Part shown: piece after piece, positions 1-64,000 of the stretch
How the letters are laid out: the number at the start of each line of letters is the position of its first letter
Position numbering within the stretch: position 1 is the first letter of the stretch
Source: a phage
Sequence record: PZ386976.1
Reading direction: 5' to 3' (one strand)
Length of the DNA stretch: 64,000 bases
The notes under the pieces: model-generated
Databases searched by the model: none
What the model saw: only the letters and a program-made list of their open reading frames with translations
What the model was told of the DNA's origin: nothing
Translations under genes and position numbers: made by a program

Positions 1-335
1 CATTTTTGAAAACAAAGCTTGTGTAGTTGTGACCATCAACATCCAGCCAAACCGCCTGAACATCCACACCATCAAGATTGTGGTAAAGCTCTTTGATGAA
101 GTGGTCTTTCACAACCTGACTACTAGTTGTTTCCAGCTTAATGTTTGAGATTGCTGAACCTACAGCCATATAACCCATGACACGTTTCTTCTCAGTATGC
201 TTAATCTTACCATCTTTGTAAGCCATAATGAGATTGGAAAGAATCTTCACACCATAATACTTTTCAAGGTGAGTAGGTACACCATAAAAACCTAATGCAA
301 AGTTTTCAGAGTGGATAATGTTTTCACGTTTCATA
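1..335 (-). CDS. hypothetical protein, N-terminal part (ORF runs off the window start)
   Basis: ATG at 333-335 on minus strand, open frame to position 1; not in ORF track because no stop inside window; no recognisable motif. Confidence 0.35.
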
Positions 336-635
336 TTAATCTGCCAGCCTTAAATTAAAATTAACACCAAATTTTTCGCATACCTCCAACATATACTCAA
401 GGGATACATTACCAGTGAGGTGGATTATGTTGGATACACGAGCCTGAGAGATACCACAAATTTTAGCAACTTGCTCTTGAGAAAGACCTCTGGATTTAAT
501 CTCTCTCTTAAAACGATGTGCAACGAAATCTCTCATTTCGTCTACATCCATTGGACAAATATAACTCTCCATTTCAGCCTCTCTGTCAGCCTCCCAATCA
601 TCTTGTGGAGCATAAGGGTCAAAAATCTCATTCAT
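336..635 (-). CDS. putative HTH DNA-binding protein (XRE-like)
   Basis: ORF 336..665; C-terminal helix-turn-helix-like segment LSQEQVAKICGISQARVSNI; start probably internal Met (MNEIF). Confidence 0.45.
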   Translation of the reverse strand: MNEIFDPYAPQDDWEADREAEMESYICPMDVDEMRDFVAHRFKREIKSRGLSQEQVAKICGISQARVSNIIHLTGNVSLEYMLEVCEKFGVNFNLRLAD

Positions 636-840
636 CTTTCTTCTTCCGTTTGCGTGAAGTGTCAATCAATGAATCTATGTTTGTAGCCCGAACCTTTTCA
701 CGTTCATCGTTAAGGTAATCATCAAGAGCCTTTTCAATCTGTGAATCGTCTTGACAGATAACTGTAAAGACTGTAAAGCCGTCTGTATCGTCAATTATCT
801 TACCATAACCGCTTCTGGGATGTAACTTTTTAAGAGCCAT
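628..840 (-). CDS. hypothetical protein
   Basis: 70 aa ORF in leftward gene series, basic C-terminus. Confidence 0.35.
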   Translation of the reverse strand: MALKKLHPRSGYGKIIDDTDGFTVFTVICQDDSQIEKALDDYLNDEREKVRATNIDSLIDTSRKRKKKDE

Positions 841-841
841 A

Positions 842-1225
842 TCAAATACCTGTGCAGCTTCTGTTTTCTAAGAAATATTCAACACCGTACATAGCTTTTT
901 GCATCAAATCTTCTTTAAACTGGATACGATGGTTGAGCATAGCCTGTACATCAATATCATCATGGTGCTTCTCTTTAATATTTGCAGATTGCAGGAAATA
1001 CTCTGCAAGAACACGATATTGATAGTCAGTTACCTTATCAGTCATCTCTGTCAAAGACTCTTCAGAGATTGGTTTAAGTAACTCACCATTAGTTAGAGCA
1101 ACACCTTTTACAATCTGGCAAGTGTCTTCTGGAACACCTGATAAGTCCACATTTGGAAGTTCTGTTGCATTGACTGGTAAATTTATTGCCATGACCATTG
1201 CAGCAGCTAATAAAATCTTTTTCAT
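842..1225 (-). CDS. hypothetical secreted protein
   Basis: N-terminal signal-peptide-like MKKILLAAAMVMAINLPVNA. Confidence 0.5.
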   Translation of the reverse strand: MKKILLAAAMVMAINLPVNATELPNVDLSGVPEDTCQIVKGVALTNGELLKPISEESLTEMTDKVTDYQYRVLAEYFLQSANIKEKHHDDIDVQAMLNHRIQFKEDLMQKAMYGVEYFLENRSCTGI

Positions 1226-1775
1226 AATGACCTCAAAGTTATATTAAATTTTGTATTACATTGAGTATAAAAATAAGCTATAACACCTGACTTGTCAACA
1301 GATTTTATAGCTTATTTGGCAGATTTTTTATAAGGCTACTGCCATCCTTCCATACCAAACCCTACCGAACAGAACCATGCTTTGCCATACTGGACAACAC
1401 CTGACCAGACATCACTTAAAAACCCTTTTCAAAGACTCTTAAGTGATGTAATCGAATTTTAATGTAGCTCCGATTAACTACCCATACCTTGCATTACTTC
1501 ACCAAACCGTACATTACTTCACCAAACCATACATTACCAGACCATGCCACACCTGTCCAAACTCAACCTCATTAAAAGACCCTCTTTAAAGACCTTTTAA
1601 TAAGGTAAGTCTCATTTTTATGTAGTTGAGACTAACTACCCATACTTTACCTTACCATACCAGACCTCACCCCGCCTTACCGCACCAGACAGCACAATGC
1701 AGTACAGTACCTTATTAAAAGACCCTGTTTAAAGACCTTTTAAAAAGGAGCCTCCGAAGAGGCTACCTAGTCAAC

Positions 1776-2216
1776 TTAGAAAGGTTTTCTACGTTGCTTG
1801 TTAATGTTAGCTTTCATAGCAGCTAAGTGGTTTTGCTGTTCAATCAGTCGTGAGCGTTCTTGATGGCTAAGTGCCATAGTGTTCACATTCTCAATAGCTT
1901 GAGTGGCTTGCTTTAAAGCTCGACCAATCTTACCAGACATTTTACGTTTTGCAATAGTTGCTTGATGTTTAGGTTCAACCACACGATAACCAACACCCAT
2001 TGAAGCAACCAGATAAATCTTCTCTTCTTTAAGAAGCTTCTCAATAAACTTCTCAAGTCGGTTTAGACGTGTAAGCGCATAAGCCTTCATTTCATCTTCG
2101 TACTTAACAATGTCACCTTGATAAGTTGGCTTCACAATACCTAAGAAGGTATCCATCTCAGAATGTGATACAGTGTCACCGTAACTAAACTTTGCTGCTA
2201 ATGCTTTTGTATTCAT
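1776..2216 (-). CDS. hypothetical protein
   Basis: 146 aa ORF, no recognised motif. Confidence 0.45.
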   Translation of the reverse strand: MNTKALAAKFSYGDTVSHSEMDTFLGIVKPTYQGDIVKYEDEMKAYALTRLNRLEKFIEKLLKEEKIYLVASMGVGYRVVEPKHQATIAKRKMSGKIGRALKQATQAIENVNTMALSHQERSRLIEQQNHLAAMKANINKQRRKPF

Positions 2217-2218
2217 AA

Positions 2219-2824
<606 letters not shown>

Positions 2825-3225
2825 TTAGTTGATTGTTAAGTTGTTTGTAAAGAACCCTCAACAGAAGACTCTTTAGAAACTTGGTAGATTTTTAACGTGG
2901 CTACTACCATCCACCCATACCTCACATCACCATACCATACCATACCTGACCGGACCTAACCAAACTCCACAGCACCATACATCACATCACACAGCCTTAT
3001 TAAAAGACCCTGTTTAAAGACCCTTTAAAAAGGTAAGTCTCATTTTAATGTAGCTGAGACTAACTACCCATACCAAACAGCACCGCACTATGCCTTACCC
3101 CACCTCACCGAGCCTCGCCCCACATCACTTAAAAACCCTTTTCAAAGACTCTTAAGTGATGTTGGTGAGTACCCGTTGGTTTATGCTGCTCAGTATACTC
3201 ACCAAATTTTCTATGTCAACAACTT

Positions 3226-4329
3226 TTACTCATAATCCCTAATAACTAGGCCAACAGGGAACTGTAAAGACCCCTTACGAGTCATCTTCTGGAACTGAAC
3301 CGTTAAAGGCTTCCCGATAAACTCTTCAGGATGCTCAGCCAGATACTGCTTTTTCTCATGAGTGGTTTTCCATGAGACATCTACAAAGACGTTAGGAAGG
3401 GTCTCTACAACGAACTTGCCATGACCACGTTTATCAGTCTTTACACCAGTCACTTTAAACTCTTCAGTGTGCATCTTCTTATGCTTAATCAAGAAGTATG
3501 AACGGTGACCGCACTCATAGAAAGATTCTTCAGAGATTGAACGGTACATTGCACCTTCAAACTTAGCCTCAACCCACTTATCATGAGCTTCATCAAACTC
3601 TTCCCAAGAATTTACACGGCGAGACTTAATAGGAACAACTTTACAGCCGTCTCTAAAGTCATTTAATGGTGAAGTCTCAATAATATCTCTACGCTCAGGC
3701 CACGTTTTAGTACTGTCACAGATATCATACCAGTAGAACTTAAGTAAGTGTCTGTCAGGATTGTCTTCATTTTTAATCATGGAGACAATATCTTCTAAGT
3801 CCCACCCATGAGCATAAATCTCTCCATCAAATTCATCAACATCTTTGTGGAGCCTTAACATTGCCATAATGTCAGGTATTAGTTCAGTAGGGATTTTGTA
3901 AACAGTATTCTCACGAGAATATGCTGTAAATACACTGCCAATACTTAAGTGCCTTGAAATCCTACAACGTACACCATCAAGCTTCGGTTGAGCATCAGCA
4001 GGGAACTTCAGATACTTTGCATGACTAACCTTTGCAGCATCATGAGCAAGCTGTACACCTACCTTTTCAGTATTCTGTGCAGACTCTTTTGTGTAAGCAT
4101 AACCTTTACGGTCAACTTGCTTTTTATACTTAGCAGCAACTTCAAAGAGAGCTTGCTGTTCAGCGTTACGCTCATTCTTTTTACCGATGTTTTTAGGTTC
4201 TGCTGTATACTCTTCAAACATCATCTTGCCATTTTCTTTACCGTAGGTTGTAATAACTTTGTCACCTACAGCAACACATGACCAAACGTTGAAGGAACCA
4301 TCTTTATTTTGTTTGTATAGAATTGTCAT
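3226..4329 (-). CDS. ATP-dependent DNA ligase
   Basis: ORF 3226..4365; adenylation motif I KLDGVRC (KxDGxR) and downstream ligase-like motifs; start set at internal Met (MTILYK) abutting upstream gene. Confidence 0.7.
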   Translation of the reverse strand: MTILYKQNKDGSFNVWSCVAVGDKVITTYGKENGKMMFEEYTAEPKNIGKKNERNAEQQALFEVAAKYKKQVDRKGYAYTKESAQNTEKVGVQLAHDAAKVSHAKYLKFPADAQPKLDGVRCRISRHLSIGSVFTAYSRENTVYKIPTELIPDIMAMLRLHKDVDEFDGEIYAHGWDLEDIVSMIKNEDNPDRHLLKFYWYDICDSTKTWPERRDIIETSPLNDFRDGCKVVPIKSRRVNSWEEFDEAHDKWVEAKFEGAMYRSISEESFYECGHRSYFLIKHKKMHTEEFKVTGVKTDKRGHGKFVVETLPNVFVDVSWKTTHEKKQYLAEHPEEFIGKPLTVQFQKMTRKGSLQFPVGLVIRDYE

Positions 4330-4330
4330 T

Positions 4331-4522
4331 TTATTCCTCTGAGTGATACCAAGTATTGCAAGCATTACATGCGTAAAGCTCTAAGTCATTTTTATCAGGT
4401 TTATGAAAGCAGTTTGCTCCGCAGTGGCAACGAAACGGCTTTCCACCAACTGTCAGGGTGAAGGATTGAACCTTTCCATCAGGAGTTCGTACAGCATTTT
4501 TATGCTTATCTTCTTTGTTCAT
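4331..4522 (-). CDS. small zinc-ribbon protein
   Basis: 63 aa with CHCGANC...CNACN cysteine pairs. Confidence 0.4.
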   Translation of the reverse strand: MNKEDKHKNAVRTPDGKVQSFTLTVGGKPFRCHCGANCFHKPDKNDLELYACNACNTWYHSEE

Positions 4523-4725
4523 TTTCTCTTACCACCAATCTCTACGTCAATCACTTGAACATCACCAGCAACATCAAACTTATGAATGATGCTTTCCACA
4601 GTGTAAGTCCAACTATCAATGCGAACTAACTCACCTTCTCGTGGGACGATTGGATTACGTTGAGCTACAGTTGTAGTGGAGTGAACAACATCATAACAAT
4701 AGATATAGTTTACTAATACTTCCAT
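4519..4725 (-). CDS. hypothetical protein
   Basis: ORF 4519..4824 trimmed to internal Met to avoid overlap with lipoprotein gene. Confidence 0.3.
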   Translation of the reverse strand: MEVLVNYIYCYDVVHSTTTVAQRNPIVPREGELVRIDSWTYTVESIIHKFDVAGDVQVIDVEIGGKRK

Positions 4726-4735
4726 CGTGAAAACC

Positions 4736-4993
4736 TCACTCAATAACCGTGGTATGTGATTGACCATTTTTGCCATAGCTATAAGATGTTGTTGTTTGAG
4801 AGTTTGGACATCTGACAACAACAATATCCCTGCTTATAGCGTCACCATTGAGTTTGTAGATTTTGCAGTCTTGCATCTCTGGAGGTAGGCTGTAAGAAGC
4901 ATCTTTGTTTTCATAAGAAGGGTTGCAGCCAGCCAGAAAAATTACTCCAAGTGCAACCATTACTTTCACACAACTCTTAATCTTATTGTTCAC
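4736..4993 (-). CDS. putative lipoprotein
   Basis: signal peptide plus lipobox LAGC near N-terminus. Confidence 0.5.
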   Translation of the reverse strand: MNNKIKSCVKVMVALGVIFLAGCNPSYENKDASYSLPPEMQDCKIYKLNGDAISRDIVVVRCPNSQTTTSYSYGKNGQSHTTVIE

Positions 4994-5125
4994 GATAGTC
5001 TACCTCTCTGTATGTTTTTAAATAGTGGGTGATGAGTTCTGGTAATTCACTACGTTTAACGTTTGAACGAAGAAGTGTCCAGTCAAAACCTTTACCAACC
5101 CTTCCCCAGAGACTGTACATTTTCT

Positions 5126-5359
5126 TCATAGCAACTCCAGAATATCAATACGTTCACCCTTAAGAACACCTGTACGGTCTCTTGCAATCTTACCATCAAC
5201 GATAAGGATATGCGCGACCTTTAAAGCCTCACCATTAAAACCTTTTACGAACTTGCTAGGCATCACTACAATGGACATCTCCTGAATCAACTCTGGAGTA
5301 TAGCAATTGTCGTGAAGTTGCTGAATAACGTCTGCAAGTGTCATTTTTGATGTCTCCAA
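5126..5359 (-). CDS. hypothetical protein
   Basis: 77 aa ORF. Confidence 0.35.
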   Translation of the reverse strand: METSKMTLADVIQQLHDNCYTPELIQEMSIVVMPSKFVKGFNGEALKVAHILIVDGKIARDRTGVLKGERIDILELL

Positions 5360-5550
5360 TACTCAATGTCAATAAGTTCTTGTGCAATGCTTTTCAGATT
5401 ACCTTTCAAGAAAACCTTCTCAGAACCTGAAAGAGATGAATTGTCAATTAACCTGTTCATTCTCTCAAACAACTTCTGCTTACGGTTCTTGATAGTTTCC
5501 TTTGAAGCACCTTTCATCATCGCTGCATGGGTTCTTCCACGGTGGCTCAT
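5341..5550 (-). CDS. hypothetical protein
   Basis: 69 aa basic ORF. Confidence 0.35.
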   Translation of the reverse strand: MSHRGRTHAAMMKGASKETIKNRKQKLFERMNRLIDNSSLSGSEKVFLKGNLKSIAQELIDIEYWRHQK

Positions 5551-5611
5551 AAGCCCTCCTATACAAGATATAGTATAAGGTACTCTTCCATGAGCACCTT
5601 GTCAATACTAG

Positions 5612-6168
5612 TCAGTGTACTTCAAGCCAATTCTTACCAACTTTACCAGTACCAGTTACAAGCGTTTCCTCCTTAAGCCCTAAGTTTCTTGATGCCTGAC
5701 CATACATCCAGTCAATCACTGCTTTAACATCCTGTGTCATCTCTTCTGGGCACTCCCAACTATTCTCATCGTGGTATGCTAAAAGCAATCTAGCACCAAT
5801 AGCTGGTTTTCGACCATTCAGCTTTGTAAGACCCTCTTCACAAGTCCTTCTACAAGCAAGGTTGATGGCTTCATTCTGAACCTGACTTTCCGAACCCATG
5901 AGCAAGTAATTTAAAAGTTTGTGCGGAGATTTACACCACAACCATGCACCTGCTACCTTTACAAAACCACCCTTAGATATTGCAGCAGTCTTACCAAACA
6001 CCTCTTCAAGAGCCTTCTTAGTGGCTTTGAAGTCTGCTTCTAAATTATCTATCAACTTCTTAATTTTAGGGAGGCGTACAAAGTATGTTTGCTTAGTTAA
6101 AGCACCTTCCTCAGTTGTAGATGCTTTAATCGTCTTAGCAAATTTCTCATCGCCAGCCCCGAACAATA
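5612..6168 (-). CDS. DNA polymerase (family A, T7-like), 3' exon
   Basis: begins ...LFGAGDEKF (second half of motif B YGxxYG) and contains motif-C-like AYHDE; in-frame continuation of upstream exon if an 805 nt intron is removed. Confidence 0.7.
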
Positions 6169-6973
6169 CATCTGGTCAATACACTCGCAAGGTGTACCAG
6201 TTCTCTTATGAACTTCTCCGCATTTCTACGGAGTGTCGGACTATATCACGTAGTAGTAGTAATACTACCGTTGCACTTGGGAATGGTCATTAGCTTACCA
6301 CCCTACTCTACTCAGTTCATACGTTAAGTATGCTTTTCGATAGTCTCTGAACGTTTCTCTGTTAGGAATCTCTATAGTTATGTTATTTGCTTAGGTAGTC
6401 AATTGCCCTTTGCATATTATCAATGCTATCTGCAAGTAACCCCAAAGCTCTATTGCAATTGTGGCACAACATGCCTCTTACTTTTCCGGTTTTGTGGTCA
6501 TGGTCAACGACAAGTTTAGCCTTATGCCGTGAACTATTCATGATAAAACCTTCACCGCCACAAATTTGACATTTGTAATCACAGTTACGAAGTAGGGTCT
6601 CAACCTCTTCTCTTTCTAAACCATATGTTCTCAGGTAGTAATTCTTAACTCTACCTTTCTCTCCACAATGCGAAGAACAATAAACTTGCCTTGCTGTTCT
6701 AGGCATGAACACCTTCTCACAGCTAGGACATTTCTTAGTAAGAACCCTATATTCTGCTCTTCTGTCAAATTTTAATACGCAACTTCTGCACCGTTTTTGA
6801 TTGTATTGGTACGGTTTAAACTCCGTGCCACACTCAGTGCATAATCTCTCTTCGTAACCTGCCATTGTCTCTCTCCTTTGTTTTAGGAGTCCTAACAGAG
6901 ACTTCGCTGCTGATTACCATATCTTTACAGACTTAGGCTTCCAGCAATTCACAACGTTTTACATGCGCCACTG
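6169..6973 (-). mobile_element. putative group I intron interrupting the DNA polymerase gene, carrying an HNH endonuclease ORF
   Basis: polymerase frame breaks inside motif B; exon 1 ends in U and intervening segment ends in G (minus strand); joining restores ...AKNGIYALLFGAGDEKF, which resembles the T7 motif B region. Confidence 0.5.
6383..6865 (-). CDS. HNH homing endonuclease (intron-encoded)
   Basis: Cys-rich zinc-binding N-terminus and HNH motif VDHDHKTGKVRGMLCHNCNRALG. Confidence 0.65.
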   Translation of the reverse strand: MAGYEERLCTECGTEFKPYQYNQKRCRSCVLKFDRRAEYRVLTKKCPSCEKVFMPRTARQVYCSSHCGEKGRVKNYYLRTYGLEREEVETLLRNCDYKCQICGGEGFIMNSSRHKAKLVVDHDHKTGKVRGMLCHNCNRALGLLADSIDNMQRAIDYLSK

Positions 6974-9146
6974 ACGCATAAATGCCATTTTTGGCTTTCT
7001 TACGGCCTTTACTAATTTCCTGAAGAAGATTTGTATCCTGAGTGGCTCGACAGGTCAAGATATCTTCCTCTTTATTAAGGCTGAAGTAGATGCTATTTAA
7101 AGTATGCGCATCAGTTCCTGAGTACACCACGTACAAGTCATTTTCCGAATCATAATGCAAATACTTGTCAATCTCTGGGTTTAGATACTGGTCAAAATGT
7201 TTGCAATAGTATCTGCCATCCTCTTGTTTGACAAACTCAACCTCTTCTTTACCCTCTGTCACTGCTTTAGTGAACTCCTTATCACCCATAAAGTTGCACA
7301 GCAGCACAAGTTGGGCACTATTCATATCTGCTGAAACAATATTAGTTCCTTCCTCACAAGTCCACACCTCCCTCATAGGCGCTCCATAGACAGCAGCACC
7401 AGACGGTACGTTTACAATACCATATTGTGTCATACGTCCAGTTGAAGTACCAAACACCATTGCACCAGCACTAAGGCGACCATCAGGACGAATCTGGTTA
7501 AGCCAACCTTTTTCATCATCCTTTGAGTTCTCAATAGTTCTGCGTCGGTGCATCAAAGTGTAGTATTTCGCAATCTTCTGTCCAAGCTCACCTTCAATCG
7601 TATCATAAGATGATTCAGTAAGTTTTGGTGAAGTACGGATTAAGCAAGGTTCAAGCAAATCTGTGTATTTCTTCACAGACCAGTTATGCTCAATGTACTG
7701 TACACCTTCATGTTCAACATAACTCAAACCACACCGCTCAACCATTTCCTGCCACTTAGGATGTTTTGTAATCATCTTTTTATTGTCTTTGAAACGACAA
7801 ACTTTGACAGGGCGACCATCTGAGTCTTTCTTGTAGTTCCAGTCATCTGGAATCCAACCAACTGATTTCAAGTAGTCTTTAACAACTGCTACCTGAGTCA
7901 TACGAGAAACTTCAAACTCAATTGGTGTATATGGTGCATCAATCAAACCTGTGTAGCGACTTGACTCAAGTTCAAAGTGGTTAACAACGTGGCTGTTATA
8001 GTACTTCACAGTTTTGACTGTTTTTACTGGCTTCCAGTCTTTGCACTTCTTACCAATCTTTGCATTCAACTCATTGCAAATTGCACGAGCATCCTTCATT
8101 GCTACAAAACCTTCCTTGTACTCTTCACCAGTTACAGTGTTGGTTGGTGTATAGCAATTCCTTTTTTCAATGTTAAAAATCTTTGTAGTTGGCTTACCAA
8201 ATGGTTTGATTTCATATGTTTGCATCTCACCGTTACGCACCTGCTGACGATACTTTGTCTTAGGGTACTTGGTAATTCTCTTCAGTCCATCTGCATGACC
8301 AAATGTTTCAACATACTCATTCCAAGCTTTTGCAAACTCTTCTCCAGTGACTTTACCTTTGGTCTTAATAGTTGGAGGTAGATGCGGTTCAACCTCTGAA
8401 GCAAGCTCATTAGTCAATTTGTCAAGTTCCTTCACATGGAACTCCATAAGCTCTTTATCAGCTTTCCAGCCATTAATAGCTTGTTGACTCATCCAGAAAG
8501 ATGTCTCTTTAGCTCGCATGTAAGTCTCATAAGTGTCTATACCACACTTCTTAAGCTTGAGATACTCGTTATCAAGTGCCCGTTTAGTTTTGGCGTTAAT
8601 ACGGATATCTTCTACAACACGAGTGAAGATTTCTGCATTCCACACACCCCAATGTTCAATCTCTGGTTTACGGACACCAACACGAGCACCCCATGCAGCC
8701 AAACCATGAGCACCTTTATAACCCTTTGGAGTTGGTCTATCCATCCACTGAACACGAGACTGGATAAGAGAATCCTGAAAGAAATTACTCCACGGCTTAC
8801 ATTTTGGATTATCAAAGTTCCATAAATCCGGTGCAATGTGATTGAAGACCCACCAGTCATAACCGAGGCCGTTATGGATACAAAGTCGTTTTGCCTTTAA
8901 CGCAAACTCAACACCTTCACGTAAACCACCCTTGATGTACTTAGTGTACTTGTGACCGAGGATAGGCTCATCTGTAAAGACCCATACAGGTGGCTCTTCA
9001 TCGTCAGATTTATAGTCTGCAAAAGCCATTACGTGAACTTTAGTGAACTCAAGGAGTAAACCATCAGTCTCTGTATCACCAACTAAATGTAAGTTTTTAA
9101 AATCTACGTTTTCCATTTTTACTCCCTCTAAAATCATTAACCTCAT
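6974..9146 (-). CDS. DNA polymerase (family A, T7-like), 5' exon with 3'-5' exonuclease domain
   Basis: Exo motif DTETDGL, T7-like FNHIAPD/AWG region, motif A SADMNSAQLVLL, start of motif B RKKAKNGIY; ORF then diverges into intron sequence. Confidence 0.8.
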
Positions 9147-9373
9147 ACATTACTGCAAAAAATTATAAAAAGCAAGTTGACAATGCACTTGACAAGGTGT
9201 TAATCTTTGCGAAGTGGGTTTTTACTTAAAAGGTTACTTAACAGTTTAACTATACAGATACTTTAAAACTCTTAAAAGATTATTTAATAGCTTTTAAAAA
9301 GCTTTAAAGTATAACGTATAGAATACGTTAAGATAAAAGATTAAAACTTAATAGCTACTTAAAAGAGGCTTAC

Positions 9374-9796
9374 ATGCAGAAAATGTTTGTTCACCCAGAC
9401 ATAGCTGACTTTGTTAGAGCTTTGCAGAAGTTGGAAGAACTTGACATTGCTGCTCAACGGGAATATGCTCACCATCACAGGAGAATGGTTGATATACAAC
9501 ATGAAATAGAGTTGTCTGAAGACTATGAAGATGACTTAAAATGCTCTGTATTTGAGCATATGAAAGATGTTGCTACAGCGAGACGTAAAGCTAAAGACAC
9601 AGTTGCTTTACTAGATTCTCTTAAAAAGAGGTTGCAAAGTGGTACAGACCTGTGTAATCTAGCATCACTGATTAACGATGTTGAAACTTCTTGGGATAGG
9701 CACTATTATCCACGTTCTGAAAAGACACTTGACTTTTCTTCATCCGAAAACTTAAAATGTTCTAGAAAGAAACTTAACCAACTGAGAGAGAAATAA
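9374..9796 (+). CDS. hypothetical protein
   Basis: first gene of rightward operon after divergent promoter region. Confidence 0.45.
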   Translation: MQKMFVHPDIADFVRALQKLEELDIAAQREYAHHHRRMVDIQHEIELSEDYEDDLKCSVFEHMKDVATARRKAKDTVALLDSLKKRLQSGTDLCNLASLINDVETSWDRHYYPRSEKTLDFSSSENLKCSRKKLNQLREK

Positions 9797-9797
9797 T

Positions 9798-10598
9798 ATG
9801 AATATCGATGTAGAAAAGATGCTTGAAGAGAAAGGTGTTGATGAAGCATTCTTAATCAACGCCGTAGAAAGCATGGCTATGATTCTTCGTGGTAATAACT
9901 ACACAGAACAGTTTATGCCTGCAAGCTATAACTTGCCTGAAGACAAGTCTGATAACGGTGCTTTTGCAGAACAGGTTAATATGATGTTGTGTGATAAAAC
10001 ACTTGCTTTAGCATCTATCGTTGTAGGTGTTGATGCTCTTGCAGAGTTCATTTTTTATGAGATGCAGAAAAATGACTATATCTCCCTTAACTCTGAAGAA
10101 AAGGACTTGTTACCCTCATTAGGTGATAATGAGTTAGTTTCCATGTTAATTTCATCAACAAGTTCTGTTATGGCTGCTCTTGAGAAGCGAATGGAAGAGA
10201 AGCTGTCACGATATGAAAAACTTGATTGGGGTGTAGAAGAGTTAAATCCACGAATCCAAGAGATTATCCAGCAAACTAAAGACTCTTTAGAAGAAGCTGT
10301 GAAAGATGATTCCGTAGCTGATGTAGAACCACTACAGGTGAAGGTTGCTCTGATGATTCCAGCTATTTCTACAATGATGAATATCGTTGCACTAATCCAA
10401 CTTTCTCAGATGTTGGGAGCAAGCATTGAGTTCATTGAGGAGATGACTGGTGGTGTCAGTATGCAAGCAATCAATGATGTTTTGGTAAACATTGGTGCTT
10501 CAATCATTGAAGAGAAACTACGCATTAACTTCGGTGATGATTTTGTGAAGCAAATCTCAGCTATGGCTGAAAAAGAGTCTGCTGAGCAACTGCACTAA
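9798..10598 (+). CDS. hypothetical protein
   Basis: 266 aa acidic ORF. Confidence 0.45.
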   Translation: MNIDVEKMLEEKGVDEAFLINAVESMAMILRGNNYTEQFMPASYNLPEDKSDNGAFAEQVNMMLCDKTLALASIVVGVDALAEFIFYEMQKNDYISLNSEEKDLLPSLGDNELVSMLISSTSSVMAALEKRMEEKLSRYEKLDWGVEELNPRIQEIIQQTKDSLEEAVKDDSVADVEPLQVKVALMIPAISTMMNIVALIQLSQMLGASIEFIEEMTGGVSMQAINDVLVNIGASIIEEKLRINFGDDFVKQISAMAEKESAEQLH

Positions 10599-10659
10599 GC
10601 CTTTATAAATCTTACAAGCCTCCTTAGTTGGGGGCTTTTTAGTAATTAAGGGAGGAAGA

Positions 10660-11403
10660 ATGAGTAGTATTATAGCATTTACTGGAAAGGCACGTTCTGG
10701 AAAAGACACCTCATGTTCTATTGTGAAGAACATCTTAGAGGATGAGTATGGCTACAGTGTTGAAGTAATGGCCTTTGCAGACAACCTTAAACTATCTGCA
10801 TCAAAGATATTTGACTTGACTTGGAATGACCTGTACGGTGAAACTAAAGAGACTCCACAGGTTTTTGACTTATCATATCCTGAACTGATGTTTAAAGTTA
10901 CGGAAGCTATGGAGTTTACCTTCAGAGATGAACGTTACCATATGGACTTCAAGCTTATGTCAGAGCTAACCGGACGATTAATCATGGAGCTTAAGAAGGT
11001 TGCTAAACCAACTCTATTGACACGTCTGGGGTTTAGCAAAAAGTATAAATTCTCATCAAGACAAATTCAACAGATTTGGGGTACTGAAGTTGTCCGTAAA
11101 GTAATGGGCGACAAGTTCTGGTCTAAAGACCTTGAAAAAAGAATGGTTAGATTCTATGAAATGTGCTCACTTAGAAATCAATATGGTTTTGTCTTAATCA
11201 GTGATTTAAGATTTGACTCTGAAGCTGAATGGCTGAGTAGATTTGCACACCAAACTATTGAAGTAAAAAGAGACAATGTGGACAAAGTTTCATCACATGT
11301 TTCAGAAAATGGGATTTCTACAAAATATGAGCGTGACATTATTCATAATAATGGTACTCTTGCAGACCTTGAGAACAAGCTAAGAGCCATCATTAAAGTT
11401 TAA
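10660..11403 (+). CDS. deoxynucleoside monophosphate kinase-like P-loop kinase
   Basis: N-terminal P-loop AFTGKARSGKDT as in phage dNMP kinases. Confidence 0.55.
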   Translation: MSSIIAFTGKARSGKDTSCSIVKNILEDEYGYSVEVMAFADNLKLSASKIFDLTWNDLYGETKETPQVFDLSYPELMFKVTEAMEFTFRDERYHMDFKLMSELTGRLIMELKKVAKPTLLTRLGFSKKYKFSSRQIQQIWGTEVVRKVMGDKFWSKDLEKRMVRFYEMCSLRNQYGFVLISDLRFDSEAEWLSRFAHQTIEVKRDNVDKVSSHVSENGISTKYERDIIHNNGTLADLENKLRAIIKV

Positions 11404-11411
11404 AAGAGAGA

Positions 11412-11612
11412 ATGAAGATGAGAGTAAAAGACAATTTTAAAGTTATTGACCACCGTTTAGTGGAACTCTCATCTCTTTCCAATGAGGTAATGATTGAACG
11501 CCTTAAGAGAGTTGAATCACGAAGGAAAGAGATTGCAGATGAAATTCATGAACTGGACAAGATTGAAAATGGATTGAAGGCAGAACTACAACGAAGAGGT
11601 GCTAATGTCTAA
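11412..11612 (+). CDS. hypothetical coiled-coil protein
   Basis: 66 aa ORF. Confidence 0.35.
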   Translation: MKMRVKDNFKVIDHRLVELSSLSNEVMIERLKRVESRRKEIADEIHELDKIENGLKAELQRRGANV

Positions 11613-13590
11613 AGGTCGTAAATTGAAAGAGGCTGGTCAGTTTATTGGTCATTGTGCATGTCCACGTTGTGGTTCATCAGATGCTGGTTCAATCTATCAT
11701 CATGACGATGATTCTTATTCGATGACTTGCTTTAGCTGTAACAAAGGTTTCCCAGAGTGGGATTTTGATAAAGGACAAATCGTGAGCACTTATTCTACTG
11801 GTTCAGATAACAAAAACCGTACTTTCCGTGGAATGGATTTAGACGATGTAAAAGAAAACCTAGAAGCAATGGACTTGAAAGACAGGAAGATTCCTGCAAA
11901 AGTCCTTGAACGCTTAGGTATCAAGGTTGACATTGATAGTGATGGTGAAATTGATGCACATTTCTATCCAACTTACAAACGTAATGAGGATGGCAAGCTA
12001 GAACATGTTGGCTACCGTGTTCGTCACCGTTACCCAGAAGACCACCCAAAAGAACATCTACGTGGAAAGTTAAAAGACTTTTCAGGTGGTGTTGGAGACA
12101 TTAAAGGTGAACTGGCAATGTTCGGTTCATGGATTGCTCCAGAAGGTGGTAACCGTCTATTCATCTGGGAAGGTGAGATGGAATGTGCGACAGCAATCTA
12201 TATGACTTCTCTTGCGATTAAGGACAAGTCTCGTCGTAAGAATTACTGTCACGTATCTGTTCCATCAGGTGCAAACATCAAGTCTATCAAAGACAACTAT
12301 CAGTACATTACATCATTTGATGAGATTTACTTGTGCTTTGATAATGATGAAGCAGGTGCTAAAGCTACCAAAGAGGCTGCTGGTATCCTACCTATTGAGA
12401 AGGTTCGTTTATTCCAGTATCCAGAAGGTGTAAAAGACCTTAACGAGTGGTGGACAAAGTTCTATAAAGAGAAAGACACAGTTCTGGAAGGATTTAAGCA
12501 GCGTATCTACAATGCACCTCGTTACTGCCCTGCTGGTATCAAGAACTTCGCAGATGGTTTTGAGGCAATGAAGAACCGTGGTCAGATTCCATTGATTCCT
12601 TTCCCAGAATCTTTCGGAGATTTGAACAGGTTGACTTATGGTGGTTATGGTTTAGGTGAGATTACAACTATTGCAGCACCATCTTCAGTAGGTAAGTCAG
12701 CTTACACTCGTGAGATGATTTATTCAGCTTGGAAAGAAACTGATTATAATATCGGTGTAATTCCTGTAGAAGATACCTATGAAGAGTTGATGGAGATGCT
12801 CTGTGCAATCCACCTGAGCAAACAGATTTCTGAGATTCCTTATGATGAACGAGATTGGGATGAATTAAAAGGAGCACACGCAGAACTATCTAAAGGTCGT
12901 CGTATCCATATCGTTGACCATCAAGGGGCAATTGACCAAGATAACCTGCTGGAATTTGTTGACTATCTTGTTAATAGTTTAGACTGTAAGATTATCATTC
13001 TTGACCCTATTACGTTGGCTCTGTCACGTTCAGATACGGATGAAGAGGAAGTTTTGTCTGAGCTATTGCGTCGTTGCAAACGCTACCAGTATGCACAGGT
13101 GAACGTCTGTCACGTTCGTAAGAGTGCAGGTGGTCAGAAGGCTAATTCTGAAGGTGGGGATATCTCTGAAGAGGATATTAAAGGTTCTGGTGCGTATTTC
13201 CAGATTTCTATGAACAACATCCTGTTAATGCGTAACAAGGTTGACCCAGACCCTGTTAAGAAAAACTTGACAAAAATCAAGCTAACTAAGTGTCGTCGTC
13301 ATGGTAAGTCAACAGGTATTGCTGGTCATACTTGGTACAATCCAGACACAGGACGTCTTATCAAAGCTTCTGGATGTGGTGTTGACATTGATGGTGCAGC
13401 AGAAAATATCCGTCAACAGTTTGGTATTGGTGAAGCTGAAGACCATTATGACGACTCTTTACCTCATTATGAAGATGAAGTGTTTGACCGTGAGACTGGT
13501 GAAGTCTATACTGAAGAACAGCGTCAAAGCTCAACGATTCCACCTGTATTAAGTGAGGATGCAGATGACTGCCCGTTTGAAACTGAGTGA
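11599..13590 (+). CDS. DNA primase-helicase (T7 gp4-like)
   Basis: N-terminal zinc ribbon CxxC...CxxC, central primase-like region, C-terminal Walker A-like APSSVGKS. Confidence 0.75.
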   Translation: MLMSKGRKLKEAGQFIGHCACPRCGSSDAGSIYHHDDDSYSMTCFSCNKGFPEWDFDKGQIVSTYSTGSDNKNRTFRGMDLDDVKENLEAMDLKDRKIPAKVLERLGIKVDIDSDGEIDAHFYPTYKRNEDGKLEHVGYRVRHRYPEDHPKEHLRGKLKDFSGGVGDIKGELAMFGSWIAPEGGNRLFIWEGEMECATAIYMTSLAIKDKSRRKNYCHVSVPSGANIKSIKDNYQYITSFDEIYLCFDNDEAGAKATKEAAGILPIEKVRLFQYPEGVKDLNEWWTKFYKEKDTVLEGFKQRIYNAPRYCPAGIKNFADGFEAMKNRGQIPLIPFPESFGDLNRLTYGGYGLGEITTIAAPSSVGKSAYTREMIYSAWKETDYNIGVIPVEDTYEELMEMLCAIHLSKQISEIPYDERDWDELKGAHAELSKGRRIHIVDHQGAIDQDNLLEFVDYLVNSLDCKIIILDPITLALSRSDTDEEEVLSELLRRCKRYQYAQVNVCHVRKSAGGQKANSEGGDISEEDIKGSGAYFQISMNNILLMRNKVDPDPVKKNLTKIKLTKCRRHGKSTGIAGHTWYNPDTGRLIKASGCGVDIDGAAENIRQQFGIGEAEDHYDDSLPHYEDEVFDRETGEVYTEEQRQSSTIPPVLSEDADDCPFETE

Positions 13591-13846
13591 TAGCTATAAA
13601 AGAGAGGGGTTCATACCCTTCTTTGAAGAAAAAAGTTTAAATGAATTTCAGGAAGAGTGTTTGACAAAGGTTGATAGGTTCTATAGAATGCTCTACATGA
13701 AATGTGATGGAGGCGTTGAGGTAGAAGAAAAGTTCCATCACAGTATGATAACAGTCACTATTACTATACCTCGACATAATATTGGTTGGCTGTTTATAAT
13801 TAAAGAAAATGTGTTTGAATATCAAGTATATCGGAGAATATCATGA
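13553..13846 (+). CDS. hypothetical protein
   Basis: 97 aa ORF overlapping end of primase-helicase. Confidence 0.3.
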   Translation: MRMQMTARLKLSDSYKREGFIPFFEEKSLNEFQEECLTKVDRFYRMLYMKCDGGVEVEEKFHHSMITVTITIPRHNIGWLFIIKENVFEYQVYRRIS

Positions 13847-13999
13847 AACACTCTAAAGCATTTGAACAAGTTTTTGGGGATTCCTTAAAAGCCACTGCTG
13901 GTAAACCAGCAAAATACTATGAAGAGAAGCGTGTAAGAACTGGAAAAACTGCACGTAAAGCAGCTTCTAAAGATAAGCACAACTTCCAGTAATTAATGT

Positions 14000-14028
14000 T
14001 TGACAATAGAGTATCAACAAATTAGAAT
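14000..14028 (+). promoter_or_regulatory. sigma70-like promoter (TTGACA-17-TAGAAT)
   Basis: ttgaca at 14000-14005, 17 nt spacer, tagaat at 14023-14028, upstream of SSB-like gene. Confidence 0.4.
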
Positions 14029-14064
14029 TGGTACTCTTCATAAATTGAGATAGAGGTTTAAATA

Positions 14065-14922
14065 ATGTCTAAAGTTGTTAAAATGAAAGCTCCGGTAGAG
14101 AAGTACAATGGTACTGAACGTCAAACTCTGCGTTACCTTCTGAAAGATGTCTGGTTTTATTACCTGAACACTTCACCACGTCCGGGAAAAGGCAAGTCCA
14201 TTGATAAGAAATTCCCAGGCAAAGACTGTAACTACAGCGTTTCAATTCTGGCAGAAGATGGTAACAAGCTGTTTAAAGAGTTTACTAAGTCTAAGAAAAA
14301 TCCAGAAGGTTGGGATAAAGTTACTACTGAAGCAGTTGATGCAGATGACTTCGAAGAGAAGTTTGGTTGCAAACCACCATTTGAAGCAGATACTTACTAC
14401 ATCTTGAAAGTAAGTCGTGCAGCAGCTTATAAAGATGGTGCTGTGTGGACAGCTAAACAGTCATTCCCTGTTATGCTTATTGAAGAAGTAAATGGTAAGC
14501 GTGTAGCTGTTAAACAGCCGATGAAGAAAATCAAAGCTCAAGCATCTGATAAACATGAAGATGACAAGAACTATGATGTAATTCATCCAGATATTGCAGT
14601 TGGTAACGGTTCTTTTGGTAGTGTGATTCTTTCTACTCACTTCTACACTTTTGAGAACAATGTTCTGACAAAACCTATTCAGGAACAGTTTATCATTGAT
14701 ACTCTTGTACCTTACACTGGTGGTAATGGTGCTAATGGCGAACCTGAACTGGATGAAGACGAACTGGCTATGCTTGGTCTTGATGGTGTTGAAGATAACG
14801 GTGAAATCACTGAAGAAGACGCAACAGACCACAAACCTTCGAATCACTCTGATGATGGCGATGATGAAGACTTGCCAGACCCAGATGACGAAGAAGATGA
14901 AGACTTCGATACAGAAGACTAA
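14065..14922 (+). CDS. putative single-stranded DNA-binding protein (T7 gp2.5-like) with acidic C-terminal tail
   Basis: 285 aa; long Asp/Glu-rich C-terminus; position between primase-helicase and FEN. Confidence 0.45.
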   Translation: MSKVVKMKAPVEKYNGTERQTLRYLLKDVWFYYLNTSPRPGKGKSIDKKFPGKDCNYSVSILAEDGNKLFKEFTKSKKNPEGWDKVTTEAVDADDFEEKFGCKPPFEADTYYILKVSRAAAYKDGAVWTAKQSFPVMLIEEVNGKRVAVKQPMKKIKAQASDKHEDDKNYDVIHPDIAVGNGSFGSVILSTHFYTFENNVLTKPIQEQFIIDTLVPYTGGNGANGEPELDEDELAMLGLDGVEDNGEITEEDATDHKPSNHSDDGDDEDLPDPDDEEDEDFDTED

Positions 14923-14984
14923 TCTCTAAAAGTTACTTTAAAGCCCTGTACTTAGTATGGGGCTTTTTCATATGGAGAGTCACA

Positions 14985-16031
14985 ATGGAGAAGTATACGC
15001 TAACAAAACTTCCCGATTCAGTTACACATGTCTTTATTGACTCTGACAGTATTGCCTATAAAGGTGCTTGTGTAGTTGAGAAAGCAAAATATAAATACGT
15101 CAATAAACTCACAGCAGAAGAATCTGAATCATTTGATAATGCAAAAGATGCTGCAAGATGGTTAACAGACCAGAGAATCTTTGTGGAAGAGCTTGGCCTA
15201 ACATTTGATGAAGATGAATGGGAAAGACAGACTTGGAAAGAAGCTAAGAGTGAAAAAGAAGCTATCATGGCTACTCAGCAGGTTCTTCAGGAATGGCTTA
15301 AGGTTGTTGGTAAAGAAAGAACTTGGGTAGGTTACTTAACAGAGAAGGGTGTACATAAACATAAAGACATTAAAGGTCTTGAGCACCAATATCAAGGTAA
15401 CCGTAAAGAGGCTATCACACCAACACACTTAGTCGCTTGTCGTGAATACCTTCTGTCAAGACCAGAGTTCAAATTGATTCTTGATGGATTTGAAGCTGAC
15501 TCTATCGTGATTGCTAAAGCTGAAAAGATGGGTAAAAAGGCTGCCTTAATGAGCATTGATAAAGACCTTCGCCAAGCTGAAGGCACTTACTGCATTGATA
15601 TGACCTATGAAAAATCACCTTTAATCTTCATTGCTGATAACAACGTTGGTGAAATTTGGGATTGTCCAATAAAATCGACACCAAAAGCTAAGAAGACAGT
15701 TGGGGTAGGTTTTAAATTTCTTTGCTATCAAGCTGTGGCTGGCGACAATGCGGATAATTATTTTGGTTTAAAGGGTGTTGGTAAAGCTACTGTGATGAAG
15801 GCTCTTGAAGGGAAAACAACTTACAAAGAGTGTCTTGATGCTATCTATGAACTTTATGCTAAGAAAGAGTCCTACACTTATGTCTCGTGGGATGGTCAAA
15901 CAGTTACCAGAACACCTTTAGAACTAATGCAGCAACACTTCTTCTTAGCTTATCAGGAAAGAAATAAGAAAGATGATTTTACTTTTGATAAGTATGGGTG
16001 GACACCAAATGTTAACTCAACAAACTCTTAA
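14985..16031 (+). CDS. 5'-3' exonuclease / flap endonuclease
   Basis: acidic metal-binding clusters FIDSDSIAY, GFEADSIV, AVAGDNADNY and helical-arch GLKGVGKAT. Confidence 0.7.
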   Translation: MEKYTLTKLPDSVTHVFIDSDSIAYKGACVVEKAKYKYVNKLTAEESESFDNAKDAARWLTDQRIFVEELGLTFDEDEWERQTWKEAKSEKEAIMATQQVLQEWLKVVGKERTWVGYLTEKGVHKHKDIKGLEHQYQGNRKEAITPTHLVACREYLLSRPEFKLILDGFEADSIVIAKAEKMGKKAALMSIDKDLRQAEGTYCIDMTYEKSPLIFIADNNVGEIWDCPIKSTPKAKKTVGVGFKFLCYQAVAGDNADNYFGLKGVGKATVMKALEGKTTYKECLDAIYELYAKKESYTYVSWDGQTVTRTPLELMQQHFFLAYQERNKKDDFTFDKYGWTPNVNSTNS

Positions 16032-16500
16032 AGAGTACCTACATTATGACCCCGAAACAGGGGTCTTTACTTGGATTAAGAAATCTGCTAGACACACAAA
16101 AATTGGCTCTGTTGCAGGTACAAACTTAAGAGGGTACACCAGAATTTATTTGTTTGGTAAGGGTTATTATGCACATACCCTAGCCGTTCTGTATATGGAT
16201 GGATACCTACCTGAGTGTGTTGACCATAAAAATCATGTAACACTAGACAATCGCTGGGTAAATCTTAGGGCATGTACGTTATCAGAGAACCAATGTAATA
16301 GGTTGCTCAATAAGAACAATAAATCAGGTGTTAAAGGTGTGTACTACAAAAAACAGTATGGTAAGTGGTCTACACAGATAACTTTTAAGAAGAGGGTCTA
16401 CTTCTTCGGCAACTATGACACTATTGATGAAGCAGCAGAGGTTGTAAATAGGGAACGTCAACGTTTACACAAAGAGTTTGCTAATAAAGGTGATGAATGA
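16009..16500 (+). CDS. free-standing HNH homing endonuclease with AP2-like DNA-binding domain
   Basis: HNH_3-like VDHKNHVTLDNRWVNLRACTLSEN and AP2-like SGVKGVYYKK...YFFGNYDTIDEA; ORF 15973.. trimmed to internal Met. Confidence 0.6.
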   Translation: MLTQQTLKEYLHYDPETGVFTWIKKSARHTKIGSVAGTNLRGYTRIYLFGKGYYAHTLAVLYMDGYLPECVDHKNHVTLDNRWVNLRACTLSENQCNRLLNKNNKSGVKGVYYKKQYGKWSTQITFKKRVYFFGNYDTIDEAAEVVNRERQRLHKEFANKGDE

Positions 16501-16997
16501 GAAAAATAAAAGGTTTTGGCAATTGCCCTGAATATGGACATTGGGTTTCACTATGTGGTGAAGTTGACCCAGCAAAGCACTTTGGCTTTGTCTACCTAGT
16601 GTACTGCAAAAAGACTGGACAGTACTATTTGGGTAAGAAACAGCTTAATAGTGTGACCAAAAGGAAAGTTGCTGGGAAGACTCGGAAGAAGGTAGTCACT
16701 AAGGAAAGTGATTGGATGACTTATGAAACTTCTTCTGAGTATATTAAAAAAGATATCGAGAGCTTTGGAAAAGAATTTTTTGACTTTTACATTATCCAAA
16801 CCTACTACACAAAAGGTGGCCTAGTCTATGGTGAAGCAAACCTTCAACATAAATTCGATGTAATGACAAAAAGGATTGACTCGAAGCTCAGACTCTTCTA
16901 CAATGCCAATATTGCAGCAATTAAGTTTATTACTAAAGAAACTTATGAAGATGTTGAAAAAAGAATCCATAAGGTAATGAAAGCAAATTGTGCTTGA
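16497..16997 (+). CDS. putative GIY-YIG-like endonuclease
   Basis: GIY/YIG-like elements FVYLVY...GQYYLGKK; weak. Confidence 0.35.
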   Translation: MRKIKGFGNCPEYGHWVSLCGEVDPAKHFGFVYLVYCKKTGQYYLGKKQLNSVTKRKVAGKTRKKVVTKESDWMTYETSSEYIKKDIESFGKEFFDFYIIQTYYTKGGLVYGEANLQHKFDVMTKRIDSKLRLFYNANIAAIKFITKETYEDVEKRIHKVMKANCA

Positions 16998-17020
16998 TAA
17001 CTATTGAGAGAGAGAATAAA

Positions 17021-17269
17021 ATGTTTAACAAAAGCAAAGCTGTGAGCCATGTAGCAAAAGTTGATAGCAAGATTGAAGAACTTGAGCGCATTCTTGCAAA
17101 TGCCAGAGAGTCAATAATCAAAGAAGTTGAAGCTGTTGAATCTCAAATGCAGCACCTAATGCTTAAACGTCAAGAGCTACGTGAGCATCTAGAATATATT
17201 GAAACACGAGAGCTAAAGGTTAACAAATATTTTAAGGAGTCCGAATGTTTAACTCAAGAGAATCAGTAA
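17021..17269 (+). CDS. hypothetical coiled-coil protein
   Basis: ORF 16988.. trimmed to Met with RBS gagag. Confidence 0.4.
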   Translation: MFNKSKAVSHVAKVDSKIEELERILANARESIIKEVEAVESQMQHLMLKRQELREHLEYIETRELKVNKYFKESECLTQENQ

Positions 17270-18000
17270 AAAACTGGAACCTTCGTTGTGGAAACACTCA
17301 AAAGCAACCTTACAGTAATGAGTATTGGGAATCTTTAAAATCTCAATCTCTGTGTATGCTTGAAGAAGCAAAAGAGCTTGTAAAAGCAATTGAAGAGAAA
17401 GACCCCATTGAGACACTGGATGCTCAGGCAGATTTGCAATATGTTCTTGACGGATTGATTTATCTGTCACAACATGACCATAACGGTGCTATGAAAGCTG
17501 TTTGCCATAATAATGACCTGAAGTACACAGATGACTATGAAGAAGCTTTAAAGCGTCTTGCAGATATTGAGAAGCGTACTGGTCAAGAGTGTATTATCAG
17601 AATGTCAGTAGTTGATGGTAAAGAGTGGTATGCGATTGTTCGTGCAGCCGATGGGAAGATTATGAAGCAATCAAATCTCCCTAAAGTACAGCTTGGTGAA
17701 TACATTGTAGAACTTGAAAGCCAAGAACTTTTTGTGGTAGTATCTGAGACATGCGTTATCTGCAAAGGTATTGTAGGTAGCTTAAAGGATTTGGGTGTAG
17801 ATGGTTTTGTAGAAGTTAATCCAATTACCTCTAAAGCAGATAAAGACTTCTGTAAAGAGAATGGGCTATGGATTGCAGATATTGTCTACTATGATGGTGA
17901 GCAGTTCCATGTAACCTCATACCCGAAACTGAATTATGATGCTAATAACCTGAAGTGCTGGTTAAAAGGGGTTGGTTATAATGGATTCACAGAACATTAA
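17245..18000 (+). CDS. hypothetical protein
   Basis: 251 aa ORF with RBS aaggag. Confidence 0.45.
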   Translation: MFNSRESVKNWNLRCGNTQKQPYSNEYWESLKSQSLCMLEEAKELVKAIEEKDPIETLDAQADLQYVLDGLIYLSQHDHNGAMKAVCHNNDLKYTDDYEEALKRLADIEKRTGQECIIRMSVVDGKEWYAIVRAADGKIMKQSNLPKVQLGEYIVELESQELFVVVSETCVICKGIVGSLKDLGVDGFVEVNPITSKADKDFCKENGLWIADIVYYDGEQFHVTSYPKLNYDANNLKCWLKGVGYNGFTEH

Positions 18001-18304
18001 TAAAGAGGGTGTGGCTCAGAAGAGCCACTTCTCAAACTACAATATTTCTATGACGGTGTTTATGAATGACCCGTTACTTGAAAAGTATGGTGAGACTCCA
18101 GATACACTTCTGGATAATGAACAAGTTTTAAAAGCAGTCCTGTACAAATATGGGATTGATATTGAGAAAGAGTATTCCTTTGAAATCTGCCAACACAGGA
18201 ACACTTTCGGTAAAGTTGTGATGGCTCCACTCTTTATGGGTGTAGAAAGGACTGACTATGGTTGGTTGTATCTAAAAAGAAACTTGGAGAAATACCGTGT
18301 CTAA
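17972..18304 (+). CDS. hypothetical protein
   Basis: 110 aa ORF, start uncertain. Confidence 0.3.
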   Translation: MVIMDSQNINKEGVAQKSHFSNYNISMTVFMNDPLLEKYGETPDTLLDNEQVLKAVLYKYGIDIEKEYSFEICQHRNTFGKVVMAPLFMGVERTDYGWLYLKRNLEKYRV

Positions 18305-18632
18305 AGCAAAAAAGCTATCTTATGATGACATTATATCAGGTGCTAAGTTAGGTGTTGACAGTATCGGACAAGACGTTAAGCACGGAGACACAGTTATGTA
18401 CTGTGATGACCGAAGAGGTAGAAGTGCAATCTTGTTTGGGAGAATTGTTTGCAAGATGCGAGGTAATTACGTTGTTGCAGACATGTATGTGAACGTTACA
18501 CAAAAGCTTGAAACAATTATGGATGCTAATACACCATCATGGTTCCTGAATTGTATGCACACTTCTTCAGTCACAAAGGTAAGTGATAAGTTTTACGATA
18601 TGTGGCAGAATGAGCAAATTTTCAAGATTTAA
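18297..18632 (+). CDS. hypothetical protein
   Basis: GTG start with RBS ggaga. Confidence 0.4.
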   Translation: MSKAKKLSYDDIISGAKLGVDSIGQDVKHGDTVMYCDDRRGRSAILFGRIVCKMRGNYVVADMYVNVTQKLETIMDANTPSWFLNCMHTSSVTKVSDKFYDMWQNEQIFKI

Positions 18633-18636
18633 ACTA

Positions 18637-18660
18637 GGGAGCCTCTTCGGAGGCTCTTTT
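18637..18660 (+). terminator. rho-independent terminator
   Basis: gagcctc-ttcg-gaggctc followed by TTTT. Confidence 0.5.
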
Positions 18661-18678
18661 CATCTGTAGGATTCAAAA

Positions 18679-20913
18679 ATGATTAAGACAATTAAAAAAT
18701 CAAACGGTACAGTAGTAAGCTTTGACCCAGAAAGACCGAATAAGTGGGCATCATGGGCAGATAAGCATGGTATTATCTGGTCAGAAGTCACTATGGAAGC
18801 CTTGAAACGTGTCTATGAGGGTTGCACTACAAAAGAGATGCACCAAGCCATGATTGATGTTTGTGTTGATAAACAAACTCAAGAGCACTCAGATATGGCT
18901 GGACGGCTACTTCTAGGGATTATCTACAAAGAAGCCTTTGGAGGCTTTACTAAGGTTCCTACGCTGGTTACCTTCGTTAAAAATATGGAGAGAGCAGGAC
19001 TTTGGGAGAAGATGGACTATTCTCAGGAAGAGCTTGAATACCTGCAAGGGTACATTGTGCACTCAAAAGATATCTCTTATGGTTATGCAGTCCTGAAACA
19101 GTTCAGAGACAAGTATGGTATCCGTGATATTAAAACGGGAAGACTTTTTGAGTCACCACAATTTATGTTTATGGGTATGGCTATGAAAGCCTTTGAGAAG
19201 CAACCAAAGCACCGTAGACTGCAAGATGTTATCAAGCTGTACACTTACCTATCTGACCTGAAGATTAACGCTCCTACACCTTATTTAAACGGTTTAAGAG
19301 CAACTAAATCAGGCTATGCGTCATGCTGTTTGATTAAGGCAAATGACACTGCCGAATCTCTCGGTATTGCTGCAAAGGTTGCTTATGACATGACTACAAA
19401 GCAAGCTGGTATCGGGATGCTGATGGAGACTCGCACTATTGGTGATGGTATCCGTCAAAACACGATTGAGCACATGGGTAAGCTGCCTTATTATAAGCTT
19501 GTACGTTCATCTGTAGAGGCAAACAAACAGAAGAGTCGTGGTGGTTCAGCTAATAACTTCTACACTGCTCTAGACCCGCAGATTGAAGATTTACTGCGTT
19601 TGAAGCACCCTACAACGGTTCCTTCTAAACGTATTAATGAGATGGACTACTCATTCGGCACAAACGATTATTTCTGGCAGTGTGTTCAGTATGATACGGA
19701 TTGGTTGCTATTCTCTTACAAAGATGCACCAAAACTCTATGACATGTTCTACACAGCATCTGCTGATGAGTTTGCTATGGCAGTTGGTCACGCAGTACAT
19801 TCAGGAGTTAAGCACAGACGAGTAAAGGCTCGTGAAATTGCCAAGCTGTTTATTCAACAGCGTTATGCTACAGGTCGTGTGTATCCATTCTTCACTAACA
19901 ATGCGAACACACATACACCATTTAAAGAACCATTGAAGATGTCAAATCTTTGTATGGAAATTGTGTTGCCAGTGTATGGTTTTGAGAAAGAGACAGACCT
20001 TTACAGAGACGATGCTGTGAAAGAGGATGGTGAGGTGGCTCTTTGCTTCCTAGCTAGTTTGGTTGCAGGGAGAATTTCAGAAGATGAATACGCTGACGTT
20101 GCTTATTATGCTCTTGCAATGGTTGACTCCGTTATTGACCTTATGGATTATCCGTATCCGTCGATGCGTAACCATGTTCAGAAGCGTCGTTCTGTTGGGA
20201 TTGGCCTTACAAATGTGGCTCATTACCTTGCGAAGAACTACGTGAACTACTCTTCACGAGCAGGTAAAACGAAACTTCATGAACTGGCAGAGATGCACTC
20301 TTACTATCTGCATGAAGCCTCTCTGAGACTTGCTAAAGAGCGTGGCGTTCCAGAATACATGAAGTTCACTAAGTATCCTGAAGGCTGGGTTCCTCCAAAG
20401 ACAGCTAACAAGAAGATTGATGAAAAGCATGATGCAAAACTACGATATGATTGGGATGACTTAGCACAACGTATCAAAGAAAATGGTGGAATCCGAAACT
20501 CTGTATTAGAAGCTTACATGCCTAATGAGAGTTCTTCACTGGCAACCAATACGACAAATGGCTTGTATCCAATTCGTGACTTTATTTTAACTAAAAAGTC
20601 TGCAACTGGTAACGTACTGTTTATTGTTCCAGATTATGAAGAGCTAAAGTATGTCTATGAAATTGCTTGGGATATTGACACCTTTGATATGATTGATTGT
20701 TATGCAATTGTTCAAAAGTTCACTGGTCAAGCTATCTCTTCAGACTTCTATGTTGACTATGCAAAGTCTAAGAAGGTATCATTGTCTCAAGCTCTGAAGT
20801 ACATGATTTATGCCAACTCAGTAGGTATGAAAACCATGTACTACCTTAACAGTCGCATTGGTGTAGGTAAATCTGCACTGCAAGATGCTTATTGCGAGGG
20901 TTGTGGTGTTTAG
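18679..20913 (+). CDS. nrdA: ribonucleotide reductase class I large subunit
   Basis: 744 aa; ATP-cone-like N-terminus and catalytic NLCMEIVLP region. Confidence 0.85.
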   Translation: MIKTIKKSNGTVVSFDPERPNKWASWADKHGIIWSEVTMEALKRVYEGCTTKEMHQAMIDVCVDKQTQEHSDMAGRLLLGIIYKEAFGGFTKVPTLVTFVKNMERAGLWEKMDYSQEELEYLQGYIVHSKDISYGYAVLKQFRDKYGIRDIKTGRLFESPQFMFMGMAMKAFEKQPKHRRLQDVIKLYTYLSDLKINAPTPYLNGLRATKSGYASCCLIKANDTAESLGIAAKVAYDMTTKQAGIGMLMETRTIGDGIRQNTIEHMGKLPYYKLVRSSVEANKQKSRGGSANNFYTALDPQIEDLLRLKHPTTVPSKRINEMDYSFGTNDYFWQCVQYDTDWLLFSYKDAPKLYDMFYTASADEFAMAVGHAVHSGVKHRRVKAREIAKLFIQQRYATGRVYPFFTNNANTHTPFKEPLKMSNLCMEIVLPVYGFEKETDLYRDDAVKEDGEVALCFLASLVAGRISEDEYADVAYYALAMVDSVIDLMDYPYPSMRNHVQKRRSVGIGLTNVAHYLAKNYVNYSSRAGKTKLHELAEMHSYYLHEASLRLAKERGVPEYMKFTKYPEGWVPPKTANKKIDEKHDAKLRYDWDDLAQRIKENGGIRNSVLEAYMPNESSSLATNTTNGLYPIRDFILTKKSATGNVLFIVPDYEELKYVYEIAWDIDTFDMIDCYAIVQKFTGQAISSDFYVDYAKSKKVSLSQALKYMIYANSVGMKTMYYLNSRIGVGKSALQDAYCEGCGV

Positions 20914-20968
20914 TTTTAACAACTATGAGGGTCGTAAAAGACCCTCTAAAAATAACTTTGGAGAGACC

Positions 20969-21226
20969 ATGAAAGATTTAATAGAAAAACATGAGCGGCC
21001 TATATACTTGCTCCACAAGCCTCGGAAAACGATGTACTATGTGAGTAGCACAGATATGATGATAAAACAAAATGATGACTCATGGGTTGCTGGTATCTCT
21101 TACATCTCTACAGCAGATGGTAAAATCTACGCAAGACCTTATGAGATGTTTAACAAAGAAAATTGGGAAGTTTTAGACAGAAAACAAGCCTTAGAAATGA
21201 TAAAGAAAGGAGAAATCACGCTATGA
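20969..21226 (+). CDS. hypothetical protein
   Basis: ORF 20885.. trimmed to Met with RBS ggagag. Confidence 0.4.
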   Translation: MKDLIEKHERPIYLLHKPRKTMYYVSSTDMMIKQNDDSWVAGISYISTADGKIYARPYEMFNKENWEVLDRKQALEMIKKGEITL

Positions 21227-22296
21227 TTAACCAGCACCCAATCTTTTTAGGTGGTGAGAGAAAAACTTTTGACTCACTTAATAAGCACTACCCAAAAATC
21301 TTTGAACTTTATAAACAACAAAAAGCACAAGACTGGTCAGAAGATGAGTTCCCTTTTGAACAATCACGTCTTGATTTTGAGAGTGTCCCAGCATCAATGT
21401 CAGGTGTAATGCTTGAGATTCTTAAGTGGCAATGGGAAGCAGATACTCAAGTTGCTAAGAGCTTGGCATTTGCCTTTGCACCATTTATCTCTGATGACAT
21501 TTATGCAACTGCAATTATGAAGCAGTCTGAGATTGAAAACCTACATGCTCTCACTTACTCAGAGATTGTAAGACAATGTATTAAAAACCCTGAAACAATC
21601 TTAGATGAGATTAACCAGAATGTTGCTGTGCAAGACCGATTAAAAACTGTGAATCGTGTTCTTGAAGAATTACTGGATGAAGGGATAAACTACCGACTGA
21701 GTTATGTCCGTGATTCACTTCTGGACAAAGACCCTTTACACTTCCATAAAGTGATTCTGAAAGGTCTATTTGCAGTGACTGCACTGGAAGGTATATCTTT
21801 TATGGCATCCTTTGCATGTACTTTTGCACTTGATGCTCAAGATAAATTTCAGGGTATTGCTCAAGCTGTGCAGAAGATTATGCTTGATGAAATCCTTCAC
21901 ACTAAAATTGATATTGAAGTTTTAAAAGAAACTTTAAGGGATGATGAGTGGCAGAAAGCTTTTCAACAAATTCTTCCAGAGATTAAAGTAATCTTAGATG
22001 AAGTAGTTGAAAGTGAAGAGAAATGGTCGTATTATATCTTCTCCGAAGGACGTGCTGTAGTTGGCTTAAATACAAAGCTTCTTCATGAGTGGGTTTATTA
22101 TAATGCTGCCCCACTGTATGATATGTTTGGCATTCCCAGAGATTTTGTAGCTCCTAAAGAACCACCTTTAAAGTACATGATTAAGAAGATGGAAATTGAT
22201 AAAGAGCAGAATGCTAATCAGGAGCAACAGAACGGTGCGTACCTATTGAATACTGTTGTAGATGATTTGAATAGTGGATTTTTAGAGGTTCCTTAA
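21223..22296 (+). CDS. nrdB: ribonucleotide reductase class I small subunit
   Basis: diiron-ligand-like E/H spacing; start at MINQHP with RBS aaaggag. Confidence 0.8.
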   Translation: MINQHPIFLGGERKTFDSLNKHYPKIFELYKQQKAQDWSEDEFPFEQSRLDFESVPASMSGVMLEILKWQWEADTQVAKSLAFAFAPFISDDIYATAIMKQSEIENLHALTYSEIVRQCIKNPETILDEINQNVAVQDRLKTVNRVLEELLDEGINYRLSYVRDSLLDKDPLHFHKVILKGLFAVTALEGISFMASFACTFALDAQDKFQGIAQAVQKIMLDEILHTKIDIEVLKETLRDDEWQKAFQQILPEIKVILDEVVESEEKWSYYIFSEGRAVVGLNTKLLHEWVYYNAAPLYDMFGIPRDFVAPKEPPLKYMIKKMEIDKEQNANQEQQNGAYLLNTVVDDLNSGFLEVP

Positions 22297-22538
22297 TGAC
22301 TTATGTAATTTACTCCAAAACTGGATGCCCTCAGTGTGAGACTGCAAAGAATTTTGCAAAAGCTCGTGGTATTGACCATGTTGTGAGAATGTTAGGGCAG
22401 GACTATGAGCTATCAGACTTGATGGATATTGCACAGATGCCAGTTCGTCAGATGCCATTCATCATGAAAACCGATGGACAAAACCTAAAACCTGTTGGGA
22501 CGCTACAGAATTTTATGGCAGAGGTGAATAATGCTTAA
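22296..22538 (+). CDS. glutaredoxin-like protein (NrdH-like)
   Basis: 80 aa with CPQC redox motif next to nrdAB. Confidence 0.6.
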   Translation: MTYVIYSKTGCPQCETAKNFAKARGIDHVVRMLGQDYELSDLMDIAQMPVRQMPFIMKTDGQNLKPVGTLQNFMAEVNNA

Positions 22539-22737
22539 ACGCATTTGGGAAGGTTTGGTTGTTGATGCACCAGCTATTGTGATTGGTATGCTTATTGTTA
22601 ACCTATTTACTGACTTTGAACAAGGTTCATTGTTTGGAGCCATGTTACTATGGGTTATCTTCGAAATATTAGAGATACAGTTAGGTATCACTGAAAAACT
22701 AAGAGAACTCTTTGCGAAGTTTTCTAAAAAGATTTAA
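22531..22737 (+). CDS. small membrane protein
   Basis: 68 aa, hydrophobic stretches, RBS gaggtg. Confidence 0.4.
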   Translation: MLKRIWEGLVVDAPAIVIGMLIVNLFTDFEQGSLFGAMLLWVIFEILEIQLGITEKLRELFAKFSKKI

Positions 22738-22745
22738 AATGAAAG

Positions 22746-22766
22746 GGTCTCTTCGGAGACCTTTTT
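22746..22766 (+). terminator. rho-independent terminator
   Basis: ggtctc-ttcg-gagacc followed by TTTTT. Confidence 0.5.
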
Positions 22767-22785
22767 AGCATGTAAAGGGGAAATA

Positions 22786-23982
22786 ATGAACAAAGTACAG
22801 ATTATTAAAAAGAATGGCTCACTCGAAGAACCTGATATCAAAAAAGTTTTAGCAGCAGTCACAAAGTCAGCTAATAGGGTTGGGTATAAAGAACTCCCAC
22901 CAGATGTTACTCAAGCTCTTGAGTCAGCATTTATGAGGATTCTGGTAAAGTCCACTAAGCAGAATAATTTGCTAATTTCTGTAAACGATATTCACAGTAT
23001 TGTTGAGGGTGCTTTGGCAGAAGTCAATCACGAAATTTATGAGTCTTACTCAACATACAGAAATTACCGTAAAGAAGTTGCTCAAAATTGGGATGAACTC
23101 TACCAGAAGACCAAAGATACACTCTTCTTAGGTGACAGAGAGAATGCTAACTTTGACAGCAGTTTAATTTCTACAAAAGGCTCAATTATTCGTGGTTACC
23201 TGACTAAAGAAATCTTTAAACAGTACCATTTAACACCAGAGGAACTTGAAGCCATTGAAAAAGGGTTTATCTATATCCATGATTTAAGAGACCTAATTTT
23301 TGGTGGTATCAACTGTTGCCTGTTTGACATTGGTAAAGTCCTGAAAGGTGGCTTTGAAATGTCTGGCATCGAATATTGTGAACCAAAGTCTGTGCTGTCG
23401 GCCTTACAGGTTATTGGTGACGTAGTTCTTTCAGCAACTGCACAGCAATTTGGTGGCTTTACTTTAGCAGAGATTGATAAGGTACTCGTACCGTATGCTA
23501 AGAAGTCTCTACGCTATCATGCTGAGAAAGCAGCATCTTATGGTATTCCTAAAGAACATTACCACAATTATATCATGGAGCAGCTACAGATTGAACTGAC
23601 TCAAGGTTTCCAGTCACTTGAAATGAAACTCAATACTGTGCCTTGTAGCCGTGGGGATTTTGCATTTACAACTTTGACATTCGGGTTACTTGATTCAGAT
23701 ATGTCTAATGAAGATAACCGACTGCAATACATGATTGCAAGTACTCTCCTAGATGTTCGTATGAATGGACAAGGTAAGAGCAAGAAGCCTGTTGTATTCC
23801 CTAAACTGGTTTATATTTATGACCAGAAGAGACACGATGAGAATATCTGTCAAGGACACCTGTACAGTAAAGCCATTGAGTGTTGCTCTAAAGCAATGTA
23901 TCCAGATTTCTTAAGTGTATCTGGTCATGGTGCTGTAGCAGAGGCTTTTGAGCGTTCTGGTAAGGTTATTTCACCGATGGGT
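22786..23982 (+). CDS. nrdD: anaerobic ribonucleotide reductase, 5' exon
   Basis: ORF ends ...VISPMG then stop; continues in frame at 24725 as CRAFLSPYL... (reconstitutes a PMGCR motif). Confidence 0.75.
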
Positions 23983-24724
23983 TAACAAGCTCTATAGCTC
24001 ATCTAAAACGTGCCTAAACAGGGAAACTCTACAGATGTAGACAATCCTGTGCTAAATGATGTACGATGTAAGAAACTATACAACATAGGAGTCTTACATG
24101 CCAAACTATCACGTCACTGAAGATGGAAAAGTCTTTAGGGAAAATGGTGTAGAGCTTACGCAGTGGAAATCCAACACTGGGTATATGAAAGTGAGGTTTT
24201 ACGGTAAGAAGAATCGTGACATGTATGTCCACAGGTTAGTTGCTGAGAAATATGTACCTAACCCGAATAATCTTCCAATTGTAAAACATAAGGACGATAA
24301 CAAACTAAATAACCACGCATCTAACTTAGAATGGGGTACTCATTCTGAGAATGCTAAAGAAGGTTATGAGAACGGTTGCTACAAGTTCCACAAGCGTTCA
24401 TATGCCGTGAAAGCCACACACAAAGTGACAAGGGAAGTTATTGTTACTAAGTCAATACGAGAGTTATCCAATATACTTGGACACAATCGCAAGACCATCT
24501 CTTCAATATTGAAGGGTGTAAAAGAGCATAATAACTTCGAATATGAGTTTGAATACATCTAAATGCCGAACGACTAACCGTGATGAATGTAGCGGTGTAG
24601 GGTCAAGCGACTCGAAATGGTACGCTACTTAGAAATAAGTAGAAGATATAGTCTGGACTTACTGGCGACAGTAAGCAGCTTGAATAAAGCGGGGTAAGCT
24701 TAGCGAACTTACCTGAACAACAAG
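23983..24724 (+). mobile_element. putative group I intron in nrdD carrying an HNH endonuclease ORF
   Basis: 5' exon ends with T, stop codon immediately after splice site, intron ends with G; G/C-rich structured 3' region 24565-24724. Confidence 0.55.
24098..24562 (+). CDS. HNH homing endonuclease (intron-encoded)
   Basis: 154 aa ORF with His/Asn-rich HNH-like core (HKDDNKLNNHASNLEWGTHSEN). Confidence 0.6.
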   Translation: MPNYHVTEDGKVFRENGVELTQWKSNTGYMKVRFYGKKNRDMYVHRLVAEKYVPNPNNLPIVKHKDDNKLNNHASNLEWGTHSENAKEGYENGCYKFHKRSYAVKATHKVTREVIVTKSIRELSNILGHNRKTISSILKGVKEHNNFEYEFEYI

Positions 24725-25672
24725 TGTAGAGCATTTTTATCACCATATCTTAACGAGAATGGGGAAGAGTTCTATGTAGGTCGTGCTAACATTGGTGCTG
24801 TGTCTTTGAACTTACCAATGATTTACCAGTATTCTAAAGAGAATGAATTAGATTTCTGGAAAGAGCTTGATAAGTACCTAGAAATGATTCGCAGCTTCCA
24901 CAAGAAACGTTACGAAATGATTGCTAATATGCCAGCAAGTTCTAACCCTCTTGCGTTCACACAAGGTGGTCTGTACAAAGGGAATAAGAAACCTACTGAC
25001 AGGGTTGGCTGGGATATCGTGAAGTCCTTCACAGCTTCTTTTGGGGTTACTGCGCTTGATGAGCTATCTGTTCTTGCTGAAGGTAAACGACTTCATGAAG
25101 TTGGAAGCTGTAGTTTTGCATACGATGTTCTGGAATACATCAACATGAAAACTGAAGAGTTTAAAAATGAAGATGGCTTCTTATATGCCGTCTATGGTAC
25201 TCCAGCAGAATCACTTTGTGGAACTCAGCTAAAACAGTTCAGAGATATGTTTGGCGTTATCAAAGGTGTTTCTGATAAGGAATACTTTACAAACAGCTTC
25301 CATATGAATGTTGCAGCAGACATTACACCATTTGAGAAGCAGGACTTAGAAGAACCCTTCTTCCATATCTGTAGAGGCGGTAGAATCCAGTATGTAAGAG
25401 TGGCTAATCCAGAAAACTTATCAGCACTTAAGAGTTGTATTACGAGAGGTATGTTGAAAGGTTTCTATCAGGGACTGAACTTTGACTTAGCAATCTGTGA
25501 ACATTGCGGTAACAGACCAAAGGCTGATGTTGAAGAATGTGAGGTTTGTCATTCACATGATATCTCTGTGATTAACAGGGTGTGCGGGTATCTCGGGTGG
25601 ACTAAGATTAAAGGCGAATCCCGAATGAATGATGCAAAAATCGCTGAGATTCGTGACAGAGTTTCTATGTAA
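24725..25672 (+). CDS. nrdD: anaerobic ribonucleotide reductase, 3' exon
   Basis: C-terminal Cys cluster and glycyl-radical motif RVCGYLG. Confidence 0.75.
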   Translation, partial: CRAFLSPYLNENGEEFYVGRANIGAVSLNLPMIYQYSKENELDFWKELDKYLEMIRSFHKKRYEMIANMPASSNPLAFTQGGLYKGNKKPTDRVGWDIVKSFTASFGVTALDELSVLAEGKRLHEVGSCSFAYDVLEYINMKTEEFKNEDGFLYAVYGTPAESLCGTQLKQFRDMFGVIKGVSDKEYFTNSFHMNVAADITPFEKQDLEEPFFHICRGGRIQYVRVANPENLSALKSCITRGMLKGFYQGLNFDLAICEHCGNRPKADVEECEVCHSHDISVINRVCGYLGWTKIKGESRMNDAKIAEIRDRVSM

Positions 25673-25826
25673 AACTTGACAAGGTGATGTGAGTCTTGAT
25701 AGGCTTACATCACCTTTTTTATTGGATGTTAGATATGGCAGAGAACATCATTGGCCTATTCATAGGTTCTGTCTTACTAGGGTTCTTTTTAGGACTCTCT
25801 TATTGTGAATTAAGAGGCAAGTTAAA

Positions 25827-26027
25827 ATGTTTAAAATATCAAAAACGTTGATATACATACTACACATAGCAATCTTCTTCTTTGGTGTTAGTGTTATGGT
25901 GTGGGGTTTCTCAGACCCACAATGGAGCCTCTCATATCATGGTCAGATGGATTTATGGTCATGCTTCAAACCATTTTTAGGGTTAGCTATAGCATTCAGT
26001 GCATTGCCAACTAAGGTGAAATTATGA
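25827..26027 (+). CDS. small membrane protein
   Basis: 66 aa with two hydrophobic segments. Confidence 0.4.
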   Translation: MFKISKTLIYILHIAIFFFGVSVMVWGFSDPQWSLSYHGQMDLWSCFKPFLGLAIAFSALPTKVKL

Positions 26028-26419
26028 TTAAGTTGAACAAAAAACAGTTAGAGTGGATTAAAGATTATGCCTCAGAGTGTGGCTCTTGCGAAAAGAATCA
26101 CGTAAGATACTCAACATTCCATACGACCTTCACACTGTATATTGGTGACAATGTTCTAAGTGATTCTGTGGAAGATGGTGTAGCATTACCTAATGAATTA
26201 CTTGATAAACTAGCTGTAGTTTCTGGAACTTGGTCTGAAGAAGATGGTCACGAACTCTCTGATGATGTTGTATTCTACACCCTTGAAAACATCATGAATC
26301 CAGAGTACATTATGCTAATGACTTGCGCACAAGATTGTGTACCATTACAAAACTTCATTAAAGAGCACTGTGAAGAATTTATTACTAAACAGGTTCCTTG
26401 TCAGGTGGTGTTTGAATGA
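26024..26419 (+). CDS. hypothetical protein
   Basis: 131 aa ORF. Confidence 0.45.
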   Translation: MIKLNKKQLEWIKDYASECGSCEKNHVRYSTFHTTFTLYIGDNVLSDSVEDGVALPNELLDKLAVVSGTWSEEDGHELSDDVVFYTLENIMNPEYIMLMTCAQDCVPLQNFIKEHCEEFITKQVPCQVVFE

Positions 26420-26715
26420 GTAAAACAATTCGAAGAAAAGGTTTAAAGAACGTTCATGGGCTTTATGAGTGGAGAAATGAGGTACGTAACAGAGAAAACG
26501 CTTCAGATGTCTACTTCCATTCTGATATGATGTCCAGAAAAGGTGGCTCTTATGACTTCACAAGTCAGCCTTGTAGAGAGATTAAGAAGGCTACTAAACG
26601 TCTTACAAGAACACAAATAAGGCAGCTTTCTAAGACATCTTTCTTAGATGAAGACTTTGACATTGACAGCAAGTCTCCAAAGAAAGCTGCTCAGAGCACT
26701 TATATGTATTGGTGA
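26416..26715 (+). CDS. hypothetical protein
   Basis: 99 aa ORF. Confidence 0.4.
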   Translation: MSKTIRRKGLKNVHGLYEWRNEVRNRENASDVYFHSDMMSRKGGSYDFTSQPCREIKKATKRLTRTQIRQLSKTSFLDEDFDIDSKSPKKAAQSTYMYW

Positions 26716-26724
26716 GGTAACTAG

Positions 26725-27210
26725 ATGAATTACATGGAGATTAGACCATTTGACACAGCTAATGGTGAAGGGGTTCGTGTAAGCCTCTTCGTAGCTGGTT
26801 GTAAGCATCACTGTGAAGGCTGCTTTAACAGGGAGTCTTGGAAGTTTAATGCTGGTAAAGAGTTTACCTATGCAAACCTCTACGGCATCATTAAGTTAAT
26901 GGATGATAATGCTATCAGTGGGTTGTCAATACTTGGTGGGGAGCCTCTGGATGACAGAAACATTCAAGAGGTCACCAACATATGCAAGCGTATTAAAACT
27001 GTTTATCCAGAAAAGTCTATATGGCTTTGGACAGGTTTTCAACTGCACGAAAAAATTCACCTAGATGTGATGAAATATGTTGACGTGGTGATTGATGGTA
27101 AGTATGATTCATCTAAACCAACAGTTAAACCATATCGTGGTTCTGATAACCAAAACCTCTGGAGAAAAGAGTATGGGTGGCAAGGTGATTGTCAATGGCG
27201 AGCAGAATGA
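26725..27210 (+). CDS. nrdG: anaerobic ribonucleotide reductase activating protein
   Basis: radical-SAM-like Cys cluster CKHHCEGC near N-terminus; adjacent to nrdD. Confidence 0.7.
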   Translation: MNYMEIRPFDTANGEGVRVSLFVAGCKHHCEGCFNRESWKFNAGKEFTYANLYGIIKLMDDNAISGLSILGGEPLDDRNIQEVTNICKRIKTVYPEKSIWLWTGFQLHEKIHLDVMKYVDVVIDGKYDSSKPTVKPYRGSDNQNLWRKEYGWQGDCQWRAE

Positions 27211-27463
27211 TTATTCTGGCAAGTGGACTTATGACATCAACAAGTTAGATGCCTGGATTATTTATACAAGAGAAAAATTTGGTGTACATTCATTATGTGC
27301 TCTTGCAACGATTGTAAAGAATGTCACCTTTGTCATAAACAAGTCAGATAAATTTGGAGATTTCTACAGGATTCAAAACATCAGAGAAGGTGTAACTCCA
27401 ATAGGAATCACTGAAGAAGAACTTCATAAGTTCTGTATTAAACTTTAATGAGAGAGTCTAAAA

Positions 27464-27730
27464 ATGGGAATTTTAGGTAATATGAAGGCTGGCTTCTTGA
27501 AGGCACTGGCAAAAGCAGCAGCAATCATTTCTATGACTGGAAAGCAGGTTGGTGTAGATGCTTCAGCAGTTGCACAAGTTCTTGCAAGCCAAATTGAACA
27601 GCAGCCTTACATCCACGTAGGACGTGGAAAAGGTGGTAAGAAACAAGCACATCGACCAACTGGTGCAGCAGCTATTAAACGAGCAGCTAAGAAAGCTCGT
27701 AACCGTAAACGCAATAAGAAGGCTAAATAA
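27464..27730 (+). CDS. small basic protein
   Basis: 88 aa with Lys/Arg-rich C-terminus. Confidence 0.4.
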   Translation: MGILGNMKAGFLKALAKAAAIISMTGKQVGVDASAVAQVLASQIEQQPYIHVGRGKGGKKQAHRPTGAAAIKRAAKKARNRKRNKKAK

Positions 27731-27732
27731 TC

Positions 27733-28053
27733 ATGAGCAAAGTTTATAACACTCGCAAATTACAGATTTTCGTACTGTGCCAGTTTATGGCTAAAGAATA
27801 CAACTTCTACTATTGTGGCACAGGTTTTATTAGCGACGATGATGGTTCATACCTACCATTTAAAGAAGCTGTGAAGCTCTTTAATGAAGAGAAAAACTCT
27901 AAGAAAGATATCGAAAAGGTCAAGCTAACCTATAGCAAGAAAGATAAGAAGATTATCTGCCTAGATAACTTTGTAAAAGTTACTGGAGAAGCAAAAGAGT
28001 TTATGGATGAGAGTGAGATTTCATTCACAAGCATCTTGAAAGTAGCTCAGTAA
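27733..28053 (+). CDS. hypothetical protein
   Basis: 106 aa ORF. Confidence 0.4.
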   Translation: MSKVYNTRKLQIFVLCQFMAKEYNFYYCGTGFISDDDGSYLPFKEAVKLFNEEKNSKKDIEKVKLTYSKKDKKIICLDNFVKVTGEAKEFMDESEISFTSILKVAQ

Positions 28054-28104
28054 ACAGATACTATAAGGGAACCTTTACAGTTCCCTTTTTATTTTGGAGA
28101 TAAA

Positions 28105-28620
28105 ATGTATCTGTCAAACCTGAAACGTTCGGCTGCAATGTCAGTTCTAAGACTCAGCTTTGAGGAACGTCAAGAGTTCATTGACTCCCACCAATACGAC
28201 CCTTCTAACTCGAATCACATGGTTCTTTGGAATCGTGATAACTTCCGTGAAAGAGCACTTGTCCGTTATTACCCACACTACACAATAGATAACCTGTATG
28301 AATGGTGTGTTGTGAAGAACACTATTGCAACACTGAACAATCTTTGCAGGTATACAGGTAAGCAAGCATTTACATTAGGTCACCACAAACCTGTTACAAA
28401 GGGTGGTGAGCATCACTGTGCAAACTGGTTTATCCAGACTAAACTTGATAACCAGAAGCAAGGAGATAGCCTTCTAAGCATCCCTAAGATGACCTATGAA
28501 GAGCAAGAGAAATATATCAAAAATAATATGCCAGATGTGCTTGACAACAACTATACAGATTTGGCAATATCTCTCCTGTTGAAGTTCGAGACAGTTTATA
28601 GGGCAACTTACAATGGCTAA
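28105..28620 (+). CDS. putative HNH-family nuclease
   Basis: LGHHKPVTKGGEHHCANWFIQTKLDNQKQ resembles an HNH core. Confidence 0.35.
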   Translation: MYLSNLKRSAAMSVLRLSFEERQEFIDSHQYDPSNSNHMVLWNRDNFRERALVRYYPHYTIDNLYEWCVVKNTIATLNNLCRYTGKQAFTLGHHKPVTKGGEHHCANWFIQTKLDNQKQGDSLLSIPKMTYEEQEKYIKNNMPDVLDNNYTDLAISLLLKFETVYRATYNG

Positions 28621-28891
28621 AGAGAAGTGGGAGCTTTTACCATTAATCAGTGAAGGCGGTAATGGTTGTGAAATGTACATGATACGTGGTCATGTTCCAG
28701 AACCAATTGCACTTGAGATGGTAAACAACTTTACAGATGGCTCTTACAAAGACTTAGAGGAGCCAACTATAAAGCAGCAATGGGTAAAGCCTGTACCAGA
28801 TAGCACAGGTAACTGTAGTGTACTTTATCACGTTGTAGACCCTGCAAAATGCAAATCTGCAATGGCAGTAACAAACGTAACTTTTGATTGA
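28613..28891 (+). CDS. hypothetical protein
   Basis: 92 aa ORF. Confidence 0.4.
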   Translation: MAKEKWELLPLISEGGNGCEMYMIRGHVPEPIALEMVNNFTDGSYKDLEEPTIKQQWVKPVPDSTGNCSVLYHVVDPAKCKSAMAVTNVTFD

Positions 28892-29784
28892 GAGGGAAAA
28901 CTATGAAAACTGTTATTGAAGCCGTCGTCACCGCACAAGAGAAATTCTTCCACACAGAAAAATTTAATATCATTCAATTCCCATCTGGAGAAATTGGTGG
29001 AAACTTCTCTGAAGATTTTGTTAAGTTTACTGAGCGTAATGCTGGTAAGATTGATAATGTTATACTTACTGTACAGGGATATGACAAAGACACACTGTTT
29101 GCATTAGCTTTGGCTAAAGATGCCGTTGACAGTCTTGTTCCCCAGAAATCAGCGATGAAAACCGTTGTTTTCGGGTTCTTACCAAATGCTCGATATGACC
29201 GCCACATGTTCAAAGGTGATGCAGCAGCACTGAAAGTCTTTGCCAACCTCGTTAATGCAATGGGTTTTGATGCAGTATGTGCTCTTGACCCTCACAGTAA
29301 TGTTGCAGAAAACTTATTTAAGTGCTTTCAGAGCATGAAGCAAAAAGATGTTGCAGCACACTTTGCAAGTGACCCACGCATTGATTTCTTGGTAGCCCCA
29401 GATGCAGGTGCAGCTAAGAAGACTGAAAATACCGCTAAAGAAGTGGATAAACCGTATATCACAATGTCTAAGGTACGTAACCTTAAGACTGGTGAAATTA
29501 CTGGTATGCGAATCCTTGATGATGTTGATTTGACAGATAAAACTGTCATGATTCTGGATGATATTTGTGATGGAGGCCGAACCTTCGTAGAGGCAGCGAA
29601 ACACCTACGCGAAGCAGGTGCAAAACGTGTGGAACTATATGTAACACATGGAATTTTCTCTAAAGGTGTTGAAAACTTGCTTGACAACGGAATCGACCAT
29701 ATCTACACTACAAACACTTTAGGTGAAGCTAAAGACCGTGGATTAACACATTATGGTCAAGTTACTGTAGCAAACATTGATTGA
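28888..29784 (+). CDS. ribose-phosphate pyrophosphokinase (Prs)-family protein; candidate ADP-ribose pyrophosphokinase of a phage NAD-reconstitution pathway
   Basis: Prs-like motifs VAPDAGAAKK and MILDDICDGGRTF; immediately upstream of Nampt-like gene. Confidence 0.7.
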   Translation: MRGKTMKTVIEAVVTAQEKFFHTEKFNIIQFPSGEIGGNFSEDFVKFTERNAGKIDNVILTVQGYDKDTLFALALAKDAVDSLVPQKSAMKTVVFGFLPNARYDRHMFKGDAAALKVFANLVNAMGFDAVCALDPHSNVAENLFKCFQSMKQKDVAAHFASDPRIDFLVAPDAGAAKKTENTAKEVDKPYITMSKVRNLKTGEITGMRILDDVDLTDKTVMILDDICDGGRTFVEAAKHLREAGAKRVELYVTHGIFSKGVENLLDNGIDHIYTTNTLGEAKDRGLTHYGQVTVANID

Positions 29785-29794
29785 AACTTTATAG

Positions 29795-29815
29795 GGGGCT
29801 TCAAAGCCCCATTTT
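29795..29815 (+). terminator. stem-loop, terminator-like
   Basis: ggggct-tcaa-agcccc then ATTTT. Confidence 0.4.
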
Positions 29816-29830
29816 GAGAGAGATTAAAAG

Positions 29831-31612
29831 ATGACTAAATCACTTTATGCAGTACCAGCAGGTTTAAATGCGGACGCTTACAAGTCTGGCCATATATACC
29901 AGTACCCCAGTGCAACAGAGTACTTGATGTTCAACCTGACACCACGTAGCGACAAATGGTTTAACAGCCCTTTGGCAATTGACGGTGTAGTGGCTTTTGG
30001 TATTCAACGTTTTGTTAAAGATTACTTGATAGACCACTGGAATGCCACTTTCTTTGAACGTGATAAAAAAGAAGCAATTGACGAAATCTTAGAAGTCATG
30101 AATGGTGTTCTGGGTAAAGATGCTATCGGTCGGGAGCATTGGGAAGCACTTCACGACTTAGGTTATCTACCAGTTGGAGTATACGCTGTAGAAGAAGGCA
30201 CAGTTGTCCCTATGCGTGTTCCGATGATTGTTTTCCAGAACACTGTTTCAGGTTTCCATTGGGTAGCAGGTTATCTAGAAGATGCTTTCTCTGCTGAGAT
30301 TTGGAAGGCTTGTACCATTGCAACTATTGCATTGCACTACAAACGTATCTGTAAGAAGTGGGCTGACCTTACTTGTGATAACGACTTACATTTACCTTAT
30401 CAGTGCCATGACTTTGCTATGCGTGGTATGTCCGGCTTTACTGATGACGCATTTAACGCTGTAGGCCACTTAACCAGCTTTAAAGGGACTGATAGCTTCC
30501 CTGCTGTATATACAGCTAAACGCATCTACGGACAGTCTTACCCAGTCTCTGATATTGGTGGTTCTGTACCAGCCACTGAACACTCTGTAATGTGTGCAAA
30601 CATTGCTTGGGAAGGTGGTAATGAATTGATTGAAGAAGAAAGACGCTTTAAAGGTGAATTACAAACCTTCCGTCGCTTCTTAACAGAAACTTATCCAACT
30701 GGTATTGCAAGTGTTGTTTCAGATACTTATAACTTCTGGAGAACTGTGTCAGAAATCTTACCAGCACTCCGTAAAGAAATTATGGAACGTGATGGTAAAC
30801 TGGTGATTCGTCCTGACTCTGGAGACCCTGTACATATTGTCACAGGCTATAAAGCAATCCACTTAGAGTGTGCTAAGAAGGCTTATTACGAGCACCTGAG
30901 CAAGCTGGAAGCTAGTGACACAATGCTGAATGCTGTTCTGAACATGAAGCTTGAAAACATCAACTATGGTATTGCTGGATGGCTACTGTCAGAAGGCTAC
31001 GAAATGGTTGTTGACAGAGAAGACTTTGAAGTTGCGGATACAGTATTGCTAAAGAACGCTTATATGGTTGGTTCTGCAAACGTTGTAACACGCCCTGTAG
31101 CAGAGATTGATGGAGCTATTAAGACACTGTACAACATCTTTGGAGGGACTATCAACTCTAAAGGGTTTAAGGTACTGGATGAGCACATCGGCCTTATCTA
31201 TGGTGACTCTATCACACTGGAACGTGCAAACGAAATCCTGAAGCGCCTGTATGAAATGGGTTTTGCAAGCTCTAACGTAGTGTTTGGCGTAGGCTCTTAC
31301 ACTTACCAGTACATGACTCGTGACACCTTTGCATTTGCTGTCAAAGCAACTCTTGCAAGCATTGGTGGTAAAGAGGTTATGCTTGCAAAAGACCCTAAAA
31401 CAGATAGTGGTGTTAAGAAGTCTGCTTTTGGTGGTGTAGCACCTATGTGGGATGGTGATAAGTTGAAAGCTGTAGATGGCTATGGATTCCAGAGCTTTGC
31501 AGATGCACTTGAACATCCAGCTTGTGCTTTACGTTTAGTCTTTAGTGACTCTGAGCAGTACGGTTACACATCTCTTGGTGATATTCGAAATAATATTGAC
31601 AAGCAGCTTTAA
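29831..31612 (+). CDS. nadV: nicotinamide phosphoribosyltransferase-like protein
   Basis: 593 aa; NadV/Nampt-like length and N-terminal MTKSLYAVPAGLNADAYKSGH. Confidence 0.75.
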   Translation: MTKSLYAVPAGLNADAYKSGHIYQYPSATEYLMFNLTPRSDKWFNSPLAIDGVVAFGIQRFVKDYLIDHWNATFFERDKKEAIDEILEVMNGVLGKDAIGREHWEALHDLGYLPVGVYAVEEGTVVPMRVPMIVFQNTVSGFHWVAGYLEDAFSAEIWKACTIATIALHYKRICKKWADLTCDNDLHLPYQCHDFAMRGMSGFTDDAFNAVGHLTSFKGTDSFPAVYTAKRIYGQSYPVSDIGGSVPATEHSVMCANIAWEGGNELIEEERRFKGELQTFRRFLTETYPTGIASVVSDTYNFWRTVSEILPALRKEIMERDGKLVIRPDSGDPVHIVTGYKAIHLECAKKAYYEHLSKLEASDTMLNAVLNMKLENINYGIAGWLLSEGYEMVVDREDFEVADTVLLKNAYMVGSANVVTRPVAEIDGAIKTLYNIFGGTINSKGFKVLDEHIGLIYGDSITLERANEILKRLYEMGFASSNVVFGVGSYTYQYMTRDTFAFAVKATLASIGGKEVMLAKDPKTDSGVKKSAFGGVAPMWDGDKLKAVDGYGFQSFADALEHPACALRLVFSDSEQYGYTSLGDIRNNIDKQL

Positions 31613-31627
31613 AAGTATATGATAAGA

Positions 31628-31648
31628 GGCTCCTACGGGAGCCTTTTT
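31628..31648 (+). terminator. rho-independent terminator
   Basis: ggctcc-tacg-ggagcc followed by TTTTT. Confidence 0.5.
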
Positions 31649-31665
31649 AATTTCTGGAGAAAACT

Positions 31666-32001
31666 ATGAAAATCAAAGAGATGAACATCAACGTTGTCTT
31701 AGAAGAACGTTGGGAGAACATTAAGAAGCCTGAAGATGGTAAAAAGTTCCTTAACAAAATTTTAGTAGCAGCTAAAGAAGAACTGACTGGGAAGATTGCA
31801 GCAGCAATCACAATAAAGGTTTGTGTAAAAGGTCTTCCACAACATCACCAGTTTGCTCTTGACGAGTTTAAAGAAAGCTTCTACAATCCAAATAAACAGA
31901 TGCTTGAAAGTAACTTTGCAGTATCTACAAGTATCGTTCATGACAGAAGCTTTATCCTTTACAAAAACATGAGAGGTGAGTCATGCAAGCATATTGGATA
32001 G
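31666..32001 (+). CDS. hypothetical protein
   Basis: 111 aa ORF. Confidence 0.4.
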   Translation: MKIKEMNINVVLEERWENIKKPEDGKKFLNKILVAAKEELTGKIAAAITIKVCVKGLPQHHQFALDEFKESFYNPNKQMLESNFAVSTSIVHDRSFILYKNMRGESCKHIG

Positions 32002-32159
32002 AAATTTTACTGTCACTTGGTAGTGTAGCAGTATTTGTTTACCTTCTTTGCAAGTACTATGCAGAGCACAAGAAGTGTGATTACTGCAACGGGGAAGGGT
32101 ATACAAGAGCAGGCTGTTGCCCTATTTGTGGCGGTTCTGGTAAAATGTTTAATAAGTAA
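31983..32159 (+). CDS. small membrane-anchored zinc-ribbon protein (below ORF-track size cutoff)
   Basis: about 58 codons: N-terminal hydrophobic helix then CDYCNGEGY...CPICGGSGK (CxxCxGxG pairs). Confidence 0.3.
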   Translation: MQAYWIEILLSLGSVAVFVYLLCKYYAEHKKCDYCNGEGYTRAGCCPICGGSGKMFNK

Positions 32160-32187
32160 TTTAACAGTAAACTAAGAGGAAAGTATT

Positions 32188-34554
32188 ATGCGCATGGTAA
32201 ACGACCACGCAGAAGTGATTAAGAGTTCAACTTCTTTGGAGACATCTCAAGCACAGATTACAATGACACCTGAAATGTTCAGCCTTTTAAGTTCAGGTGT
32301 ATACACATTTAAAGAAAGGGCAGTGATTCGTGAACTGTCATGTAACGCAGTAGATGCTCAAAAAGAAGCTGGAAAAGAGAACATCCCATTCCATGTGCAT
32401 TTACCTACTCGATTTGAGCCTTACTTTGAAGTCCGTGACTTTGGAACTGGTTTAACCCATGACAAAGTAATGAGTTTGTATCTGAACTATGGGGCTTCTA
32501 CGAAGAATGACTCCAATGATTACATTGGTGCAATGGGTATCGGCTCAAAATCCCCATTTGCAATTGCTCAGTCATTCACAGTATCTAGCTATGTTGATGG
32601 TGTTGTTAATAAGTACTCTGTTTACCTTGAGAATGGTATCCCTCAAGTAACTAAGCTTACTACCAACCCAACAAATGAACCCAATGGTTTAGCTGTACGT
32701 GTAGCAGTTGCTGACCATCGTATTTCAAAGTTCTTTGAAGAGGCTGGTCACGTATACTCATACTTTGCTGTAAAACCAGAAAGTAACGTTGTATATGATG
32801 ATGTATTAGCAGATATGAATGTCATTGCCCGTGAAGAGGGTGTTTATGATGCTATGATTCATAAGCAAAGCTGGCGTTCTAGTGGCAACAGGACAGAGTT
32901 TAATGTGGTGATGGGTAATATTGCCTACCCAGTGAACATGGAAGCATTACTTGGTGATGATTTCTTCAAAGTCTTGCCAGAGTTTTTCCGTAGGAGCGTA
33001 GACCTTGTAAACATCTACATGCCTATTGGTTCAGTGGCTATTGCAGCTTCTCGTGAAGCATTGCAGATGAATGACACGACAAAAAATGTTATCATTGAGG
33101 CTACTAAAAAGATAACTGAAGCCATTACAAAGGATGTTATCAAGAAAGTTAACAGCCAACCTACACTCATGGATGCTGCACAGGCTTATGCTGAGTTACG
33201 TTTGAACTCACGAGAGATGTTTAATGCTGTGTGTCCAAAGCTAGAGTGGGGAGGCGTTAAGCTTGATTCTCTGGAAGAAGAATTACTAAACATTCGTCGT
33301 GGGATTATCTACGCAGAAGACGGCTCAGTCATTTATGAACGTGACGGTAAAGGTAATATCAAGGTTGATAGGAACGGGAACAATATCCCTAAAGTGGATT
33401 ATCTTTATAATCCAGTTGCTTATGTCAAGTTCAACTCTTTAGAGAGTAAGATTCGTGCAACAGCACTTTCCTACACTCAAGAGGCAAGTATGTTCAATAT
33501 CTTTGGTGCAATGCGTAAAAGCCAAATTGAACAGTTTTTGTTCGTGATTAATGACCGTCGTAATAAAAATGGCACTGAGAAGACTGTAGGCCGCAATCAG
33601 ATTCTGCGTGGTGCATGTCGAGACTACGCTAACGAGTCAAGCCTGTTCCACAGATACAATGGTATTGTGTTTGTATTCTCGACTGAAAAAGAGTTAGATG
33701 ATTTAATCAATCTGCATAAACTTGATAAAAGTTTGTTAAAGATTGTGAAGATGTCTGATAAGGAACACCATTATCAGCGTAAAGAAGCTGTGAGGGGTGT
33801 TGTAAAACTCTGGAAAGCTGTTCCATCAGAAACTAAAGCTTCATACACAGAGGTGTCAGAAGACCTAGATACAATTGAAGAACCCCAGCTTTATATCAAG
33901 GCAGTAGGCGACACAGTTGATGGTGAATGTTTTTGCTCATCCCCAGAAGATGTAGCTAAAACAATTGCTAATGTTATAGGAAAAACAGTCTATGTTTTCC
34001 GAAAAGCAAATTGGAAAAAGATACCAGAAGACTGGATTGAAGTAGATGAGAAGCTATTGAATGACAGCTTAACTGATGTTCACTGGATTAATCATAACAG
34101 GTATATGACACGTATCTATATGAATGGTGTCCTTGACCTTACAAGTAGTTGGATTATTGCCAGAAACTTTACGTTTAATAACAAGAAGATTTCTCGCGGG
34201 TATTGCTATTCACGAGATACAAACAAAACCATCTTCTTAGAAGGTAATGAGAATGCTGTTGAGGCAATGTTTGGTAAGATTCAGTATGTGGCTGCACCGT
34301 TTGCATACACTTACACTATCAGTGTTCTTCAGGATTTGAAGTCATGCCTTGACAATGATACAAAACTGTACAAAAAGATTAAGAAAGCGGGTGACCGCAT
34401 GGTTATCAAACTGACAAACTACCTTTCAAAAAGAAAACAAGAAAACTTCTTGCTTTCCCATTTAGATTGGAATAAAGTGTCACCCATCGAAGTGAGTAAG
34501 TTCTTAGGCTTTGATGTGAAGTGTGTTCCAGAAGGGACTACAATTTACGATTAA
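32188..34554 (+). CDS. rIIA: rIIA protein
   Basis: N-terminal region closely matches T4 rIIA (RAVIRELSCNAVDA, VRDFGTGL, NDYIGAMGIGSKSPFA). Confidence 0.75.
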   Translation: MRMVNDHAEVIKSSTSLETSQAQITMTPEMFSLLSSGVYTFKERAVIRELSCNAVDAQKEAGKENIPFHVHLPTRFEPYFEVRDFGTGLTHDKVMSLYLNYGASTKNDSNDYIGAMGIGSKSPFAIAQSFTVSSYVDGVVNKYSVYLENGIPQVTKLTTNPTNEPNGLAVRVAVADHRISKFFEEAGHVYSYFAVKPESNVVYDDVLADMNVIAREEGVYDAMIHKQSWRSSGNRTEFNVVMGNIAYPVNMEALLGDDFFKVLPEFFRRSVDLVNIYMPIGSVAIAASREALQMNDTTKNVIIEATKKITEAITKDVIKKVNSQPTLMDAAQAYAELRLNSREMFNAVCPKLEWGGVKLDSLEEELLNIRRGIIYAEDGSVIYERDGKGNIKVDRNGNNIPKVDYLYNPVAYVKFNSLESKIRATALSYTQEASMFNIFGAMRKSQIEQFLFVINDRRNKNGTEKTVGRNQILRGACRDYANESSLFHRYNGIVFVFSTEKELDDLINLHKLDKSLLKIVKMSDKEHHYQRKEAVRGVVKLWKAVPSETKASYTEVSEDLDTIEEPQLYIKAVGDTVDGECFCSSPEDVAKTIANVIGKTVYVFRKANWKKIPEDWIEVDEKLLNDSLTDVHWINHNRYMTRIYMNGVLDLTSSWIIARNFTFNNKKISRGYCYSRDTNKTIFLEGNENAVEAMFGKIQYVAAPFAYTYTISVLQDLKSCLDNDTKLYKKIKKAGDRMVIKLTNYLSKRKQENFLLSHLDWNKVSPIEVSKFLGFDVKCVPEGTTIYD

Positions 34555-34569
34555 AGTGTTTGACAAGGG

Positions 34570-34599
34570 GCTTTGAAGCCCCTTAGAATAGCCTTACAA
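34570..34599 (+). promoter_or_regulatory. promoter-like element with stem-loop in spacer
   Basis: ttgaca, then 17 nt containing aggggctttgaagcccc hairpin, then ttagaa/tagaat. Confidence 0.35.
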
Positions 34600-34633
34600 A
34601 ATGATTTATTAACTAACAAGAGAGAGTAATAAG

Positions 34634-35743
34634 ATGACTATTAAAACTAAAGCACAGATTGACGCAGAAATTTACAAACTGGTTAAAGAGGGTAAGCTGA
34701 CTAAAACAGCTATTGCACAGAAATTTAACACCTCAACCCGTTCAGTCGGTCGTGCTGTAGAGCGTCATGAAGCAACCTTAAAAGGTAAGAAAAAGGTAGC
34801 TTCTAAACCAGCTACGAAGACTTTGAAGCAAGTTGCTAAATCAGTTAAAAAGAAAGCTGGAAAACCAGTTGAAAATGTTGTTAAAGAGACTGTACAAAAG
34901 GCTCCGGTAAATAAACTACACGAAGCTATGCAGAATGGTAACCAGATTGAGTATATGATTACTGGCGATTCTGTTATCATGACTTTCGGTGCAGATTCTG
35001 AAATCGTTGAATCTACCCATCCGAACTACAAAGAAATCGTAATGGCTGTTGTATCCGGTGAGTATAAGAAAGCTTTCGAACTGATGAACATTCGTAAATC
35101 TATCGAAAACTTCACTCAGGGTGCTATCACCATCAAAGGTGACAAGTTATTCTACGGTGCTGTTGAGATGCGTTCTACTCTGGTTGACCGTATTCTTCAC
35201 ATGATGAAGACTGGAGATAAAGGTTTTGAACGCCTTGTGATGTTCTTCGAAAAACTGATGGAAAACCCATCTAAAGACTCTGTAGAACAACTTTGGGGCT
35301 TTGTATCTCACCTTGATGTTGAAATTGATGAAGAAGGCTACATCATTGGTTGGAAGAAAGTCTCTACTCGTGAAGGCAAGCTGGTTGACTCCCACACCTA
35401 CAAAGTACCTAATGATTTGGGTAACATTGTAGAAATGCCACGTTGGATGGTTGATAACAACCGTAACGTGACTTGCTCTCAAGGTCTTCATGTTGGTGCT
35501 TGGGACTATGTTCGTTGCTTCTCAGGTGATACAATCCTGAAGGTTCGTGTCCATCCACGAGATGTTGTATCTGTTCCAACTGATTACAACGATATGAAGA
35601 TGCGTTCGTCTCGTTATGAAGTTGCAGCAATCGTTGATAATCAACGTAAAGTGCTGAAAGCATGGGATGGCAAGACTGAAGCTTTGCATGTCATCGTTGG
35701 CACTGCTGGAGAACTTATCTCCCAACGTAAACGTGAAATCTAA
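34634..35743 (+). CDS. rIIB: rIIB protein
   Basis: C-terminal half closely matches T4 rIIB (RSTLVDRIL, CSQGLHV, KVRVHPRDVVSVPTDYNDMKMR). Confidence 0.75.
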   Translation: MTIKTKAQIDAEIYKLVKEGKLTKTAIAQKFNTSTRSVGRAVERHEATLKGKKKVASKPATKTLKQVAKSVKKKAGKPVENVVKETVQKAPVNKLHEAMQNGNQIEYMITGDSVIMTFGADSEIVESTHPNYKEIVMAVVSGEYKKAFELMNIRKSIENFTQGAITIKGDKLFYGAVEMRSTLVDRILHMMKTGDKGFERLVMFFEKLMENPSKDSVEQLWGFVSHLDVEIDEEGYIIGWKKVSTREGKLVDSHTYKVPNDLGNIVEMPRWMVDNNRNVTCSQGLHVGAWDYVRCFSGDTILKVRVHPRDVVSVPTDYNDMKMRSSRYEVAAIVDNQRKVLKAWDGKTEALHVIVGTAGELISQRKREI

Positions 35744-35760
35744 TAAGTAATTTCTTAAAA

Positions 35761-35783
35761 GGCTGCTTCGGCGGCCTTTTTTT
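35761..35783 (+). terminator. rho-independent terminator
   Basis: ggctgc-ttcg-gcggcc followed by T7 run. Confidence 0.5.
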
Positions 35784-35844
35784 ATTTGTATTTTGTGCAG
35801 AGTGCTGTATAATTGTTGTCACGATAAACTAAACAGGAGAACCA

Positions 35845-36393
35845 ATGAAGAAATTGATTCTAGGTTTGTGCTTAATGTTTACAGCACACTTATCTTATGC
35901 AGTTGACTGCCCAGAGCTATCAATTAGCCAAAAAGTAAACATGTTAAAAGCTTACCAGTATGGTGAGAATAACATGGGTAAAGGTTGGGGTATCACTCTA
36001 GCTGCTATAGCCTTACAAGAGTCAGAGTTAGGCCTGAATGTAGAGAATAAAAAGACACATGATTATGGTATCTTCCAGAATCACTTGAAGACTGTTGTAA
36101 AGCGTAACAAAATCAGTCCTAATGTGGCTAAAAAGAAACTCTTAAAAGACTTTGACTATGCTGCGAAGGAAACGCACAAAGAGCTTGAGTTTTGGACAAA
36201 GGTGCATGGTCAGCCAAAGTCAAAGAAGACTTTACAAAAAGTTTTAGCATCTTATAATGCTGGGTATTCGTACAAAATCCCTAAAGCTAAGAAATATTCT
36301 CAAGATGTCTATAACAACATGAAAGCGATTGCTCAATGTGAATTTGCAACAAACATTTCTAAGGTAAATCATGAAAAAATTAAGAAAGTCTGA
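35845..36393 (+). CDS. putative secreted lytic transglycosylase-like protein
   Basis: signal peptide; SLT-like ALQESELG...YGIFQ. Confidence 0.4.
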   Translation: MKKLILGLCLMFTAHLSYAVDCPELSISQKVNMLKAYQYGENNMGKGWGITLAAIALQESELGLNVENKKTHDYGIFQNHLKTVVKRNKISPNVAKKKLLKDFDYAAKETHKELEFWTKVHGQPKSKKTLQKVLASYNAGYSYKIPKAKKYSQDVYNNMKAIAQCEFATNISKVNHEKIKKV

Positions 36394-37066
36394 TGAAGTA
36401 TTGTGCCATGCTTATGACTTACATCCTCATGAGTTAGGTCTTGATTCCTGTGTATGGACTCCAGAACAGTGCAGGGATTTTGAAGACACAGCAAGAGAAG
36501 TTGTATGTTCACTTGAAGAGTTCCACACAACAGAGCCAATTGTGAATGTTGTAGATAAAGAGACTGGACAAGCTATAGGTGTAAGTCGTGACAGCTTATT
36601 CATAGTCAATAAAGACCTTGTAGAAAAAGGTAACCTCATCTTAGCAGATATTGATGGTGTTCTTACAAATTTTAATCACGAAGATTGTTCAACGGAATTG
36701 ACTGATGGTTCATTTTCACAGTACACTAATCTTCTTGACTCTGTAAGAGCAAAACCAACGTATGTTTTCAATATCATTGATGCAATTGCTAATCATGCTG
36801 CCGTTGGACTCTTGACAGCGAGAGGCGAATCTCAGAGAATACCTACTGAGATGTTTTTAAGGCATAACACAGAGCATGATTATATGCTTTTTATGCGTGG
36901 TTTTGGAACTAACTCTATAAGTGCAGAAAGTTTGAAAGTGAGGATGATTCAGTCTTGCATTCTGCCTTACTTTAATATAGTATGTTTTATAGAAGATACA
37001 GAGAAGAATGTGCAGAAGGTGAACAGAATCCTTCCACACATCAAAACCATGTTAGTTAAACATTGA
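36371..37066 (+). CDS. hypothetical protein
   Basis: 231 aa ORF. Confidence 0.45.
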   Translation: MKKLRKSDEVLCHAYDLHPHELGLDSCVWTPEQCRDFEDTAREVVCSLEEFHTTEPIVNVVDKETGQAIGVSRDSLFIVNKDLVEKGNLILADIDGVLTNFNHEDCSTELTDGSFSQYTNLLDSVRAKPTYVFNIIDAIANHAAVGLLTARGESQRIPTEMFLRHNTEHDYMLFMRGFGTNSISAESLKVRMIQSCILPYFNIVCFIEDTEKNVQKVNRILPHIKTMLVKH

Positions 37067-37076
37067 GAGAAAACTT

Positions 37077-37541
37077 ATGAACAATATCATTACGGTAGCA
37101 CTGGACGTTACGGCAAACAAATCTGAAGTAGTTCGTAACATTATCAAGAGCAACTTTGAGGGTAAAATCTTCCGTGCTGTCAATGTAAAAGCAGACGGCA
37201 ACATCCGAGAGTATCGTGCTCTTTTGAATGTTAAGAAACACGTCAAAGGTTCTGGTTCAACGACTGCACACAAAGAAAACCTGATGACTATCTATGATAT
37301 GGGGATGGCCTCAGAATTAGGTGCTGAAGGTATCGTTAAAGAAGGTGCTCCGTACCGCTCTTTCAATCTGGAAACTGCTCTTATGCTTTCCTTTACAAGT
37401 GGTTCTAAAACAACTACTTATCTCTTTACTGATGCTGCAACGGTATCTGCTATCAAGGATGGCACTGTCAAAGCTGGCGTAGTTGCTGCTGCAAAAGCTT
37501 CTTCGATGGCTGCGAATATCCTTGCTAAAGTCCTCAGTTAA
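37077..37541 (+). CDS. hypothetical protein
   Basis: 154 aa ORF. Confidence 0.45.
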   Translation: MNNIITVALDVTANKSEVVRNIIKSNFEGKIFRAVNVKADGNIREYRALLNVKKHVKGSGSTTAHKENLMTIYDMGMASELGAEGIVKEGAPYRSFNLETALMLSFTSGSKTTTYLFTDAATVSAIKDGTVKAGVVAAAKASSMAANILAKVLS

Positions 37542-37553
37542 GGTTAAGATACA

Positions 37554-37574
37554 GGCTCCTTCGGGAGCCTTTTT
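37554..37574 (+). terminator. rho-independent terminator
   Basis: ggctcc-ttcg-ggagcc followed by TTTTT. Confidence 0.5.
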
Positions 37575-37593
37575 CATTTCAGGAGGTTGTTAA

Positions 37594-37941
37594 ATGACAT
37601 TTAAAGAGTTCTGTCAAGCTACTTTCATAATTGTTTTCTTAGTTGGGGCAGGTGTCTGGGGAGGATACTCTTACAGAGACTACCAAGTTGCTGAAACTGA
37701 GCTAAACAATCAAAAGCTCATAAGTGTTGCTAAAGATGCTTATCAGGAAGGATTAGTTACACTGAGCACCAATTACAAAAATGATTTGAAAGATGTGCTT
37801 GCTAAGAATAAGCACACAAAAGAGGTACTAACATATGAAAAAACTAAGCCAGAGTTTTATAATGTTTGTGTTACTGATAATTATGTCAGGGTGTTCAACG
37901 AACAAAGTGAACAGTACATTCAAAAACTCCCAAGTAAGTGA
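37594..37941 (+). CDS. putative i-spanin (Rz-like)
   Basis: N-terminal transmembrane helix then coiled-coil-like domain; overlaps lipoprotein gene in another frame. Confidence 0.5.
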   Translation: MTFKEFCQATFIIVFLVGAGVWGGYSYRDYQVAETELNNQKLISVAKDAYQEGLVTLSTNYKNDLKDVLAKNKHTKEVLTYEKTKPEFYNVCVTDNYVRVFNEQSEQYIQKLPSK

Positions 37942-38104
37942 GAGTGATAAGTACACTCAAGAAGAATCACGGTATATCATCAAAGGCAACACAGGCAGTG
38001 ATGTAGCAGCAGCACTTGAGTTCTACCGTGACGGCTTTTACCAGTGTACAATTAAAGCTAATAACCTTATTGACATGATTTTATTAGGGAATAAGCAGCA
38101 ATGA
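37835..38104 (+). CDS. putative o-spanin (Rz1-like lipoprotein)
   Basis: signal peptide with lipobox IMSGC; starts inside 3' end of Rz-like gene. Confidence 0.5.
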   Translation: MKKLSQSFIMFVLLIIMSGCSTNKVNSTFKNSQVSESDKYTQEESRYIIKGNTGSDVAAALEFYRDGFYQCTIKANNLIDMILLGNKQQ

Positions 38105-38370
38105 CAGAGAATCAAGACACTTTCTATGTAGAAGGTTACTTACTGTTGCCACGACCAAAAGAAACTTATATGCGAATTGATTTCTTACCAACCATTATGG
38201 ATAATGTGATGTACCATATCTTTATGCAAGGTGTCACAGCACAACTTAAACATGTTGGTAAAGAGTGCAAAATAAAGATTGACACTCATCCAGAAATCAA
38301 AGAGAATCACTACACATGGTTCTTACCAGACTCTAAAGAAATCTTAGCAGTTCTTAAAACGAGGAAGTAA
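38101..38370 (+). CDS. hypothetical protein
   Basis: 89 aa ORF. Confidence 0.4.
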   Translation: MTENQDTFYVEGYLLLPRPKETYMRIDFLPTIMDNVMYHIFMQGVTAQLKHVGKECKIKIDTHPEIKENHYTWFLPDSKEILAVLKTRK

Positions 38371-38372
38371 CT

Positions 38373-38699
38373 ATGCAGATTAATGGAAGAGACTTTGTAG
38401 CCGTTTACTACGAGAAAGGTAAAGAAGTTGGCGTAGCACAAGTATCTTATGGCAATGGTAAGTGGCTATATGGAACAATCGCAGTAGTAGGAACAAGAAG
38501 TGATACAAAAACTTTTAAAGATTGTGTTGAACTTCTTGAAGAATCCATCCATAATCATTGGTGTCTGATATGGATGACTGATAACGAAGTGATGGAGCGT
38601 TTCAAAAAGATTGATATCCACATTGACAGTATTGAGCATGTTGATTTATATGAGCTAACTGAGAAGGTAAACTATGAAAGTAATACTAGCCAGAGATAA
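38373..38699 (+). CDS. hypothetical protein
   Basis: 108 aa ORF. Confidence 0.4.
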   Translation: MQINGRDFVAVYYEKGKEVGVAQVSYGNGKWLYGTIAVVGTRSDTKTFKDCVELLEESIHNHWCLIWMTDNEVMERFKKIDIHIDSIEHVDLYELTEKVNYESNTSQR

Positions 38700-38907
38700 A
38701 AAGACCCGCAAGATTGTACGTTCAGCAGTATTCATAGGGAGAGATGAAGTCGTCCCGTTTGCAGGGGAAGATGTGCTAACTTATAAGAAGGGTTTAAAAC
38801 GTAAATTCAGTGACCGTTTACGCGGCTTCATCTCTGAACCATTAGAAGATTTCAAAAGTCGCTGTGGCGAAGGCATCATCATTCAAGAGGCAATTATTCA
38901 TGGCTGA
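38674..38907 (+). CDS. hypothetical protein
   Basis: 77 aa ORF. Confidence 0.35.
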   Translation: MKVILARDKKTRKIVRSAVFIGRDEVVPFAGEDVLTYKKGLKRKFSDRLRGFISEPLEDFKSRCGEGIIIQEAIIHG

Positions 38908-39100
38908 TTTCTGCAAAGATTGTGCTATCGAAATGTTTGGACGTGATACAGGTGACTTAAAAGGTCTCATCACTGAAGATGACTTTAAAGCTGGCTATGC
39001 AATGCCAGTAATCTGTGAAGGTTGTGGGTGCATCTGGGTAGACCACGAAGGGCAACGTGTAAAACCTTCAGAAGATAAAGAATCTTGGGAGAGATGTTAA
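38864..39100 (+). CDS. hypothetical Cys-rich protein
   Basis: 78 aa with CKDC...CEGCGC. Confidence 0.35.
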   Translation: MAKASSFKRQLFMADFCKDCAIEMFGRDTGDLKGLITEDDFKAGYAMPVICEGCGCIWVDHEGQRVKPSEDKESWERC

Positions 39101-39886
39101 ATGGGTATTGTAAAAATCATCAATGGTGATATCTTTGCAGCATTTGATAAAGGTAAGTTTGACGTCATTGGTCACGGTTGCAACTGTATGAATTTAATGG
39201 GTGCAGGTATCGCTGACAAGATTTCTAAACTTTACCCAAAAGCATATGAGACTGATACAGAAGTTTATCTATATGCAGGCGGTATAGGCCACAAACCCTG
39301 TGAAAATTTACTGGGTAATTTCTCCGTAGCACGTTTAAAACAAGGTCGTATAGCTAACCTTTACACTCAGCTTAAGACTGGTAAAGATGCCAGATACAGT
39401 GCTTTAGAGTCATCTTTGAAACAGCTTAACAGATACTGTGAAGTCAACCAGTTGAAGAAGGTTGGTCTACCTATGATTGGTGCAGGTATCGGTGGGCTAG
39501 ACCCTCAAGCCGTCACAGTTATCATTAATCAGGTGATGAAGAGTGTAGATGTGTATCTTTATGTCTACGAAGGAGAGATGTACCACAAGTTACGCTCAGG
39601 TTGGAAGAACTACTGTGAACCAGAATACTTTGCAGGTGTAGTAGTGTTCACTAATGATGCAGTTACCCTCTTCAGACGAAGAAAAGGTAAGATACATCAA
39701 AGTAACCCTCCGGTTGAAAAGATGTCTCTAAGTAACGCTCTAGTTACCCACCTGTCGAAGAGCAGTCACAGGATTGCAGTAACATTTGGCAGTGATGCAG
39801 ATGCTTACATCTATGCAAGAACTGATGAGGATATCGAGACGGTTTTCTCTTCACCAGAGCTTACCTTCTTAGACGCAAAGAACTAA
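39101..39886 (+). CDS. macrodomain protein (putative ADP-ribose binding/hydrolase)
   Basis: macrodomain-like glycine motifs VIGHGCNCMNLMGAGIA and PMIGAGIGGL; extra C-terminal ~100 aa. Confidence 0.55.
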   Translation: MGIVKIINGDIFAAFDKGKFDVIGHGCNCMNLMGAGIADKISKLYPKAYETDTEVYLYAGGIGHKPCENLLGNFSVARLKQGRIANLYTQLKTGKDARYSALESSLKQLNRYCEVNQLKKVGLPMIGAGIGGLDPQAVTVIINQVMKSVDVYLYVYEGEMYHKLRSGWKNYCEPEYFAGVVVFTNDAVTLFRRRKGKIHQSNPPVEKMSLSNALVTHLSKSSHRIAVTFGSDADAYIYARTDEDIETVFSSPELTFLDAKN

Positions 39887-39954
39887 GAAACTTCGTAGTA
39901 TATTCACAATAGACTAAGCCTTTCTTATCTGGTAAATTTTTCAGGTAAGGAGGG

Positions 39955-40140
39955 CTTTTTCATTTCAGAATTGTGCAGGTAGAGTTCTGTAGAGAAATCT
40001 ATAGAGAAAATTTTGAACTCCAAAGAGAAAATTCATTTTCAAACTGTGCAGGTAATCTCCAAAGAGCTTTTCCATTTTCAAAACGTGCAGACCCCACTCA
40101 GGTCGGGCAAGAAAAATCATTTTAGAATTGTGCAGGTAGG
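39955..40140 (+). repeat. four direct repeats of (cattttca)NNNtgtgcaggta, iteron/operator-like
   Basis: tgtgcaggta at 39972, 40045, 40129 and variant cgtgcagacc at 40084, spaced 40-75 bp, in ORF-free region before small-gene array. Confidence 0.4.
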
Positions 40141-40393
40141 TGGGTGTAGGTGGGGCTGTCGCCATTTCTCACAAGGCTACCACATATGAAAATAAAAGTC
40201 AACAGAAAAATTTGTAGCGGATTGAAAAATAATTCTTGATTGTAGTTCTGTTTTGTGGTAGTCATGCGCGCCCGTTTCATTCCATTTTTGCAAAAATATT
40301 TTTAAAATTTTTTATTGACTCTTTGAACGGGTTTTTATAGTATTTGCATCAGACGGGCAATCAAGCCCACTTCCTAAACTGGAGAATCTAAAA

Positions 40394-40600
40394 ATGCTTT
40401 ACAGTCGTGAATTGATGGTTACAACTAACGTTAACACAAAGGTAAAACGTTTTTACATGCAAATTTGTGGCGTATGGTCTAGAATATCAGAGGCTGACTA
40501 TTGCAACTATGTAGGAACAGCTATAGAATCTAATTGCTACCTTACAAGAAACACTAAGAACTTTATAAGACAGACAGCAATTTACTACTACGATAAATAA
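40394..40600 (+). CDS. small hypothetical protein (array ORF 1)
   Basis: 68 aa, RBS ggaga. Confidence 0.4.
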   Translation: MLYSRELMVTTNVNTKVKRFYMQICGVWSRISEADYCNYVGTAIESNCYLTRNTKNFIRQTAIYYYDK

Positions 40601-40690
40601 AAAGTACTTTACAGGGGGCTTATAAGGCTGTACAGTAAGCCCCAGATAAAGAGCTTTACCACATTAACCCTTAAACTAGGAGATTCTAAA

Positions 40691-41074
40691 ATGGCATATC
40701 GCGCACCTAAATTCATCAATAAAGACAACTTTCGCAACGCACTGGAGAAGTCACTTGATGAGAATTTTAAAGGCAACGTTATTGTTGTTCACTCGTTTAA
40801 TTTCAAGTATGATATCAACGGGAATAAAATCAACCATTACACGGCAACCATGATAGATGGTACACTATCAAGTGAAAAAGCCATTTTGCATGCACTTGCT
40901 GGACGTGGTAAAAACCTGATAAAATGTGATAAGAGACGTTATCAGGGTGGCGCATATGGTTATGATGATGCTGTTTATCATCTTGAAAATATGGGCTATC
41001 AAGTAGAAAAAGCTGGAGCGTCTCAAATAATCGGTAGTGATGGTTACGTAACTATCTTCAAAATTAACAAATAA
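40691..41074 (+). CDS. small hypothetical protein (array ORF 2)
   Basis: 127 aa; C-terminal KINK encoded within repeat cassette. Confidence 0.45.
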   Translation: MAYRAPKFINKDNFRNALEKSLDENFKGNVIVVHSFNFKYDINGNKINHYTATMIDGTLSSEKAILHALAGRGKNLIKCDKRRYQGGAYGYDDAVYHLENMGYQVEKAGASQIIGSDGYVTIFKINK

Positions 41075-41159
41075 AGTACTTTACAAGGGGCTTATAGTTC
41101 GATAAAGTAAGCCCCAGATAAAGAGCTTTACCACTCAATCCTAAATTGGAGAACTAAAA

Positions 41160-41453
41160 ATGGCTATTATCAAAAACGTTGTAATTGCTGCAAAAACTCG
41201 TGATGACGCTCGCGTTATGGCTAAAAAGTTATGCGGGAAAGTGGTTGACAACGGAAAACAATCTGCTGTAAGGTGGGGCGTGAAGGCTGATAAACAGTTG
41301 AAGTTAAAAAATTCACCGATAAACCTTTTTACATGTGTAAACACTATCGGGAAGACAACTGTATACACGAAAAAGGCATACATTAGACGCGTAGCATTAA
41401 CATCCCCCATTCGTACAATGAGAAGTTATGCAAAGCTGAAAATTAACAAATAA
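41160..41453 (+). CDS. small hypothetical protein (array ORF 3)
   Basis: 97 aa basic. Confidence 0.4.
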   Translation: MAIIKNVVIAAKTRDDARVMAKKLCGKVVDNGKQSAVRWGVKADKQLKLKNSPINLFTCVNTIGKTTVYTKKAYIRRVALTSPIRTMRSYAKLKINK

Positions 41454-41537
41454 AGTACTTTACAGGGGGCTTAAAAGTTGATATCTTAAGCCCCAGATAA
41501 AGAGCTTTACCACTCAATCCTAAACTGGAGATTCAAA

Positions 41538-42050
41538 ATGAAGACTGTAGACGCTACTTTTGAAGTTGTAAAAGAAAAATTCACTATTATTTATGAAGCG
41601 GTAAATTGCTACGAAGCAAGCCATAATCTTGATAATTGGAAGTTTACAGATGACCATCAAGGCGGCGTGACTGTTAAAAATCCTAACTGTCAGCATAATG
41701 AATTTAAATATGCAATCCCTTTACATTACAGCCTTAAACAGCTTTCTAGTGACTATGCAAAACAAGGCCGGGAAAATCCATCAAAAGAGGCTTACGCAAG
41801 CTTACAGAAAGAACTAGAAAGAGATTTAGAGGCTTCAGAGTACAACCTTGCCGCGAAAGTTGTCGATGCAAACGGTAACACGGTTTTAGAAAGTTTTTAT
41901 CTTGGTTATGCTTTCGATTGGTGCTATCGTGACGGCGATGATTTAGAGGATAGACTAAAAGAAGAGGTGAACAATTCAGACGCAGAAACTGAAGTATTAG
42001 AACGTTTGGAATCGTTGAAAGACTCAGTGATGAATATCTTTAAGAACTAA
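41538..42050 (+). CDS. hypothetical protein (array ORF 4)
   Basis: 170 aa. Confidence 0.45.
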   Translation: MKTVDATFEVVKEKFTIIYEAVNCYEASHNLDNWKFTDDHQGGVTVKNPNCQHNEFKYAIPLHYSLKQLSSDYAKQGRENPSKEAYASLQKELERDLEASEYNLAAKVVDANGNTVLESFYLGYAFDWCYRDGDDLEDRLKEEVNNSDAETEVLERLESLKDSVMNIFKN

Positions 42051-42141
42051 ATAGATTTCTTTACACGGGGTTATCAAGCTGGTAGGATAGCCCCAGATAA
42101 AGAGATTTATCAAATAAAGCCCTTAAACTAGGAGATTCAAA

Positions 42142-42438
42142 ATGAAATTATCAAATAAAGTTCGTGAAAATCTAAGCAAGTTACTAAACAAAATTGATTT
42201 CATTGAAACATCAAGAAATAATCATGATGTTATGGAATGGTTGCACGGCAAAATAAAAGGCCGTCGTGTAGTGATTTGCTTATGGAATAGCTGCAGGGAG
42301 TATAAAAAACCTGTATTGCAAGTCAATATTTATGATGACACCTTTAAAAGTCCTGTAAAGTCTAAAAGCGATTTATTAGAATCCTATGAGATAACTGTAA
42401 ATGGTAAAGTGTCACGTAAAGAGGAAACACCATGCTGA
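42142..42438 (+). CDS. small hypothetical protein (array ORF 5)
   Basis: 98 aa. Confidence 0.4.
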   Translation: MKLSNKVRENLSKLLNKIDFIETSRNNHDVMEWLHGKIKGRRVVICLWNSCREYKKPVLQVNIYDDTFKSPVKSKSDLLESYEITVNGKVSRKEETPC

Positions 42439-42764
42439 TGACTGGTATCACTGCAATCATTGCCATTTTCGCGCTCTATAAGGCATATAAAGCCTATAAT
42501 CTAGCAAATAAGGCAATCACGCAGCAGGTTAGCAATAGCCTTGTAGAGAGCTTTCTAGAGCGCCTCAGTGATGAGCAAATAAAGCGGCTAGAGATGAGCT
42601 TCAGATATAAAGCGAAAACCTATCAGATAAGTGACATCTTCAAAGATGATTTTCAGTTAGTCGATGATTATAATTCACTGATAAATGCTTTAAATATCAG
42701 TGACTTAAAAGACTACTACGCTGTAATTGTTCAAGAATTGAGCAAACGAAAACAAAGTGTTTGA
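42432..42764 (+). CDS. small membrane protein (array ORF 6)
   Basis: 110 aa with N-terminal hydrophobic helix. Confidence 0.4.
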   Translation: MLMTGITAIIAIFALYKAYKAYNLANKAITQQVSNSLVESFLERLSDEQIKRLEMSFRYKAKTYQISDIFKDDFQLVDDYNSLINALNISDLKDYYAVIVQELSKRKQSV

Positions 42765-42854
42765 CACTGGTTTTTAGATAGATTAAATTACACATCAACG
42801 GGGAGGTAATAACCTTCCCCACTAAATAAAGTCCTTAAACTAGGAGAGTCTAAA

Positions 42855-43127
42855 ATGTATACTACTAACAATGGTCGTACTTTAAATGTAACTTTACGTC
42901 ACTATGTAGACGGTGTAATGCACTTTGAGGATTTACGGGCTGAACAACATATCTTAGATTGGCAAGTAGCAGGACTCCAAAAAACTGCTACGGGATATGG
43001 TAAAAAGATTCCAACCAGTTGGAAAGTACACTACGAAGGACGTTTGCGCAGAATTTATCAAGATGTATGTAGTAATAGCGCATCAAGTTACATCATAGTA
43101 AAAGGTAAAAAACTGCACTTAGTATAA
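42855..43127 (+). CDS. small hypothetical protein (array ORF 7)
   Basis: 90 aa. Confidence 0.4.
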   Translation: MYTTNNGRTLNVTLRHYVDGVMHFEDLRAEQHILDWQVAGLQKTATGYGKKIPTSWKVHYEGRLRRIYQDVCSNSASSYIIVKGKKLHLV

Positions 43128-43212
43128 AGTGCTTTACATGGGGCTTAAAAGTCTGTAAAGTAAGCCCCAGATAAAGAGCTTTACCACTAAATCCTAAATT
43201 GGAGATTCTAAA

Positions 43213-43617
43213 ATGGCTATTAACAACCGTGAATTATCAATCTTAAAAGCACGTTTGACCGTTAACCGGATTAATGTTATTACGTCATCAGCACCGGACG
43301 AAACATTACACAACATTATCGGGAAGATTCAAAGCGTTATCTTAGACGTTGAAAATGTAAAAAGCTCATTGGCTGACGTTGCAGCAGGTATCACGCTAGA
43401 CGGCGCACAATATGAAATGGCTGACATGTTAGGCAAATCAAAGATAATGAATAAAGAGCTTGATTTAAAAATGTTTCGATTTGCCGTGAAAGTGTGGCTA
43501 TCCGTCGAGTATGACGCCAATTTTGCAATCGCTGATTTCTTTGCCACTTGGTTACAACGTAATTTGACAAATCACGATTTTCGTGATGTCTGTGATGCAA
43601 TTTATGCAGAACTCTAA
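43213..43617 (+). CDS. hypothetical protein (array ORF 8)
   Basis: 134 aa. Confidence 0.45.
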   Translation: MAINNRELSILKARLTVNRINVITSSAPDETLHNIIGKIQSVILDVENVKSSLADVAAGITLDGAQYEMADMLGKSKIMNKELDLKMFRFAVKVWLSVEYDANFAIADFFATWLQRNLTNHDFRDVCDAIYAEL

Positions 43618-43719
43618 AAATTTTATTGACACTGGTTTTTAGATAGATTAAATTACACATCAACGGGGAGGGAATGACCTTCCCACTAAATAAAGTCCTT
43701 AAACTAGGAGATTCTAAAA

Positions 43720-43923
43720 ATGGCTATTATTAATGGCTTAACCATTGAAACTACACACATCAAAGATATTAAAGTTGGTGATATAGTCCTTTCCCACGGC
43801 GTAGAAAAAACTGTCACTGCAAAGGATATCAAAGAGGATTCTTTCATGGGTAGGACTCTCTTCGGTGATTCTTATTGCTTAGGTTATCTTGCAGTTTTAA
43901 AAGTTGTCAAAAATAACAAATAA
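43720..43923 (+). CDS. small hypothetical protein (array ORF 9)
   Basis: 67 aa; C-terminal NNK in repeat cassette. Confidence 0.4.
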   Translation: MAIINGLTIETTHIKDIKVGDIVLSHGVEKTVTAKDIKEDSFMGRTLFGDSYCLGYLAVLKVVKNNK

Positions 43924-44009
43924 AGTACTTTACAAGGGGCTTATAGTTCGATAAAGTAAGCCCCAGATAAAGAGCTTTACCACTAAATCCTTAAACTAGG
44001 AGATTCAAA

Positions 44010-44576
44010 ATGAAATGCTATCACGGCACTACTCTGAAAAACTTTGTAAACCTGCTTAAAGGTGGCGACAAGCCGGAAGGTATCTGGAACTGCTCTTACA
44101 TGGATGATTGTTTTTACGTTTACCCGATGGATAAGATTATCAAGACGGAATGCCTGGAAGATGAAGAAGCCTCTTACATCCGTGAACGCTGCATTCAAAA
44201 CGCTTTAGAGTCGGGGCTTATTACGGCAGCTTTCCAAATGGAAACGCAGGAAGTGATTGTAATTGAGATGGATATCCCAGAGGAAGAACTTGAGGACGAT
44301 TATTCTTGTGACAACATGAGCGAAATCGCCAGCTTTACCGGTTACTTTGATAAAGATTGGATTATTGGTATTCACTCAACGAAATTTAGTGCAATGTATG
44401 CGCCATTCTTTGTACCTGATACAACTAACCGAAATTTGGGATATATTGACGATGATTTGTTGAGTATTGCAAAAATTGTACAGAATAGCGGGGATACTTC
44501 TTCTTTGTTTTGTGACCTGCTGGATAAAATTACCGAGAATCTCACAGAGCGCAATCTAAGCGACTTTTTAGACTAA
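44010..44576 (+). CDS. hypothetical acidic protein (array ORF 10)
   Basis: 188 aa. Confidence 0.45.
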   Translation: MKCYHGTTLKNFVNLLKGGDKPEGIWNCSYMDDCFYVYPMDKIIKTECLEDEEASYIRERCIQNALESGLITAAFQMETQEVIVIEMDIPEEELEDDYSCDNMSEIASFTGYFDKDWIIGIHSTKFSAMYAPFFVPDTTNRNLGYIDDDLLSIAKIVQNSGDTSSLFCDLLDKITENLTERNLSDFLD

Positions 44577-44639
44577 GCAGTACAAAGACACTAATTTCCA
44601 ACTTAAGGCCCATACAGGGCCATTTAAAGGGCTTAAATC

Positions 44640-44873
44640 ATGCTTACAACCGTTTACCTTATCCTTTCTGTTTGTAATGGCCATTCATGTGACTTTAAAG
44701 GGCTTGAGGAGTTCACAGGAAGTAAAGAAAATACTATTCAAGTTTGCCAGATAGCAAGACAAGACTACCCCGCCAGTGACGACATTCAATGCTACTTTAA
44801 GACAGAAGATGAAGACGGAATCTATTTTGACAGCGTTGACGGTCAATATGAAATTATCATAGAAAAAGATTAG
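44640..44873 (+). CDS. small hypothetical protein (array ORF 11)
   Basis: 77 aa. Confidence 0.4.
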   Translation: MLTTVYLILSVCNGHSCDFKGLEEFTGSKENTIQVCQIARQDYPASDDIQCYFKTEDEDGIYFDSVDGQYEIIIEKD

Positions 44874-44909
44874 ACAAGCCTGATAAAAGTCTGTAAATTG
44901 TCAATCAAC

Positions 44910-44923
44910 GGGGGGGGGGGGGG
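44910..44923 (+). repeat. G14 homopolymer tract inside a cassette hairpin
   Basis: 14 consecutive G where other cassette copies have ggggagg(g). Confidence 0.6.
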
Positions 44924-44970
44924 TAACAACCTCCCACTACATAAAACCCTTAAACTAGGAGATTCAAAAA

Positions 44971-45312
44971 ATGGCTTATGTAACTGTAATTACCAATAAA
45001 CCGGATTCATCTTGGTCAACTCAAGTAAGCGACAAGATGTCACCTATGCAGTGCCTAAAATACTTTGAGCAATGGAATAAAGGCGAGGATGTAAGCCCCT
45101 TTCAAATAATGCAGATTATTCATGTAGACAATGAAGGGAAGAAAACGACTTTGAACAGTGAGTACTATGCAAGCCGCTTCGAAACGAGAAGTAAAGCAAT
45201 GAAGCTTCTACGTGAATCCGGTTATGCTCATATTGCCGCACTAATCTGGGATGACCTGCTAAAAAGTCAACGTATCAGCTATGTAAAGCCTGAAAAAATA
45301 TTCATCAGTTAA
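44971..45312 (+). CDS. small hypothetical protein (array ORF 12)
   Basis: 113 aa. Confidence 0.4.
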   Translation: MAYVTVITNKPDSSWSTQVSDKMSPMQCLKYFEQWNKGEDVSPFQIMQIIHVDNEGKKTTLNSEYYASRFETRSKAMKLLRESGYAHIAALIWDDLLKSQRISYVKPEKIFIS

Positions 45313-45531
45313 TCAATAACTTACAAAAAACTTTTAAAAAAGTGTTGACAATACCCCTTGACATTGGTAACTTTGTTCGAGGGGGTTTATCTAAAAGGGA
45401 TTCACTTAAAAGATTCTTTATAGATAAGCTTAAAAAATTGCTTGCAATCAGCTATCAAAACAAGTAAATTACTAATCAACGGGAGGGATGACCTCCCCAC
45501 TAAATAAAATCCTTAAACTAGGAGAGCCAAA

Positions 45532-46062
45532 ATGAACAAGTTTAAAGCTATCAACTTCATTCGTTCAAATGCTGTAATGTCAAAACCTGTAAAAGACACA
45601 TACGAATTTCGCTGCAATGGGGTACACTTTGCAACCATCACTAAGTCAGAAAACGGGGTTTATTACATTCATCGCCGTAATGTTTCTACTGTTGTAGTCT
45701 CTCACTTTATGCAAGCTGTAGCGGAATTATTACCATTATTCTTAGAGATTTATCTAGATGAGTGTAAAAACATTCGTAACCACGTTAAAAACCTTTTAAA
45801 CGGTTATAAAATGGCTTATGAACGTTCTATCAAGTCCTTAAACAAGTTCTATAAAGCCCCTATGAATACCGTTTCAATGGCTTACAGTGTAAGCGGTGAG
45901 TTGGTTAGCCTCTTCGAAGTGGAAGAAATCGAACTGCATGACTTGCGCCCTAGTGGTTACTCTAAGACACTGGGAGAAGGCTTATCTTTCAATATCAAGA
46001 ACTTAGAAAAAACTTTAAAAGATATTGAAAAAGATATTGACGAAACAATCAAAAATCTGTAA
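45532..46062 (+). CDS. hypothetical protein (array ORF 13)
   Basis: 176 aa. Confidence 0.45.
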   Translation: MNKFKAINFIRSNAVMSKPVKDTYEFRCNGVHFATITKSENGVYYIHRRNVSTVVVSHFMQAVAELLPLFLEIYLDECKNIRNHVKNLLNGYKMAYERSIKSLNKFYKAPMNTVSMAYSVSGELVSLFEVEEIELHDLRPSGYSKTLGEGLSFNIKNLEKTLKDIEKDIDETIKNL

Positions 46063-46141
46063 ATTGTCAATCAACGGGGAGGGAATGACCTTCCCCACTA
46101 AATAAAACCCTTAATCAACTTCCTAAACTGGAGATTCTAAA

Positions 46142-46390
46142 ATGGCTACTATCCGCGCAACCGTTAACGAATTTGGCTTCTACTCTCTGGACGTTAAATT
46201 TGACCTTGTAGGTACTGATAACGCCTTTGAAATGGTGAAAGGCCTTATCAGTCAGACCATCAGTGACTACAACCCCTCTGATGAATTCTGGAAAGAAACA
46301 AAACAGGAAGCTCTCAAAGAGGGTTATTCATACCACTACTGGGGTGAAAAAATTGTCTCCCTATACTACGACAAAGATGGCGCTAACTAA
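46142..46390 (+). CDS. small hypothetical protein (array ORF 14)
   Basis: 82 aa. Confidence 0.4.
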   Translation: MATIRATVNEFGFYSLDVKFDLVGTDNAFEMVKGLISQTISDYNPSDEFWKETKQEALKEGYSYHYWGEKIVSLYYDKDGAN

Positions 46391-48153
46391 TCGACGCAAC
46401 GGGGCTATTTAGCCCCAGATACCTTTACAGCCCCTTAAATGGGGCTTTTTTACGTCTATCAAATTCCTTTCCAGAATCTTAAAACCCACCTAACAAGTCA
46501 GAACTTTACCAATGATTCGATAGAATCTATCTCATACCTTAAAAAGCAATAACTCTATAGTCTACTCTATAGCCTTTTATCAAATCAACTTAAATATAAG
46601 CCCATAACCCGAAAGGGAAGGGCAACCACTAAAACGCTCTATAAAGCTCTATAACAGCCTTATCAACCTAACTTAATGGATTGCATTAACCCACCTTAAA
46701 AAGCTCTTTACAGGGCTTTATAGAGACTTAAAAGAATCTTATAAGGTTATAAGCTTTATTATCTCGTTAGCTATCTTGTGAACTACTAAAAAGGGCTATG
46801 AGATAGGACTCTATGAGGGGTAATTCATTACCTGAATCACTATCAAATCCTATTGTTATTGTCTTAAAAGTATGTTATATGGGTTTGAAAGTAGCTTAAA
46901 AGTTACGTAAATGCTAGCCCCCTTAACATTTTCTTAACAATTTCTTAACAAACCCTACATAGCTATGCTTGTTAGCCCCTTGTTAAATTTCTGTTAAGAC
47001 CACGTAAAAGCCTTGTAAGAGTCTTTGGCATAGCCTTAAAAGCCCCTGTAAAGCCCTATAAAGAGCTATCCATACAGTTGAGGGGTAAATACTAGGAAGA
47101 GGCTTAAAAGAGCCTATAAAGAGTTATAGAGAGCTTTTAAAAGGTATGTTTAAGGAATCACTAAGAAAGGAAAGGGAACGATAAGAGAAGAGAGTTGTGT
47201 TTGTAAACAACCACTGTGACCATGTTAATAGCTTGTTAAAAAGATTAAACACTTGTTAGAAACTTGTTAATTGTCTAACTGGTATTGTTACCAATCCCTA
47301 CAAAATAACTCTTAAAAATTAACTTGTTAGCTCTTGTTAGTCATCTGTTAAGATTCTGTAAAGACTATTCAGCAACTGTTAAGAAACTGTTACAACCTTG
47401 TTAGTTCTGTTAAGAAACTGTTAAGACCTTTGAAGAGTTGTTAAGAAGATGTGAGAATTGTTAAGAGATTGTTAAGGATATTTTAAAATTCTGCAAAGGG
47501 GATGTTACAGGGATGTTAAGGGCTACCAAGCAGATATACATCTTCTACAGATATTTTTGAGTTCCTTCAAAGACCCTAAAAAAAATGACTTGACAGTCCT
47601 ATTTTATAAAAATTTTAAGATTCTGAATAATTACCTATACAGCCTTTTAAAAATACAGGTAATAACAGGCTTATAAGATACCTTGTTAGTACCGTGTTAG
47701 ACCTTGTGAGATAAGGTCTGTAAAGATATTCCTGTTAAGTTTGTTAAAACAGTTTATATAGAGGCTTAGTAATACCTAGTGAACACCTATAGAGAGTGTC
47801 ATAGCTGACATGATGGGTTACTGTTAAGTAACACAGATAACCTAGAGATTAAGAGGTGTATAGGGGCTTCTAAGAGTGTGTAGAGAGATGGTTAAGGTGA
47901 TTGTATAGGTTGTTAAGAAGGCTTGTTAGAAGAGTGTTTAGAAGGGCTATACAGGGGGGCTATTAAGACCACTAGATAGTTACTAAGATACTATATAGTA
48001 CTATATAACTATATATATAGAGAGTAAGCTTAAGAAGGTTATTAAGAAGGATAGATATTTTATTCACATATGATGGTGACCCAGAGGTTGGGACAACCGA
48101 TGAAATTTTATAAAAATTAAAAAGCCCCCAATTAAGGAGGCTCTTAAGATATT
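46391..48153. repeat. ~1.7 kb ORF-free repeat region with dense (C/T)TGTTA(A/G) and CTATAAAGAG motifs
   Basis: no ORF of 60 aa or more on either strand; more than 25 copies of tgttaag/tgttaga/tgttagc, densest 47200-47530, plus ctataaagag-type repeats 46600-47150. Confidence 0.6.
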
Positions 48154-48747
48154 TTAAATCAGTGTTTCCAGAACTGTCTTCAGTGATGAATTGGTTGTCT
48201 GATAAAAATGAGTAAATCCATTGTTGTTATCAAATACCTGCATCATGATATCATCTCCCTTGATTGGGTACACTCGGATATCATAGTGAAACCCATTAAA
48301 GACAGCAGAACCATTACAGAATGCACTAAAGTCATCCACTGAGATATACTCTTCATGTCCTGTGATTTTTATACAAACACCTTTACTCGGTCTCTTAGGG
48401 TTGATATCTTCCATCACAGACATGTTCTGACCACCAAGAGACACCATAGTGACCACTTTACGGTTCTTCTGTCTAAAGTACATTTTAACTTTCTGCAAAG
48501 TATCTTCATAGAACGGATAAGACTTCTCTACAAAGATTCCTTCTAATGGCTCTTTACCGTTTACAATACCTCTGGTATGACGTACTGAGAAGATAAGTTG
48601 CTCTAGTATGTCAAGGCTTTCTTCGGAGAGTGCTTCCCGAATATCATTCCAGTCAAGGACTAGGTAGTTGCCTTCAACTTCTTTTAAGTTATCTTTTTTC
48701 ATATCTATCACACCATTATCGTAAAACTTGGTAATCTGGGACTGCAA
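48154..48747 (-). CDS. hypothetical protein
   Basis: 197 aa ORF, last gene of leftward block. Confidence 0.45.
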   Translation of the reverse strand: MQSQITKFYDNGVIDMKKDNLKEVEGNYLVLDWNDIREALSEESLDILEQLIFSVRHTRGIVNGKEPLEGIFVEKSYPFYEDTLQKVKMYFRQKNRKVVTMVSLGGQNMSVMEDINPKRPSKGVCIKITGHEEYISVDDFSAFCNGSAVFNGFHYDIRVYPIKGDDIMMQVFDNNNGFTHFYQTTNSSLKTVLETLI

Positions 48748-49180
48748 ACTTGTTGTCTTTGTTTTTAATGAGGTCTTCTTTTGTTACAAAGAATGTAAGC
48801 CCACATAAGTGTGTATAGTGGCTATCATACTCAAATACTTTAAGTAAGTATTCTCCATCATCATAAACATGCTCTACTACACCTTTTGCAACAACCTTTC
48901 CAGTCTTGAAATCTTTAAGAGGGTATACATTACCAACTTTAGGGACTGTTTTCATCTCAGGTTCTTTTAGCTTCTCACCAGCATCTACATCACCTAGTAA
49001 GTGAGAACTTTCAAAAGCTACATATTGCATATAAGCCTCTGAGCATTCCCAGATAAAACAATGTACAAGAACCTTAGCTGCATGTCTTGAACAATTCAAC
49101 TTATCACAAATCTCTTTGTACATTTCATCTTTAGTTGAGTTATCAAGCATTGCTTTTTGAACGACCTCTTTAATTTTCAT
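48716..49180 (-). CDS. hypothetical protein
   Basis: 154 aa ORF. Confidence 0.45.
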   Translation of the reverse strand: MKIKEVVQKAMLDNSTKDEMYKEICDKLNCSRHAAKVLVHCFIWECSEAYMQYVAFESSHLLGDVDAGEKLKEPEMKTVPKVGNVYPLKDFKTGKVVAKGVVEHVYDDGEYLLKVFEYDSHYTHLCGLTFFVTKEDLIKNKDNKFAVPDYQVLR

Positions 49181-49212
49181 AAACTCTCCCTACCTATATG
49201 CTCTTTCGTTTC

Positions 49213-49485
49213 TTAAACCCTATCAATTTGAAATTCTTCAGGTAACTCAGCAACCACTTTTAAATAGTAAGCATCAGAGATTGTATGCTCTGTCTCATAG
49301 CTACCATTCTTAATCCAGTTATAATTTTCTGGTACTCCATCATCATTACAGAAACCTGAGTACATAATTGCTCTGTGGATTATATTTTTATTAGAATATG
49401 CCACATCTACAATATAGTATGTTTTTTCTTTCCAACCACCTTCGGGTTTACAAATACCTGAGATACCTTCTAATTCTGGTGTCAT
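49213..49485 (-). CDS. hypothetical protein
   Basis: 90 aa ORF. Confidence 0.4.
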   Translation of the reverse strand: MTPELEGISGICKPEGGWKEKTYYIVDVAYSNKNIIHRAIMYSGFCNDDGVPENYNWIKNGSYETEHTISDAYYLKVVAELPEEFQIDRV

Positions 49486-49538
49486 TTCGCTACCTTCTAA
49501 GTTCCTATAAAGGGGCTATCAAGTAACCCCTCAAGTTA

Positions 49539-49763
49539 TTACTCAGACTTTTCAGTCTTCTTGTCGGACTTCTTACTAGTCTTCTTCTCAGCTTTCTGCT
49601 CAGGTTCCTTCTCAGAAGTTTCCTTGATAATCATATCAAGAAGCTCTGATAAGTCACTCTTCAGCAAAGTAACAGGCTGCTCATTGTAGAAGTTTTTGTC
49701 AAGATAAACTTTGAACTCTTCAATAGAAGGAAATCCAAAAATTGGTACAGGTGTCTTAATCAT
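49539..49763 (-). CDS. hypothetical protein
   Basis: 74 aa, Lys/Glu-rich C-terminus. Confidence 0.35.
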   Translation of the reverse strand: MIKTPVPIFGFPSIEEFKVYLDKNFYNEQPVTLLKSDLSELLDMIIKETSEKEPEQKAEKKTSKKSDKKTEKSE

Positions 49764-49839
49764 TACTTAGTTTCTCCATAAGCATCTTTTAAGATTGCCT
49801 TGTTAATCATTTCAGCGATTGCAAAACGAACACATACAG

Positions 49840-50373
49840 CTATAATTGTAGGTTGCATTCTTTACTTACCTCTTCAAGTTTAACCTCAGAGTCCTTGAGT
49901 CGTTTCTTATGAACTCTGAATCTCATTAGTGAGATGATGATACCAGCTAAAGGAACAGCATACAAGTACCAAACATCATACACCTTTGCAGTAATCTGTG
50001 TAATGGTCAAATCTTGAGCTATGTAACTAATTGCTGATACAGCTAGTAATGTTGCTAAGAAGAAAACCAGTATCATAGCAATACTCAGACAACCTCTGGC
50101 ATGGTATTCATGCTTAATGCACTTATTCTTTTCGTCAACAACCCTGTTGTAGTCATTTGTAAAGTCTCTGTAGAAAGCTTTCAAGTATTCTTGACTGTAG
50201 CCTTCAAAGCAACCTGTACCGTACCAATAATCACCACCAAAATGAGCTATAATACCGGTATCTCCATTTGGTTTGGTTACTCTCAAAGAAGTGTGATGAC
50301 GAGTATCCTGATAATCTATCTTGTATCTTTCTTCGTAAATCATTTTCCAACCTCTCTCAATCGTTTGTTCCAC
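49840..50373 (-). CDS. membrane protein
   Basis: 177 aa with two predicted transmembrane helices in C-terminal half. Confidence 0.45.
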   Translation of the reverse strand: MEQTIERGWKMIYEERYKIDYQDTRHHTSLRVTKPNGDTGIIAHFGGDYWYGTGCFEGYSQEYLKAFYRDFTNDYNRVVDEKNKCIKHEYHARGCLSIAMILVFFLATLLAVSAISYIAQDLTITQITAKVYDVWYLYAVPLAGIIISLMRFRVHKKRLKDSEVKLEEVSKECNLQL

Positions 50374-50558
50374 TCAAGGTCAACAAGTCTTTGCAGGACT
50401 TTCCCTCTAGGTGTTACACCTTTTAAATCTGCATCGTAGCAACGGTAAAAGTCACCTTCAGCATGTTTACCGTGGCATTTTCTGATATTCTGACTTCTAC
50501 GATATTGTTCTAATAGAGATAGCTTGTAGTAATCTTCAACTGTAGTTAGTTTTTTCAT
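50340..50558 (-). CDS. hypothetical protein
   Basis: 72 aa ORF. Confidence 0.35.
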   Translation of the reverse strand: MKKLTTVEDYYKLSLLEQYRRSQNIRKCHGKHAEGDFYRCYDADLKGVTPRGKVLQRLVDLEWNKRLREVGK

Positions 50559-51100
50559 TCTTTCACCATAGCATTTCTGAACTGACGTTGAGTTTCTCTT
50601 GTAATTTCGTTTGGAGTAAATCCTGCTTTCAGCATATCTCTGAAAAGAACTTCTAAGTGGTTCCTTTCAATGATGTAAACAGCATTCTGAACAGATGTTT
50701 TAAGTTCCTTCAGGTCACTACTAATCTCTTCGCACTTACTTGTAAGTTCTGTGTCAGCCTTCTTAAATACTGGCATGAGATGTGTATGTCCACCTTTAGC
50801 AGCATCCATGAAAAATTTAAAAGATTCTTCAGAGTCCTTTAAAGCAATCCCGATAAAGTTCTTGTAAGCACCTGTGAAAGCTAAAGACTCAATCTCAGCA
50901 GTTGAGTATACAGTCCCTGCGCACAGTCTTGCAGAGGTACTAAATGTGTGGTTTGGTGTTATGTCAAAGTCTAAGTTCTTCAGTGGTCGAAAATAAACTG
51001 TGCCAGTATGTGAGACATGTGTTACAACAGCCTCCACACTCTTTGAAGGGTTCTGTTTCACATACAAAATAATTTTATCGTGTTCTTTTACTTTAGGCAT
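50555..51100 (-). CDS. hypothetical protein
   Basis: 181 aa ORF. Confidence 0.45.
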   Translation of the reverse strand: MPKVKEHDKIILYVKQNPSKSVEAVVTHVSHTGTVYFRPLKNLDFDITPNHTFSTSARLCAGTVYSTAEIESLAFTGAYKNFIGIALKDSEESFKFFMDAAKGGHTHLMPVFKKADTELTSKCEEISSDLKELKTSVQNAVYIIERNHLEVLFRDMLKAGFTPNEITRETQRQFRNAMVKE

Positions 51101-51172
51101 ATCTATTCTCCAGAAACTAAAAAGGGAACTACCTGTCGATAGCTCCCATCATAGTTAACATTGTATATTTGG

Positions 51173-51754
51173 TCAAGAGTATTTTTTAGGCAGTAATGCG
51201 CTACGTTTGTTACTCTCTTCACTCAACAGTGCGATGAAGTCGTCACCTTTGCCTTTCCACGGGCTGAATGAAGGTATATGTTCACGAATAGCTTCAATCA
51301 CTGTCTTCAGTGCTGTATTCTTCATCCACCAGTCAGAATCTGCTGATGCCACCACATAGTACCCACCATCATCGGTCAGAATTGGCTCTGGGATACATGG
51401 TGAAATCATAGTGGTTATAATTGAACCATTGTTCATGTAGTATGTGCGCTTAATAACCTTTTCAAGAAGCTTGTGTAGGTCACCAAATAGTGTTACAAGT
51501 TCTTTATGGTCAATATCTTTTTCGAGACTAGCCCGATACTTCAAAAGTGCAGCATCAACTTCTCTGTCATTAAACTTGAAGTACTGGACTTCATCAACAA
51601 GGCAGACACTGATGTTGTTGACATTCATAGTCAACTTGCAAACTTTTGCAGGGGAGTTGATGCTTGGTTGAAAAAGTGCAACACACCCTTCAATGTTCCC
51701 AAAATGTTGGACTAGTGTTACTTGTGGGATAATATCCTGTTGCTCTTCGGACAT
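51173..51754 (-). CDS. hypothetical protein
   Basis: 193 aa ORF. Confidence 0.45.
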   Translation of the reverse strand: MSEEQQDIIPQVTLVQHFGNIEGCVALFQPSINSPAKVCKLTMNVNNISVCLVDEVQYFKFNDREVDAALLKYRASLEKDIDHKELVTLFGDLHKLLEKVIKRTYYMNNGSIITTMISPCIPEPILTDDGGYYVVASADSDWWMKNTALKTVIEAIREHIPSFSPWKGKGDDFIALLSEESNKRSALLPKKYS

Positions 51755-52191
51755 TACAGTTTCCTCATTAAATACTTTTTAAGTTGTGTGTTAGGTTTCT
51801 CAAAAACTTCTATAGAAGATATCTTGACAGATTCACCACGCATACCTGTATGTTTGAATATATAGTACTCTAACATCCCTATATACTTTGCTGGTAAGTC
51901 ATGTTTGACATACACCGTTACAGAGTCTTCAAATTCAACAACCTTTGTACCATCTTTGTAGTTAAACTCTTTAGGATGGTTATAGTTGTCAATATCGTAC
52001 ATTAAAAAGAGTCTTTTCCGTTGCATATCAAGCTTATTGGTTAAAGACTCTTTGATGTCTGAGAAGTTTTTGTACACTGTGACATGGAGCTTACTCATCG
52101 TTAAACTCTCTGACGAAGAAATAGTTGACTTTATTATTACATACCATAAGGTCAAAGCAGGTATTCTCAAAAGGCTTGTTGTAGGCATCAT
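51754..52191 (-). CDS. hypothetical protein
   Basis: 145 aa ORF. Confidence 0.45.
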   Translation of the reverse strand: MMPTTSLLRIPALTLWYVIIKSTISSSESLTMSKLHVTVYKNFSDIKESLTNKLDMQRKRLFLMYDIDNYNHPKEFNYKDGTKVVEFEDSVTVYVKHDLPAKYIGMLEYYIFKHTGMRGESVKISSIEVFEKPNTQLKKYLMRKL

Positions 52192-52384
52192 ATGAAGTGT
52201 ACGTATCAGCTACTTGTTTAGTATTGAGCTTTTTACTTGATGGATTTAAAAGGCCACCATACAACTTCTTGATAGCCTCTTCTACAACAGACCAGATGAT
52301 TTCGTCAGTAATTTCTTCGTACAGGTCAAGTTCACGCTCTAGTGAGAAGTCACAAATTGGGAAAATAACCTGTACTTTACTCAT
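52091..52384 (-). CDS. hypothetical protein
   Basis: 97 aa ORF, start uncertain. Confidence 0.35.
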   Translation of the reverse strand: MSKVQVIFPICDFSLERELDLYEEITDEIIWSVVEEAIKKLYGGLLNPSSKKLNTKQVADTYTSYDAYNKPFENTCFDLMVCNNKVNYFFVREFNDE

Positions 52385-52773
52385 TAACGAATAACCTGTG
52401 TGACTTGAATTGCTTCAGTTACTGATAAGTCACCAACCTTCTCTTCTTTGATAAAAGTGAAGGTGAGTTCAACAGGCTCTTGCTCTTCTTGCTCAACCGG
52501 AACACCGTTAAGCTCATCAAAGATTGATTGAGTTGTCCAGTCTTCTCCACCATCTGGGTAGTGGATGGCATAAAGAGGAAACTCCATGTCATACCAGCCA
52601 AATACAGGACAACCATCTTCATCGTCACGTACACGGCGAAGAGTGTTCTCAGACTCTGTAAAACGAAGGCTAAGATTACCATTACACTCAAAAATTACTG
52701 CATCAGCAAGACCAATATCTTCACGACCATCATGACCAAAGGTGTCAACTTTTACTTGAATCTCTTTATTCAT
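52384..52773 (-). CDS. hypothetical protein
   Basis: 129 aa acidic ORF. Confidence 0.45.
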   Translation of the reverse strand: MNKEIQVKVDTFGHDGREDIGLADAVIFECNGNLSLRFTESENTLRRVRDDEDGCPVFGWYDMEFPLYAIHYPDGGEDWTTQSIFDELNGVPVEQEEQEPVELTFTFIKEEKVGDLSVTEAIQVTQVIR

Positions 52774-53164
52774 AAAAACCTCTCTCTGCTTGTTCTATTT
52801 TTGCTCTTAAAGTTTCGCAATGCTGCAAATGGTAGTTAGCTTCTTGTTCATGTGTTGCTAACTGCCTTTCCAGAACAGTTTTATAGTAACCTGTAAGTTG
52901 CTCTTTTGTCAATGGGTGCTCTGAAATAATATCAAGTCCACTTTCACCAAGAGGGTTGAATTGTCCATGTTCATTGACATTATAAGTCTCAAACTTGAAC
53001 AGACCATTGTTCACAGACTCAATAGGTGACAGTTCAACAAGCTCTACAGTAAACCGTGTATACACCTTGTCGCCTCTTGAAACCACATTGTTTCCGACAA
53101 TGCGCACAAGCGAACCATTACGAGTGTACTTAAAAGTCCCAAAGTCACTAGCCCAAAGTTTCAT
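52766..53164 (-). CDS. hypothetical protein
   Basis: 132 aa ORF. Confidence 0.45.
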   Translation of the reverse strand: MKLWASDFGTFKYTRNGSLVRIVGNNVVSRGDKVYTRFTVELVELSPIESVNNGLFKFETYNVNEHGQFNPLGESGLDIISEHPLTKEQLTGYYKTVLERQLATHEQEANYHLQHCETLRAKIEQAERGFYE

Positions 53165-53214
53165 AATTTTCTCCTTAGAAAATAAAAAGGCTCCCGAAGG
53201 AGCCTATGAAGATA

Positions 53215-53679
53215 CTACTTTGGATATACACTGTCAAGATAAATGTCAGCTTCCATTCTACGTCTGTTTTTCAGACCGTTTGAAGTGACCTTCTTACCTT
53301 TGACTGTAACCTTGTTCCACCACTGCATAGCTTCTGCACAACCTACCTTGTTACCAGCATTGTGGCGCTTGATAAATGTAGAATCCTGCATAGCTGTGAT
53401 ACCGATGTTGTATGTTTCACTTACAAGTGCATCGAACTCATTCTGAGAGGTTGGAACCTTGATAGCTTTATTCACTGCTGCAACGAACTTCTCAACATCT
53501 GCAAGAAGATACTGTTCAGCCTGTTCAGCAGTAATTTTCATACCCATCTTAACAGGTTTTCCGTCAATACGGATTGTACCATATCCAATTGTTGGTATTC
53601 CGGCAGAGTCTTCGTAAGCCTCTAACTTCAGACCTTCAAAGAACTTAATAGCTTCTAAACCTTTTCTTGAGAGTTGCAT
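53215..53679 (-). CDS. endolysin, T4-lysozyme-like (GH24)
   Basis: catalytic-region motif GLKLEAYEDSAGIPTIGYGT. Confidence 0.75.
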   Translation of the reverse strand: MQLSRKGLEAIKFFEGLKLEAYEDSAGIPTIGYGTIRIDGKPVKMGMKITAEQAEQYLLADVEKFVAAVNKAIKVPTSQNEFDALVSETYNIGITAMQDSTFIKRHNAGNKVGCAEAMQWWNKVTVKGKKVTSNGLKNRRRMEADIYLDSVYPK

Positions 53680-54563
53680 TATGCCTCCCCTGTTGGGTTA
53701 ACTGTAACTGTTGCCGCATTAGATGTTACAGAGCCACCTGCACCAGTAACTACACAGGTGTAGCTTCCTGCGTCAGCAGTGGTTGCACCTTCTTTGGTGT
53801 AAGTTGCAGTAGTTGCATTGAGGATATCTTCCTCACCATTCTTCCACTGGTAACCTGTTGCACCTGTTGCAGTAACTGATAAGTTGATGTTTCCACCTTC
53901 ATTAATGGTCTGGCTAGAAGGTTGCTGAGTAATCACTGGCAAGGCGTTCACAGTCACTGTTGCTGCATCTGAGGTGACATTTGTTCCACCATCTCCAGAT
54001 ACAACACAAGTGTATAAACCAGCGTCAGCAGGTACTACAGATTGTTTTGTATAAGTTGCAGAAGTGGCACTAGAGATATTCTCACCATCCTTCTTCCATT
54101 GATAACCAGTGGCATTAGTTGCGAGAATGCTTAGGTTAAGTGTGCCACCCTCATTAACTGTTTGGTTTGTTGGTTGCTGAGTAATTGCTGGTGGCTTAAT
54201 AGCATCCTTCAGCTTAGCATTCAACATTGAGAACGGCTTAACTCTTGCCAACCATTCACAATACACTGTTTCAACGTCTTTACCATTGATGATTGCATAC
54301 TGTAAATCCATGAAGAAATCAGCAGTTCTCATCTGTGCGCCAACACTGTAAAGAAGTTCATCACTAAAAGGAACTTTGTAGTCTGGTTTGTAGTCAAACT
54401 TCTTAACCTCTGCAATATCAGCTTCAGGCCAATATGAGCTATAGGTAAGCGGTAAAATTGCTTCTTGATATGTTCTAAAATCATATCTCTTACCAGCCTT
54501 TACATTTGCAATGAAACCTTTTACAAATTCTTTGAAGTCTGGGTAAGTCTTTGCTTTAATCAT
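53679..54563 (-). CDS. protein with N-terminal conserved domain and two Ig-like repeats
   Basis: two tandem ~90 aa repeats (ITQQP...NEGG...YQWKK/NG...YTCVV); N-terminal domain paralogous to upstream 123 aa ORF. Confidence 0.5.
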   Translation of the reverse strand: MIKAKTYPDFKEFVKGFIANVKAGKRYDFRTYQEAILPLTYSSYWPEADIAEVKKFDYKPDYKVPFSDELLYSVGAQMRTADFFMDLQYAIINGKDVETVYCEWLARVKPFSMLNAKLKDAIKPPAITQQPTNQTVNEGGTLNLSILATNATGYQWKKDGENISSATSATYTKQSVVPADAGLYTCVVSGDGGTNVTSDAATVTVNALPVITQQPSSQTINEGGNINLSVTATGATGYQWKNGEEDILNATTATYTKEGATTADAGSYTCVVTGAGGSVTSNAATVTVNPTGEA

Positions 54564-54931
54564 TTCTTTTTAGCCTCTAAACGTGCGTTTAATCTAAAAT
54601 AGCCTTTATGTTGTGGAGACACATCACTAACGACAATACCTTCAACCTTATAACCCTTACCAATTACATACTGGATATCCATAAGAAATGTACCAAGCCC
54701 AACAATGTGGAACATTGGGTACAATAACTTATCTGAATCTGGGAGATTAATATCTGGGATGTAGGTAGGTTGTTTACTAGTGGGTGTGATATCTTCTTCA
54801 GGCCATTTGCTAAGTCTCCATGTTAAAGGTGATGCAATAACATCTTTAAGATTATATCTATCACCTTTCTCCACGGAATTGATATAGGATTGTAGGAAGC
54901 AATAAAAGTCTTTTGCACTCTTAGCCTTCAT
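54560..54931 (-). CDS. hypothetical protein, paralog of N-terminal domain of downstream Ig-like protein
   Basis: shares KxxDFxxF...GxRY...F(F/L)MD(L/I)QY with 53679..54563. Confidence 0.45.
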   Translation of the reverse strand: MKAKSAKDFYCFLQSYINSVEKGDRYNLKDVIASPLTWRLSKWPEEDITPTSKQPTYIPDINLPDSDKLLYPMFHIVGLGTFLMDIQYVIGKGYKVEGIVVSDVSPQHKGYFRLNARLEAKKK

Positions 54932-54978
54932 TAAATATCCTTATAAATAGATAAAGGGGCATTAGCCCCTGTTTATAC

Positions 54979-55569
54979 TTAAGCTTTGGTCTTAAGTAGG
55001 TTCTTAAGTTTTTTGAGATTCATGTTCTCGTCAAACTTAAAACCAAATCCATTGACATAATCAATGAACTCGGATTTCTTACTAAGTGATAGCGCGTAAC
55101 TCATATCAAAGTTATTACTTGTTTCTGCGTCTGGACTAGAGTTCACATCAAATGAAATTTCTGTTGGTTCTTGTTTGCTACTTCTCATATTATCAATCAA
55201 TAGACAGGTGTAGTTCGCTGGATAGAAGTTAACACTCCCATCAACATACCCATACTTATTATTATGGATAAGGTTTGAAAATACCTTAAGAAATGTTTCT
55301 GAGTCGTGGCATACAAGTTTGAATTGACTACATTCTCCAAGAGCCACTAAAGAATAAGGACTTTCACTATCAATGTCATAGTTTGGATTTGATGTTGTAA
55401 CCGTCACACGCATCAAGTTATTAGCAATAGTCTTCTGCTTGAAAGAATTTGGGACATAGTGAAGACCTCTATCACACTGATTAACTAACTCTTTAAGTAG
55501 GTCGTTTGCATATGGTGAATTAATTGATACAGAACCATCACTATTATAATTAAAACTTACTGTTAACAT
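54979..55569 (-). CDS. hypothetical protein
   Basis: 196 aa ORF. Confidence 0.45.
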   Translation of the reverse strand: MLTVSFNYNSDGSVSINSPYANDLLKELVNQCDRGLHYVPNSFKQKTIANNLMRVTVTTSNPNYDIDSESPYSLVALGECSQFKLVCHDSETFLKVFSNLIHNNKYGYVDGSVNFYPANYTCLLIDNMRSSKQEPTEISFDVNSSPDAETSNNFDMSYALSLSKKSEFIDYVNGFGFKFDENMNLKKLKNLLKTKA

Positions 55570-55796
55570 TTTTCAGTTCTCCTGCGATTTATGATTTTGC
55601 TGCAATAGAGAAACGAAGTAAACTCACTGGAAGAAACCATTAAGTGTTGTTCACTAGATTGAGCCATTGCCCTGAAATACATTCCAGTCAAAGCATCATA
55701 GTGACTATTCTTTCCAATTGAGGTTATATAGCCATGACTCTTTGCAGTTTTATATAAATCTATAATATCTGCGATTTCTAATTGGGAACTACACAT
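55563..55796 (-). CDS. hypothetical protein
   Basis: 77 aa ORF. Confidence 0.3.
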   Translation of the reverse strand: MCSSQLEIADIIDLYKTAKSHGYITSIGKNSHYDALTGMYFRAMAQSSEQHLMVSSSEFTSFLYCSKIINRRRTEKC

Positions 55797-55939
55797 AGAT
55801 AATCCTCTTGTCTTCTGTAATTTTGAAAGAACAGGTACAGACCAATTTCAGAGGATGAATAGTAGATTAATTCTACCCTTTTTGATTCCTTACAGTGATT
55901 GGTATTCTTACCTTTCTTCGGTTTATTTGATTTTCTCAT
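55778..55939 (-). CDS. small basic hypothetical protein
   Basis: Met with RBS aaggag 5 nt upstream. Confidence 0.3.
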   Translation of the reverse strand: MRKSNKPKKGKNTNHCKESKRVELIYYSSSEIGLYLFFQNYRRQEDYLCVVPN

Positions 55940-56050
55940 TAAGTCTCCTTTGTAGAACAAGGCAGACCTACAGCTTTAAGTAAGATGGTACAGTAATCCA
56001 TACAACAAGTCAAGAACTATTGCAAGTTAAAAAAGTCGTTGACAAAGTAC

Positions 56051-56079
56051 TTGACAAGGTGTAGGCTTATAAATACTTA
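56051..56079 (+). promoter_or_regulatory. sigma70-like promoter within conserved divergent-promoter module
   Basis: ttgacaaagtacTTGACAaggtg...; second TTGACA, 17 nt, TACTTA; same module at 9177-9215. Confidence 0.35.
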
Positions 56080-56188
56080 GAAGATAACTTAAAAGGTTCC
56101 TCTAAAAAGGCTATTTAAACAGATATCTTTCTGGATATCTATCTTTTATCTTAAAAGCCTTTTAAGAGGTCTTATAAGAGGCATACCA

Positions 56189-56560
56189 ATGAAAAACAGA
56201 ACAAACAAAGGCCAGTTTAAAAAAGGCCAGTCTGGAAACCCATCTGGAAGACCAAAAGGCTCTCGTAACAAAAGCTCACTCGTAAAAGCTCAACTGACCA
56301 TTGATAATTCTGCTGAGTTTGCTGCAAAGCTGTTTGAGGCGATTGTTACAAGGGATGCTGCTAAGCTTGCAGAGTTCGGGTTAAACACAGACGATGTAAC
56401 CATCAAGAGTATGATTGAGGTCGGTAAAACTATCATGACTCACTCAGCAGGTGAGATGAAAGCAATTGCAGCAGACACTAAGAAGACTCCTGATAATGGT
56501 GGTCAAACCCAGACAGATAACAAACCAACGTTCTCTGCTGTAGCGACTCTCAAAAAATAA
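56189..56560 (+). CDS. hypothetical protein with N-terminal Gly/Pro-rich basic motif
   Basis: FKKGQSGNPSGRPKG motif. Confidence 0.45.
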   Translation: MKNRTNKGQFKKGQSGNPSGRPKGSRNKSSLVKAQLTIDNSAEFAAKLFEAIVTRDAAKLAEFGLNTDDVTIKSMIEVGKTIMTHSAGEMKAIAADTKKTPDNGGQTQTDNKPTFSAVATLKK

Positions 56561-56641
56561 TTTTAAAAGGTGTTGACAGACTCTACAAAGTTGCTCTAAA
56601 GTCTGTCACATCAAACAACAAATGAGAGAAGAGAGTAAAAT

Positions 56642-58057
56642 ATGAGCGAGTTATTTAAACATGCGCACCTTCATGCAGGTCGAACTGAAAATGGTGCTGT
56701 AAACCATACTTCATCAATGTCTGCTCTGGTAGACTTCTACAAAGCCGCTGGCTCAAGCCGTAGCAATGTAGAAATCTTACCAGACCTGTTCTACAAAGCT
56801 TTGCGTGAGGATGTTGATGTTGCAGTTCGTATTTTACTGCATATGCGAGATGTGCGAGAAGGTATGGGTGAGCGTAAAGCTTTCCGAACTGTTTTACTTC
56901 AAGCAATTGAAGACAAAGTTTTAGAGCCTACACAGGTTCTTCGCATTATGGATAAGATTGCAGAACTTGGTCGTTTTGATGACTTCAAAATCTTCGTAGG
57001 TACTCGTTTTGAGACAGATGCCTTCAAACATTTAGAAGCAGCATTACTAGACCCTGCAACAGCAGGTTTAGCAGCTAAGTGGTTACCACGAGTAAAACCA
57101 CGCCACAAACAGTTTGTAAAACGTTTCTGCAAGTTTGCAAACTTAAGTGAGAAGGAGTATCGCACACTGTTGTCTGCACTATCTGATACGGTTGAGCAAA
57201 AAATCTCTGCTAATGAGTTTGGTAAGATTGACTACAGCAAGATTCCTTCACTCGCTGCTGCACGTTACCAAAAACTCTTTAACCGTAAAGATGGAGAACG
57301 TTACAAAGCTTACATCGAATCACTCTCAAAGGGTGAGGCTAAGATTAACGCTGGTGCTGTTTACCCATACGATGTGATTAAGTCTATCAAGCATGGTAAT
57401 GCAGATGTTGCCAATGAGCAGTGGAAAGCACTACCAAACTGGATGGCAGAAGGTGAGAACATTCTGTGTATGACCGATGTTTCAAGCTCAATGTCTTGGG
57501 TGAATCTTGGTTCAATCACTGCCCTTGATATTGGTGTATCACTTGCCTTGTATGTAGCAGAACGCAATACTGGTTGTTTTAAGAATGAGTTAATGGTTTA
57601 CTCAACAAACCCTCACTTCATCGAACTGAGTGGTGATTTACGAAACCGTCATCGTCAGGTGATGCGTCATGTTGAATATGGCTCAACTAACTTACAAGCA
57701 GCTTTTGACCGTATTCTTGAGATAGGTAAAAGAAACAACTTGACTCAGAAAGATATGCCAAGTAAGCTTATCATCTTCTCCGATATGGAGTTCAATCAGG
57801 TTGATGGTGCTAACGGTCGTACAAACTTTGAAGCAATTCAGAGTAAGTACAAAAAAGCTGGATATGAGATGCCACAACTGGTATTCTGGTACTTAGCAAA
57901 CCGTAATGGCACTTGCGAAGTATCTGTTAAGGATAACGGTGTAGCAATGGTATCTGGTTTCTCTCCAGCCACTTTAAAAGCTCTGCTTGGTGGTGAGAAG
58001 TTTGACCCAATCAGCGTAATGCTCAAAGCAGTAATGATTGACCGTTATATCTGGTAA
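56642..58057 (+). CDS. vWA-domain protein with Ro60-like features (N-terminal helical domain + C-terminal vWA with MIDAS)
   Basis: MIDAS-like DVSSSM followed by LGSI..., G-S-T-N and FSDMEF elements in order expected of Ro60 vWA domain; N-terminal ~300 aa helical; a DUF2828-type assignment cannot be excluded. Confidence 0.5.
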   Translation: MSELFKHAHLHAGRTENGAVNHTSSMSALVDFYKAAGSSRSNVEILPDLFYKALREDVDVAVRILLHMRDVREGMGERKAFRTVLLQAIEDKVLEPTQVLRIMDKIAELGRFDDFKIFVGTRFETDAFKHLEAALLDPATAGLAAKWLPRVKPRHKQFVKRFCKFANLSEKEYRTLLSALSDTVEQKISANEFGKIDYSKIPSLAAARYQKLFNRKDGERYKAYIESLSKGEAKINAGAVYPYDVIKSIKHGNADVANEQWKALPNWMAEGENILCMTDVSSSMSWVNLGSITALDIGVSLALYVAERNTGCFKNELMVYSTNPHFIELSGDLRNRHRQVMRHVEYGSTNLQAAFDRILEIGKRNNLTQKDMPSKLIIFSDMEFNQVDGANGRTNFEAIQSKYKKAGYEMPQLVFWYLANRNGTCEVSVKDNGVAMVSGFSPATLKALLGGEKFDPISVMLKAVMIDRYIW

Positions 58058-58075
58058 AAAGTTTTAAAAAGGGTA

Positions 58076-58104
58076 TTGACAATGTGTTTGATACCCTTTA
58101 ATAT
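58076..58104 (+). promoter_or_regulatory. sigma70-like promoter upstream of tRNA cluster
   Basis: TTGACA, 17 nt, TAATAT. Confidence 0.5.
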
Positions 58105-58166
58105 GTTCTACATAGAAACGAAATGAGAGCTTTTCTAAGATACTGAAAAATATTTTAAAAAAGTTC

Positions 58167-58196
58167 TTGACAACCACTAAAAAATAATGTTAAAGT
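58167..58196 (+). promoter_or_regulatory. second sigma70-like promoter upstream of tRNA cluster
   Basis: TTGACA, 17-18 nt, TAAAGT. Confidence 0.4.
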
Positions 58197-58222
58197 GGTT
58201 ACATAGAGTTTGAAAAGTTTAT

Positions 58223-58299
58223 CTCTGTTTAGCTCAGCTTGGTAGAGCGTTCCGTTTGGGGCGGTAAGGCCGGAGGTTCAAGTCCTCCAACAGAGACCA
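58223..58299 (+). tRNA. tRNA-Pro: tRNA-Pro (anticodon TGG)
   Basis: manual cloverleaf: acceptor ctctgtt/aacagag, anticodon loop ttTGGgg, T-arm ggagg-ttcaagt-cctcc, CCA encoded. Confidence 0.6.
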
Positions 58300-58316
58300 A
58301 ATTTAAAGGGGTTACT

Positions 58317-58673
58317 ATGAGATTTTTAAAAGAATGTCCAGTTCATGGTTTAACTGAACATAGCATTCATAAGAATGGTAACGCCGGTAATAGAGTAAAT
58401 TGTCTAAAATGTTGTGCATTAAGGACAAAACTTAGAGAGGATGCCAATAGGGAGAAAGCATACAAGTTTTATGGCGATAGTTGCAAAATTTGTGGCTATA
58501 ATAAATGTAAAAATGCTTTAGAATGGCATCACCTTAACCCAAACGAAAAAGAGAATACACCATCAAAAATTATGGGTGCATCTTGGGAAAAGGTTAAAAA
58601 AGAACTTGATAAATGTGTTTTGCTCTGTGCTAATTGCCACAGAGAGGTTCATAGTGGAATTACAACGGTTTAA
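58317..58673 (+). CDS. HNH homing endonuclease within tRNA cluster
   Basis: Cys-rich zinc-binding elements and HNH motif EWHHLNP...LLCANCHREVH; ORF 58239.. trimmed to MRFLKE because upstream part overlaps tRNA-Pro. Confidence 0.6.
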   Translation: MRFLKECPVHGLTEHSIHKNGNAGNRVNCLKCCALRTKLREDANREKAYKFYGDSCKICGYNKCKNALEWHHLNPNEKENTPSKIMGASWEKVKKELDKCVLLCANCHREVHSGITTV

Positions 58674-58674
58674 T

Positions 58675-58749
58675 GTCGTAGAAGGCAAATGGTTAGCCAC
58701 CTGACCTTCAATCAGTTGCTCGCAGGTTCGAATCCTGTCTACGACACCA
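58675..58749 (+). tRNA. tRNA, anticodon tentative (TTC, Glu?)
   Basis: acceptor gtcgtag/ctacgac, T-arm gcagg-ttcgaat-cctgt, CCA encoded; anticodon loop ccTTCaa has atypical C33. Confidence 0.45.
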
Positions 58750-58753
58750 GTTT

Positions 58754-58832
58754 TGACAGAAGACCAATTACAGCAAACTTAATCTTATTCATCTGAAGGT
58801 AAATCGGACAAAGAAGAGATTTGGTCTGGTCA
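58754..58832 (+). ncRNA. conserved bulged-helix module 1 (outer stem tgac/gtca, 5' AGA bulge, inner stem agaccaa/ttggtct, 3' G bulge)
   Basis: one of four copies with covarying outer stems; encloses AT-rich loop. Confidence 0.35.
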
Positions 58833-58840
58833 TTAAGAAT

Positions 58841-58917
58841 TGCGGGTATAGAGAAAGGGCGTCTCACATGTCTCATTAGCATGGTATCGGCAGGTTCGAC
58901 TCCTGCACCCGCCTCCA
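58841..58917 (+). tRNA. tRNA-Met/Ile2 (anticodon CAT), initiator-like unpaired 1:72
   Basis: acceptor (t)gcgggt/acccgc(c), anticodon loop ctCATta, T-arm gcagg-ttcgact-cctgc, CCA encoded. Confidence 0.5.
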
Positions 58918-58920
58918 ATT

Positions 58921-58986
58921 TTGCAGAAGACCGTATTCAGCAACAAACTACTTTTTGCGGATAAAAGAAAAAACACGGTCTGGCAA
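58921..58986 (+). ncRNA. conserved bulged-helix module 2 (outer ttgc/gcaa, inner agaccgt/acggtct)
   Basis: same architecture as module 1 with compensatory base changes. Confidence 0.35.
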
Positions 58987-58994
58987 TGTATTAA

Positions 58995-59071
58995 GGTTAG
59001 GAAGCACATAAGGTATGTGCGGTCGCCTGTTAAGCGAATGGCACAGGGTTCGAATCCCTGACTAACCGCCA
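58995..59071 (+). tRNA. tRNA-Asn: tRNA-Asn (anticodon GTT)
   Basis: acceptor ggttagg/actaacc, D-arm gcac-ataaggtat-gtgc, anticodon arm gtcgc-ctGTTaa-gcgaa, T-arm caggg-ttcgaat-ccctg, CCA. Confidence 0.7.
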
Positions 59072-59140
59072 AATTTAGGAGAGAAGCGATTGCTCACCGA
59101 TTTGTAAGGTGCAAGTCCTTAGCCTGAATAGAAATTAAAT

Positions 59141-59228
59141 GTGTCGTTATCCCGTAGATGGTAGCGGTGGGGACTGTAAATCCCTTGTCATTGAGACTCG
59201 GTAGGTTCGACTCCTACACGGCACACCA
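59141..59228 (+). tRNA. tRNA-Tyr: tRNA-Tyr (anticodon GTA), long variable arm
   Basis: acceptor gtgtcgt/acggcac, anticodon arm gggga-ctGTAaa-tccct, long variable arm, T-arm gtagg-ttcgact-cctac, CCA. Confidence 0.65.
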
Positions 59229-59233
59229 ATAAA

Positions 59234-59311
59234 GGTTATGTAGTTTAATTTGGTTAAAATACTCCCCTGTCACGGGAGATGATGAGGGTTCAAATCCCTT
59301 CGTAACCGCCA
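59234..59311 (+). tRNA. tRNA-Asp: tRNA-Asp (anticodon GTC)
   Basis: acceptor ggttatg/cgtaacc, anticodon arm ctccc-ctGTCac-gggag, T-arm gaggg-ttcaaat-ccctt, CCA. Confidence 0.7.
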
Positions 59312-59369
59312 ATTTTGAGAGGGCTATTTAGCCCCTCCCTTAAAGGGTTCTTACGAGTATCCTTTAAAG

Positions 59370-59451
59370 GAGCAGAAGACCAAATACAGCAAGAACGTAT
59401 GAAAATTTCAAGCCAATTTAATTTTGAAAAATTTAAAACTTGGTCTGGCTC
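59370..59451 (+). ncRNA. conserved bulged-helix module 3 (outer gagc/gctc, inner agaccaa/ttggtct)
   Basis: same architecture, compensatory outer-stem change. Confidence 0.35.
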
Positions 59452-59458
59452 AACAAAT

Positions 59459-59595
59459 TTACAGAAGACCGTTTACAGCAAAACTTAAACAATCTATTTC
59501 TCGGTAAAGAAAAGGCGAAGGTTCGATTCCTTCACTCGGCAGATGTCGAGTTGGTGTAATGGTAGCACTTAAGATGATAAACAACGGTCTGGTAA
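59459..59595 (+). ncRNA. conserved bulged-helix module 4 enclosing a circularly permuted tRNA-like domain; candidate Y-RNA-like RNA
   Basis: outer ttac/gtaa, inner agaccgt/acggtct; enclosed 59517-59568 has T-arm gaagg-ttcgatt-ccttc, 7-bp hairpin actcggc-agat-gtcgagt (acceptor-like) and D-arm-like gtg-taatggtag-cac in permuted order. Confidence 0.35.
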
Positions 59596-59736
59596 TTATC
59601 TTTGTAGATAAGTTATTAAGCTTACCTGTGAGTATGCGACCACAAAGGGTGAAAGGGTAAATTCTAGATTTAAACCCAAAAAGGCACATCGCTACAGACC
59701 TTAAGCAAGTCTGGGTAGCTTATCTACAAAGATAAT
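59595..59736 (+). ncRNA. long hairpin with perfect 18-bp stem enclosing ~106 nt
   Basis: attatctttgtagataag (59595-59612) is the exact reverse complement of cttatctacaaagataat (59719-59736); no ORF. Confidence 0.3.
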
Positions 59737-59741
59737 TTAAT

Positions 59742-59817
59742 GGAAGTGTAGCAGAATGGTGATGCGGCAGACTTTTAATCTGACAGGCGATGGGTTCGAA
59801 TCCCTCCACTTCTACCA
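59742..59817 (+). tRNA. tRNA-Lys: tRNA-Lys (anticodon TTT)
   Basis: acceptor ggaagtg/cacttct, D-arm gca-gaatggtga-tgc, anticodon loop ctTTTaa, T-loop ttcgaat, CCA. Confidence 0.6.
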
Positions 59818-59821
59818 AAAT

Positions 59822-59898
59822 GGTTCAGTCGCAGATAAGGTAATTCAAGGGTCTCATAAGACCTATGAATGTGGGTTCGATTCCCATCTGAACCTCCA
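59822..59898 (+). tRNA. tRNA-Met/Ile2 (anticodon CAT), tentative
   Basis: acceptor ggttcag/ctgaacc perfect, anticodon loop ctCATaa, T-arm gtggg-ttcgatt-cccat, CCA; D-arm irregular. Confidence 0.45.
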
Positions 59899-59900
59899 AT

Positions 59901-59975
59901 TGTGGGTTAGCATAAATGGTAATGCAAACGGCTGATAACCGTTAGAAGAGGGTTCGATACCCTCACCTACAACCA
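59901..59975 (+). tRNA. tRNA-Ile: tRNA-Ile (anticodon GAT)
   Basis: acceptor tgtgggt/acctaca, D-arm gcat-aaatggta-atgc, anticodon arm aacgg-ctGATaa-ccgtt, T-arm gaggg-ttcgata-ccctc, CCA. Confidence 0.7.
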
Positions 59976-59990
59976 ATTTCAATAAAGTTG

Positions 59991-60019
59991 TTGACATTGA
60001 GATGTGACTACTTTATAGT
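59991..60019 (+). promoter_or_regulatory. sigma70-like promoter inside tRNA cluster
   Basis: TTGACA, 17 nt, TATAGT; followed by ~200 nt ORF-free region before next tRNA. Confidence 0.5.
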
Positions 60020-60222
60020 AACCTTAGTTTTCGTTGCGTAGCGTCTATTTTGCAAATTTAAAATAAATGCAAACGACAATGTTTTTCTGGCAGTAGCTTG
60101 ATAGGCTAAACACCAGTGAGGTCTTCCAATCCCTCATCAAAGAATTTGGCGTACTAGCCCACGGTATGATTAATAAGGTGGGCATCTTTAAGTGCTTTCT
60201 GAGAGAGTCTTTAAAGATTAAT

Positions 60223-60299
60223 GCACCCTTAGTTCAATTGGATAGAGCAACGGTCTTCTAAATCGTTAGTTACAGGTTCGAATCCTGTAGGGTGTACCA
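60223..60299 (+). tRNA. tRNA-Arg: tRNA-Arg (anticodon TCT)
   Basis: acceptor gcaccct/agggtgt, D-arm gttc-aattggata-gagc, anticodon arm acggt-ctTCTaa-atcgt, T-arm acagg-ttcgaat-cctgt, CCA. Confidence 0.7.
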
Positions 60300-60441
60300 A
60301 ATAGTTAGCAGATTGCTTAGACGACCTTATCGGGTCTCCGTGTAAGGAGGTGGTCTGTATCTCATGTTTTCCAGAACATGTAAATAATCTGAGAAGGGGC
60401 TTTACAGTGTTGCGAAAATACGGTAAGCTTCGAATTATAGT

Positions 60442-60524
60442 ATGGGACGATGTTAAGACTCTAAGGCATGAGCAACGGCCTCCAAAACCGTTTCAAAGGG
60501 GTTCAACTCCTCCGTCCCATGCCA
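60442..60524 (+). tRNA. tRNA-like gene with oversized D region (possible anticodon CCA, Trp?)
   Basis: acceptor atgggac/gtcccat perfect, T-arm agggg-ttcaact-cctcc, CCA; candidate anticodon loop ctCCAaa; D region ~7 nt too long. Confidence 0.35.
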
Positions 60525-60537
60525 AAGTCTTATTAGG

Positions 60538-60625
60538 GGTAGGTAGCGGCTAATGGCAGCCAAACAGTCTTGAAAACTGTTGCCACTGTAGAGATACGGT
60601 GAGGGTTCGACTCCTTTACTTACCG
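60538..60625 (+). tRNA. tRNA-Ser: tRNA-Ser (anticodon TGA), long variable arm
   Basis: acceptor ggtaggt/acttacc, anticodon arm acagt-ctTGAaa-actgt perfect, long variable arm, T-loop ttcgact. Confidence 0.6.
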
Positions 60626-60882
60626 CCTAATAAGATTTAAAGCCAAGCTTCATTCGGATGTTGCTTTGGTATCCCTCGTGTATTGTCGTACACACTGATA
60701 AAGCACCTAGTAGGTGTCACGGAGAAGAGATAATATCAAGCTCTCCAAAGGTTCTAGTCACCGGATTAAACAAGGCTATGCAAAGACCTGTTTAGGTCTT
60801 TTTAGAGGGCTTCTAAGGTTATTACAGCTTGTTGTGGAACCTTGTTGCTTAGGTTCTTAGAAGTTCTCTAAAAAGATTTAAT

Positions 60883-60960
60883 GGGAGATTGACGGTAATT
60901 GGTAAACCTACCATCCTTAGAAGTTGGTGTTTGAGGGTTCGAATCCCTTGTCTCCTACCA
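60883..60960 (+). tRNA. tRNA, anticodon tentative (TAG, Leu?) with short variable arm
   Basis: acceptor gggagat/gtctcct, anticodon arm ccatc-ctTAGaa-gttgg, T-arm gaggg-ttcgaat-ccctt, discriminator A, CCA. Confidence 0.45.
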
Positions 60961-60967
60961 AATTAAT

Positions 60968-61043
60968 GCAGGTGTAGCAAAATGGTTATGCGGCTGACTC
61001 TTAATCAGTAAGACGATGGGTTCAATTCCCTCCACCTGTACCA
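60968..61043 (+). tRNA. tRNA-Lys: tRNA-Lys (anticodon CTT)
   Basis: paralog of Lys-TTT gene; anticodon arm gctga-ctCTTaa-tcagt, T-loop ttcaatt, CCA. Confidence 0.55.
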
Positions 61044-61049
61044 AATATT

Positions 61050-61125
61050 GGGGTCATAGTTTATATGGTTAAAATTCGAGTTTTGCAAACTTGGGAACTG
61101 AGTTCAATTCTCAGTGACTCCACCA
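61050..61125 (+). tRNA. tRNA-Ala: tRNA-Ala (anticodon TGC)
   Basis: acceptor ggggtca/tgactcc, anticodon arm cgagt-ttTGCaa-acttg, T-arm ctgag-ttcaatt-ctcag, CCA. Confidence 0.6.
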
Positions 61126-61131
61126 ATTAGT

Positions 61132-61206
61132 GCATCCATAGTTTAAACGGGAAAATTACAGTCTTCCAAACTGAGGTTGAGGGTTCGATTCCCTCTGGAT
61201 GCTCCA
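61132..61206 (+). tRNA. tRNA-Gly: tRNA-Gly (anticodon TCC)
   Basis: acceptor gcatcca/tggatgc perfect, anticodon loop ctTCCaa, T-arm gaggg-ttcgatt-ccctc, CCA. Confidence 0.6.
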
Positions 61207-61212
61207 AACAAT

Positions 61213-61289
61213 GCTGCTTTCGTATAATTGGCTATTACACATCCCTTGTAAGGATGGAAATGCAGGTTCGAGTCCTGTGAGCAGCACCA
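61213..61289 (+). tRNA. tRNA-Thr: tRNA-Thr (anticodon TGT)
   Basis: acceptor gctgctt/gagcagc, anticodon arm catcc-ctTGTaa-ggatg perfect, T-arm gcagg-ttcgagt-cctgt, CCA. Confidence 0.7.
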
Positions 61290-61380
61290 ATTCAGAGGTC
61301 AAGTGAAAGACCGCTGGTGTCAACTGAAGACCGTAACAAATTCCACGGAGTTGAGTTAGCGGCACAACTTCAGACCTCTT
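61290..61380 (+). ncRNA. structured element with terminal inverted repeat and a variant of the conserved gaagaccgt box
   Basis: cagaggtc pairs with gacctct ~70 nt downstream; contains ctgaagaccgtaacaaa. Confidence 0.25.
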
Positions 61381-61384
61381 TCAT

Positions 61385-61459
61385 ACTCGCTTAGTTTATA
61401 TGGTAAAACATCACCCTTACAAGATGAAGAAGAAGGTTCAAGTCCTTTAGTGAGTACCA
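61385..61459 (+). tRNA. tRNA-Val: tRNA-Val (anticodon TAC), tentative
   Basis: acceptor actcgct/agtgagt, anticodon arm tcacc-ctTACaa-gatga (one mismatch), T-arm gaagg-ttcaagt-ccttt, CCA. Confidence 0.5.
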
Positions 61460-61460
61460 T

Positions 61461-61538
61461 GTTCCAGTATCCCAATTGGCAGAGGATGCAAGCTCAAACC
61501 TTGTACTAGTGACGGTTCGAATCCGTCTTGGAACACCA
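61461..61538 (+). tRNA. tRNA-Leu: tRNA-Leu (anticodon CAA) with short variable arm
   Basis: acceptor gttccag/ttggaac, D-arm tcc-caattggcaga-gga, anticodon arm gcaag-ctCAAac-cttgt, T-arm gacgg-ttcgaat-ccgtc, discriminator A, CCA. Confidence 0.5.
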
Positions 61539-61543
61539 ATTTT

Positions 61544-61619
61544 GCAGGATTAGTTCAAATGGATAGAGCAACAGTCTACGAAGCTGTTAATAGGGGTTCG
61601 AATCCCTTATCCTGCACCA
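61544..61619 (+). tRNA. tRNA-Arg: tRNA-Arg (anticodon ACG)
   Basis: acceptor gcaggat/atcctgc perfect, D-arm gttc-aaatggata-gagc, anticodon arm acagt-ctACGaa-gctgt, T-loop ttcgaat, CCA. Confidence 0.65.
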
Positions 61620-61638
61620 ATTTAAAGAGGCTATTTAA

Positions 61639-62196
61639 ATGAGATATTTGAAGTATGCTTCATGGATTTTCCTAGCTTTGTTAGACCCATTGGCAGCAAC
61701 CTTAGCAGTTATCTTAGCACCTTTTGTAGTTCCATTCTATAGTGAGAAGAAAGGACATCTACCTTTTGGATTCAGATGGATGGAGACATATGACAACCCT
61801 ATTGATGGTGATGAAGGTCACATTAAACGATGGGCTAAGATTAGAAAGATTGGTAAGCTTGGTGTCTATTTGCAGAGAGTTGGATGGCTCTGGAGAAACA
61901 AAGCTTATAACTTCTCTTACCATGTGTTAGGAAGAGATATAAAAGATGTTACTAAGTGGAAAGGTAATATCAACGTAAGCTCTGACCCTGAAGATAATCA
62001 GACAGGTTATCTCCTAATGTGGAACAGTAATGCTTGGGGATTATTCGCTTTTATCCCATCAATTAAAATCTTTGGTAAACAATTCTACTGGAGAATTTAT
62101 GTTGGGTGGAAACTAAAAAGTGTTGTCCCAGAAGAAAGAGCATTCTCAAGGGAAAGAGTTATGTTGGCATTCTTTATTCATCCACTGAGAAAGTAA
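61639..62196 (+). CDS. membrane protein embedded in tRNA cluster
   Basis: 185 aa with N-terminal hydrophobic helix. Confidence 0.45.
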   Translation: MRYLKYASWIFLALLDPLAATLAVILAPFVVPFYSEKKGHLPFGFRWMETYDNPIDGDEGHIKRWAKIRKIGKLGVYLQRVGWLWRNKAYNFSYHVLGRDIKDVTKWKGNINVSSDPEDNQTGYLLMWNSNAWGLFAFIPSIKIFGKQFYWRIYVGWKLKSVVPEERAFSRERVMLAFFIHPLRK

Positions 62197-62204
62197 AGAT
62201 TTAA

Positions 62205-62280
62205 AGGGGATTAGTTTACAAGGTTGAAACCTCGGTCTTTGAAATCGAAGAAGTTGGTTCAATTCCAACATCCCCCGCCA
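62205..62280 (+). tRNA. tRNA-Gln: tRNA-Gln (anticodon TTG)
   Basis: acceptor (a)ggggat/atccccc with unpaired 1:72, D-arm gttt-acaaggttg-aaac, anticodon arm tcggt-ctTTGaa-atcga, T-arm gttgg-ttcaatt-ccaac, CCA. Confidence 0.55.
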
Positions 62281-62282
62281 AT

Positions 62283-62361
62283 GCTCCATTACTCCAATTG
62301 GCAGAGAGGCCAGACTTAAAATCTGTGTTATGTATCGGTTCGAATCCGATATGGAGTACCA
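62283..62361 (+). tRNA. tRNA-Leu: tRNA-Leu (anticodon TAA) with short variable arm
   Basis: acceptor gctccat/atggagt, D-arm ctc-caattggcaga-gag, anticodon arm ccaga-ctTAAaa-tctgt, T-arm atcgg-ttcgaat-ccgat, discriminator A, CCA. Confidence 0.5.
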
Positions 62362-62366
62362 AATTT

Positions 62367-62442
62367 AGCGGTATAGCATAACTGGCAATGCAGCAGTCTC
62401 TGAAGCTGTCCTATTAAGGTTCAAATCCTTATGCCGCTGCCA
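62367..62442 (+). tRNA. tRNA-Gln (anticodon CTG), tentative
   Basis: acceptor agcggta/tgccgct, anticodon arm gcagt-ctCTGaa-gctgt, T-arm taagg-ttcaaat-cctta, CCA. Confidence 0.5.
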
Positions 62443-62473
62443 CTTCTAAGGATTCTTACGAGAGTCCTTAAAT

Positions 62474-62549
62474 GTGGCCTTATCATAAATGGTAATGACC
62501 CATGCTGTGAACATGGTCTATACGGGTTCAAATCCCGTAGGTCACCCCA
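62474..62549 (+). tRNA. tRNA-His: tRNA-His (anticodon GTG)
   Basis: acceptor gtggcct/aggtcac, anticodon arm ccatg-ctGTGaa-catgg perfect, T-arm acggg-ttcaaat-cccgt, CCA. Confidence 0.65.
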
Positions 62550-62554
62550 ATTTA

Positions 62555-62631
62555 TAGTCCAAGTAGCTTATATGGTTAAAGCGCGTGTCTGAAAAACATG
62601 AGAAGAGGGTTCAAATCCCACTGGACTACCA
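62555..62631 (+). tRNA. tRNA-Phe: tRNA-Phe (anticodon GAA), 3' end ambiguous
   Basis: acceptor tagtcca/tggacta, anticodon arm cgtgt-ctGAAaa-acatg, T-arm gaggg-ttcaaat-cccac. Confidence 0.5.
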
Positions 62632-62648
62632 ATTTCAAAGGTGCTTAA

Positions 62649-63382
62649 TGAAAGAGATGACAGAACAAGGTAAGGAGATTTTTAATCTCTTAAAAACCGG
62701 TAGAGGGTTTTCTAATCCCCTTATTACTGGTGCAGCAGTTCTAGGTGGAACCGTAGCTGCCTCTACATCACTTGTAAGCTCTATTAGTTCTGTAACAGAC
62801 CCTACAATGAAGGATAAACTCATTGCTGCTGGACTTACAACAGTTCTGCTTAATAGCTTTACAACGAGTCTGACAAGCACTACAGCAACTACTAAGACAT
62901 TGACAGATTATGGTCAAAAATCTATTGATGAGTTTTCCTCACGTATGCAGGTAGCAAAAGGCTACTCCAATGTTATGGGTGCAGCAGGAGAGCAAGTTGG
63001 TTGTACACCATTTAGTGGTATTATGGGTGTTGCTACAGAGTATGGTCAAAAAGCTATGGATACAATTAACAGCACACTAGATGATGTTAATGCCGTGTTA
63101 AGTGACTTACAGGATGCTATTGATAAAGGTCTTGATACTATTTCTGATTTAGCTAACCAAGCCGTTAGCAAGATTAATGAAGGTATCTCGAAGATTACAG
63201 CTTATGCAGATGAAGTTGTGCAGATGATTGAAGAAGAAGCTGCCCTTGTTGCAGATTACCTTAAAACGAATATTAATGGGTTCTTAGCAGGTGTCTTACC
63301 AGACTGGTTTGATGATGCTTGTAAAACTGGTGTGATTGACACTATTGCAACACCAGAAATGAAGAACGCATTACAGAAATAA
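62649..63382 (+). CDS. hypothetical protein, Ser/Thr-rich N-terminal half and helical C-terminal half
   Basis: ORF 62585.. trimmed to MKEMTEQ because upstream part overlaps tRNA-Phe. Confidence 0.45.
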
Positions 63383-63383
63383 T

Positions 63384-63476
63384 GGAAGATTAACCCTAAA
63401 AGGTAAGGGAGCAGTTTGCTAAACTGCCAGTAGCTGAGAAATCGGTGTACCAGTTCAAGTCTGGTATCTTCCTCCA
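63384..63476 (+). tRNA. tRNA-Ser: tRNA-Ser (anticodon GCT), long variable arm
   Basis: acceptor ggaagat/atcttcc perfect, anticodon arm gcagt-ttGCTaa-actgc perfect, long variable arm, T-arm accag-ttcaagt-ctggt, CCA. Confidence 0.7.
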
Positions 63477-63480
63477 ATTT

Positions 63481-63556
63481 GAATCCGTGACAGAAATGGA
63501 TATGTGCCTGTCTGCAAAACAGGTTTATAAGGGTTCGAGTCCCTTCGGATTCTCCA
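63481..63556 (+). tRNA. tRNA-Cys: tRNA-Cys (anticodon GCA)
   Basis: acceptor gaatccg/cggattc perfect, anticodon arm cctgt-ctGCAaa-acagg perfect, T-arm aaggg-ttcgagt-ccctt, CCA. Confidence 0.7.
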
Positions 63557-63593
63557 AGTTATTTTACTCTCTCTCAATTAAAATAATAATAAT

Positions 63594-63653
63594 GCCCTGC
63601 TATAAGTATTCTTCCTTTCGCTACCGAAGAGTATTTTTAGACAGGGCTTTTTT
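63594..63653 (+). terminator. terminator-like long hairpin plus T-run at end of tRNA cluster
   Basis: gccctg...cagggc then TTTTTT. Confidence 0.45.
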
Positions 63654-63778
63654 ACAGAGTTATACTTTATAAGAAGGCTTATACAGTATGTCTCTGACGT
63701 ACATTGTGGTTTCTCCTTGACGGTCTCTGTGCCGTCTTTTTTAAGGGGAAACATGGTTAATTATTTGGAGAAAACATA

Positions 63779-63979
63779 ATGAGTGAGACCGTTTATAAAG
63801 AACTTTATGAAGCTAATAAAAAGCTAGAATTTATGCAGAACACTATCATGGCAATTGCAGATAGATTATCTGTAGCAACAGGTATTGGTATTAAAGAAGC
63901 ATCTATGGATGCACTTCTGGATGCTGTTGATGCAAAGTTCGAAGTTAAGAAAGAAGATACTGCTACAGACTCTGAATAA
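63779..63979 (+). CDS. hypothetical protein
   Basis: 66 aa ORF with RBS ggaga. Confidence 0.35.
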   Translation: MSETVYKELYEANKKLEFMQNTIMAIADRLSVATGIGIKEASMDALLDAVDAKFEVKKEDTATDSE

Positions 63980-64000
63980 TTCTATTTGCGGAGGCGCTTA

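Follow-up and report, generated by a model that had tools for sequence, protein, structure and literature searches.

A probable NARP1-type NAD+ reconstitution operon in a Felixounavirus genome

The DNA analyzed here (64,000 nucleotides, referred to as the window) is from a Felixounavirus genome that is collinear with E. coli phage Bas63 (JohannRWettstein), with a nucleotide identity of approximately 90-97%. Two same-strand ORFs, adps and namat, lie in the nrdG...rIIA context as in Bas63, and namat starts 46 nt past the end of adps (Table 1). The profile scores of both ORFs were far beyond chance, and the same adjacent pair was found in 256 phage records, 209 of which cover at least 80% of the query. 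A sequence-only reading of the window had placed a Prs-like gene directly upstream of a Nampt-like gene at 28888-31612. Both ORFs were confirmed, but the 5′ boundary had to be revised. The mechanical ORF for adps (28888-29784) begins with TTG, and the ATG at 28903 is likely to be the true start because it is preceded by GAGAGGG and because the Bas63 annotation begins at the equivalent ATG. The GAGAGGG sequence and the stop codon of the upstream 92-aa ORF (28889-28891) overlap.

Table 1. Coordinates of the adps-namat region and of the distant Macro-domain gene, numbered from the first base of the window.
Feature	Position	Strand	Remarks
Two tightly packed ORFs	28105..28891	+	171 aa and 92 aa; upstream of adps
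Shine-Dalgarno-like GAGAGGG	28890..28896	+	6 nt upstream of ATG 28903; read from the sequence
adps	28903..29784	+	293 aa; putative ADP-ribose pyrophosphokinase, Prs-family
Intergenic hairpin GGGGCU-UCAA-AGCCCC, then AUUUUG	29795..29810	+	between adps and namat
namat	29831..31612	+	593 aa; putative nicotinamide ADP-ribose transferase, Nampt-family
Selectivity-clamp loop (SCL), RSDKWFNSPL	29945..29974	+	Namat aa 39-48; from alignment with SpβL1
Namat catalytic core F195, D221, H251 (phospho-histidine), R327	30413..30811	+	motifs HDF, GTD, ATEHSV, RPDSGDP
Lineage-specific insertion in Namat	30848..31111	+	aa ~340-427; directly after RPDSGDPVHIVTG
Selectivity-clamp helix (SCH), GSYTYQYMTRD	31292..31324	+	Namat aa 488-498; fits the Namat consensus
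Intrinsic-terminator-like hairpin	31624..31647	+	10-bp stem, tetraloop, U-run; 12 nt past the namat stop codon
Macro-domain protein	39101..39886	+	261 aa; equivalent to Bas63_0095 'putative phosphatase'; ~7.5 kb downstream of the operon

The boundaries of the transcription unit were drawn solely from terminator-like hairpins. The hairpin following namat has a folding energy of -16.6 kcal/mol (z -3.26), and another at 28065-28087 precedes the 171-aa and 92-aa ORFs. Because both ORFs lie between the latter hairpin and adps, they may be co-transcribed with adps. The 171-aa ORF corresponds to phrog_3500, with a weak HNH-like match, and the 92-aa ORF to phrog_4726. Three distant relatives have a homolog of the 171-aa ORF (40-50% identity) upstream of adps, and none was found beside NARP1 in SpβL1 or IW18. 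We did not regard the two ORFs as parts of NARP1, because synteny of the 171-aa ORF is restricted to the Ounavirinae-like lineage and the published Bas63 deletion removed genes 79-80 alone. The hairpin between adps and namat was weak (centroid -11.4 kcal/mol, z -1.96) and fell outside the criteria of the terminator scan; it may be a candidate RNA-stability or attenuating element. In two distant relatives, this intergenic position is occupied by a gene for an HNH homing endonuclease. Promoter scanning of the 24-35 kb region returned 34 sites where 28 ± 5 were expected and was uninformative, and Rfam at the gathering threshold detected tRNAs only, with no RNA family matched within or near the operon.

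Adps passed the cut-off of TIGR01251 (ribose-phosphate diphosphokinase subfamily; 139 bits, cut-off 113) as well as those of Pfam PF00156 and PF14572, matched phrog_619 with an E of 5e-99, and had Prs structures as its best sequence matches in the PDB. Among the NCBIfam models only the broad subfamily model was passed, and the score was far below the cut-off of every Prs equivalog (at best 114 vs 296 and 102 vs 297). When compared with gp79 of Bas63 (Bas63_0079), 288 of the 293 residues were identical (98%), leaving 5 substitutions, and the identity was 32% to Adps of Bacillus phage SPbetaL1 (SpβL1) and 32-45% to other NARP1 Adps proteins. K162 of SpβL1 Adps, the mutation-validated catalytic lysine equivalent to K197 of B. 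subtilis Prs, aligns to K190 of the present protein (nt 29470-29472), within the conserved K-x-R-N...TGE context. Bas63 Adps is one of the queries that define the Adps clade of phages, and a Namat gene is located in the immediate vicinity for 97% of the clade members. The present Adps appears to belong to this clade, apart from cellular Prs. With PADLOC, Adps only weakly matched the PRTase domains of PsyrT and ShosT (E about 1e-6), which we read as generic fold similarity, and Namat gave no match.

Namat scored 466 bits against NF006629 (cut-off 405), a model labeled nicotinate phosphoribosyltransferase 'equivalog' that does not separate Namat from Nampt, and also matched PF04095 (E 1e-34) and phrog_448 (E 8e-202). 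It is 97% identical to gp80 of Bas63 (Bas63_0080; 578 of 593 residues, 15 substitutions) and 46% identical to SpβL1 Namat, and no validated functional residue is among the substitutions of Adps and Namat relative to Bas63. The core residues F195, D221, H251 and R327 map to F189, D215, H245 and R306 of SpβL1 Namat, all of which are validated by mutation, and these residues and the surrounding motifs are invariant in 28 homologs. As judged from the alignments, the mutation-validated catalytic and clamp residues of SpβL1 are all conserved or conservatively replaced in the present proteins.

The adenine selectivity clamp, a feature by which Namat is distinguished from Nampt, is likewise present. 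In the SCL, K42 aligns to R40 of SpβL1 and the next residue is W43, as in Bas63 Namat. According to the published rule, adenine stacking shifts to position 4 when position 3 is Lys or Tyr, and Bas63 Namat is the example of this second, non-Arg type of SCL (PMC12774641); W43 is thus the predicted stacking residue. The consensus of the SCH in Namat is GS-X-Φ-X-Φ-X-Φ-TRD (PMC12774641). Here, the aromatics Y490 (position 3) and Y494 (position 7) align to F392 and Y396 of SpβL1 and are predicted to stack against the adenine of ADPR-PP or NAD+, and the third Φ is Met instead of the usual Asn or Val. In true Nampts, the corresponding sequences are GGALLQKVDRD (Xcc) and GAQTYQRNTRD (HdNadV), in which both aromatics are absent. 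The AF2 model of Namat (pLDDT 93.1) gave a consistent result, because the top Foldseek matches were the Namat crystal structures 9w5x and 9w5w (TM 0.95, target-normalised), which outranked HdNadV and mammalian NAMPT.

The locus agrees with NARP1 of Bas63 in genus, genomic position, gene order and gene lengths (293 and 593 aa), and also in the type of clamp (K42-W43 and GSYTYQYMTRD) and the insertion in Namat. A difference in gene content is bas63_0081, a small gene directly downstream of namat in Bas63, which is absent from the window. SpβL1 also has an adjacent adps-namat pair, and its Namat structures are available (9W5W, 9W5X; PMC12774641). However, the SpβL1 SCL uses a stacking Arg instead of K-W, and the two SpβL1 genes overlap, whereas those in the window are separated by the 46-nt spacer containing the hairpin.

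NARP1 (NAD+ reconstitution pathway 1), consisting of Adps and Namat, was discovered in the gp79-gp80 operon of Bas63. Deletion of genes 79-80 reduced the plaques of Bas63 about 20-fold on SIR2-HerA, protection was kept in a ΔpncCΔnadR host, and ADPR-PP was seen only when wild-type Bas63 was combined with the defense system (Osterman et al., bioRxiv 10.1101/2024.02.11.579819). Bas63 Adps did not purify, and the biochemistry was performed with the SpβL1 proteins, to which Adps and Namat of the window show the 32% and 46% identity given above. SpβL1 Adps converts ADPR and ATP to ADPR-PP and gives no PRPP-synthetase product. SpβL1 Namat converts ADPR-PP and nicotinamide to NAD+, and NAD+ was the only product when both donors were offered, although a PRPP-dependent, NMN-forming side activity is retained in vitro. 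By analogy, this allele is inferred to behave as the Bas63 and SpβL1 proteins do, both in chemistry and in anti-defense. An NAD+-depleting defense of the host with a SIR2-, TIR- or SEFIR-type effector, for example SIR2-HerA/Nezha, type I Thoeris or DSR, would split NAD+ into ADP-ribose and nicotinamide. Adps would then transfer pyrophosphate from ATP to the terminal ribose of ADP-ribose, yielding ADPR-PP, and Namat would exchange the pyrophosphate of ADPR-PP for nicotinamide, forming NAD+ directly with neither NMN nor an adenylyltransferase. The pathway would be idle in undefended cells, because its substrates arise only once the defense has fired.

We consider it very probable that adps and namat constitute the NARP1 operon of this Felixounavirus, on the basis of orthology, conservation of the residues for catalysis and specificity, the predicted fold and the failure to detect an NMN adenylyltransferase (NMNAT). 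The sequence-only reading had favored Adps/Namat reconstitution over Prs/NadV salvage and proposed to compare the proteins with characterised members of both groups. This comparison supports its choice, since the identity to gp79 and gp80 is 98% and 97%, the validated residues and the clamp of Namat match the Namat side, and Adps remains under the Prs equivalog cut-offs. Its remark that no NMNAT is evident nearby also holds. No PF01467-type (NMN adenylyltransferase) domain was detected among the 61 ORFs with a length of 100 aa or more in the window, using three lists of families, one of which consisted of the best 25 of 30 families with the remainder all weaker than E 0.0037, or in the small flanking ORFs, which were scanned separately. 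The ORFs of Adps and Namat themselves matched Prs- and Nampt-type families only. The genome extends approximately 23 kb beyond the window; the same region of Bas63 carries structural genes, thymidylate synthase and DHFR, and NMNAT is not annotated in that near-identical genome. The absence of NMNAT alone is a weak argument, because the host could supply this step.

Such a supply is the basis of classical salvage, in which a true PRPP synthetase and a true Nampt/NadV would produce NMN and the host NadR or PncC would complete NAD+, so that the genes would serve as a general boost of nucleotide and NAD supply rather than as a counter-defense. The names given by Pfam, NCBIfam and GenBank point that way, and cellular Prs and Nampt/NadV (HdNadV, 9KE8; Xcc Nampt, 7YQO; human NAMPT) share the folds and the catalytic chemistry, namely pyrophosphoryl transfer to C1 of ribose and subsequent displacement of the pyrophosphate by nicotinamide. 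The substrates are different, however: ribose-5-phosphate and PRPP for the cellular enzymes, ADP-ribose and ADPR-PP for NARP1. This explanation is highly improbable, because Bas63 gp79-80 protect without pncC and nadR, because the SpβL1 enzymes showed the product specificity described above, and because the present Adps scores below all the Prs equivalog cut-offs while Namat carries the adenine clamp that true Nampts do not have. Some classical salvage alongside NARP1 is possible, given the side activity of Namat. An even smaller probability is assigned to a pathway of the NARP2 type, as in Vibrio phage KVP40, where Nampt and a phage NMN adenylyltransferase produce NAD+ from PRPP, nicotinamide and ATP. 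Namat and the KVP40 Nampt are both members of the Nampt superfamily, and NARP2 similarly restores NAD+ during an NAD+-depleting defense. Nevertheless, NARP2 starts from PRPP and needs the adenylyltransferase, whereas the scanned ORFs of the window and the Bas63 annotation contain no PF01467/NMNAT-like domain and an Adps partner is present instead; in addition, the two pathways were not found together in any phage of the published survey (bioRxiv 10.1101/2024.02.11.579819). In KVP40, the NAD genes (Nampt, Nmnat) were not located in the 200-245 kb stretch.

A separate question is whether NARP1 is extended here by the Macro-domain protein. In NARP1-AP of Vibrio phages Gary and IW18, the operon has the order Adps-Adpp-Namat, and its Adps (40%) and Namat (39-45%) resemble the present proteins (bioRxiv 10.64898/2026.01.28.702374). 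The Macro gene of NARP1-AP is within the operon and encodes 158 aa, unlike the distant and longer gene of the window. The latter is the sole Macro gene found in the window, and no Macro domain was matched at E up to 1 in the nine ORFs flanking NARP1. Its product scored 32 bits against PF01661 (cut-off 22), E 2e-112 against phrog_335 'phosphatase' and 48 bits against DarG of PADLOC. IW18 gp176 (158 aa), which is located between Adps and Namat and shares 94.9% identity with the Adpp of Gary that was tested, aligns with its domain end-to-end, including both ADP-ribose-binding loops (28% identity, pairwise E 1e-14). The identity to T4 Tk.4/AdfM is 35%. Two activities, Adpp and the anti-DarTG2 activity of AdfM, have been demonstrated within one phage Macro family with a mutual identity of about 30-35%, and the protein is a candidate accessory enzyme that could have an Adpp-like activity, an AdfM-like activity or both. 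We did not take the DarG/TARG1 likeness as an argument against an Adpp-like role, because the Adpp-type reference IW18 gp176 shows the same profile.

A split form of NARP1-AP, in which the Macro protein acts in trans as an ADPR-1''-phosphate phosphatase feeding NARP1 and confers resistance to aRES, would add to the NARP1 explanation rather than replace it. The alignment with gp176 and the shared DarG/TARG1 profile are consistent with this idea, and in the published census a Macro gene was counted only if it lay no more than two genes from NARP1. Nevertheless, we consider it rather unlikely, because the protein is closer to Tk.4/AdfM, which acts against DarTG2 in a phage that lacks NARP1, members of the family occur in a very large number of phages (about 2,800 records), the gene is many genes away from the operon, and the protein bears an extra C-terminal region of ~100 aa. 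If the idea were correct, protection would extend to aRES-type defenses, and the published census would undercount such phages. As for the combination of NARP1 with RyDEP, a RyR-domain cADPR glycosidase, no RyR-type Pfam family was found in the flanking ORFs or in the window-wide family lists.

NARP1 is already known and was published from the same phage genus, and the locus adds no new biology beyond the Bas63 work. The pathway is a general phage counter to many bacterial defenses that destroy NAD+, and is present in about 4% of sequenced phages according to a published survey. GenBank labels of the 2025 era are almost always "ribose-phosphate pyrophosphokinase" and "nicotinamide phosphoribosyltransferase", and these names obscure the anti-defense role. 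Recognition of NARP1 in this genome is therefore of value mainly for annotation. For phage therapy, a Felixounavirus bearing NARP1 is expected to infect hosts with NAD+-depleting systems of the SIR2, TIR or SEFIR type.

Inspection of Namat also revealed an insertion of ~88 aa that has no counterpart in the crystallised SpβL1 Namat and is present in Bas63 Namat. It is predicted to be an autonomous, confidently folded α/β mini-domain of Ounavirinae-type Namat and is an orphan, which could serve in regulation or interaction. A further extra insert relative to SpβL1 is located at aa ~258-272.

The sequence-only reading had placed a Prs-like and a Nampt-like gene side by side at 28888-31612 and regarded them as a candidate NAD+ reconstitution pair. 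Two neighbouring plus-strand ORFs, adps and namat, were found there with profile matches far beyond chance, and the pathway assignment was borne out by comparison with Escherichia phage JohannRWettstein (Bas63), as Adps is identical to Bas63_0079 at 288 of 293 residues (98%), Namat to Bas63_0080 at 578 of 593 (97%), and the tested determinants are kept. NARP1, in which Adps makes ADPR-PP and Namat converts it to NAD+, was discovered in these two Bas63 genes (bioRxiv 10.1101/2024.02.11.579819). In that study, Bas63 without genes 79-80 plated about 20-fold lower on SIR2-HerA, NAD+ levels were restored by the wild-type phage, and ADPR-PP (m/z 720.01) was seen only with wild-type Bas63 and the defence system. 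Because Bas63 Adps failed to purify, homologs from Bacillus phage SPbetaL1 (SpβL1) were used for the biochemistry; SpβL1 Adps turned ADP-ribose and ATP into ADPR-PP and did not behave like a PRPP synthetase in the control reaction, and SpβL1 Namat formed NAD+ from ADPR-PP and nicotinamide, favouring ADPR-PP over PRPP (bioRxiv 10.1101/2024.02.11.579819). The window pair is almost certainly the NARP1 of a Felixounavirus and would act by the same mechanism, a confidence derived from the near-identity with genes studied genetically and from each tested determinant being conserved, not from experiments with the window allele. The genomic context is also that of Bas63 (nrdD/nrdG upstream, rIIA/rIIB downstream), and the operon is essentially the same as the founding NARP1 example and thus already known.

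When the SpβL1 operon proteins were aligned with those of the window, the mutation-validated K162 of SpβL1 Adps corresponded to K190, and F189, D215, H245 and R306 of SpβL1 Namat corresponded to F195, D221, H251 and R327. Namat is told from Nampt by a 'selectivity clamp', consisting of a helix with the motif GS-X-Φ-X-Φ-X-Φ-TRD, aromatic at positions 3 and 7, and a variable loop contributing a stacking residue (PMC12774641, a structural study of Namat). The window helix reads GSYTYQYMTRD (aa 488-498), in which Y490 and Y494 line up with F392 and Y396 of SpβL1, and the loop is K42-W43, the Bas63 type of that study, whereas the helix of true Nampts is different (GGALLQKVDRD in Xcc Nampt, GAQTYQRNTRD in Haemophilus ducreyi NadV). 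The comparison with characterised Adps/Namat versus Prs/NadV, proposed as a check of the pair, put the clamp on the side of Namat. An AlphaFold2 model of the window Namat (28 homologs; pLDDT 93.1, pTM 0.91) matched the Namat structures 9w5x and 9w5w best in the PDB (TM 0.95 on target), with HdNadV and mammalian NAMPT ranking lower.

Adps scored above the cut-off of TIGR01251, a ribose-phosphate diphosphokinase subfamily model (139 versus 113 bits), and far under all NCBIfam Prs equivalog cut-offs; it also matched PF00156, PF14572 and phrog_619 (E 5e-99). Namat scored above the cut-off of NF006629 (466 versus 405 bits) and matched PF04095 and phrog_448 (E 8e-202). NCBIfam names NF006629 a nicotinate phosphoribosyltransferase 'equivalog', and nearly all GenBank records label the two genes 'ribose-phosphate pyrophosphokinase' and 'nicotinamide/nicotinate phosphoribosyltransferase'. 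Neither Namat and Nampt nor Adps and Prs are told apart by current models. The ATG at 28903 is the probable start of adps, since GAGAGGG lies 6 nt ahead and the curated start of the closest annotated relative agrees.

Coordinates of the operon and of other features in the window
Feature	Position	Strand	Remarks
adps	28903-29784	+	293 aa; mechanical TTG ORF from 28888
namat	29831-31612	+	593 aa
Main Namat insertion	30848-31111	+	aa ~340-427; directly after invariant RPDSGDP motif
Smaller Namat insertion			aa ~258-272
Terminator-like hairpin upstream of adps	28065-28087
171-aa ORF upstream of adps	28105-28620	+	phrog_3500; weak HNH-like match, residues 58-123
Intergenic GC-rich hairpin	29795-29810		-11.4 kcal/mol, z about -2
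Strong terminator-like hairpin 3' of namat	31624-31647		-16.6 kcal/mol, z -3.3
Macro-domain protein	39101-39886	+	261 aa; PF01661, 32 bits; phrog_335 "phosphatase"; Bas63_0095 homolog
Endonuclease VII-type ORF	6383-6865		inside the 6169-6975 stretch
Further stretch absent from Bas63	1749-2880	-
Further stretch absent from Bas63	15973-16500	+
Further stretch absent from Bas63	50570-51082	-

A NARP2-type arrangement, that is, Nampt with an NMN adenylyltransferase (NMNAT), was ruled out, because no cytidylyltransferase-like/NMNAT domain was found in Pfam scans of 61 window ORFs with lengths of 100 aa or more (one list giving the best 25 of 30 families, the other five all weaker than E 0.0037), and the curated Bas63 annotation has no NMNAT. 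Separate scans of the small ORFs flanking the operon gave no NMNAT domain either, so the earlier statement that none is evident nearby held. Stronger evidence than this gene absence is the published observation that Bas63 protection was still seen in a ΔpncCΔnadR host (bioRxiv 10.1101/2024.02.11.579819). Some phages add to NARP1 the Macro-domain ADPR-1''-phosphate phosphatase Adpp, which enables it to overcome aRES (bioRxiv 10.64898/2026.01.28.702374). None of the ORFs flanking the window operon is a known accessory gene (Macro/Adpp, RyR/RyDEP), and the window-wide Pfam scan gave a single, unlinked Macro-domain protein. This protein aligned over its whole Macro domain with gp176 of Vibrio phage IW18 (28% identity, E 1e-14), whose gene lies between those of Adps and Namat and whose product is 94.9% identical to the tested Adpp of Vibrio phage Gary; the window protein and gp176 share the same DarG/TARG1 similarity profile. 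T4 Tk.4, named AdfM, counters DarTG2 (bioRxiv 10.1101/2025.11.20.689424), and shows 35% identity with the window protein and 34% with Adpp. Since the three are about equidistant in one large phage family with some 2,800 records, sequence cannot choose between Adpp and AdfM activity, and a split NARP1-AP with this protein as Adpp-like partner of NARP1 is of low probability. The protein has an extra C-terminal region of about 100 aa, and Bas63_0095 is annotated 'putative phosphatase'.

The 46-nt spacer from adps to namat holds the hairpin and a ribosome-binding site, GAGAGAG. At this place, where the window has only the hairpin, two distant relatives, Salmonella phage SB18 (locus L008, 5493-5990) and Pectobacterium phage Arno162 (locus L009, 5497-5991), carry a homing-endonuclease gene, HNH_3 in both and also AP2 in one. 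Two packed ORFs (171 and 92 aa) lie between the upstream hairpin and adps, and a promoter scan was uninformative. The 171-aa ORF keeps its place upstream of adps in three distant relatives at 40-50% identity, conserved about as well as Adps, but NARP1 of SpβL1 and of IW18 lacks it as a neighbour, and it was not counted as part of NARP1. An indel of about 340 bp adjoining the operon corresponds to bas63_0081 (114 aa), directly downstream of Bas63 namat and missing from the window (31613-31665 versus 8725-9127 of the related-phage locus L001).

The window Namat is 102 aa longer than that of SpβL1, and the main insertion accounts for most of the difference in the alignment. Its prediction as a small lineage-specific α/β mini-domain was highly confident, within the Namat model as well as alone (pLDDT 93.9 alone), and no relative was detected in the PDB. 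The word "insertion" is absent from the text of the Namat structural paper (PMC12774641). The long form is kept down to 46% identity in myoviruses of roughly 85-92 kb, and the insert found there in other lineages is a different one, indicating an insertion hotspot. The insertion is compatible with function, since Bas63 Namat has it and works in vivo.

Elsewhere, an 807-bp stretch (6169-6975) absent from Bas63 breaks the family-A DNA polymerase gene (5612-9146, minus strand) into two ORFs, 737 and 184 aa long, and sub-threshold group I intron matches (E 0.001 and 0.1) flank this stretch on the same strand; the gene is probably interrupted by a mobile intron that carries a homing endonuclease. 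An HNH_3 homing-endonuclease ORF (24098-24562) divides nrdD (22786-25672, plus strand) into two ORFs; the group I intron matches here are below threshold (best E 2e-6), and the Bas63 annotation gives nrdD as joined from two pieces. In the plus-strand cluster of 24 tRNA genes with interspersed small ORFs (58223-63553), an HNH-like ORF (58239-58673) overlaps for the most part with a stretch that Bas63 lacks (58304-58724). Of the three further stretches, one contains ORFs of 146 and 200 aa that match no Pfam family, another overlaps an HNH_3 and AP2 endonuclease ORF, and one is overlapped by a 181-aa ORF (50555-51100) with no significant match.

The entire window is collinear with Bas63 (BASEL, MZ501086) from 25991 to 87100 and then 1-222, at about 90-97% identity. 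Since 63779-64000 thus continues beyond the Bas63 end and onto its beginning, the source record is permuted relative to Bas63, circular or terminally redundant. For the 2.7-kb operon region 256 phage records gave a match, almost all of them Felixounavirus with Escherichia, Salmonella, Shigella and Citrobacter as hosts. A few 'Campylobacter phage' records match too, and GU169904.1, 'Staphylococcus phage SA1' (147 kb), shares about 24 kb with the window phage at 94-95% identity, NARP1 operon included; that record is probably chimeric or contaminated.

Follow-up and report, generated by a model that had tools for sequence, protein, structure and literature searches.

The window, a 64,000-nucleotide stretch of phage DNA given as one strand, is from a Felix O1-like myovirus of the genus Felixounavirus. 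It carries a gene for a 261-aa protein with an N-terminal macrodomain (hereafter the macro protein), for which the following features were read or predicted.

39087 to 39093, plus strand: Shine-Dalgarno-like GGGAGAG, 7 nt 5' of the ATG, read from the sequence.
39101 to 39886, plus strand: coding sequence of the macro protein from the list of open reading frames, with an ATG start, 261 codons and a TAA stop, which the coordinates include.
39101 to 39571, plus strand: macrodomain of the TARG1/DarG/Tk.4-like type, residues 1-157, from Pfam and PDB profile matches, AlphaFold2 with Foldseek, and homology to Tk.4.
39170 to 39214, plus strand: loop 1 motif GHGCNCMNLMGAGIA, residues 24-38, from alignments.
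39356 to 39370, plus strand: NLYTQ motif, residues 86-90, from alignments.
39470 to 39499, plus strand: loop 2 (phosphate-binding) motif PMIGAGIGGL, residues 124-133, from alignments.
39572 to 39883, plus strand: C-terminal orphan domain, residues 158-261, with a linker helix, six β-strands and a short helix in the AlphaFold prediction.
39916 to 39965, plus strand: hairpin with a U-run behind it, resembling an intrinsic terminator, 30 nt 3' of the stop, from a sequence scan.

The TAA of the preceding small open reading frame (39098-39100) abuts the ATG at 39101, which suggests translational coupling. At the other end of the gene, the strength of the hairpin (RNA fold of -25.8 kcal/mol, z = -6.9, with 0 of 200 shuffles as stable) and the U-run that follows it indicate that the macro gene closes a transcription unit; an Rfam scan returned only the tRNA cluster and no match near the macro gene. 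The same-strand block that ends with the macro gene contains, in order, the Nrd genes, a PRPP-synthetase-like ORF, NAMPT, rIIA, rIIB, an SLT-like lysin, a HAD/PNKP-like ORF, the spanins and several small ORFs. Since the order rIIB, HAD_PNKP-like, macro is kept in distant Ounavirinae-like contigs, where the macro proteins are 32-36% identical to that of the window, the gene is an old component of the subfamily, kept by vertical descent. The coupled upstream ORF encodes a 66-aa CxxC protein that is conserved in Felixounavirus; we rejected it as a conserved partner because it is absent from the more distant syntenic loci. There is no adjacent darT toxin gene, and the synteny without darT is kept in other Ounavirinae. 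The genes next to the macro gene are small phage ORFs that lack an ADP-ribosyltransferase (ART) domain, and no ART gene was found beside it in the syntenic Ounavirinae loci either.

The 3-kb region around the macro gene shares 92-94% DNA identity with more than 190 records of Escherichia, Salmonella and Shigella phages, and proteins 93-98% identical to the macro protein are present in more than 190 Felixounavirus records. The gene, which is bas63_0095 in phage Bas63, occurs in more than 200 phage records with the existing annotations "putative phosphatase", "phosphatase", "macro domain-containing protein" and "hypothetical protein". The "phosphatase" annotation goes back to the ADP-ribose-1''-phosphate phosphatases of the Poa1p type.

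Residues 1-157 are a genuine macrodomain. A preliminary description of this DNA had recognized a macrodomain in the N-terminal ~150 aa from two glycine motifs in the ORF, and both the motifs (residues 24-38 and 124-133) and the assignment are borne out by profile and fold searches. The Pfam profile PF01661 (Macro), whose gathering score is 22, matched at 32.3 bits (E 1e-7), with residues 25-141 aligned to profile positions 2-117 of 118. When a family profile built from 19 two-domain homologues was searched against the PDB, it matched TARG1/OARD1 (3.7e-11), the DarG proteins of M. tuberculosis (3.6e-9) and T. aquaticus (1.5e-7), and also TTHA0132. DarG was likewise the top match among defence-system and naming profiles (PADLOC, 2.9e-13; NCBIfam antitoxin_DarG, 1.5e-12); the alignments are confined to the macro half of these profiles (positions 12-153 of 338 in NCBIfam NF048014, antitoxin_DarG), and the NF048014 score of 47.5 bits falls far short of its equivalog cutoff of 250. 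In addition, PHROG 335 ("phosphatase") was matched over residues 1-260 (E 1.8e-112). The full-length AlphaFold2 model (mean pLDDT 87.9, pTM 0.87) gave TARG1 and the DarG macrodomains as its best Foldseek matches in the PDB, with E values of ~1e-9 to 1e-8 and target-normalised TM scores (TMt) of 0.77-0.84 (TARG1, E 1.2e-9 and TMt 0.82; DarG, TMt 0.77-0.81), and 237 PDB chains were matched at E <= 1e-3, indicating a three-layer α/β/α fold superposable on solved macrodomains. The macro protein thus falls in the TARG1/DarG clade. Macrodomains of this clade are promiscuous, and TARG1 acts on protein-Glu-ADPr, O-acyl-ADPr and thymidine-linked ADP-ribose (T-ADPr).

Alignment of the active site with TARG1, both DarG macrodomains, the PhiKZ protein AdfM and T4 Tk.4 showed that the ligand-binding loops are retained and that the catalytic positions are altered. 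N28, G34, A35 and G36 of loop 1 and G127, A128, G129, I130 and G132 of loop 2 are invariant in the 19 two-domain homologues, and N28 aligns with the asparagine that was mutated in the N23A variant of PhiKZ AdfM. Q90 occupies the position of the catalytic lysine of TARG1 (K84) and of DarG (FPTK motif), and G131 that of TARG1 D125. The motif N86-L-Y-T-Q90 that contains this glutamine is itself invariant in 19 of the 19 two-domain homologues and recurs in T4 Tk.4 and in most of the phage relatives retrieved. Lysine catalysis of the TARG1 or DarG type is ruled out by the alignment, which places Gln and Gly at the Lys and Asp positions, so that mechanistically the macro protein is neither a DarG nor a TARG1. 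Loss of the lysine is nevertheless no argument against catalysis, since Gln-type macrodomains such as SCO6735 are active: SCO6735, with Gln85 at the lysine position, hydrolyses protein ADP-ribose (PMC5087735) and also acts on T-ADPr DNA (PMC12879935). Hydrolysis of thymidine-linked ADP-ribose belongs to the TARG1/DarG clade, and of the human hydrolases assayed TARG1 alone showed robust activity on T-ADPr, as did T. aquaticus DarG (PMC12879935).

The remainder of the protein, residues 158-261, is a genuine β-rich domain. The C-terminal extension of ~100 aa had been left unassigned in the preliminary description, and the division of the protein into ~157 and ~104 aa proved correct, with sequence, profile and fold searches adding no assignment. 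Folded in isolation, the domain was predicted with a pLDDT of 81 and with the same architecture as in the full-length model, the high pTM of which suggests that the domain may pack in a fixed manner on the macrodomain. No match to it was found in Pfam, NCBIfam or PADLOC; phmmer against 1.84 billion representatives retrieved the close family only, a profile search of a 5.8-billion-protein set retrieved one fragment only, and BFVD contained only the homologous protein of phage SUSP2. Across these sequence, profile and BFVD fold searches, the domain therefore has no relative outside Ounavirinae. It also evolves faster than the macrodomain: among 21 close Felixounavirus alleles, dN/dS was 0.19 for the C-terminal domain and 0.06 for the macrodomain, so that purifying selection, very strong on the macrodomain, is about three-fold weaker on its partner. 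Only P174, G179 and Y236 are conserved family-wide in the C-terminal domain, and these look structural rather than catalytic.

Several observations bear on the relation of this domain to the C-terminal half of DarG. No similarity to the DarT-binding (ssDNA-mimic) domain of DarG was found in residues 158-261, and the pI of the domain ranges from 4.8 to 9.7 across homologues. Such a range of net charge, from acidic to basic, argues against a DarG-like acidic ssDNA mimic, and since charge is inconsistent among homologues we rejected both an acidic ssDNA mimic and a basic DNA binder as descriptions of the domain. The partner of the macrodomain also differs between relatives. Erwinia Ounavirinae have a 260-aa orthologue, the C-terminal half of which has no profile similarity to that of the Felixounavirus protein (hhalign probability 0.1%), so the two extensions are either unrelated or diverged past detection. 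A further NLYTQ-type relative (P0027) has its macrodomain fused instead to a cREC cyclic-phosphate-processing domain. Given these different fusions, the macrodomain seems to be a conserved core to which varying C-terminal partners can be joined.

To place the macro protein among phage proteins, it was searched by tblastn against 50,697 phage records, ~2,800 of which contained a relative. Most of these relatives, among them the product of the gene annotated tk.4, are single-domain proteins of ~150 aa from large myoviruses, T-even phages included. T4 Tk.4 is the closest studied relative (BLASTP, 35% identity, E 2e-24, residues 3-157), and a comparison that also took in Tk.4 of RB51 showed that the HGCNC, NLYTQ and IGAGIG motifs are common to Tk.4 and the macro protein. 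In a T4 transposon library grown on a DarTG2 host, tk.4 was the sole significant gene, and a clean tk.4 knockout sensitises T4 to DarTG2 (bioRxiv 10.1101/2025.11.20.689424, a November 2025 preprint). The authors of that preprint named the gene adfM (anti-DarT factor Macrodomain) and suggested that its product strips ADP-ribose from DNA enzymatically, the evidence for Tk.4 being purely genetic (bioRxiv 10.1101/2025.11.20.689424). For the PhiKZ protein gp104 (AdfM), biochemical evidence has been reported: in vitro it clears a TNTC oligonucleotide of the ADP-ribose added by DarT2, it also relieves the toxicity of DarT2, and the N23A substitution reduces its activity (PMC13309987). We also considered whether the phage of the window escapes DarT2 by avoiding the target motif, and rejected this since TNTC is not depleted (2414 occurrences in the window versus 2373 ± 43 expected). 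The phage is therefore not shielded by motif avoidance and could be a target of DarT2.

From these relationships, we consider the case about evenly balanced that the macro protein is an orphan, antitoxin-like hydrolase of the Tk.4/AdfM type, which would use a Gln-type site to free thymidine in phage DNA of DarT2-type ADP-ribose. In such a mechanism, the macrodomain would hold ADP-ribose in a cleft formed by loop 1 (N28 and G34-A35-G36) and loop 2 (G127 to G132), and the linkage at ribose C1'' would be cut to release free ADP-ribose. The likeliest physiological substrate would be thymidine-linked ADP-ribose on single-stranded phage DNA, put there by DarT2-type toxins, and removal of the adduct would restore replication in Escherichia or Salmonella hosts that carry DarTG2. 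Catalysis would proceed without the lysine of DarG and TARG1, presumably by the poorly understood "Gln-type" mechanism of SCO6735 and BT1257. The β-rich C-terminal domain would be an accessory module without catalytic function, peculiar to this phage lineage, which may direct the enzyme to its substrate or bind a protein, or alternatively contribute to stability or oligomerisation. The fold, the homology, the conserved motifs, purifying selection and allelic replacement are direct results of the analysis, from which the substrate, the hydrolysis, the counter-defence role and any role of the C-terminal domain are inferred.

An anti-ADP-ribosylation role had already been proposed in the preliminary description, in part from an NAD-related gene pair elsewhere in the window. 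Such a role is still the best-supported reading of the sequence, by way of the homology to Tk.4 and the top matches to DarG, but the argument from the gene pair is not supported. Both genes are indeed present, as a PRPP-synthetase-like ORF (28888-29784) and a NAMPT ORF (29831-31612). However, this NAD salvage pair lies ~7.5-10 kb upstream of the macro gene with rIIA/rIIB, lysis genes and other unrelated genes between, and an examination of gene content and order found no functional tie between the two.

The substrate could instead be a soluble derivative of ADP-ribose rather than a DNA adduct, which the macro protein would detoxify or silence early in infection; candidates are ADP-ribose-1''-phosphate (Poa1p-like), O-acetyl-ADP-ribose, and ADPr signals or toxic metabolites of TIR, sirtuin or RES-type enzymes. 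We regard this as possible but unlikely. Over residues 1-60 only, the family profile matched the yeast phosphatase Poa1p (6lfu, E 6.5e-5), NCBI names one homologue "Poa1p_like family protein", the relative P0027 is fused to the cREC cyclic-phosphate-processing domain, a HAD_PNKP-like gene is found 2 kb upstream at a position kept in syntenic loci, the phage devotes genes to NAD+ salvage, and Iyer et al. argue in their survey that the macrodomains of phages act chiefly on ADPr derivatives of low molecular weight (PMC9503650). Yet the best matches in both sequence and fold are TARG1 and DarG, not Poa1p. Moreover, the only known genetic phenotype in the family, that of Tk.4, is on DarTG2, and no KptA/Tpt1, 2H or RNA ligase that could make Appr>p is annotated in the syntenic region of Bas63. 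Reversal of protein or RNA ADP-ribosylation, such as CmdTAC-type modification of mRNA, the action of protein ARTs or over-modification by an ART, appears decidedly unlikely. The nearest characterised enzymes, TARG1 and SCO6735, remove Glu-linked ADP-ribose from proteins (PMC5087735), and ADP-ribosylation of mRNA is a known anti-phage mechanism (PMC11618068), but the macro gene has no ART gene beside it in the window or at syntenic loci, and Tk.4-family members are without genetic evidence for such a role. Given the broad in vitro substrate range of this clade's enzymes, action on DNA adducts, on soluble derivatives and on protein or RNA are not mutually exclusive.

It is very improbable that the macro protein acts mainly without catalysis, either as a sponge for ADP-ribose or an ADPr signal or as a stoichiometric toxin inhibitor working through its C-terminal domain, with loss of the lysine marking loss of activity. 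Although Q90 and G131 replace the catalytic lysine and the TARG1 aspartate, the C-terminal domain is fast-evolving, and a phage anti-DarT factor that binds directly exists in ICP1 AdfB (PMC11481870), the invariance of N28 and of both glycine loops under very strong purifying selection, together with the catalytic activity of other Gln-type macrodomains, argues against this explanation, as does a C-terminal domain that is not consistently acidic and is unlike that of DarG. Points that count against the anti-DarT2 reading itself are that identity to Tk.4 is just 35%, that the catalytic lysine of DarG and TARG1 is absent, that the evidence on Tk.4 is genetic and comes from a preprint, that the clade is promiscuous, that a cREC fusion in an NLYTQ relative points to soluble ADPr derivatives in that lineage, that the survey of Iyer et al. 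favours soluble ADPr signals as the targets of most phage macrodomains (PMC9503650), and that the C-terminal domain is unlike the DarT-binding domain of DarG.

Comparison of related genomes revealed that the macro gene is replaced by a divergent allele in some of them. In three independent contigs, the eight to nine proteins encoded on either side match their counterparts in the window at 92-100% identity, whereas the macro protein is only 41% identical overall (53% in the macrodomain and 26% in the C-terminal domain); DNA identity is lost ~140 nt into the macro gene and regained downstream of it. The divergent allele represents 96 member sequences. A one-gene swap in a near-identical background is the pattern expected at an arms-race-like locus of host interaction or counter-defence, though taken alone it does not single out one defence as the one countered. 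A more speculative extension, which we consider improbable, is that the C-terminal domain may provide a second counter-defence activity of a non-enzymatic kind, by binding a toxin or targeting ADP-ribosylated ssDNA, so that together with the Gln-type macrodomain it would form a phage-built analogue of the two-domain DarG with an unrelated fold. If so, the divergence of the C-terminal domain and the replacement of alleles would track variation in host DarT or another ART.

Overall, the macro gene is a plausible, if largely unremarkable, candidate for counter-defence. The gene family had been annotated before, and a probable role for it was put forward from T4 in 2025, so the gain is incremental; what is new is the assignment of the Felix O1-type protein to the Tk.4 family, the recognition of the whole family as Gln-type, the orphan C-terminal domain restricted to Ounavirinae, and the allelic replacement. 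Should the macro protein prove to counteract DarT2, counter-defence of the AdfM type would reach beyond T-even phages into Ounavirinae, and the invariant glutamine would provide a second, phage-borne example of Gln-type DNA de-ADP-ribosylation. Felix O1-like phages are widely used in typing and biocontrol of Salmonella and E. coli, so such a function would also help to predict host range on DarTG strains. In addition, studies of specificity in the DarT/anti-DarT arms race would find natural material in the orphan domain and in the abrupt change of alleles at this locus.

Among known systems, the macro protein most resembles T4 Tk.4, with which it shares the HGCNC...MGxGxA arrangement of loop 1, NLYTQ with Gln at the lysine position, IGAGIG, membership in PHROG 335, and its status as a stand-alone phage gene without an adjacent toxin. 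Tk.4 is a single domain of 155 aa, whereas the macro protein adds the ~104-aa C-terminal domain confined to Ounavirinae, and the genetic evidence of anti-DarTG2 activity concerns Tk.4 only. PhiKZ gp104 (AdfM) is also an orphan phage macrodomain, with its catalytic N23 corresponding to N28, but it is a Lys-type enzyme with an FPTK motif, is far closer to DarG (E 9e-25) than the macro protein is, and is a single-domain protein imported into the phage nucleus (PMC13309987), in contrast to the two-domain macro protein.

The DarG2 macrodomains of T. aquaticus and M. tuberculosis (5M31/5M3E/5M3I) have the same fold, belong to the same clade and have the loop 1 asparagine in common with the macro protein (Foldseek E ~1e-8, TM ~0.8). 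They differ in the NFPTKK motif, where the catalytic lysine stands in place of Q90, and DarG has both a DarT-binding C-terminal domain and a darT neighbour, neither of which accompanies the macro protein. Human TARG1/OARD1 (4J5R and others) is the best PDB match in both sequence and structure, although its catalytic pair K84/D125 is replaced by Q90/G131. Finally, the ALC1/TARG1-like proteins SCO6735 and BT1257 (5E3B, 2FG1) have Gln at the position of K84 and no Asp at that of D125 and yet are active, with Gln85/Ala130 of SCO6735 corresponding to Q90/G131 and a loop 2 (RIGCGLAGG) similar to PMIGAGIGG of the macro protein. Their sequence similarity is marginal in a single-sequence search (2fg1, E 0.032; 5e3b, E 0.55), and they are not the nearest subclass, since with the family profile neither fell below E 0.01 while TARG1 and DarG reached 1e-7 to 1e-11. 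SCO6735 and BT1257 are bacterial, DNA-damage-inducible, single-domain proteins, whereas the macro protein is a two-domain protein of a phage.

Small ORFs with contrasting conservation lie upstream of the macrodomain (macro) gene, as follows:

38674-38907, an ORF of 77 aa, the second gene upstream of the macro gene
38900-39100, a gene for a 66-aa, zinc-ribbon-like protein with CxxC...CxGC motifs, directly upstream of the macro gene

The 77-aa ORF is hypervariable, being either missing or present at 26-100% identity among otherwise near-identical Felixounaviruses, while the genes adjoining it retain 92-100% identity in the same phages. A faint, sub-threshold Pfam match (E 0.037) relates it to the C-terminus of the anti-Gabija protein Gad1, and this ORF may represent another swappable accessory or anti-defence slot. 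The TAA of the 66-aa CxxC protein gene is abutted by the ATG of the macro gene, and conservation of the protein is 97-100% in almost every Felixounavirus locus examined, also where the macro allele has been replaced by a divergent one. At the same position, the distant locus L004 encodes a different CxxC protein, and no CxxC protein was found there in the loci L005 and L036.

Examination of the region downstream of the macro gene indicated a repeat array:

39960-40139, direct repeats of ~22-34 nt in 3-4 copies, in the gene-poor gap just past the terminator of the macro gene

Copies of the pattern TCATTTnnRAAyTGTGCAGGTA lie at 39960, 40033 and 40117, with a degenerate fourth near 40072, at a spacing of 39-84 nt. 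The pattern does not recur in the rest of the window at 0-2 mismatches (0.02 occurrences expected). Related phages carry insertions in this gap, and the repeats may serve as a regulatory site, form an iteron-like element or mark a recombination hotspot.

Variation was also evident in the C-terminal part of the macro protein of relatives. In P0027, a metagenomic relative of 339 aa, an NLYTQ-type macrodomain is followed, in the same protein, by a cREC_REC domain (a receiver domain of cyclic-phosphate processing) at the C-terminus. This architecture suggests that soluble ADPr>p-type molecules are processed in this lineage. An ortholog occurs in Erwinia-type Ounavirinae with genomes of ~84.5 kb:

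2998-3780 of L036 and L037, a 260-aa macro protein

Over its C-terminal ~100 aa, no similarity to the C-terminal domain of the Felix type could be detected and Pfam gave no match; this extension has either been replaced or has diverged to an extreme degree.

Farther from the macro gene, the window contains the following:

36371-37066, a 231-aa ORF labelled 'polynucleotide kinase' in relatives
58223-63553, + strand, a cluster of 24 tRNA genes
28888-31612, an NAD+ salvage pair

The 231-aa ORF and the macro gene are in conserved synteny across Ounavirinae-like contigs. This ORF matches the HAD_PNKP phosphatase domain only weakly (E 0.047) and no kinase domain was detected in it, so that its label may overstate what is known. 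The tRNA gene cluster is typical of Felix O1-like phages. One member of the salvage pair is a 298-aa PRPP-synthetase-like protein, listed with a TTG start, and the other is a 593-aa nicotinamide phosphoribosyltransferase; no link between this pair and the macro gene was found. The pair resembles known phage modules for NAD+ reconstitution, which act against defences that deplete NAD.

Follow-up and report, generated by a model that had tools for sequence, protein, structure and literature searches.

The replication origins of phage lambda (lambda ori), T4 (oriE), SPP1 and the lactococcal phages are clusters of direct repeats, and classic iterons follow each other at a spacing of about 22 bp. 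Asymmetric, oriented sites are also found in mycobacteriophage L5, where they are named stoperators. In phage T5, the first-step transfer brings 7.9% of the genome into the cell (10.1101/866236), and the injection-stop region (iss) contains DnaA boxes together with conserved untranslated repeats (Davison, 10.1101/866236).

Here we describe a repeat array found in a window of 64,000 nucleotides (record PZ386976.1), which is the whole stretch of DNA that was analysed. By its sequence, the window is the DNA of a Felixounavirus, a Felix O1-like myovirus; positions 39000-41200 are 92–95% identical to many Escherichia and Salmonella Felixounavirus genomes. The Felix O1-like phages are classic tools of typing and biocontrol. 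Like lambda ori (four O-protein sites and an A/T-rich region), T4 oriE and the iterons of the plasmids P1, F and R6K, the array is a unique set of three to five same-orientation direct repeats of about 20 bp in non-coding DNA, with A-tracts beside the sites and with an A/T-rich tract and a strong promoter close by. It differs from the iteron origins in that an initiator is usually encoded nearby in those systems and none was recognised near the array, in a spacing of 37–45 bp (73 bp for units 1 and 2) instead of about 22 bp, in its location away from the replication genes, and in the neutral effect of insertions.

The array shares with the L5 gp71 stoperators and the P1 C1 operators the arrangement of asymmetric sites of one orientation in a short intergenic stretch that follows a transcription unit. 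However, those sites are dispersed over many loci and overlap promoters, or act genome-wide in lysogeny, whereas the array is a single, promoter-distant cluster in a virulent phage and no repressor was identified for it. The T5 iss, too, consists of highly conserved, untranslated repeats that lie where a terminal block of early genes, about 8% of the genome, has its inner border, and its DnaA boxes resemble the 3' half-site of the array in some lineages, although the Felixounavirus copies are poor boxes. In contrast to the array, the iss has large inverted repeats or palindromes, and the terminal repeat of T5 measures about 10 kb rather than about 0.6 kb. No description of the repeats was found in the searchable literature, including the Felix O1-like genome papers; Whichard et al. 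2010 listed only repeats of at least 24 bp, which are located elsewhere, and stated the transcription timing of Felix O1 as unknown (PMC3185647).

Organization of the non-coding gap

The repeats sit in a 507-nt non-coding gap between the macrodomain gene (39101-39886) and the first small gene of the early array (40394-40600, + strand), which encodes a 68-aa protein without known family. The macrodomain gene is the last of a rightward gene block of about 30 kb; it has a Pfam Macro match and is often annotated as 'phosphatase'. A strong intrinsic terminator at 39916-39957 (+ strand), consisting of a 17-pair stem and a T-run, ends the long rightward operon after this gene. A terminator is annotated at this site in phages Barry and KhF1, and the 3' arm AGGTAAGGAGGGCTTTT is kept across Felixounavirus and Mooglevirus-type loci. 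The T-tract of the terminator doubles as the T5 tract of repeat 1, an arrangement seen alike in Felixounavirus, Mooglevirus-type and Si3-type loci.

Repeat 4 is followed on its right by a dimorphic segment of about 55 nt (40141-40193) with a mean pairwise identity of 0.56. The window allele, present in 140 GenBank records, is G-rich on the + strand, and the alternative allele of relatives has a C-rich tract that forms a G-quadruplex motif on the minus strand. The minus strand of the C-rich allele reads GGGGAGAGGGGGAGTAAGAGGGGGAGAGGGG, a canonical motif of this type. The best-conserved block of the gap comes next (40194-40250, AAAAGTCAAnAGAAAAATTTGTAG...AAAAATAATTCTTGA), with a mean pairwise identity of 0.94 over 40194-40241. 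A degenerate half-copy of the repeat is found inside this block, at 40224-40239 (GAAAAATAATTCTTGA). In Mooglevirus-type phages, the block 40194-40241 makes an 8-nt inverted repeat, AGTCAAGA/TCTTGACT, which amounts to two back-to-back -35-like hexamers. An A/T-only upstream tract and the first sigma-70-type promoter, here called promoter P1, occupy 40283-40343 on the + strand, the promoter being TTGACT-17-TAGTAT at 40315-40343. Equivalent promoters were found in Mooglevirus-type and Erwinia loci. The array is best described as part of a larger conserved control region composed of the terminator, the four units, the dimorphic segment, the block 40194-40241, the UP tract and promoter P1.

The early array downstream (40599-44022, also 42761-46095) contains repeated cassettes of about 60–100 nt in which a TTTACA-type promoter overlaps a G+C hairpin, with a conserved 5'-UTR, AGATAAAGAGCTTTACCAC...CCTAAAyTGGAG. 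The cassettes resemble the promoter-stem-loop cassettes of T4-type phages. Many early-array genes have a promoter-plus-hairpin cassette of their own, and the repeat motif is absent from these cassettes. By RT-PCR, several small-array genes of Felix O1 were placed in the 5-min class (Whichard et al. 2010, PMC3185647). A 110-aa protein of the early array, encoded at 42432-42764 and equivalent to Bas63 gp103, has no Pfam or PHROG function; in the accessible part of the PhageMaP report, its gene is the only array gene that is strongly deleterious when disrupted, with values of about -0.8 to -1.9 (10.1101/2024.10.10.617714).

The repeat units

An earlier note, made from the window alone, had pointed to three exact copies and one variant of a decamer, each preceded by a catttca-like sequence. 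Both observations were borne out. The exact decamer TGTGCAGGTA is located at 39972-39981, 40045-40054 and 40129-40138, which are its sole exact copies in the window, and the variant CGTGCAGACC at 40084-40093, while TCATTTC, TCATTTT or CCATTTT stands 5' of each decamer. The note had also placed the copies just before the first promoter, which is correct, as repeat 4 ends 174 nt ahead of the -35 hexamer of promoter P1 and does not overlap it. Its description of the stretch as ORF-free stands in substance; mechanical ORFs do exist, such as one of 66 aa on the minus strand at 39965-40165, and one relative has them annotated as bas63_0096/0097, but lineages differ in whether such ORFs occur and in their frame and length.

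The decamers belong to four larger units of about 33–36 nt, all on the + strand and together spanning 39949-40141. Each unit is made up of a purine-rich hexamer, an A5/T5 tract, TCATTTy, a spacer of six or seven nucleotides and GTGCAG. TCATTT and GTGCAG constitute the conserved core, and the trailing GTA falls outside it. Unit 1 (39949-39984) reads GGAGGG-CTTTT-TCATTTC-AGAATT-GTGCAGGTA. Unit 2 (40022-40057), which is missing in Si3-type relatives, reads AAAGAG-AAAAT-TCATTTT-CAAACT-GTGCAGGTA. The 'variant' unit 3 (40061-40096) reads AAAGAG-CTTTT-CCATTTT-CAAAAC-GTGCAGACC; its GTGCAGA instead of GTGCAGGT is specific to this copy and is kept in Felixounavirus and most Mooglevirus-type loci. Unit 4 (40106-40141), the best-conserved copy, reads GGCAAG-AAAAA-TCATTTT-AGAATT-GTGCAGGTA. 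Taken as 22-mers, the copies start at 39960, 40033, 40072 and 40117, with start-to-start distances of 73, 39 and 45 nt. The units are asymmetric direct repeats without dyad symmetry, positioned 174–366 bp upstream of promoter P1.

The decamer alone is unremarkable, with 10 matches in the window at no more than one mismatch against 4.4 expected. The extended 22-mer, searched in the window at no more than three mismatches, has an expectation of 0.00 and matches solely at the array. In the complete 87.1-kb genome of Bas63 (JohannRWettstein), the pattern CATTT-N5-9-GTGCAG gives four matches, all of them here and on one strand. Since the motif is confined to one cluster and is unique in the genome, a dispersed phage promoter motif was rejected. 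The units also fit poorly, by eye, to the promoter consensus of sigma-70, sigma-54, sigma-E, T4 or SPO1. None of the host sites compared, by eye only, fits them either (IHF, Fis, CRP, Fur, MarA box, dif/XerCD and Type I restriction targets).

Two further readings of the array were tried and rejected. Coding repeats had been considered on account of the minus-strand genes bas63_0096/0097 and Mordin gp014, whose frame, length and start vary between lineages. The differences in spacing between lineages (73/75/77 and 39/41) are not multiples of three, and the Erwinia locus L042 has no ORF of at least 30 aa over the array, while a related Erwinia locus, L072, has a minus-strand ORF of 60 aa. As the reading frames are not conserved, the array was not considered to be coding. 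Structured RNA gave no folding signal (z = -0.26 for the + strand and -0.86 for the - strand), and no Rfam match reached the gathering score. It is well supported that the array is a non-coding, cis-acting element of four same-orientation units of about 33 bp with a bipartite core.

Conservation of the array in Ounavirinae

The array is present in all Felixounavirus loci examined, at the spacing 73/39/45, with a few loci one copy short under a strict pattern. Mooglevirus/Suspvirus-type loci, whose macrodomain protein is about 64% identical, have four copies spaced 73-77/39-41/45, and Si3-type phages have three, unit 2 being lost. In Erwinia Kolesnikvirus, four copies of the form TTTTTCATTTT-N6-GTGCATAG are spaced more tightly (37/37/39), and the order is terminator, four copies, C-rich tract, A/T-rich tract, a strong TTGACT-17-TATATT promoter and the first small gene. 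The 88-kb metagenomic phage L066, with only 30–40% protein identity to Bas63, has five copies, one of them degenerate, and retains the order of macrodomain gene, copies, promoter and early gene.

Among 17 distinct Felixounavirus- and Mooglevirus-type sequences, the mean pairwise identity was 0.961 at the 48 core positions compared with 0.775 at the 135 other array positions, and none of 20,000 permutations reached this difference. The orthology of single copies is visible from the left flank GGTC(G/T)GGCAAGAAAAATCATTTT, common to Felix copy 4 and Erwinia copy 3. Despite shared flanks, the two groups differ in every copy, one having GTGCAG(G/A)T and the other GTGCATA(G/A) (GTGCAGGT versus GTGCATAG). 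The 3' half-site therefore changed in parallel in all copies. A parallel change of this kind in all orthologous copies is expected if a single protein recognises them and co-evolves with them.

When viral, genome and metagenome collections were scanned for the motif, only Ounavirinae carried the element; the other matches were coding or unrelated tandem repeats. A scan of one genome per bacterial species revealed no such repeat cluster in any Enterobacterales chromosome. TCATTTT-N6-GTGCA was observed within tandem units of unrelated Ignavibacteria MAGs (L088, L093 and L098), with periods of, for example, 32 nt and 42 nt. It is also contained in two 50-nt repeats upstream of a sigma-70 promoter on a 10-kb viral contig (L051/L129). 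L051 and L067 have no proteins in common with Bas63. The arrays of Ignavibacteria and L051 are likely a coincidence.

The putative DNA-binding protein

The earlier note had suggested operator or iteron sites. A protein-binding-site-like behaviour is supported, at the level of sequence, by the higher conservation of the core over the spacers, the uniqueness in the genome and the persistence across genera with concerted change of the 3' half-site. The array is therefore probably a set of binding sites for one sequence-specific DNA-binding protein and a candidate iteron-like array. An asymmetric two-part site of about 20 bp would fit a head-to-tail oligomer, or else a protein that reads DNA with two modules.

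The putative binder is most likely encoded by the phage, because the 3' half-sites changed together between lineages and none of the Enterobacterales chromosomes scanned has such a cluster. A conserved host factor is disfavored because the match to the DnaA box is good only in Erwinia and in some L066 copies and has drifted in Felixounavirus. Bas63 gp35 (HTH_3) is the sole recognisable sequence-specific DNA-binding protein and is found in Felixounavirus and Mooglevirus-type phages. As the binder it is not supported, since it was not detected in those Erwinia phages in which the array is retained. PHROGs and Pfam searches of 20 replication-module hypotheticals, four small upstream genes and the early-array proteins returned no Rep, initiator, winged-helix or other DNA-binding family, although a protein of unknown function may fill the role.

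Unique in the genome, non-coding and deeply conserved, the array ranks among the best-conserved non-coding parts of the gap, and it thus offers a concrete 200-bp bait for the putative DNA-binding protein. Deletion, origin mapping and engineering likewise have a defined target in it, for example as a safe insertion site or for early-gene control. If it is only a dispensable regulatory site, it would be one more phage cis element of an ordinary kind.

Possible functions of the array

By analogy with the iteron systems, the four sites would nucleate an origin-type, iteron-like nucleoprotein complex beside an easily melted A/T tract. Promoter P1 would fire away from this tract, and the negative supercoiling behind the polymerase would aid its opening, an arrangement like that of gidA at oriC. 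Such an origin element would be helpful, yet dispensable under laboratory conditions. Among the possible roles we favor the origin-type one, although it is doubtful in itself, and the combined statement of a protein-binding array with origin-type assembly is put forward tentatively. In its favor are the unique cluster of direct repeats in the 507-bp non-coding gap with an A- or T-tract beside every site, the strong outward promoter P1, and the A/T tract at 40280-40320, a 41-bp stretch that stands at the 99.5th percentile of the window for low duplex stability. The tract is 140 nt from unit 4 and doubles as the UP region of promoter P1, and the regions at about 9.25 kb and 47.6–48 kb are less stable. 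Against an origin, the protein searches described above gave no initiator-like protein, the array is neither inside nor adjacent to the replication genes, and the unit spacing given above is wider and less regular than that of classic iterons. GC skew shows no inflection at the array, which is uninformative because the skew tracks transcription. In the accessible part of the PhageMaP report, barcode insertions in Bas63 'gene 96', a spurious ORF across the repeats, gave +0.24 to +0.98, like neutral neighbours (10.1101/2024.10.10.617714). The insertions are single, without deletion, and leave most sites intact, so the integrity of the array is dispensable but not necessarily every site.

Several other explanations can be weighed against the origin-type role. 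A phage regulator on four oriented sites after the terminator may act as a roadblock, an insulator, or, by looping to the degenerate site near promoter P1, as a repressor or activator, and would keep the upstream operon and the early array apart or set the timing of the promoter. This regulatory role, a refinement of the idea in the earlier note and the main rival, is unlikely, though worth keeping in view. It agrees with the location of the array directly after the terminator, whose T-tract unit 1 shares, with the orientation of the units along transcription, as in the oriented, asymmetric stoperators, and with a degenerate half-copy 65–90 bp upstream of the -35 hexamer of promoter P1 within the best-conserved block; the element is also dispensable, like most early genes. 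The distances are less favorable, as no site overlaps promoter P1, and the sites are not dyad-symmetric. In addition, gp35, the sole annotated regulator, is missing from the Erwinia phages that keep the array. The stronger proposal of the earlier note, that the repeats control entry into the early array, is unsupported. The sites are 174–366 bp upstream of promoter P1 and are direct asymmetric repeats, not dyads, and insertions within the Bas63 repeats carried no fitness cost. Moreover, many array genes have their own motif-free promoter cassettes, so that the early array as a whole cannot be gated at the repeats. The four units might instead be functionless, or serve recombination only, as remnants of tandem duplications of terminator-proximal or 5'-UTR cassette DNA that are hitch-hiking or provide homology for module shuffling. 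Unit 3 does share AAAGAGCTTT with the repeated 5'-UTR cassettes of the early array, the copy number ranges from 3 to 5 between lineages, and insertions were neutral in the laboratory. We consider such remnants improbable, since lineages with 30–40% protein identity retain the core but have scrambled spacers, conservation is much higher at core positions than in the spacers, and the parallel half-site change argues for selection on recognition instead of drift.

The position of the array, about 8.4% of the genome from the right end against 7.9% for the T5 first-step transfer, recalls a DNA-entry checkpoint or host DnaA-binding region analogous to the T5 injection stop, which would mark where the terminal block of about 7.4 kb, with the early array and the terminal repeat, ends on its inner side. 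Membrane-associated DnaA or a phage protein would bind the array during DNA entry. Scored by eye against the consensus TT(A/T)TNCACA, most Erwinia and L066 copies match the reverse complement of the DnaA box (TTWTNCACA) at 7–8 of 9 positions, two L066 copies being weaker; Erwinia copies reach up to 8/9, the best L066 copy 8/9 and the others 6–7/9, and the window copies ACCTGCACA 6/9. In Felixounavirus the match is 6/9 only, and all copies have drifted from the box together, which is unexpected for an invariant host protein. DnaA also does not explain the equally conserved TCATTTT half, the inverted repeats or palindromes of T5 are missing, no two-step DNA transfer is reported for Felix O1-like phages in the literature searched, and the T5 model is itself unproven. 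An entry checkpoint of this kind, though an attractive analogy, is very improbable. A broader proposal combines the array with the G-quadruplex-prone or dimorphic segment into a new cis element of Felix O1-like myoviruses that would mark how far the first-entering terminal segment, about 8% of the genome, reaches inward, as an entry checkpoint or a transcription- or R-loop-primed origin with a putative phage protein; we regard it as a long shot. Least probable of all would be a sponge or primer RNA, a non-coding leftward transcript that starts in the A/T region and runs across the G-rich tract and all four units, the units being its repeated modules. The Erwinia locus L042 has a good leftward promoter (TTGACG-18-TATACT) right of the array, the minus strand of the window has, by eye, TTGACT-17-TAGCCT preceded by TG, and the leftward RNA would be G-rich across the C-tract allele. 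However, the promoter scan found no minus-strand promoter in Felixounavirus or Mooglevirus-type loci, and neither strand gave a folding signal or an Rfam match at gathering score. The units have no conserved hairpin each, because the A5/T5 tracts alternate. The upstream hairpin has, by eye, no minus-strand T-run in the window and thus would not terminate a leftward transcript.

Genome ends and sequence breaks near the array

A terminal repeat was suspected in the gap because several metagenome contigs and two GenBank records end there and the repeats of Felix O1-like phages are about 600 bp long. Sequences that end within the gap are L008, L009 (which runs into a Nextera adapter), EC106 and KhF1. 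The terminal repeat is 608 bp in UAB_Phi87 (PMC4837284) and 581 bp in Pr103Blw (PMC8303462). A terminal repeat or packaging site at the array was rejected, as the experimentally based repeat annotation of Pr103Blw maps 6.8 kb downstream, at 46917-47527 of the window. The record layout of phage D4, with direct terminal repeats determined by PhageTerm, is consistent with an opening at the equivalent of 46917-47527. The array is therefore 6.8 kb inside the terminal repeat, and the right physical end as mapped is 7.4 kb away from it, which in an 88-kb genome is about 8.4%.

Most simply, the breaks of contigs and records in the gap are sequencing or assembly failures, as they fall in the C-rich allele of G-quadruplex type. 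L008, L009 and the record ON210138 stop inside this allele at ...CTTACTCC, and the Sanger-derived start of KT184313 decays into Ns at the same point; the breaks may reflect polymerase failure or a real discontinuity. The KhF1 record KT184313.1 (L036, 1-200) opens with an N-rich, low-quality duplicate, about 190 nt long, of the region right of the repeats, and its ends are not physical genome ends. In L018 (4783-5198; IMGVR_UViG_3300045988_004180), phage sequence switches to non-phage sequence right after CAGGTCGGG, between repeats 3 and 4. The non-phage part looks, by eye, like a gene for an ATP-binding protein, and a chimeric assembly is probable.

The window segment 46917-47527, which corresponds to the direct terminal repeat in Felix O1-like phages, is about 611 nt long and dense in TTAACA/TGTTAA (3 + 13 copies). 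It sits at the junction of the rightward early array and a leftward gene block. In L066, a similar run of TTAACA lies directly between the repeat array and the first early promoter.
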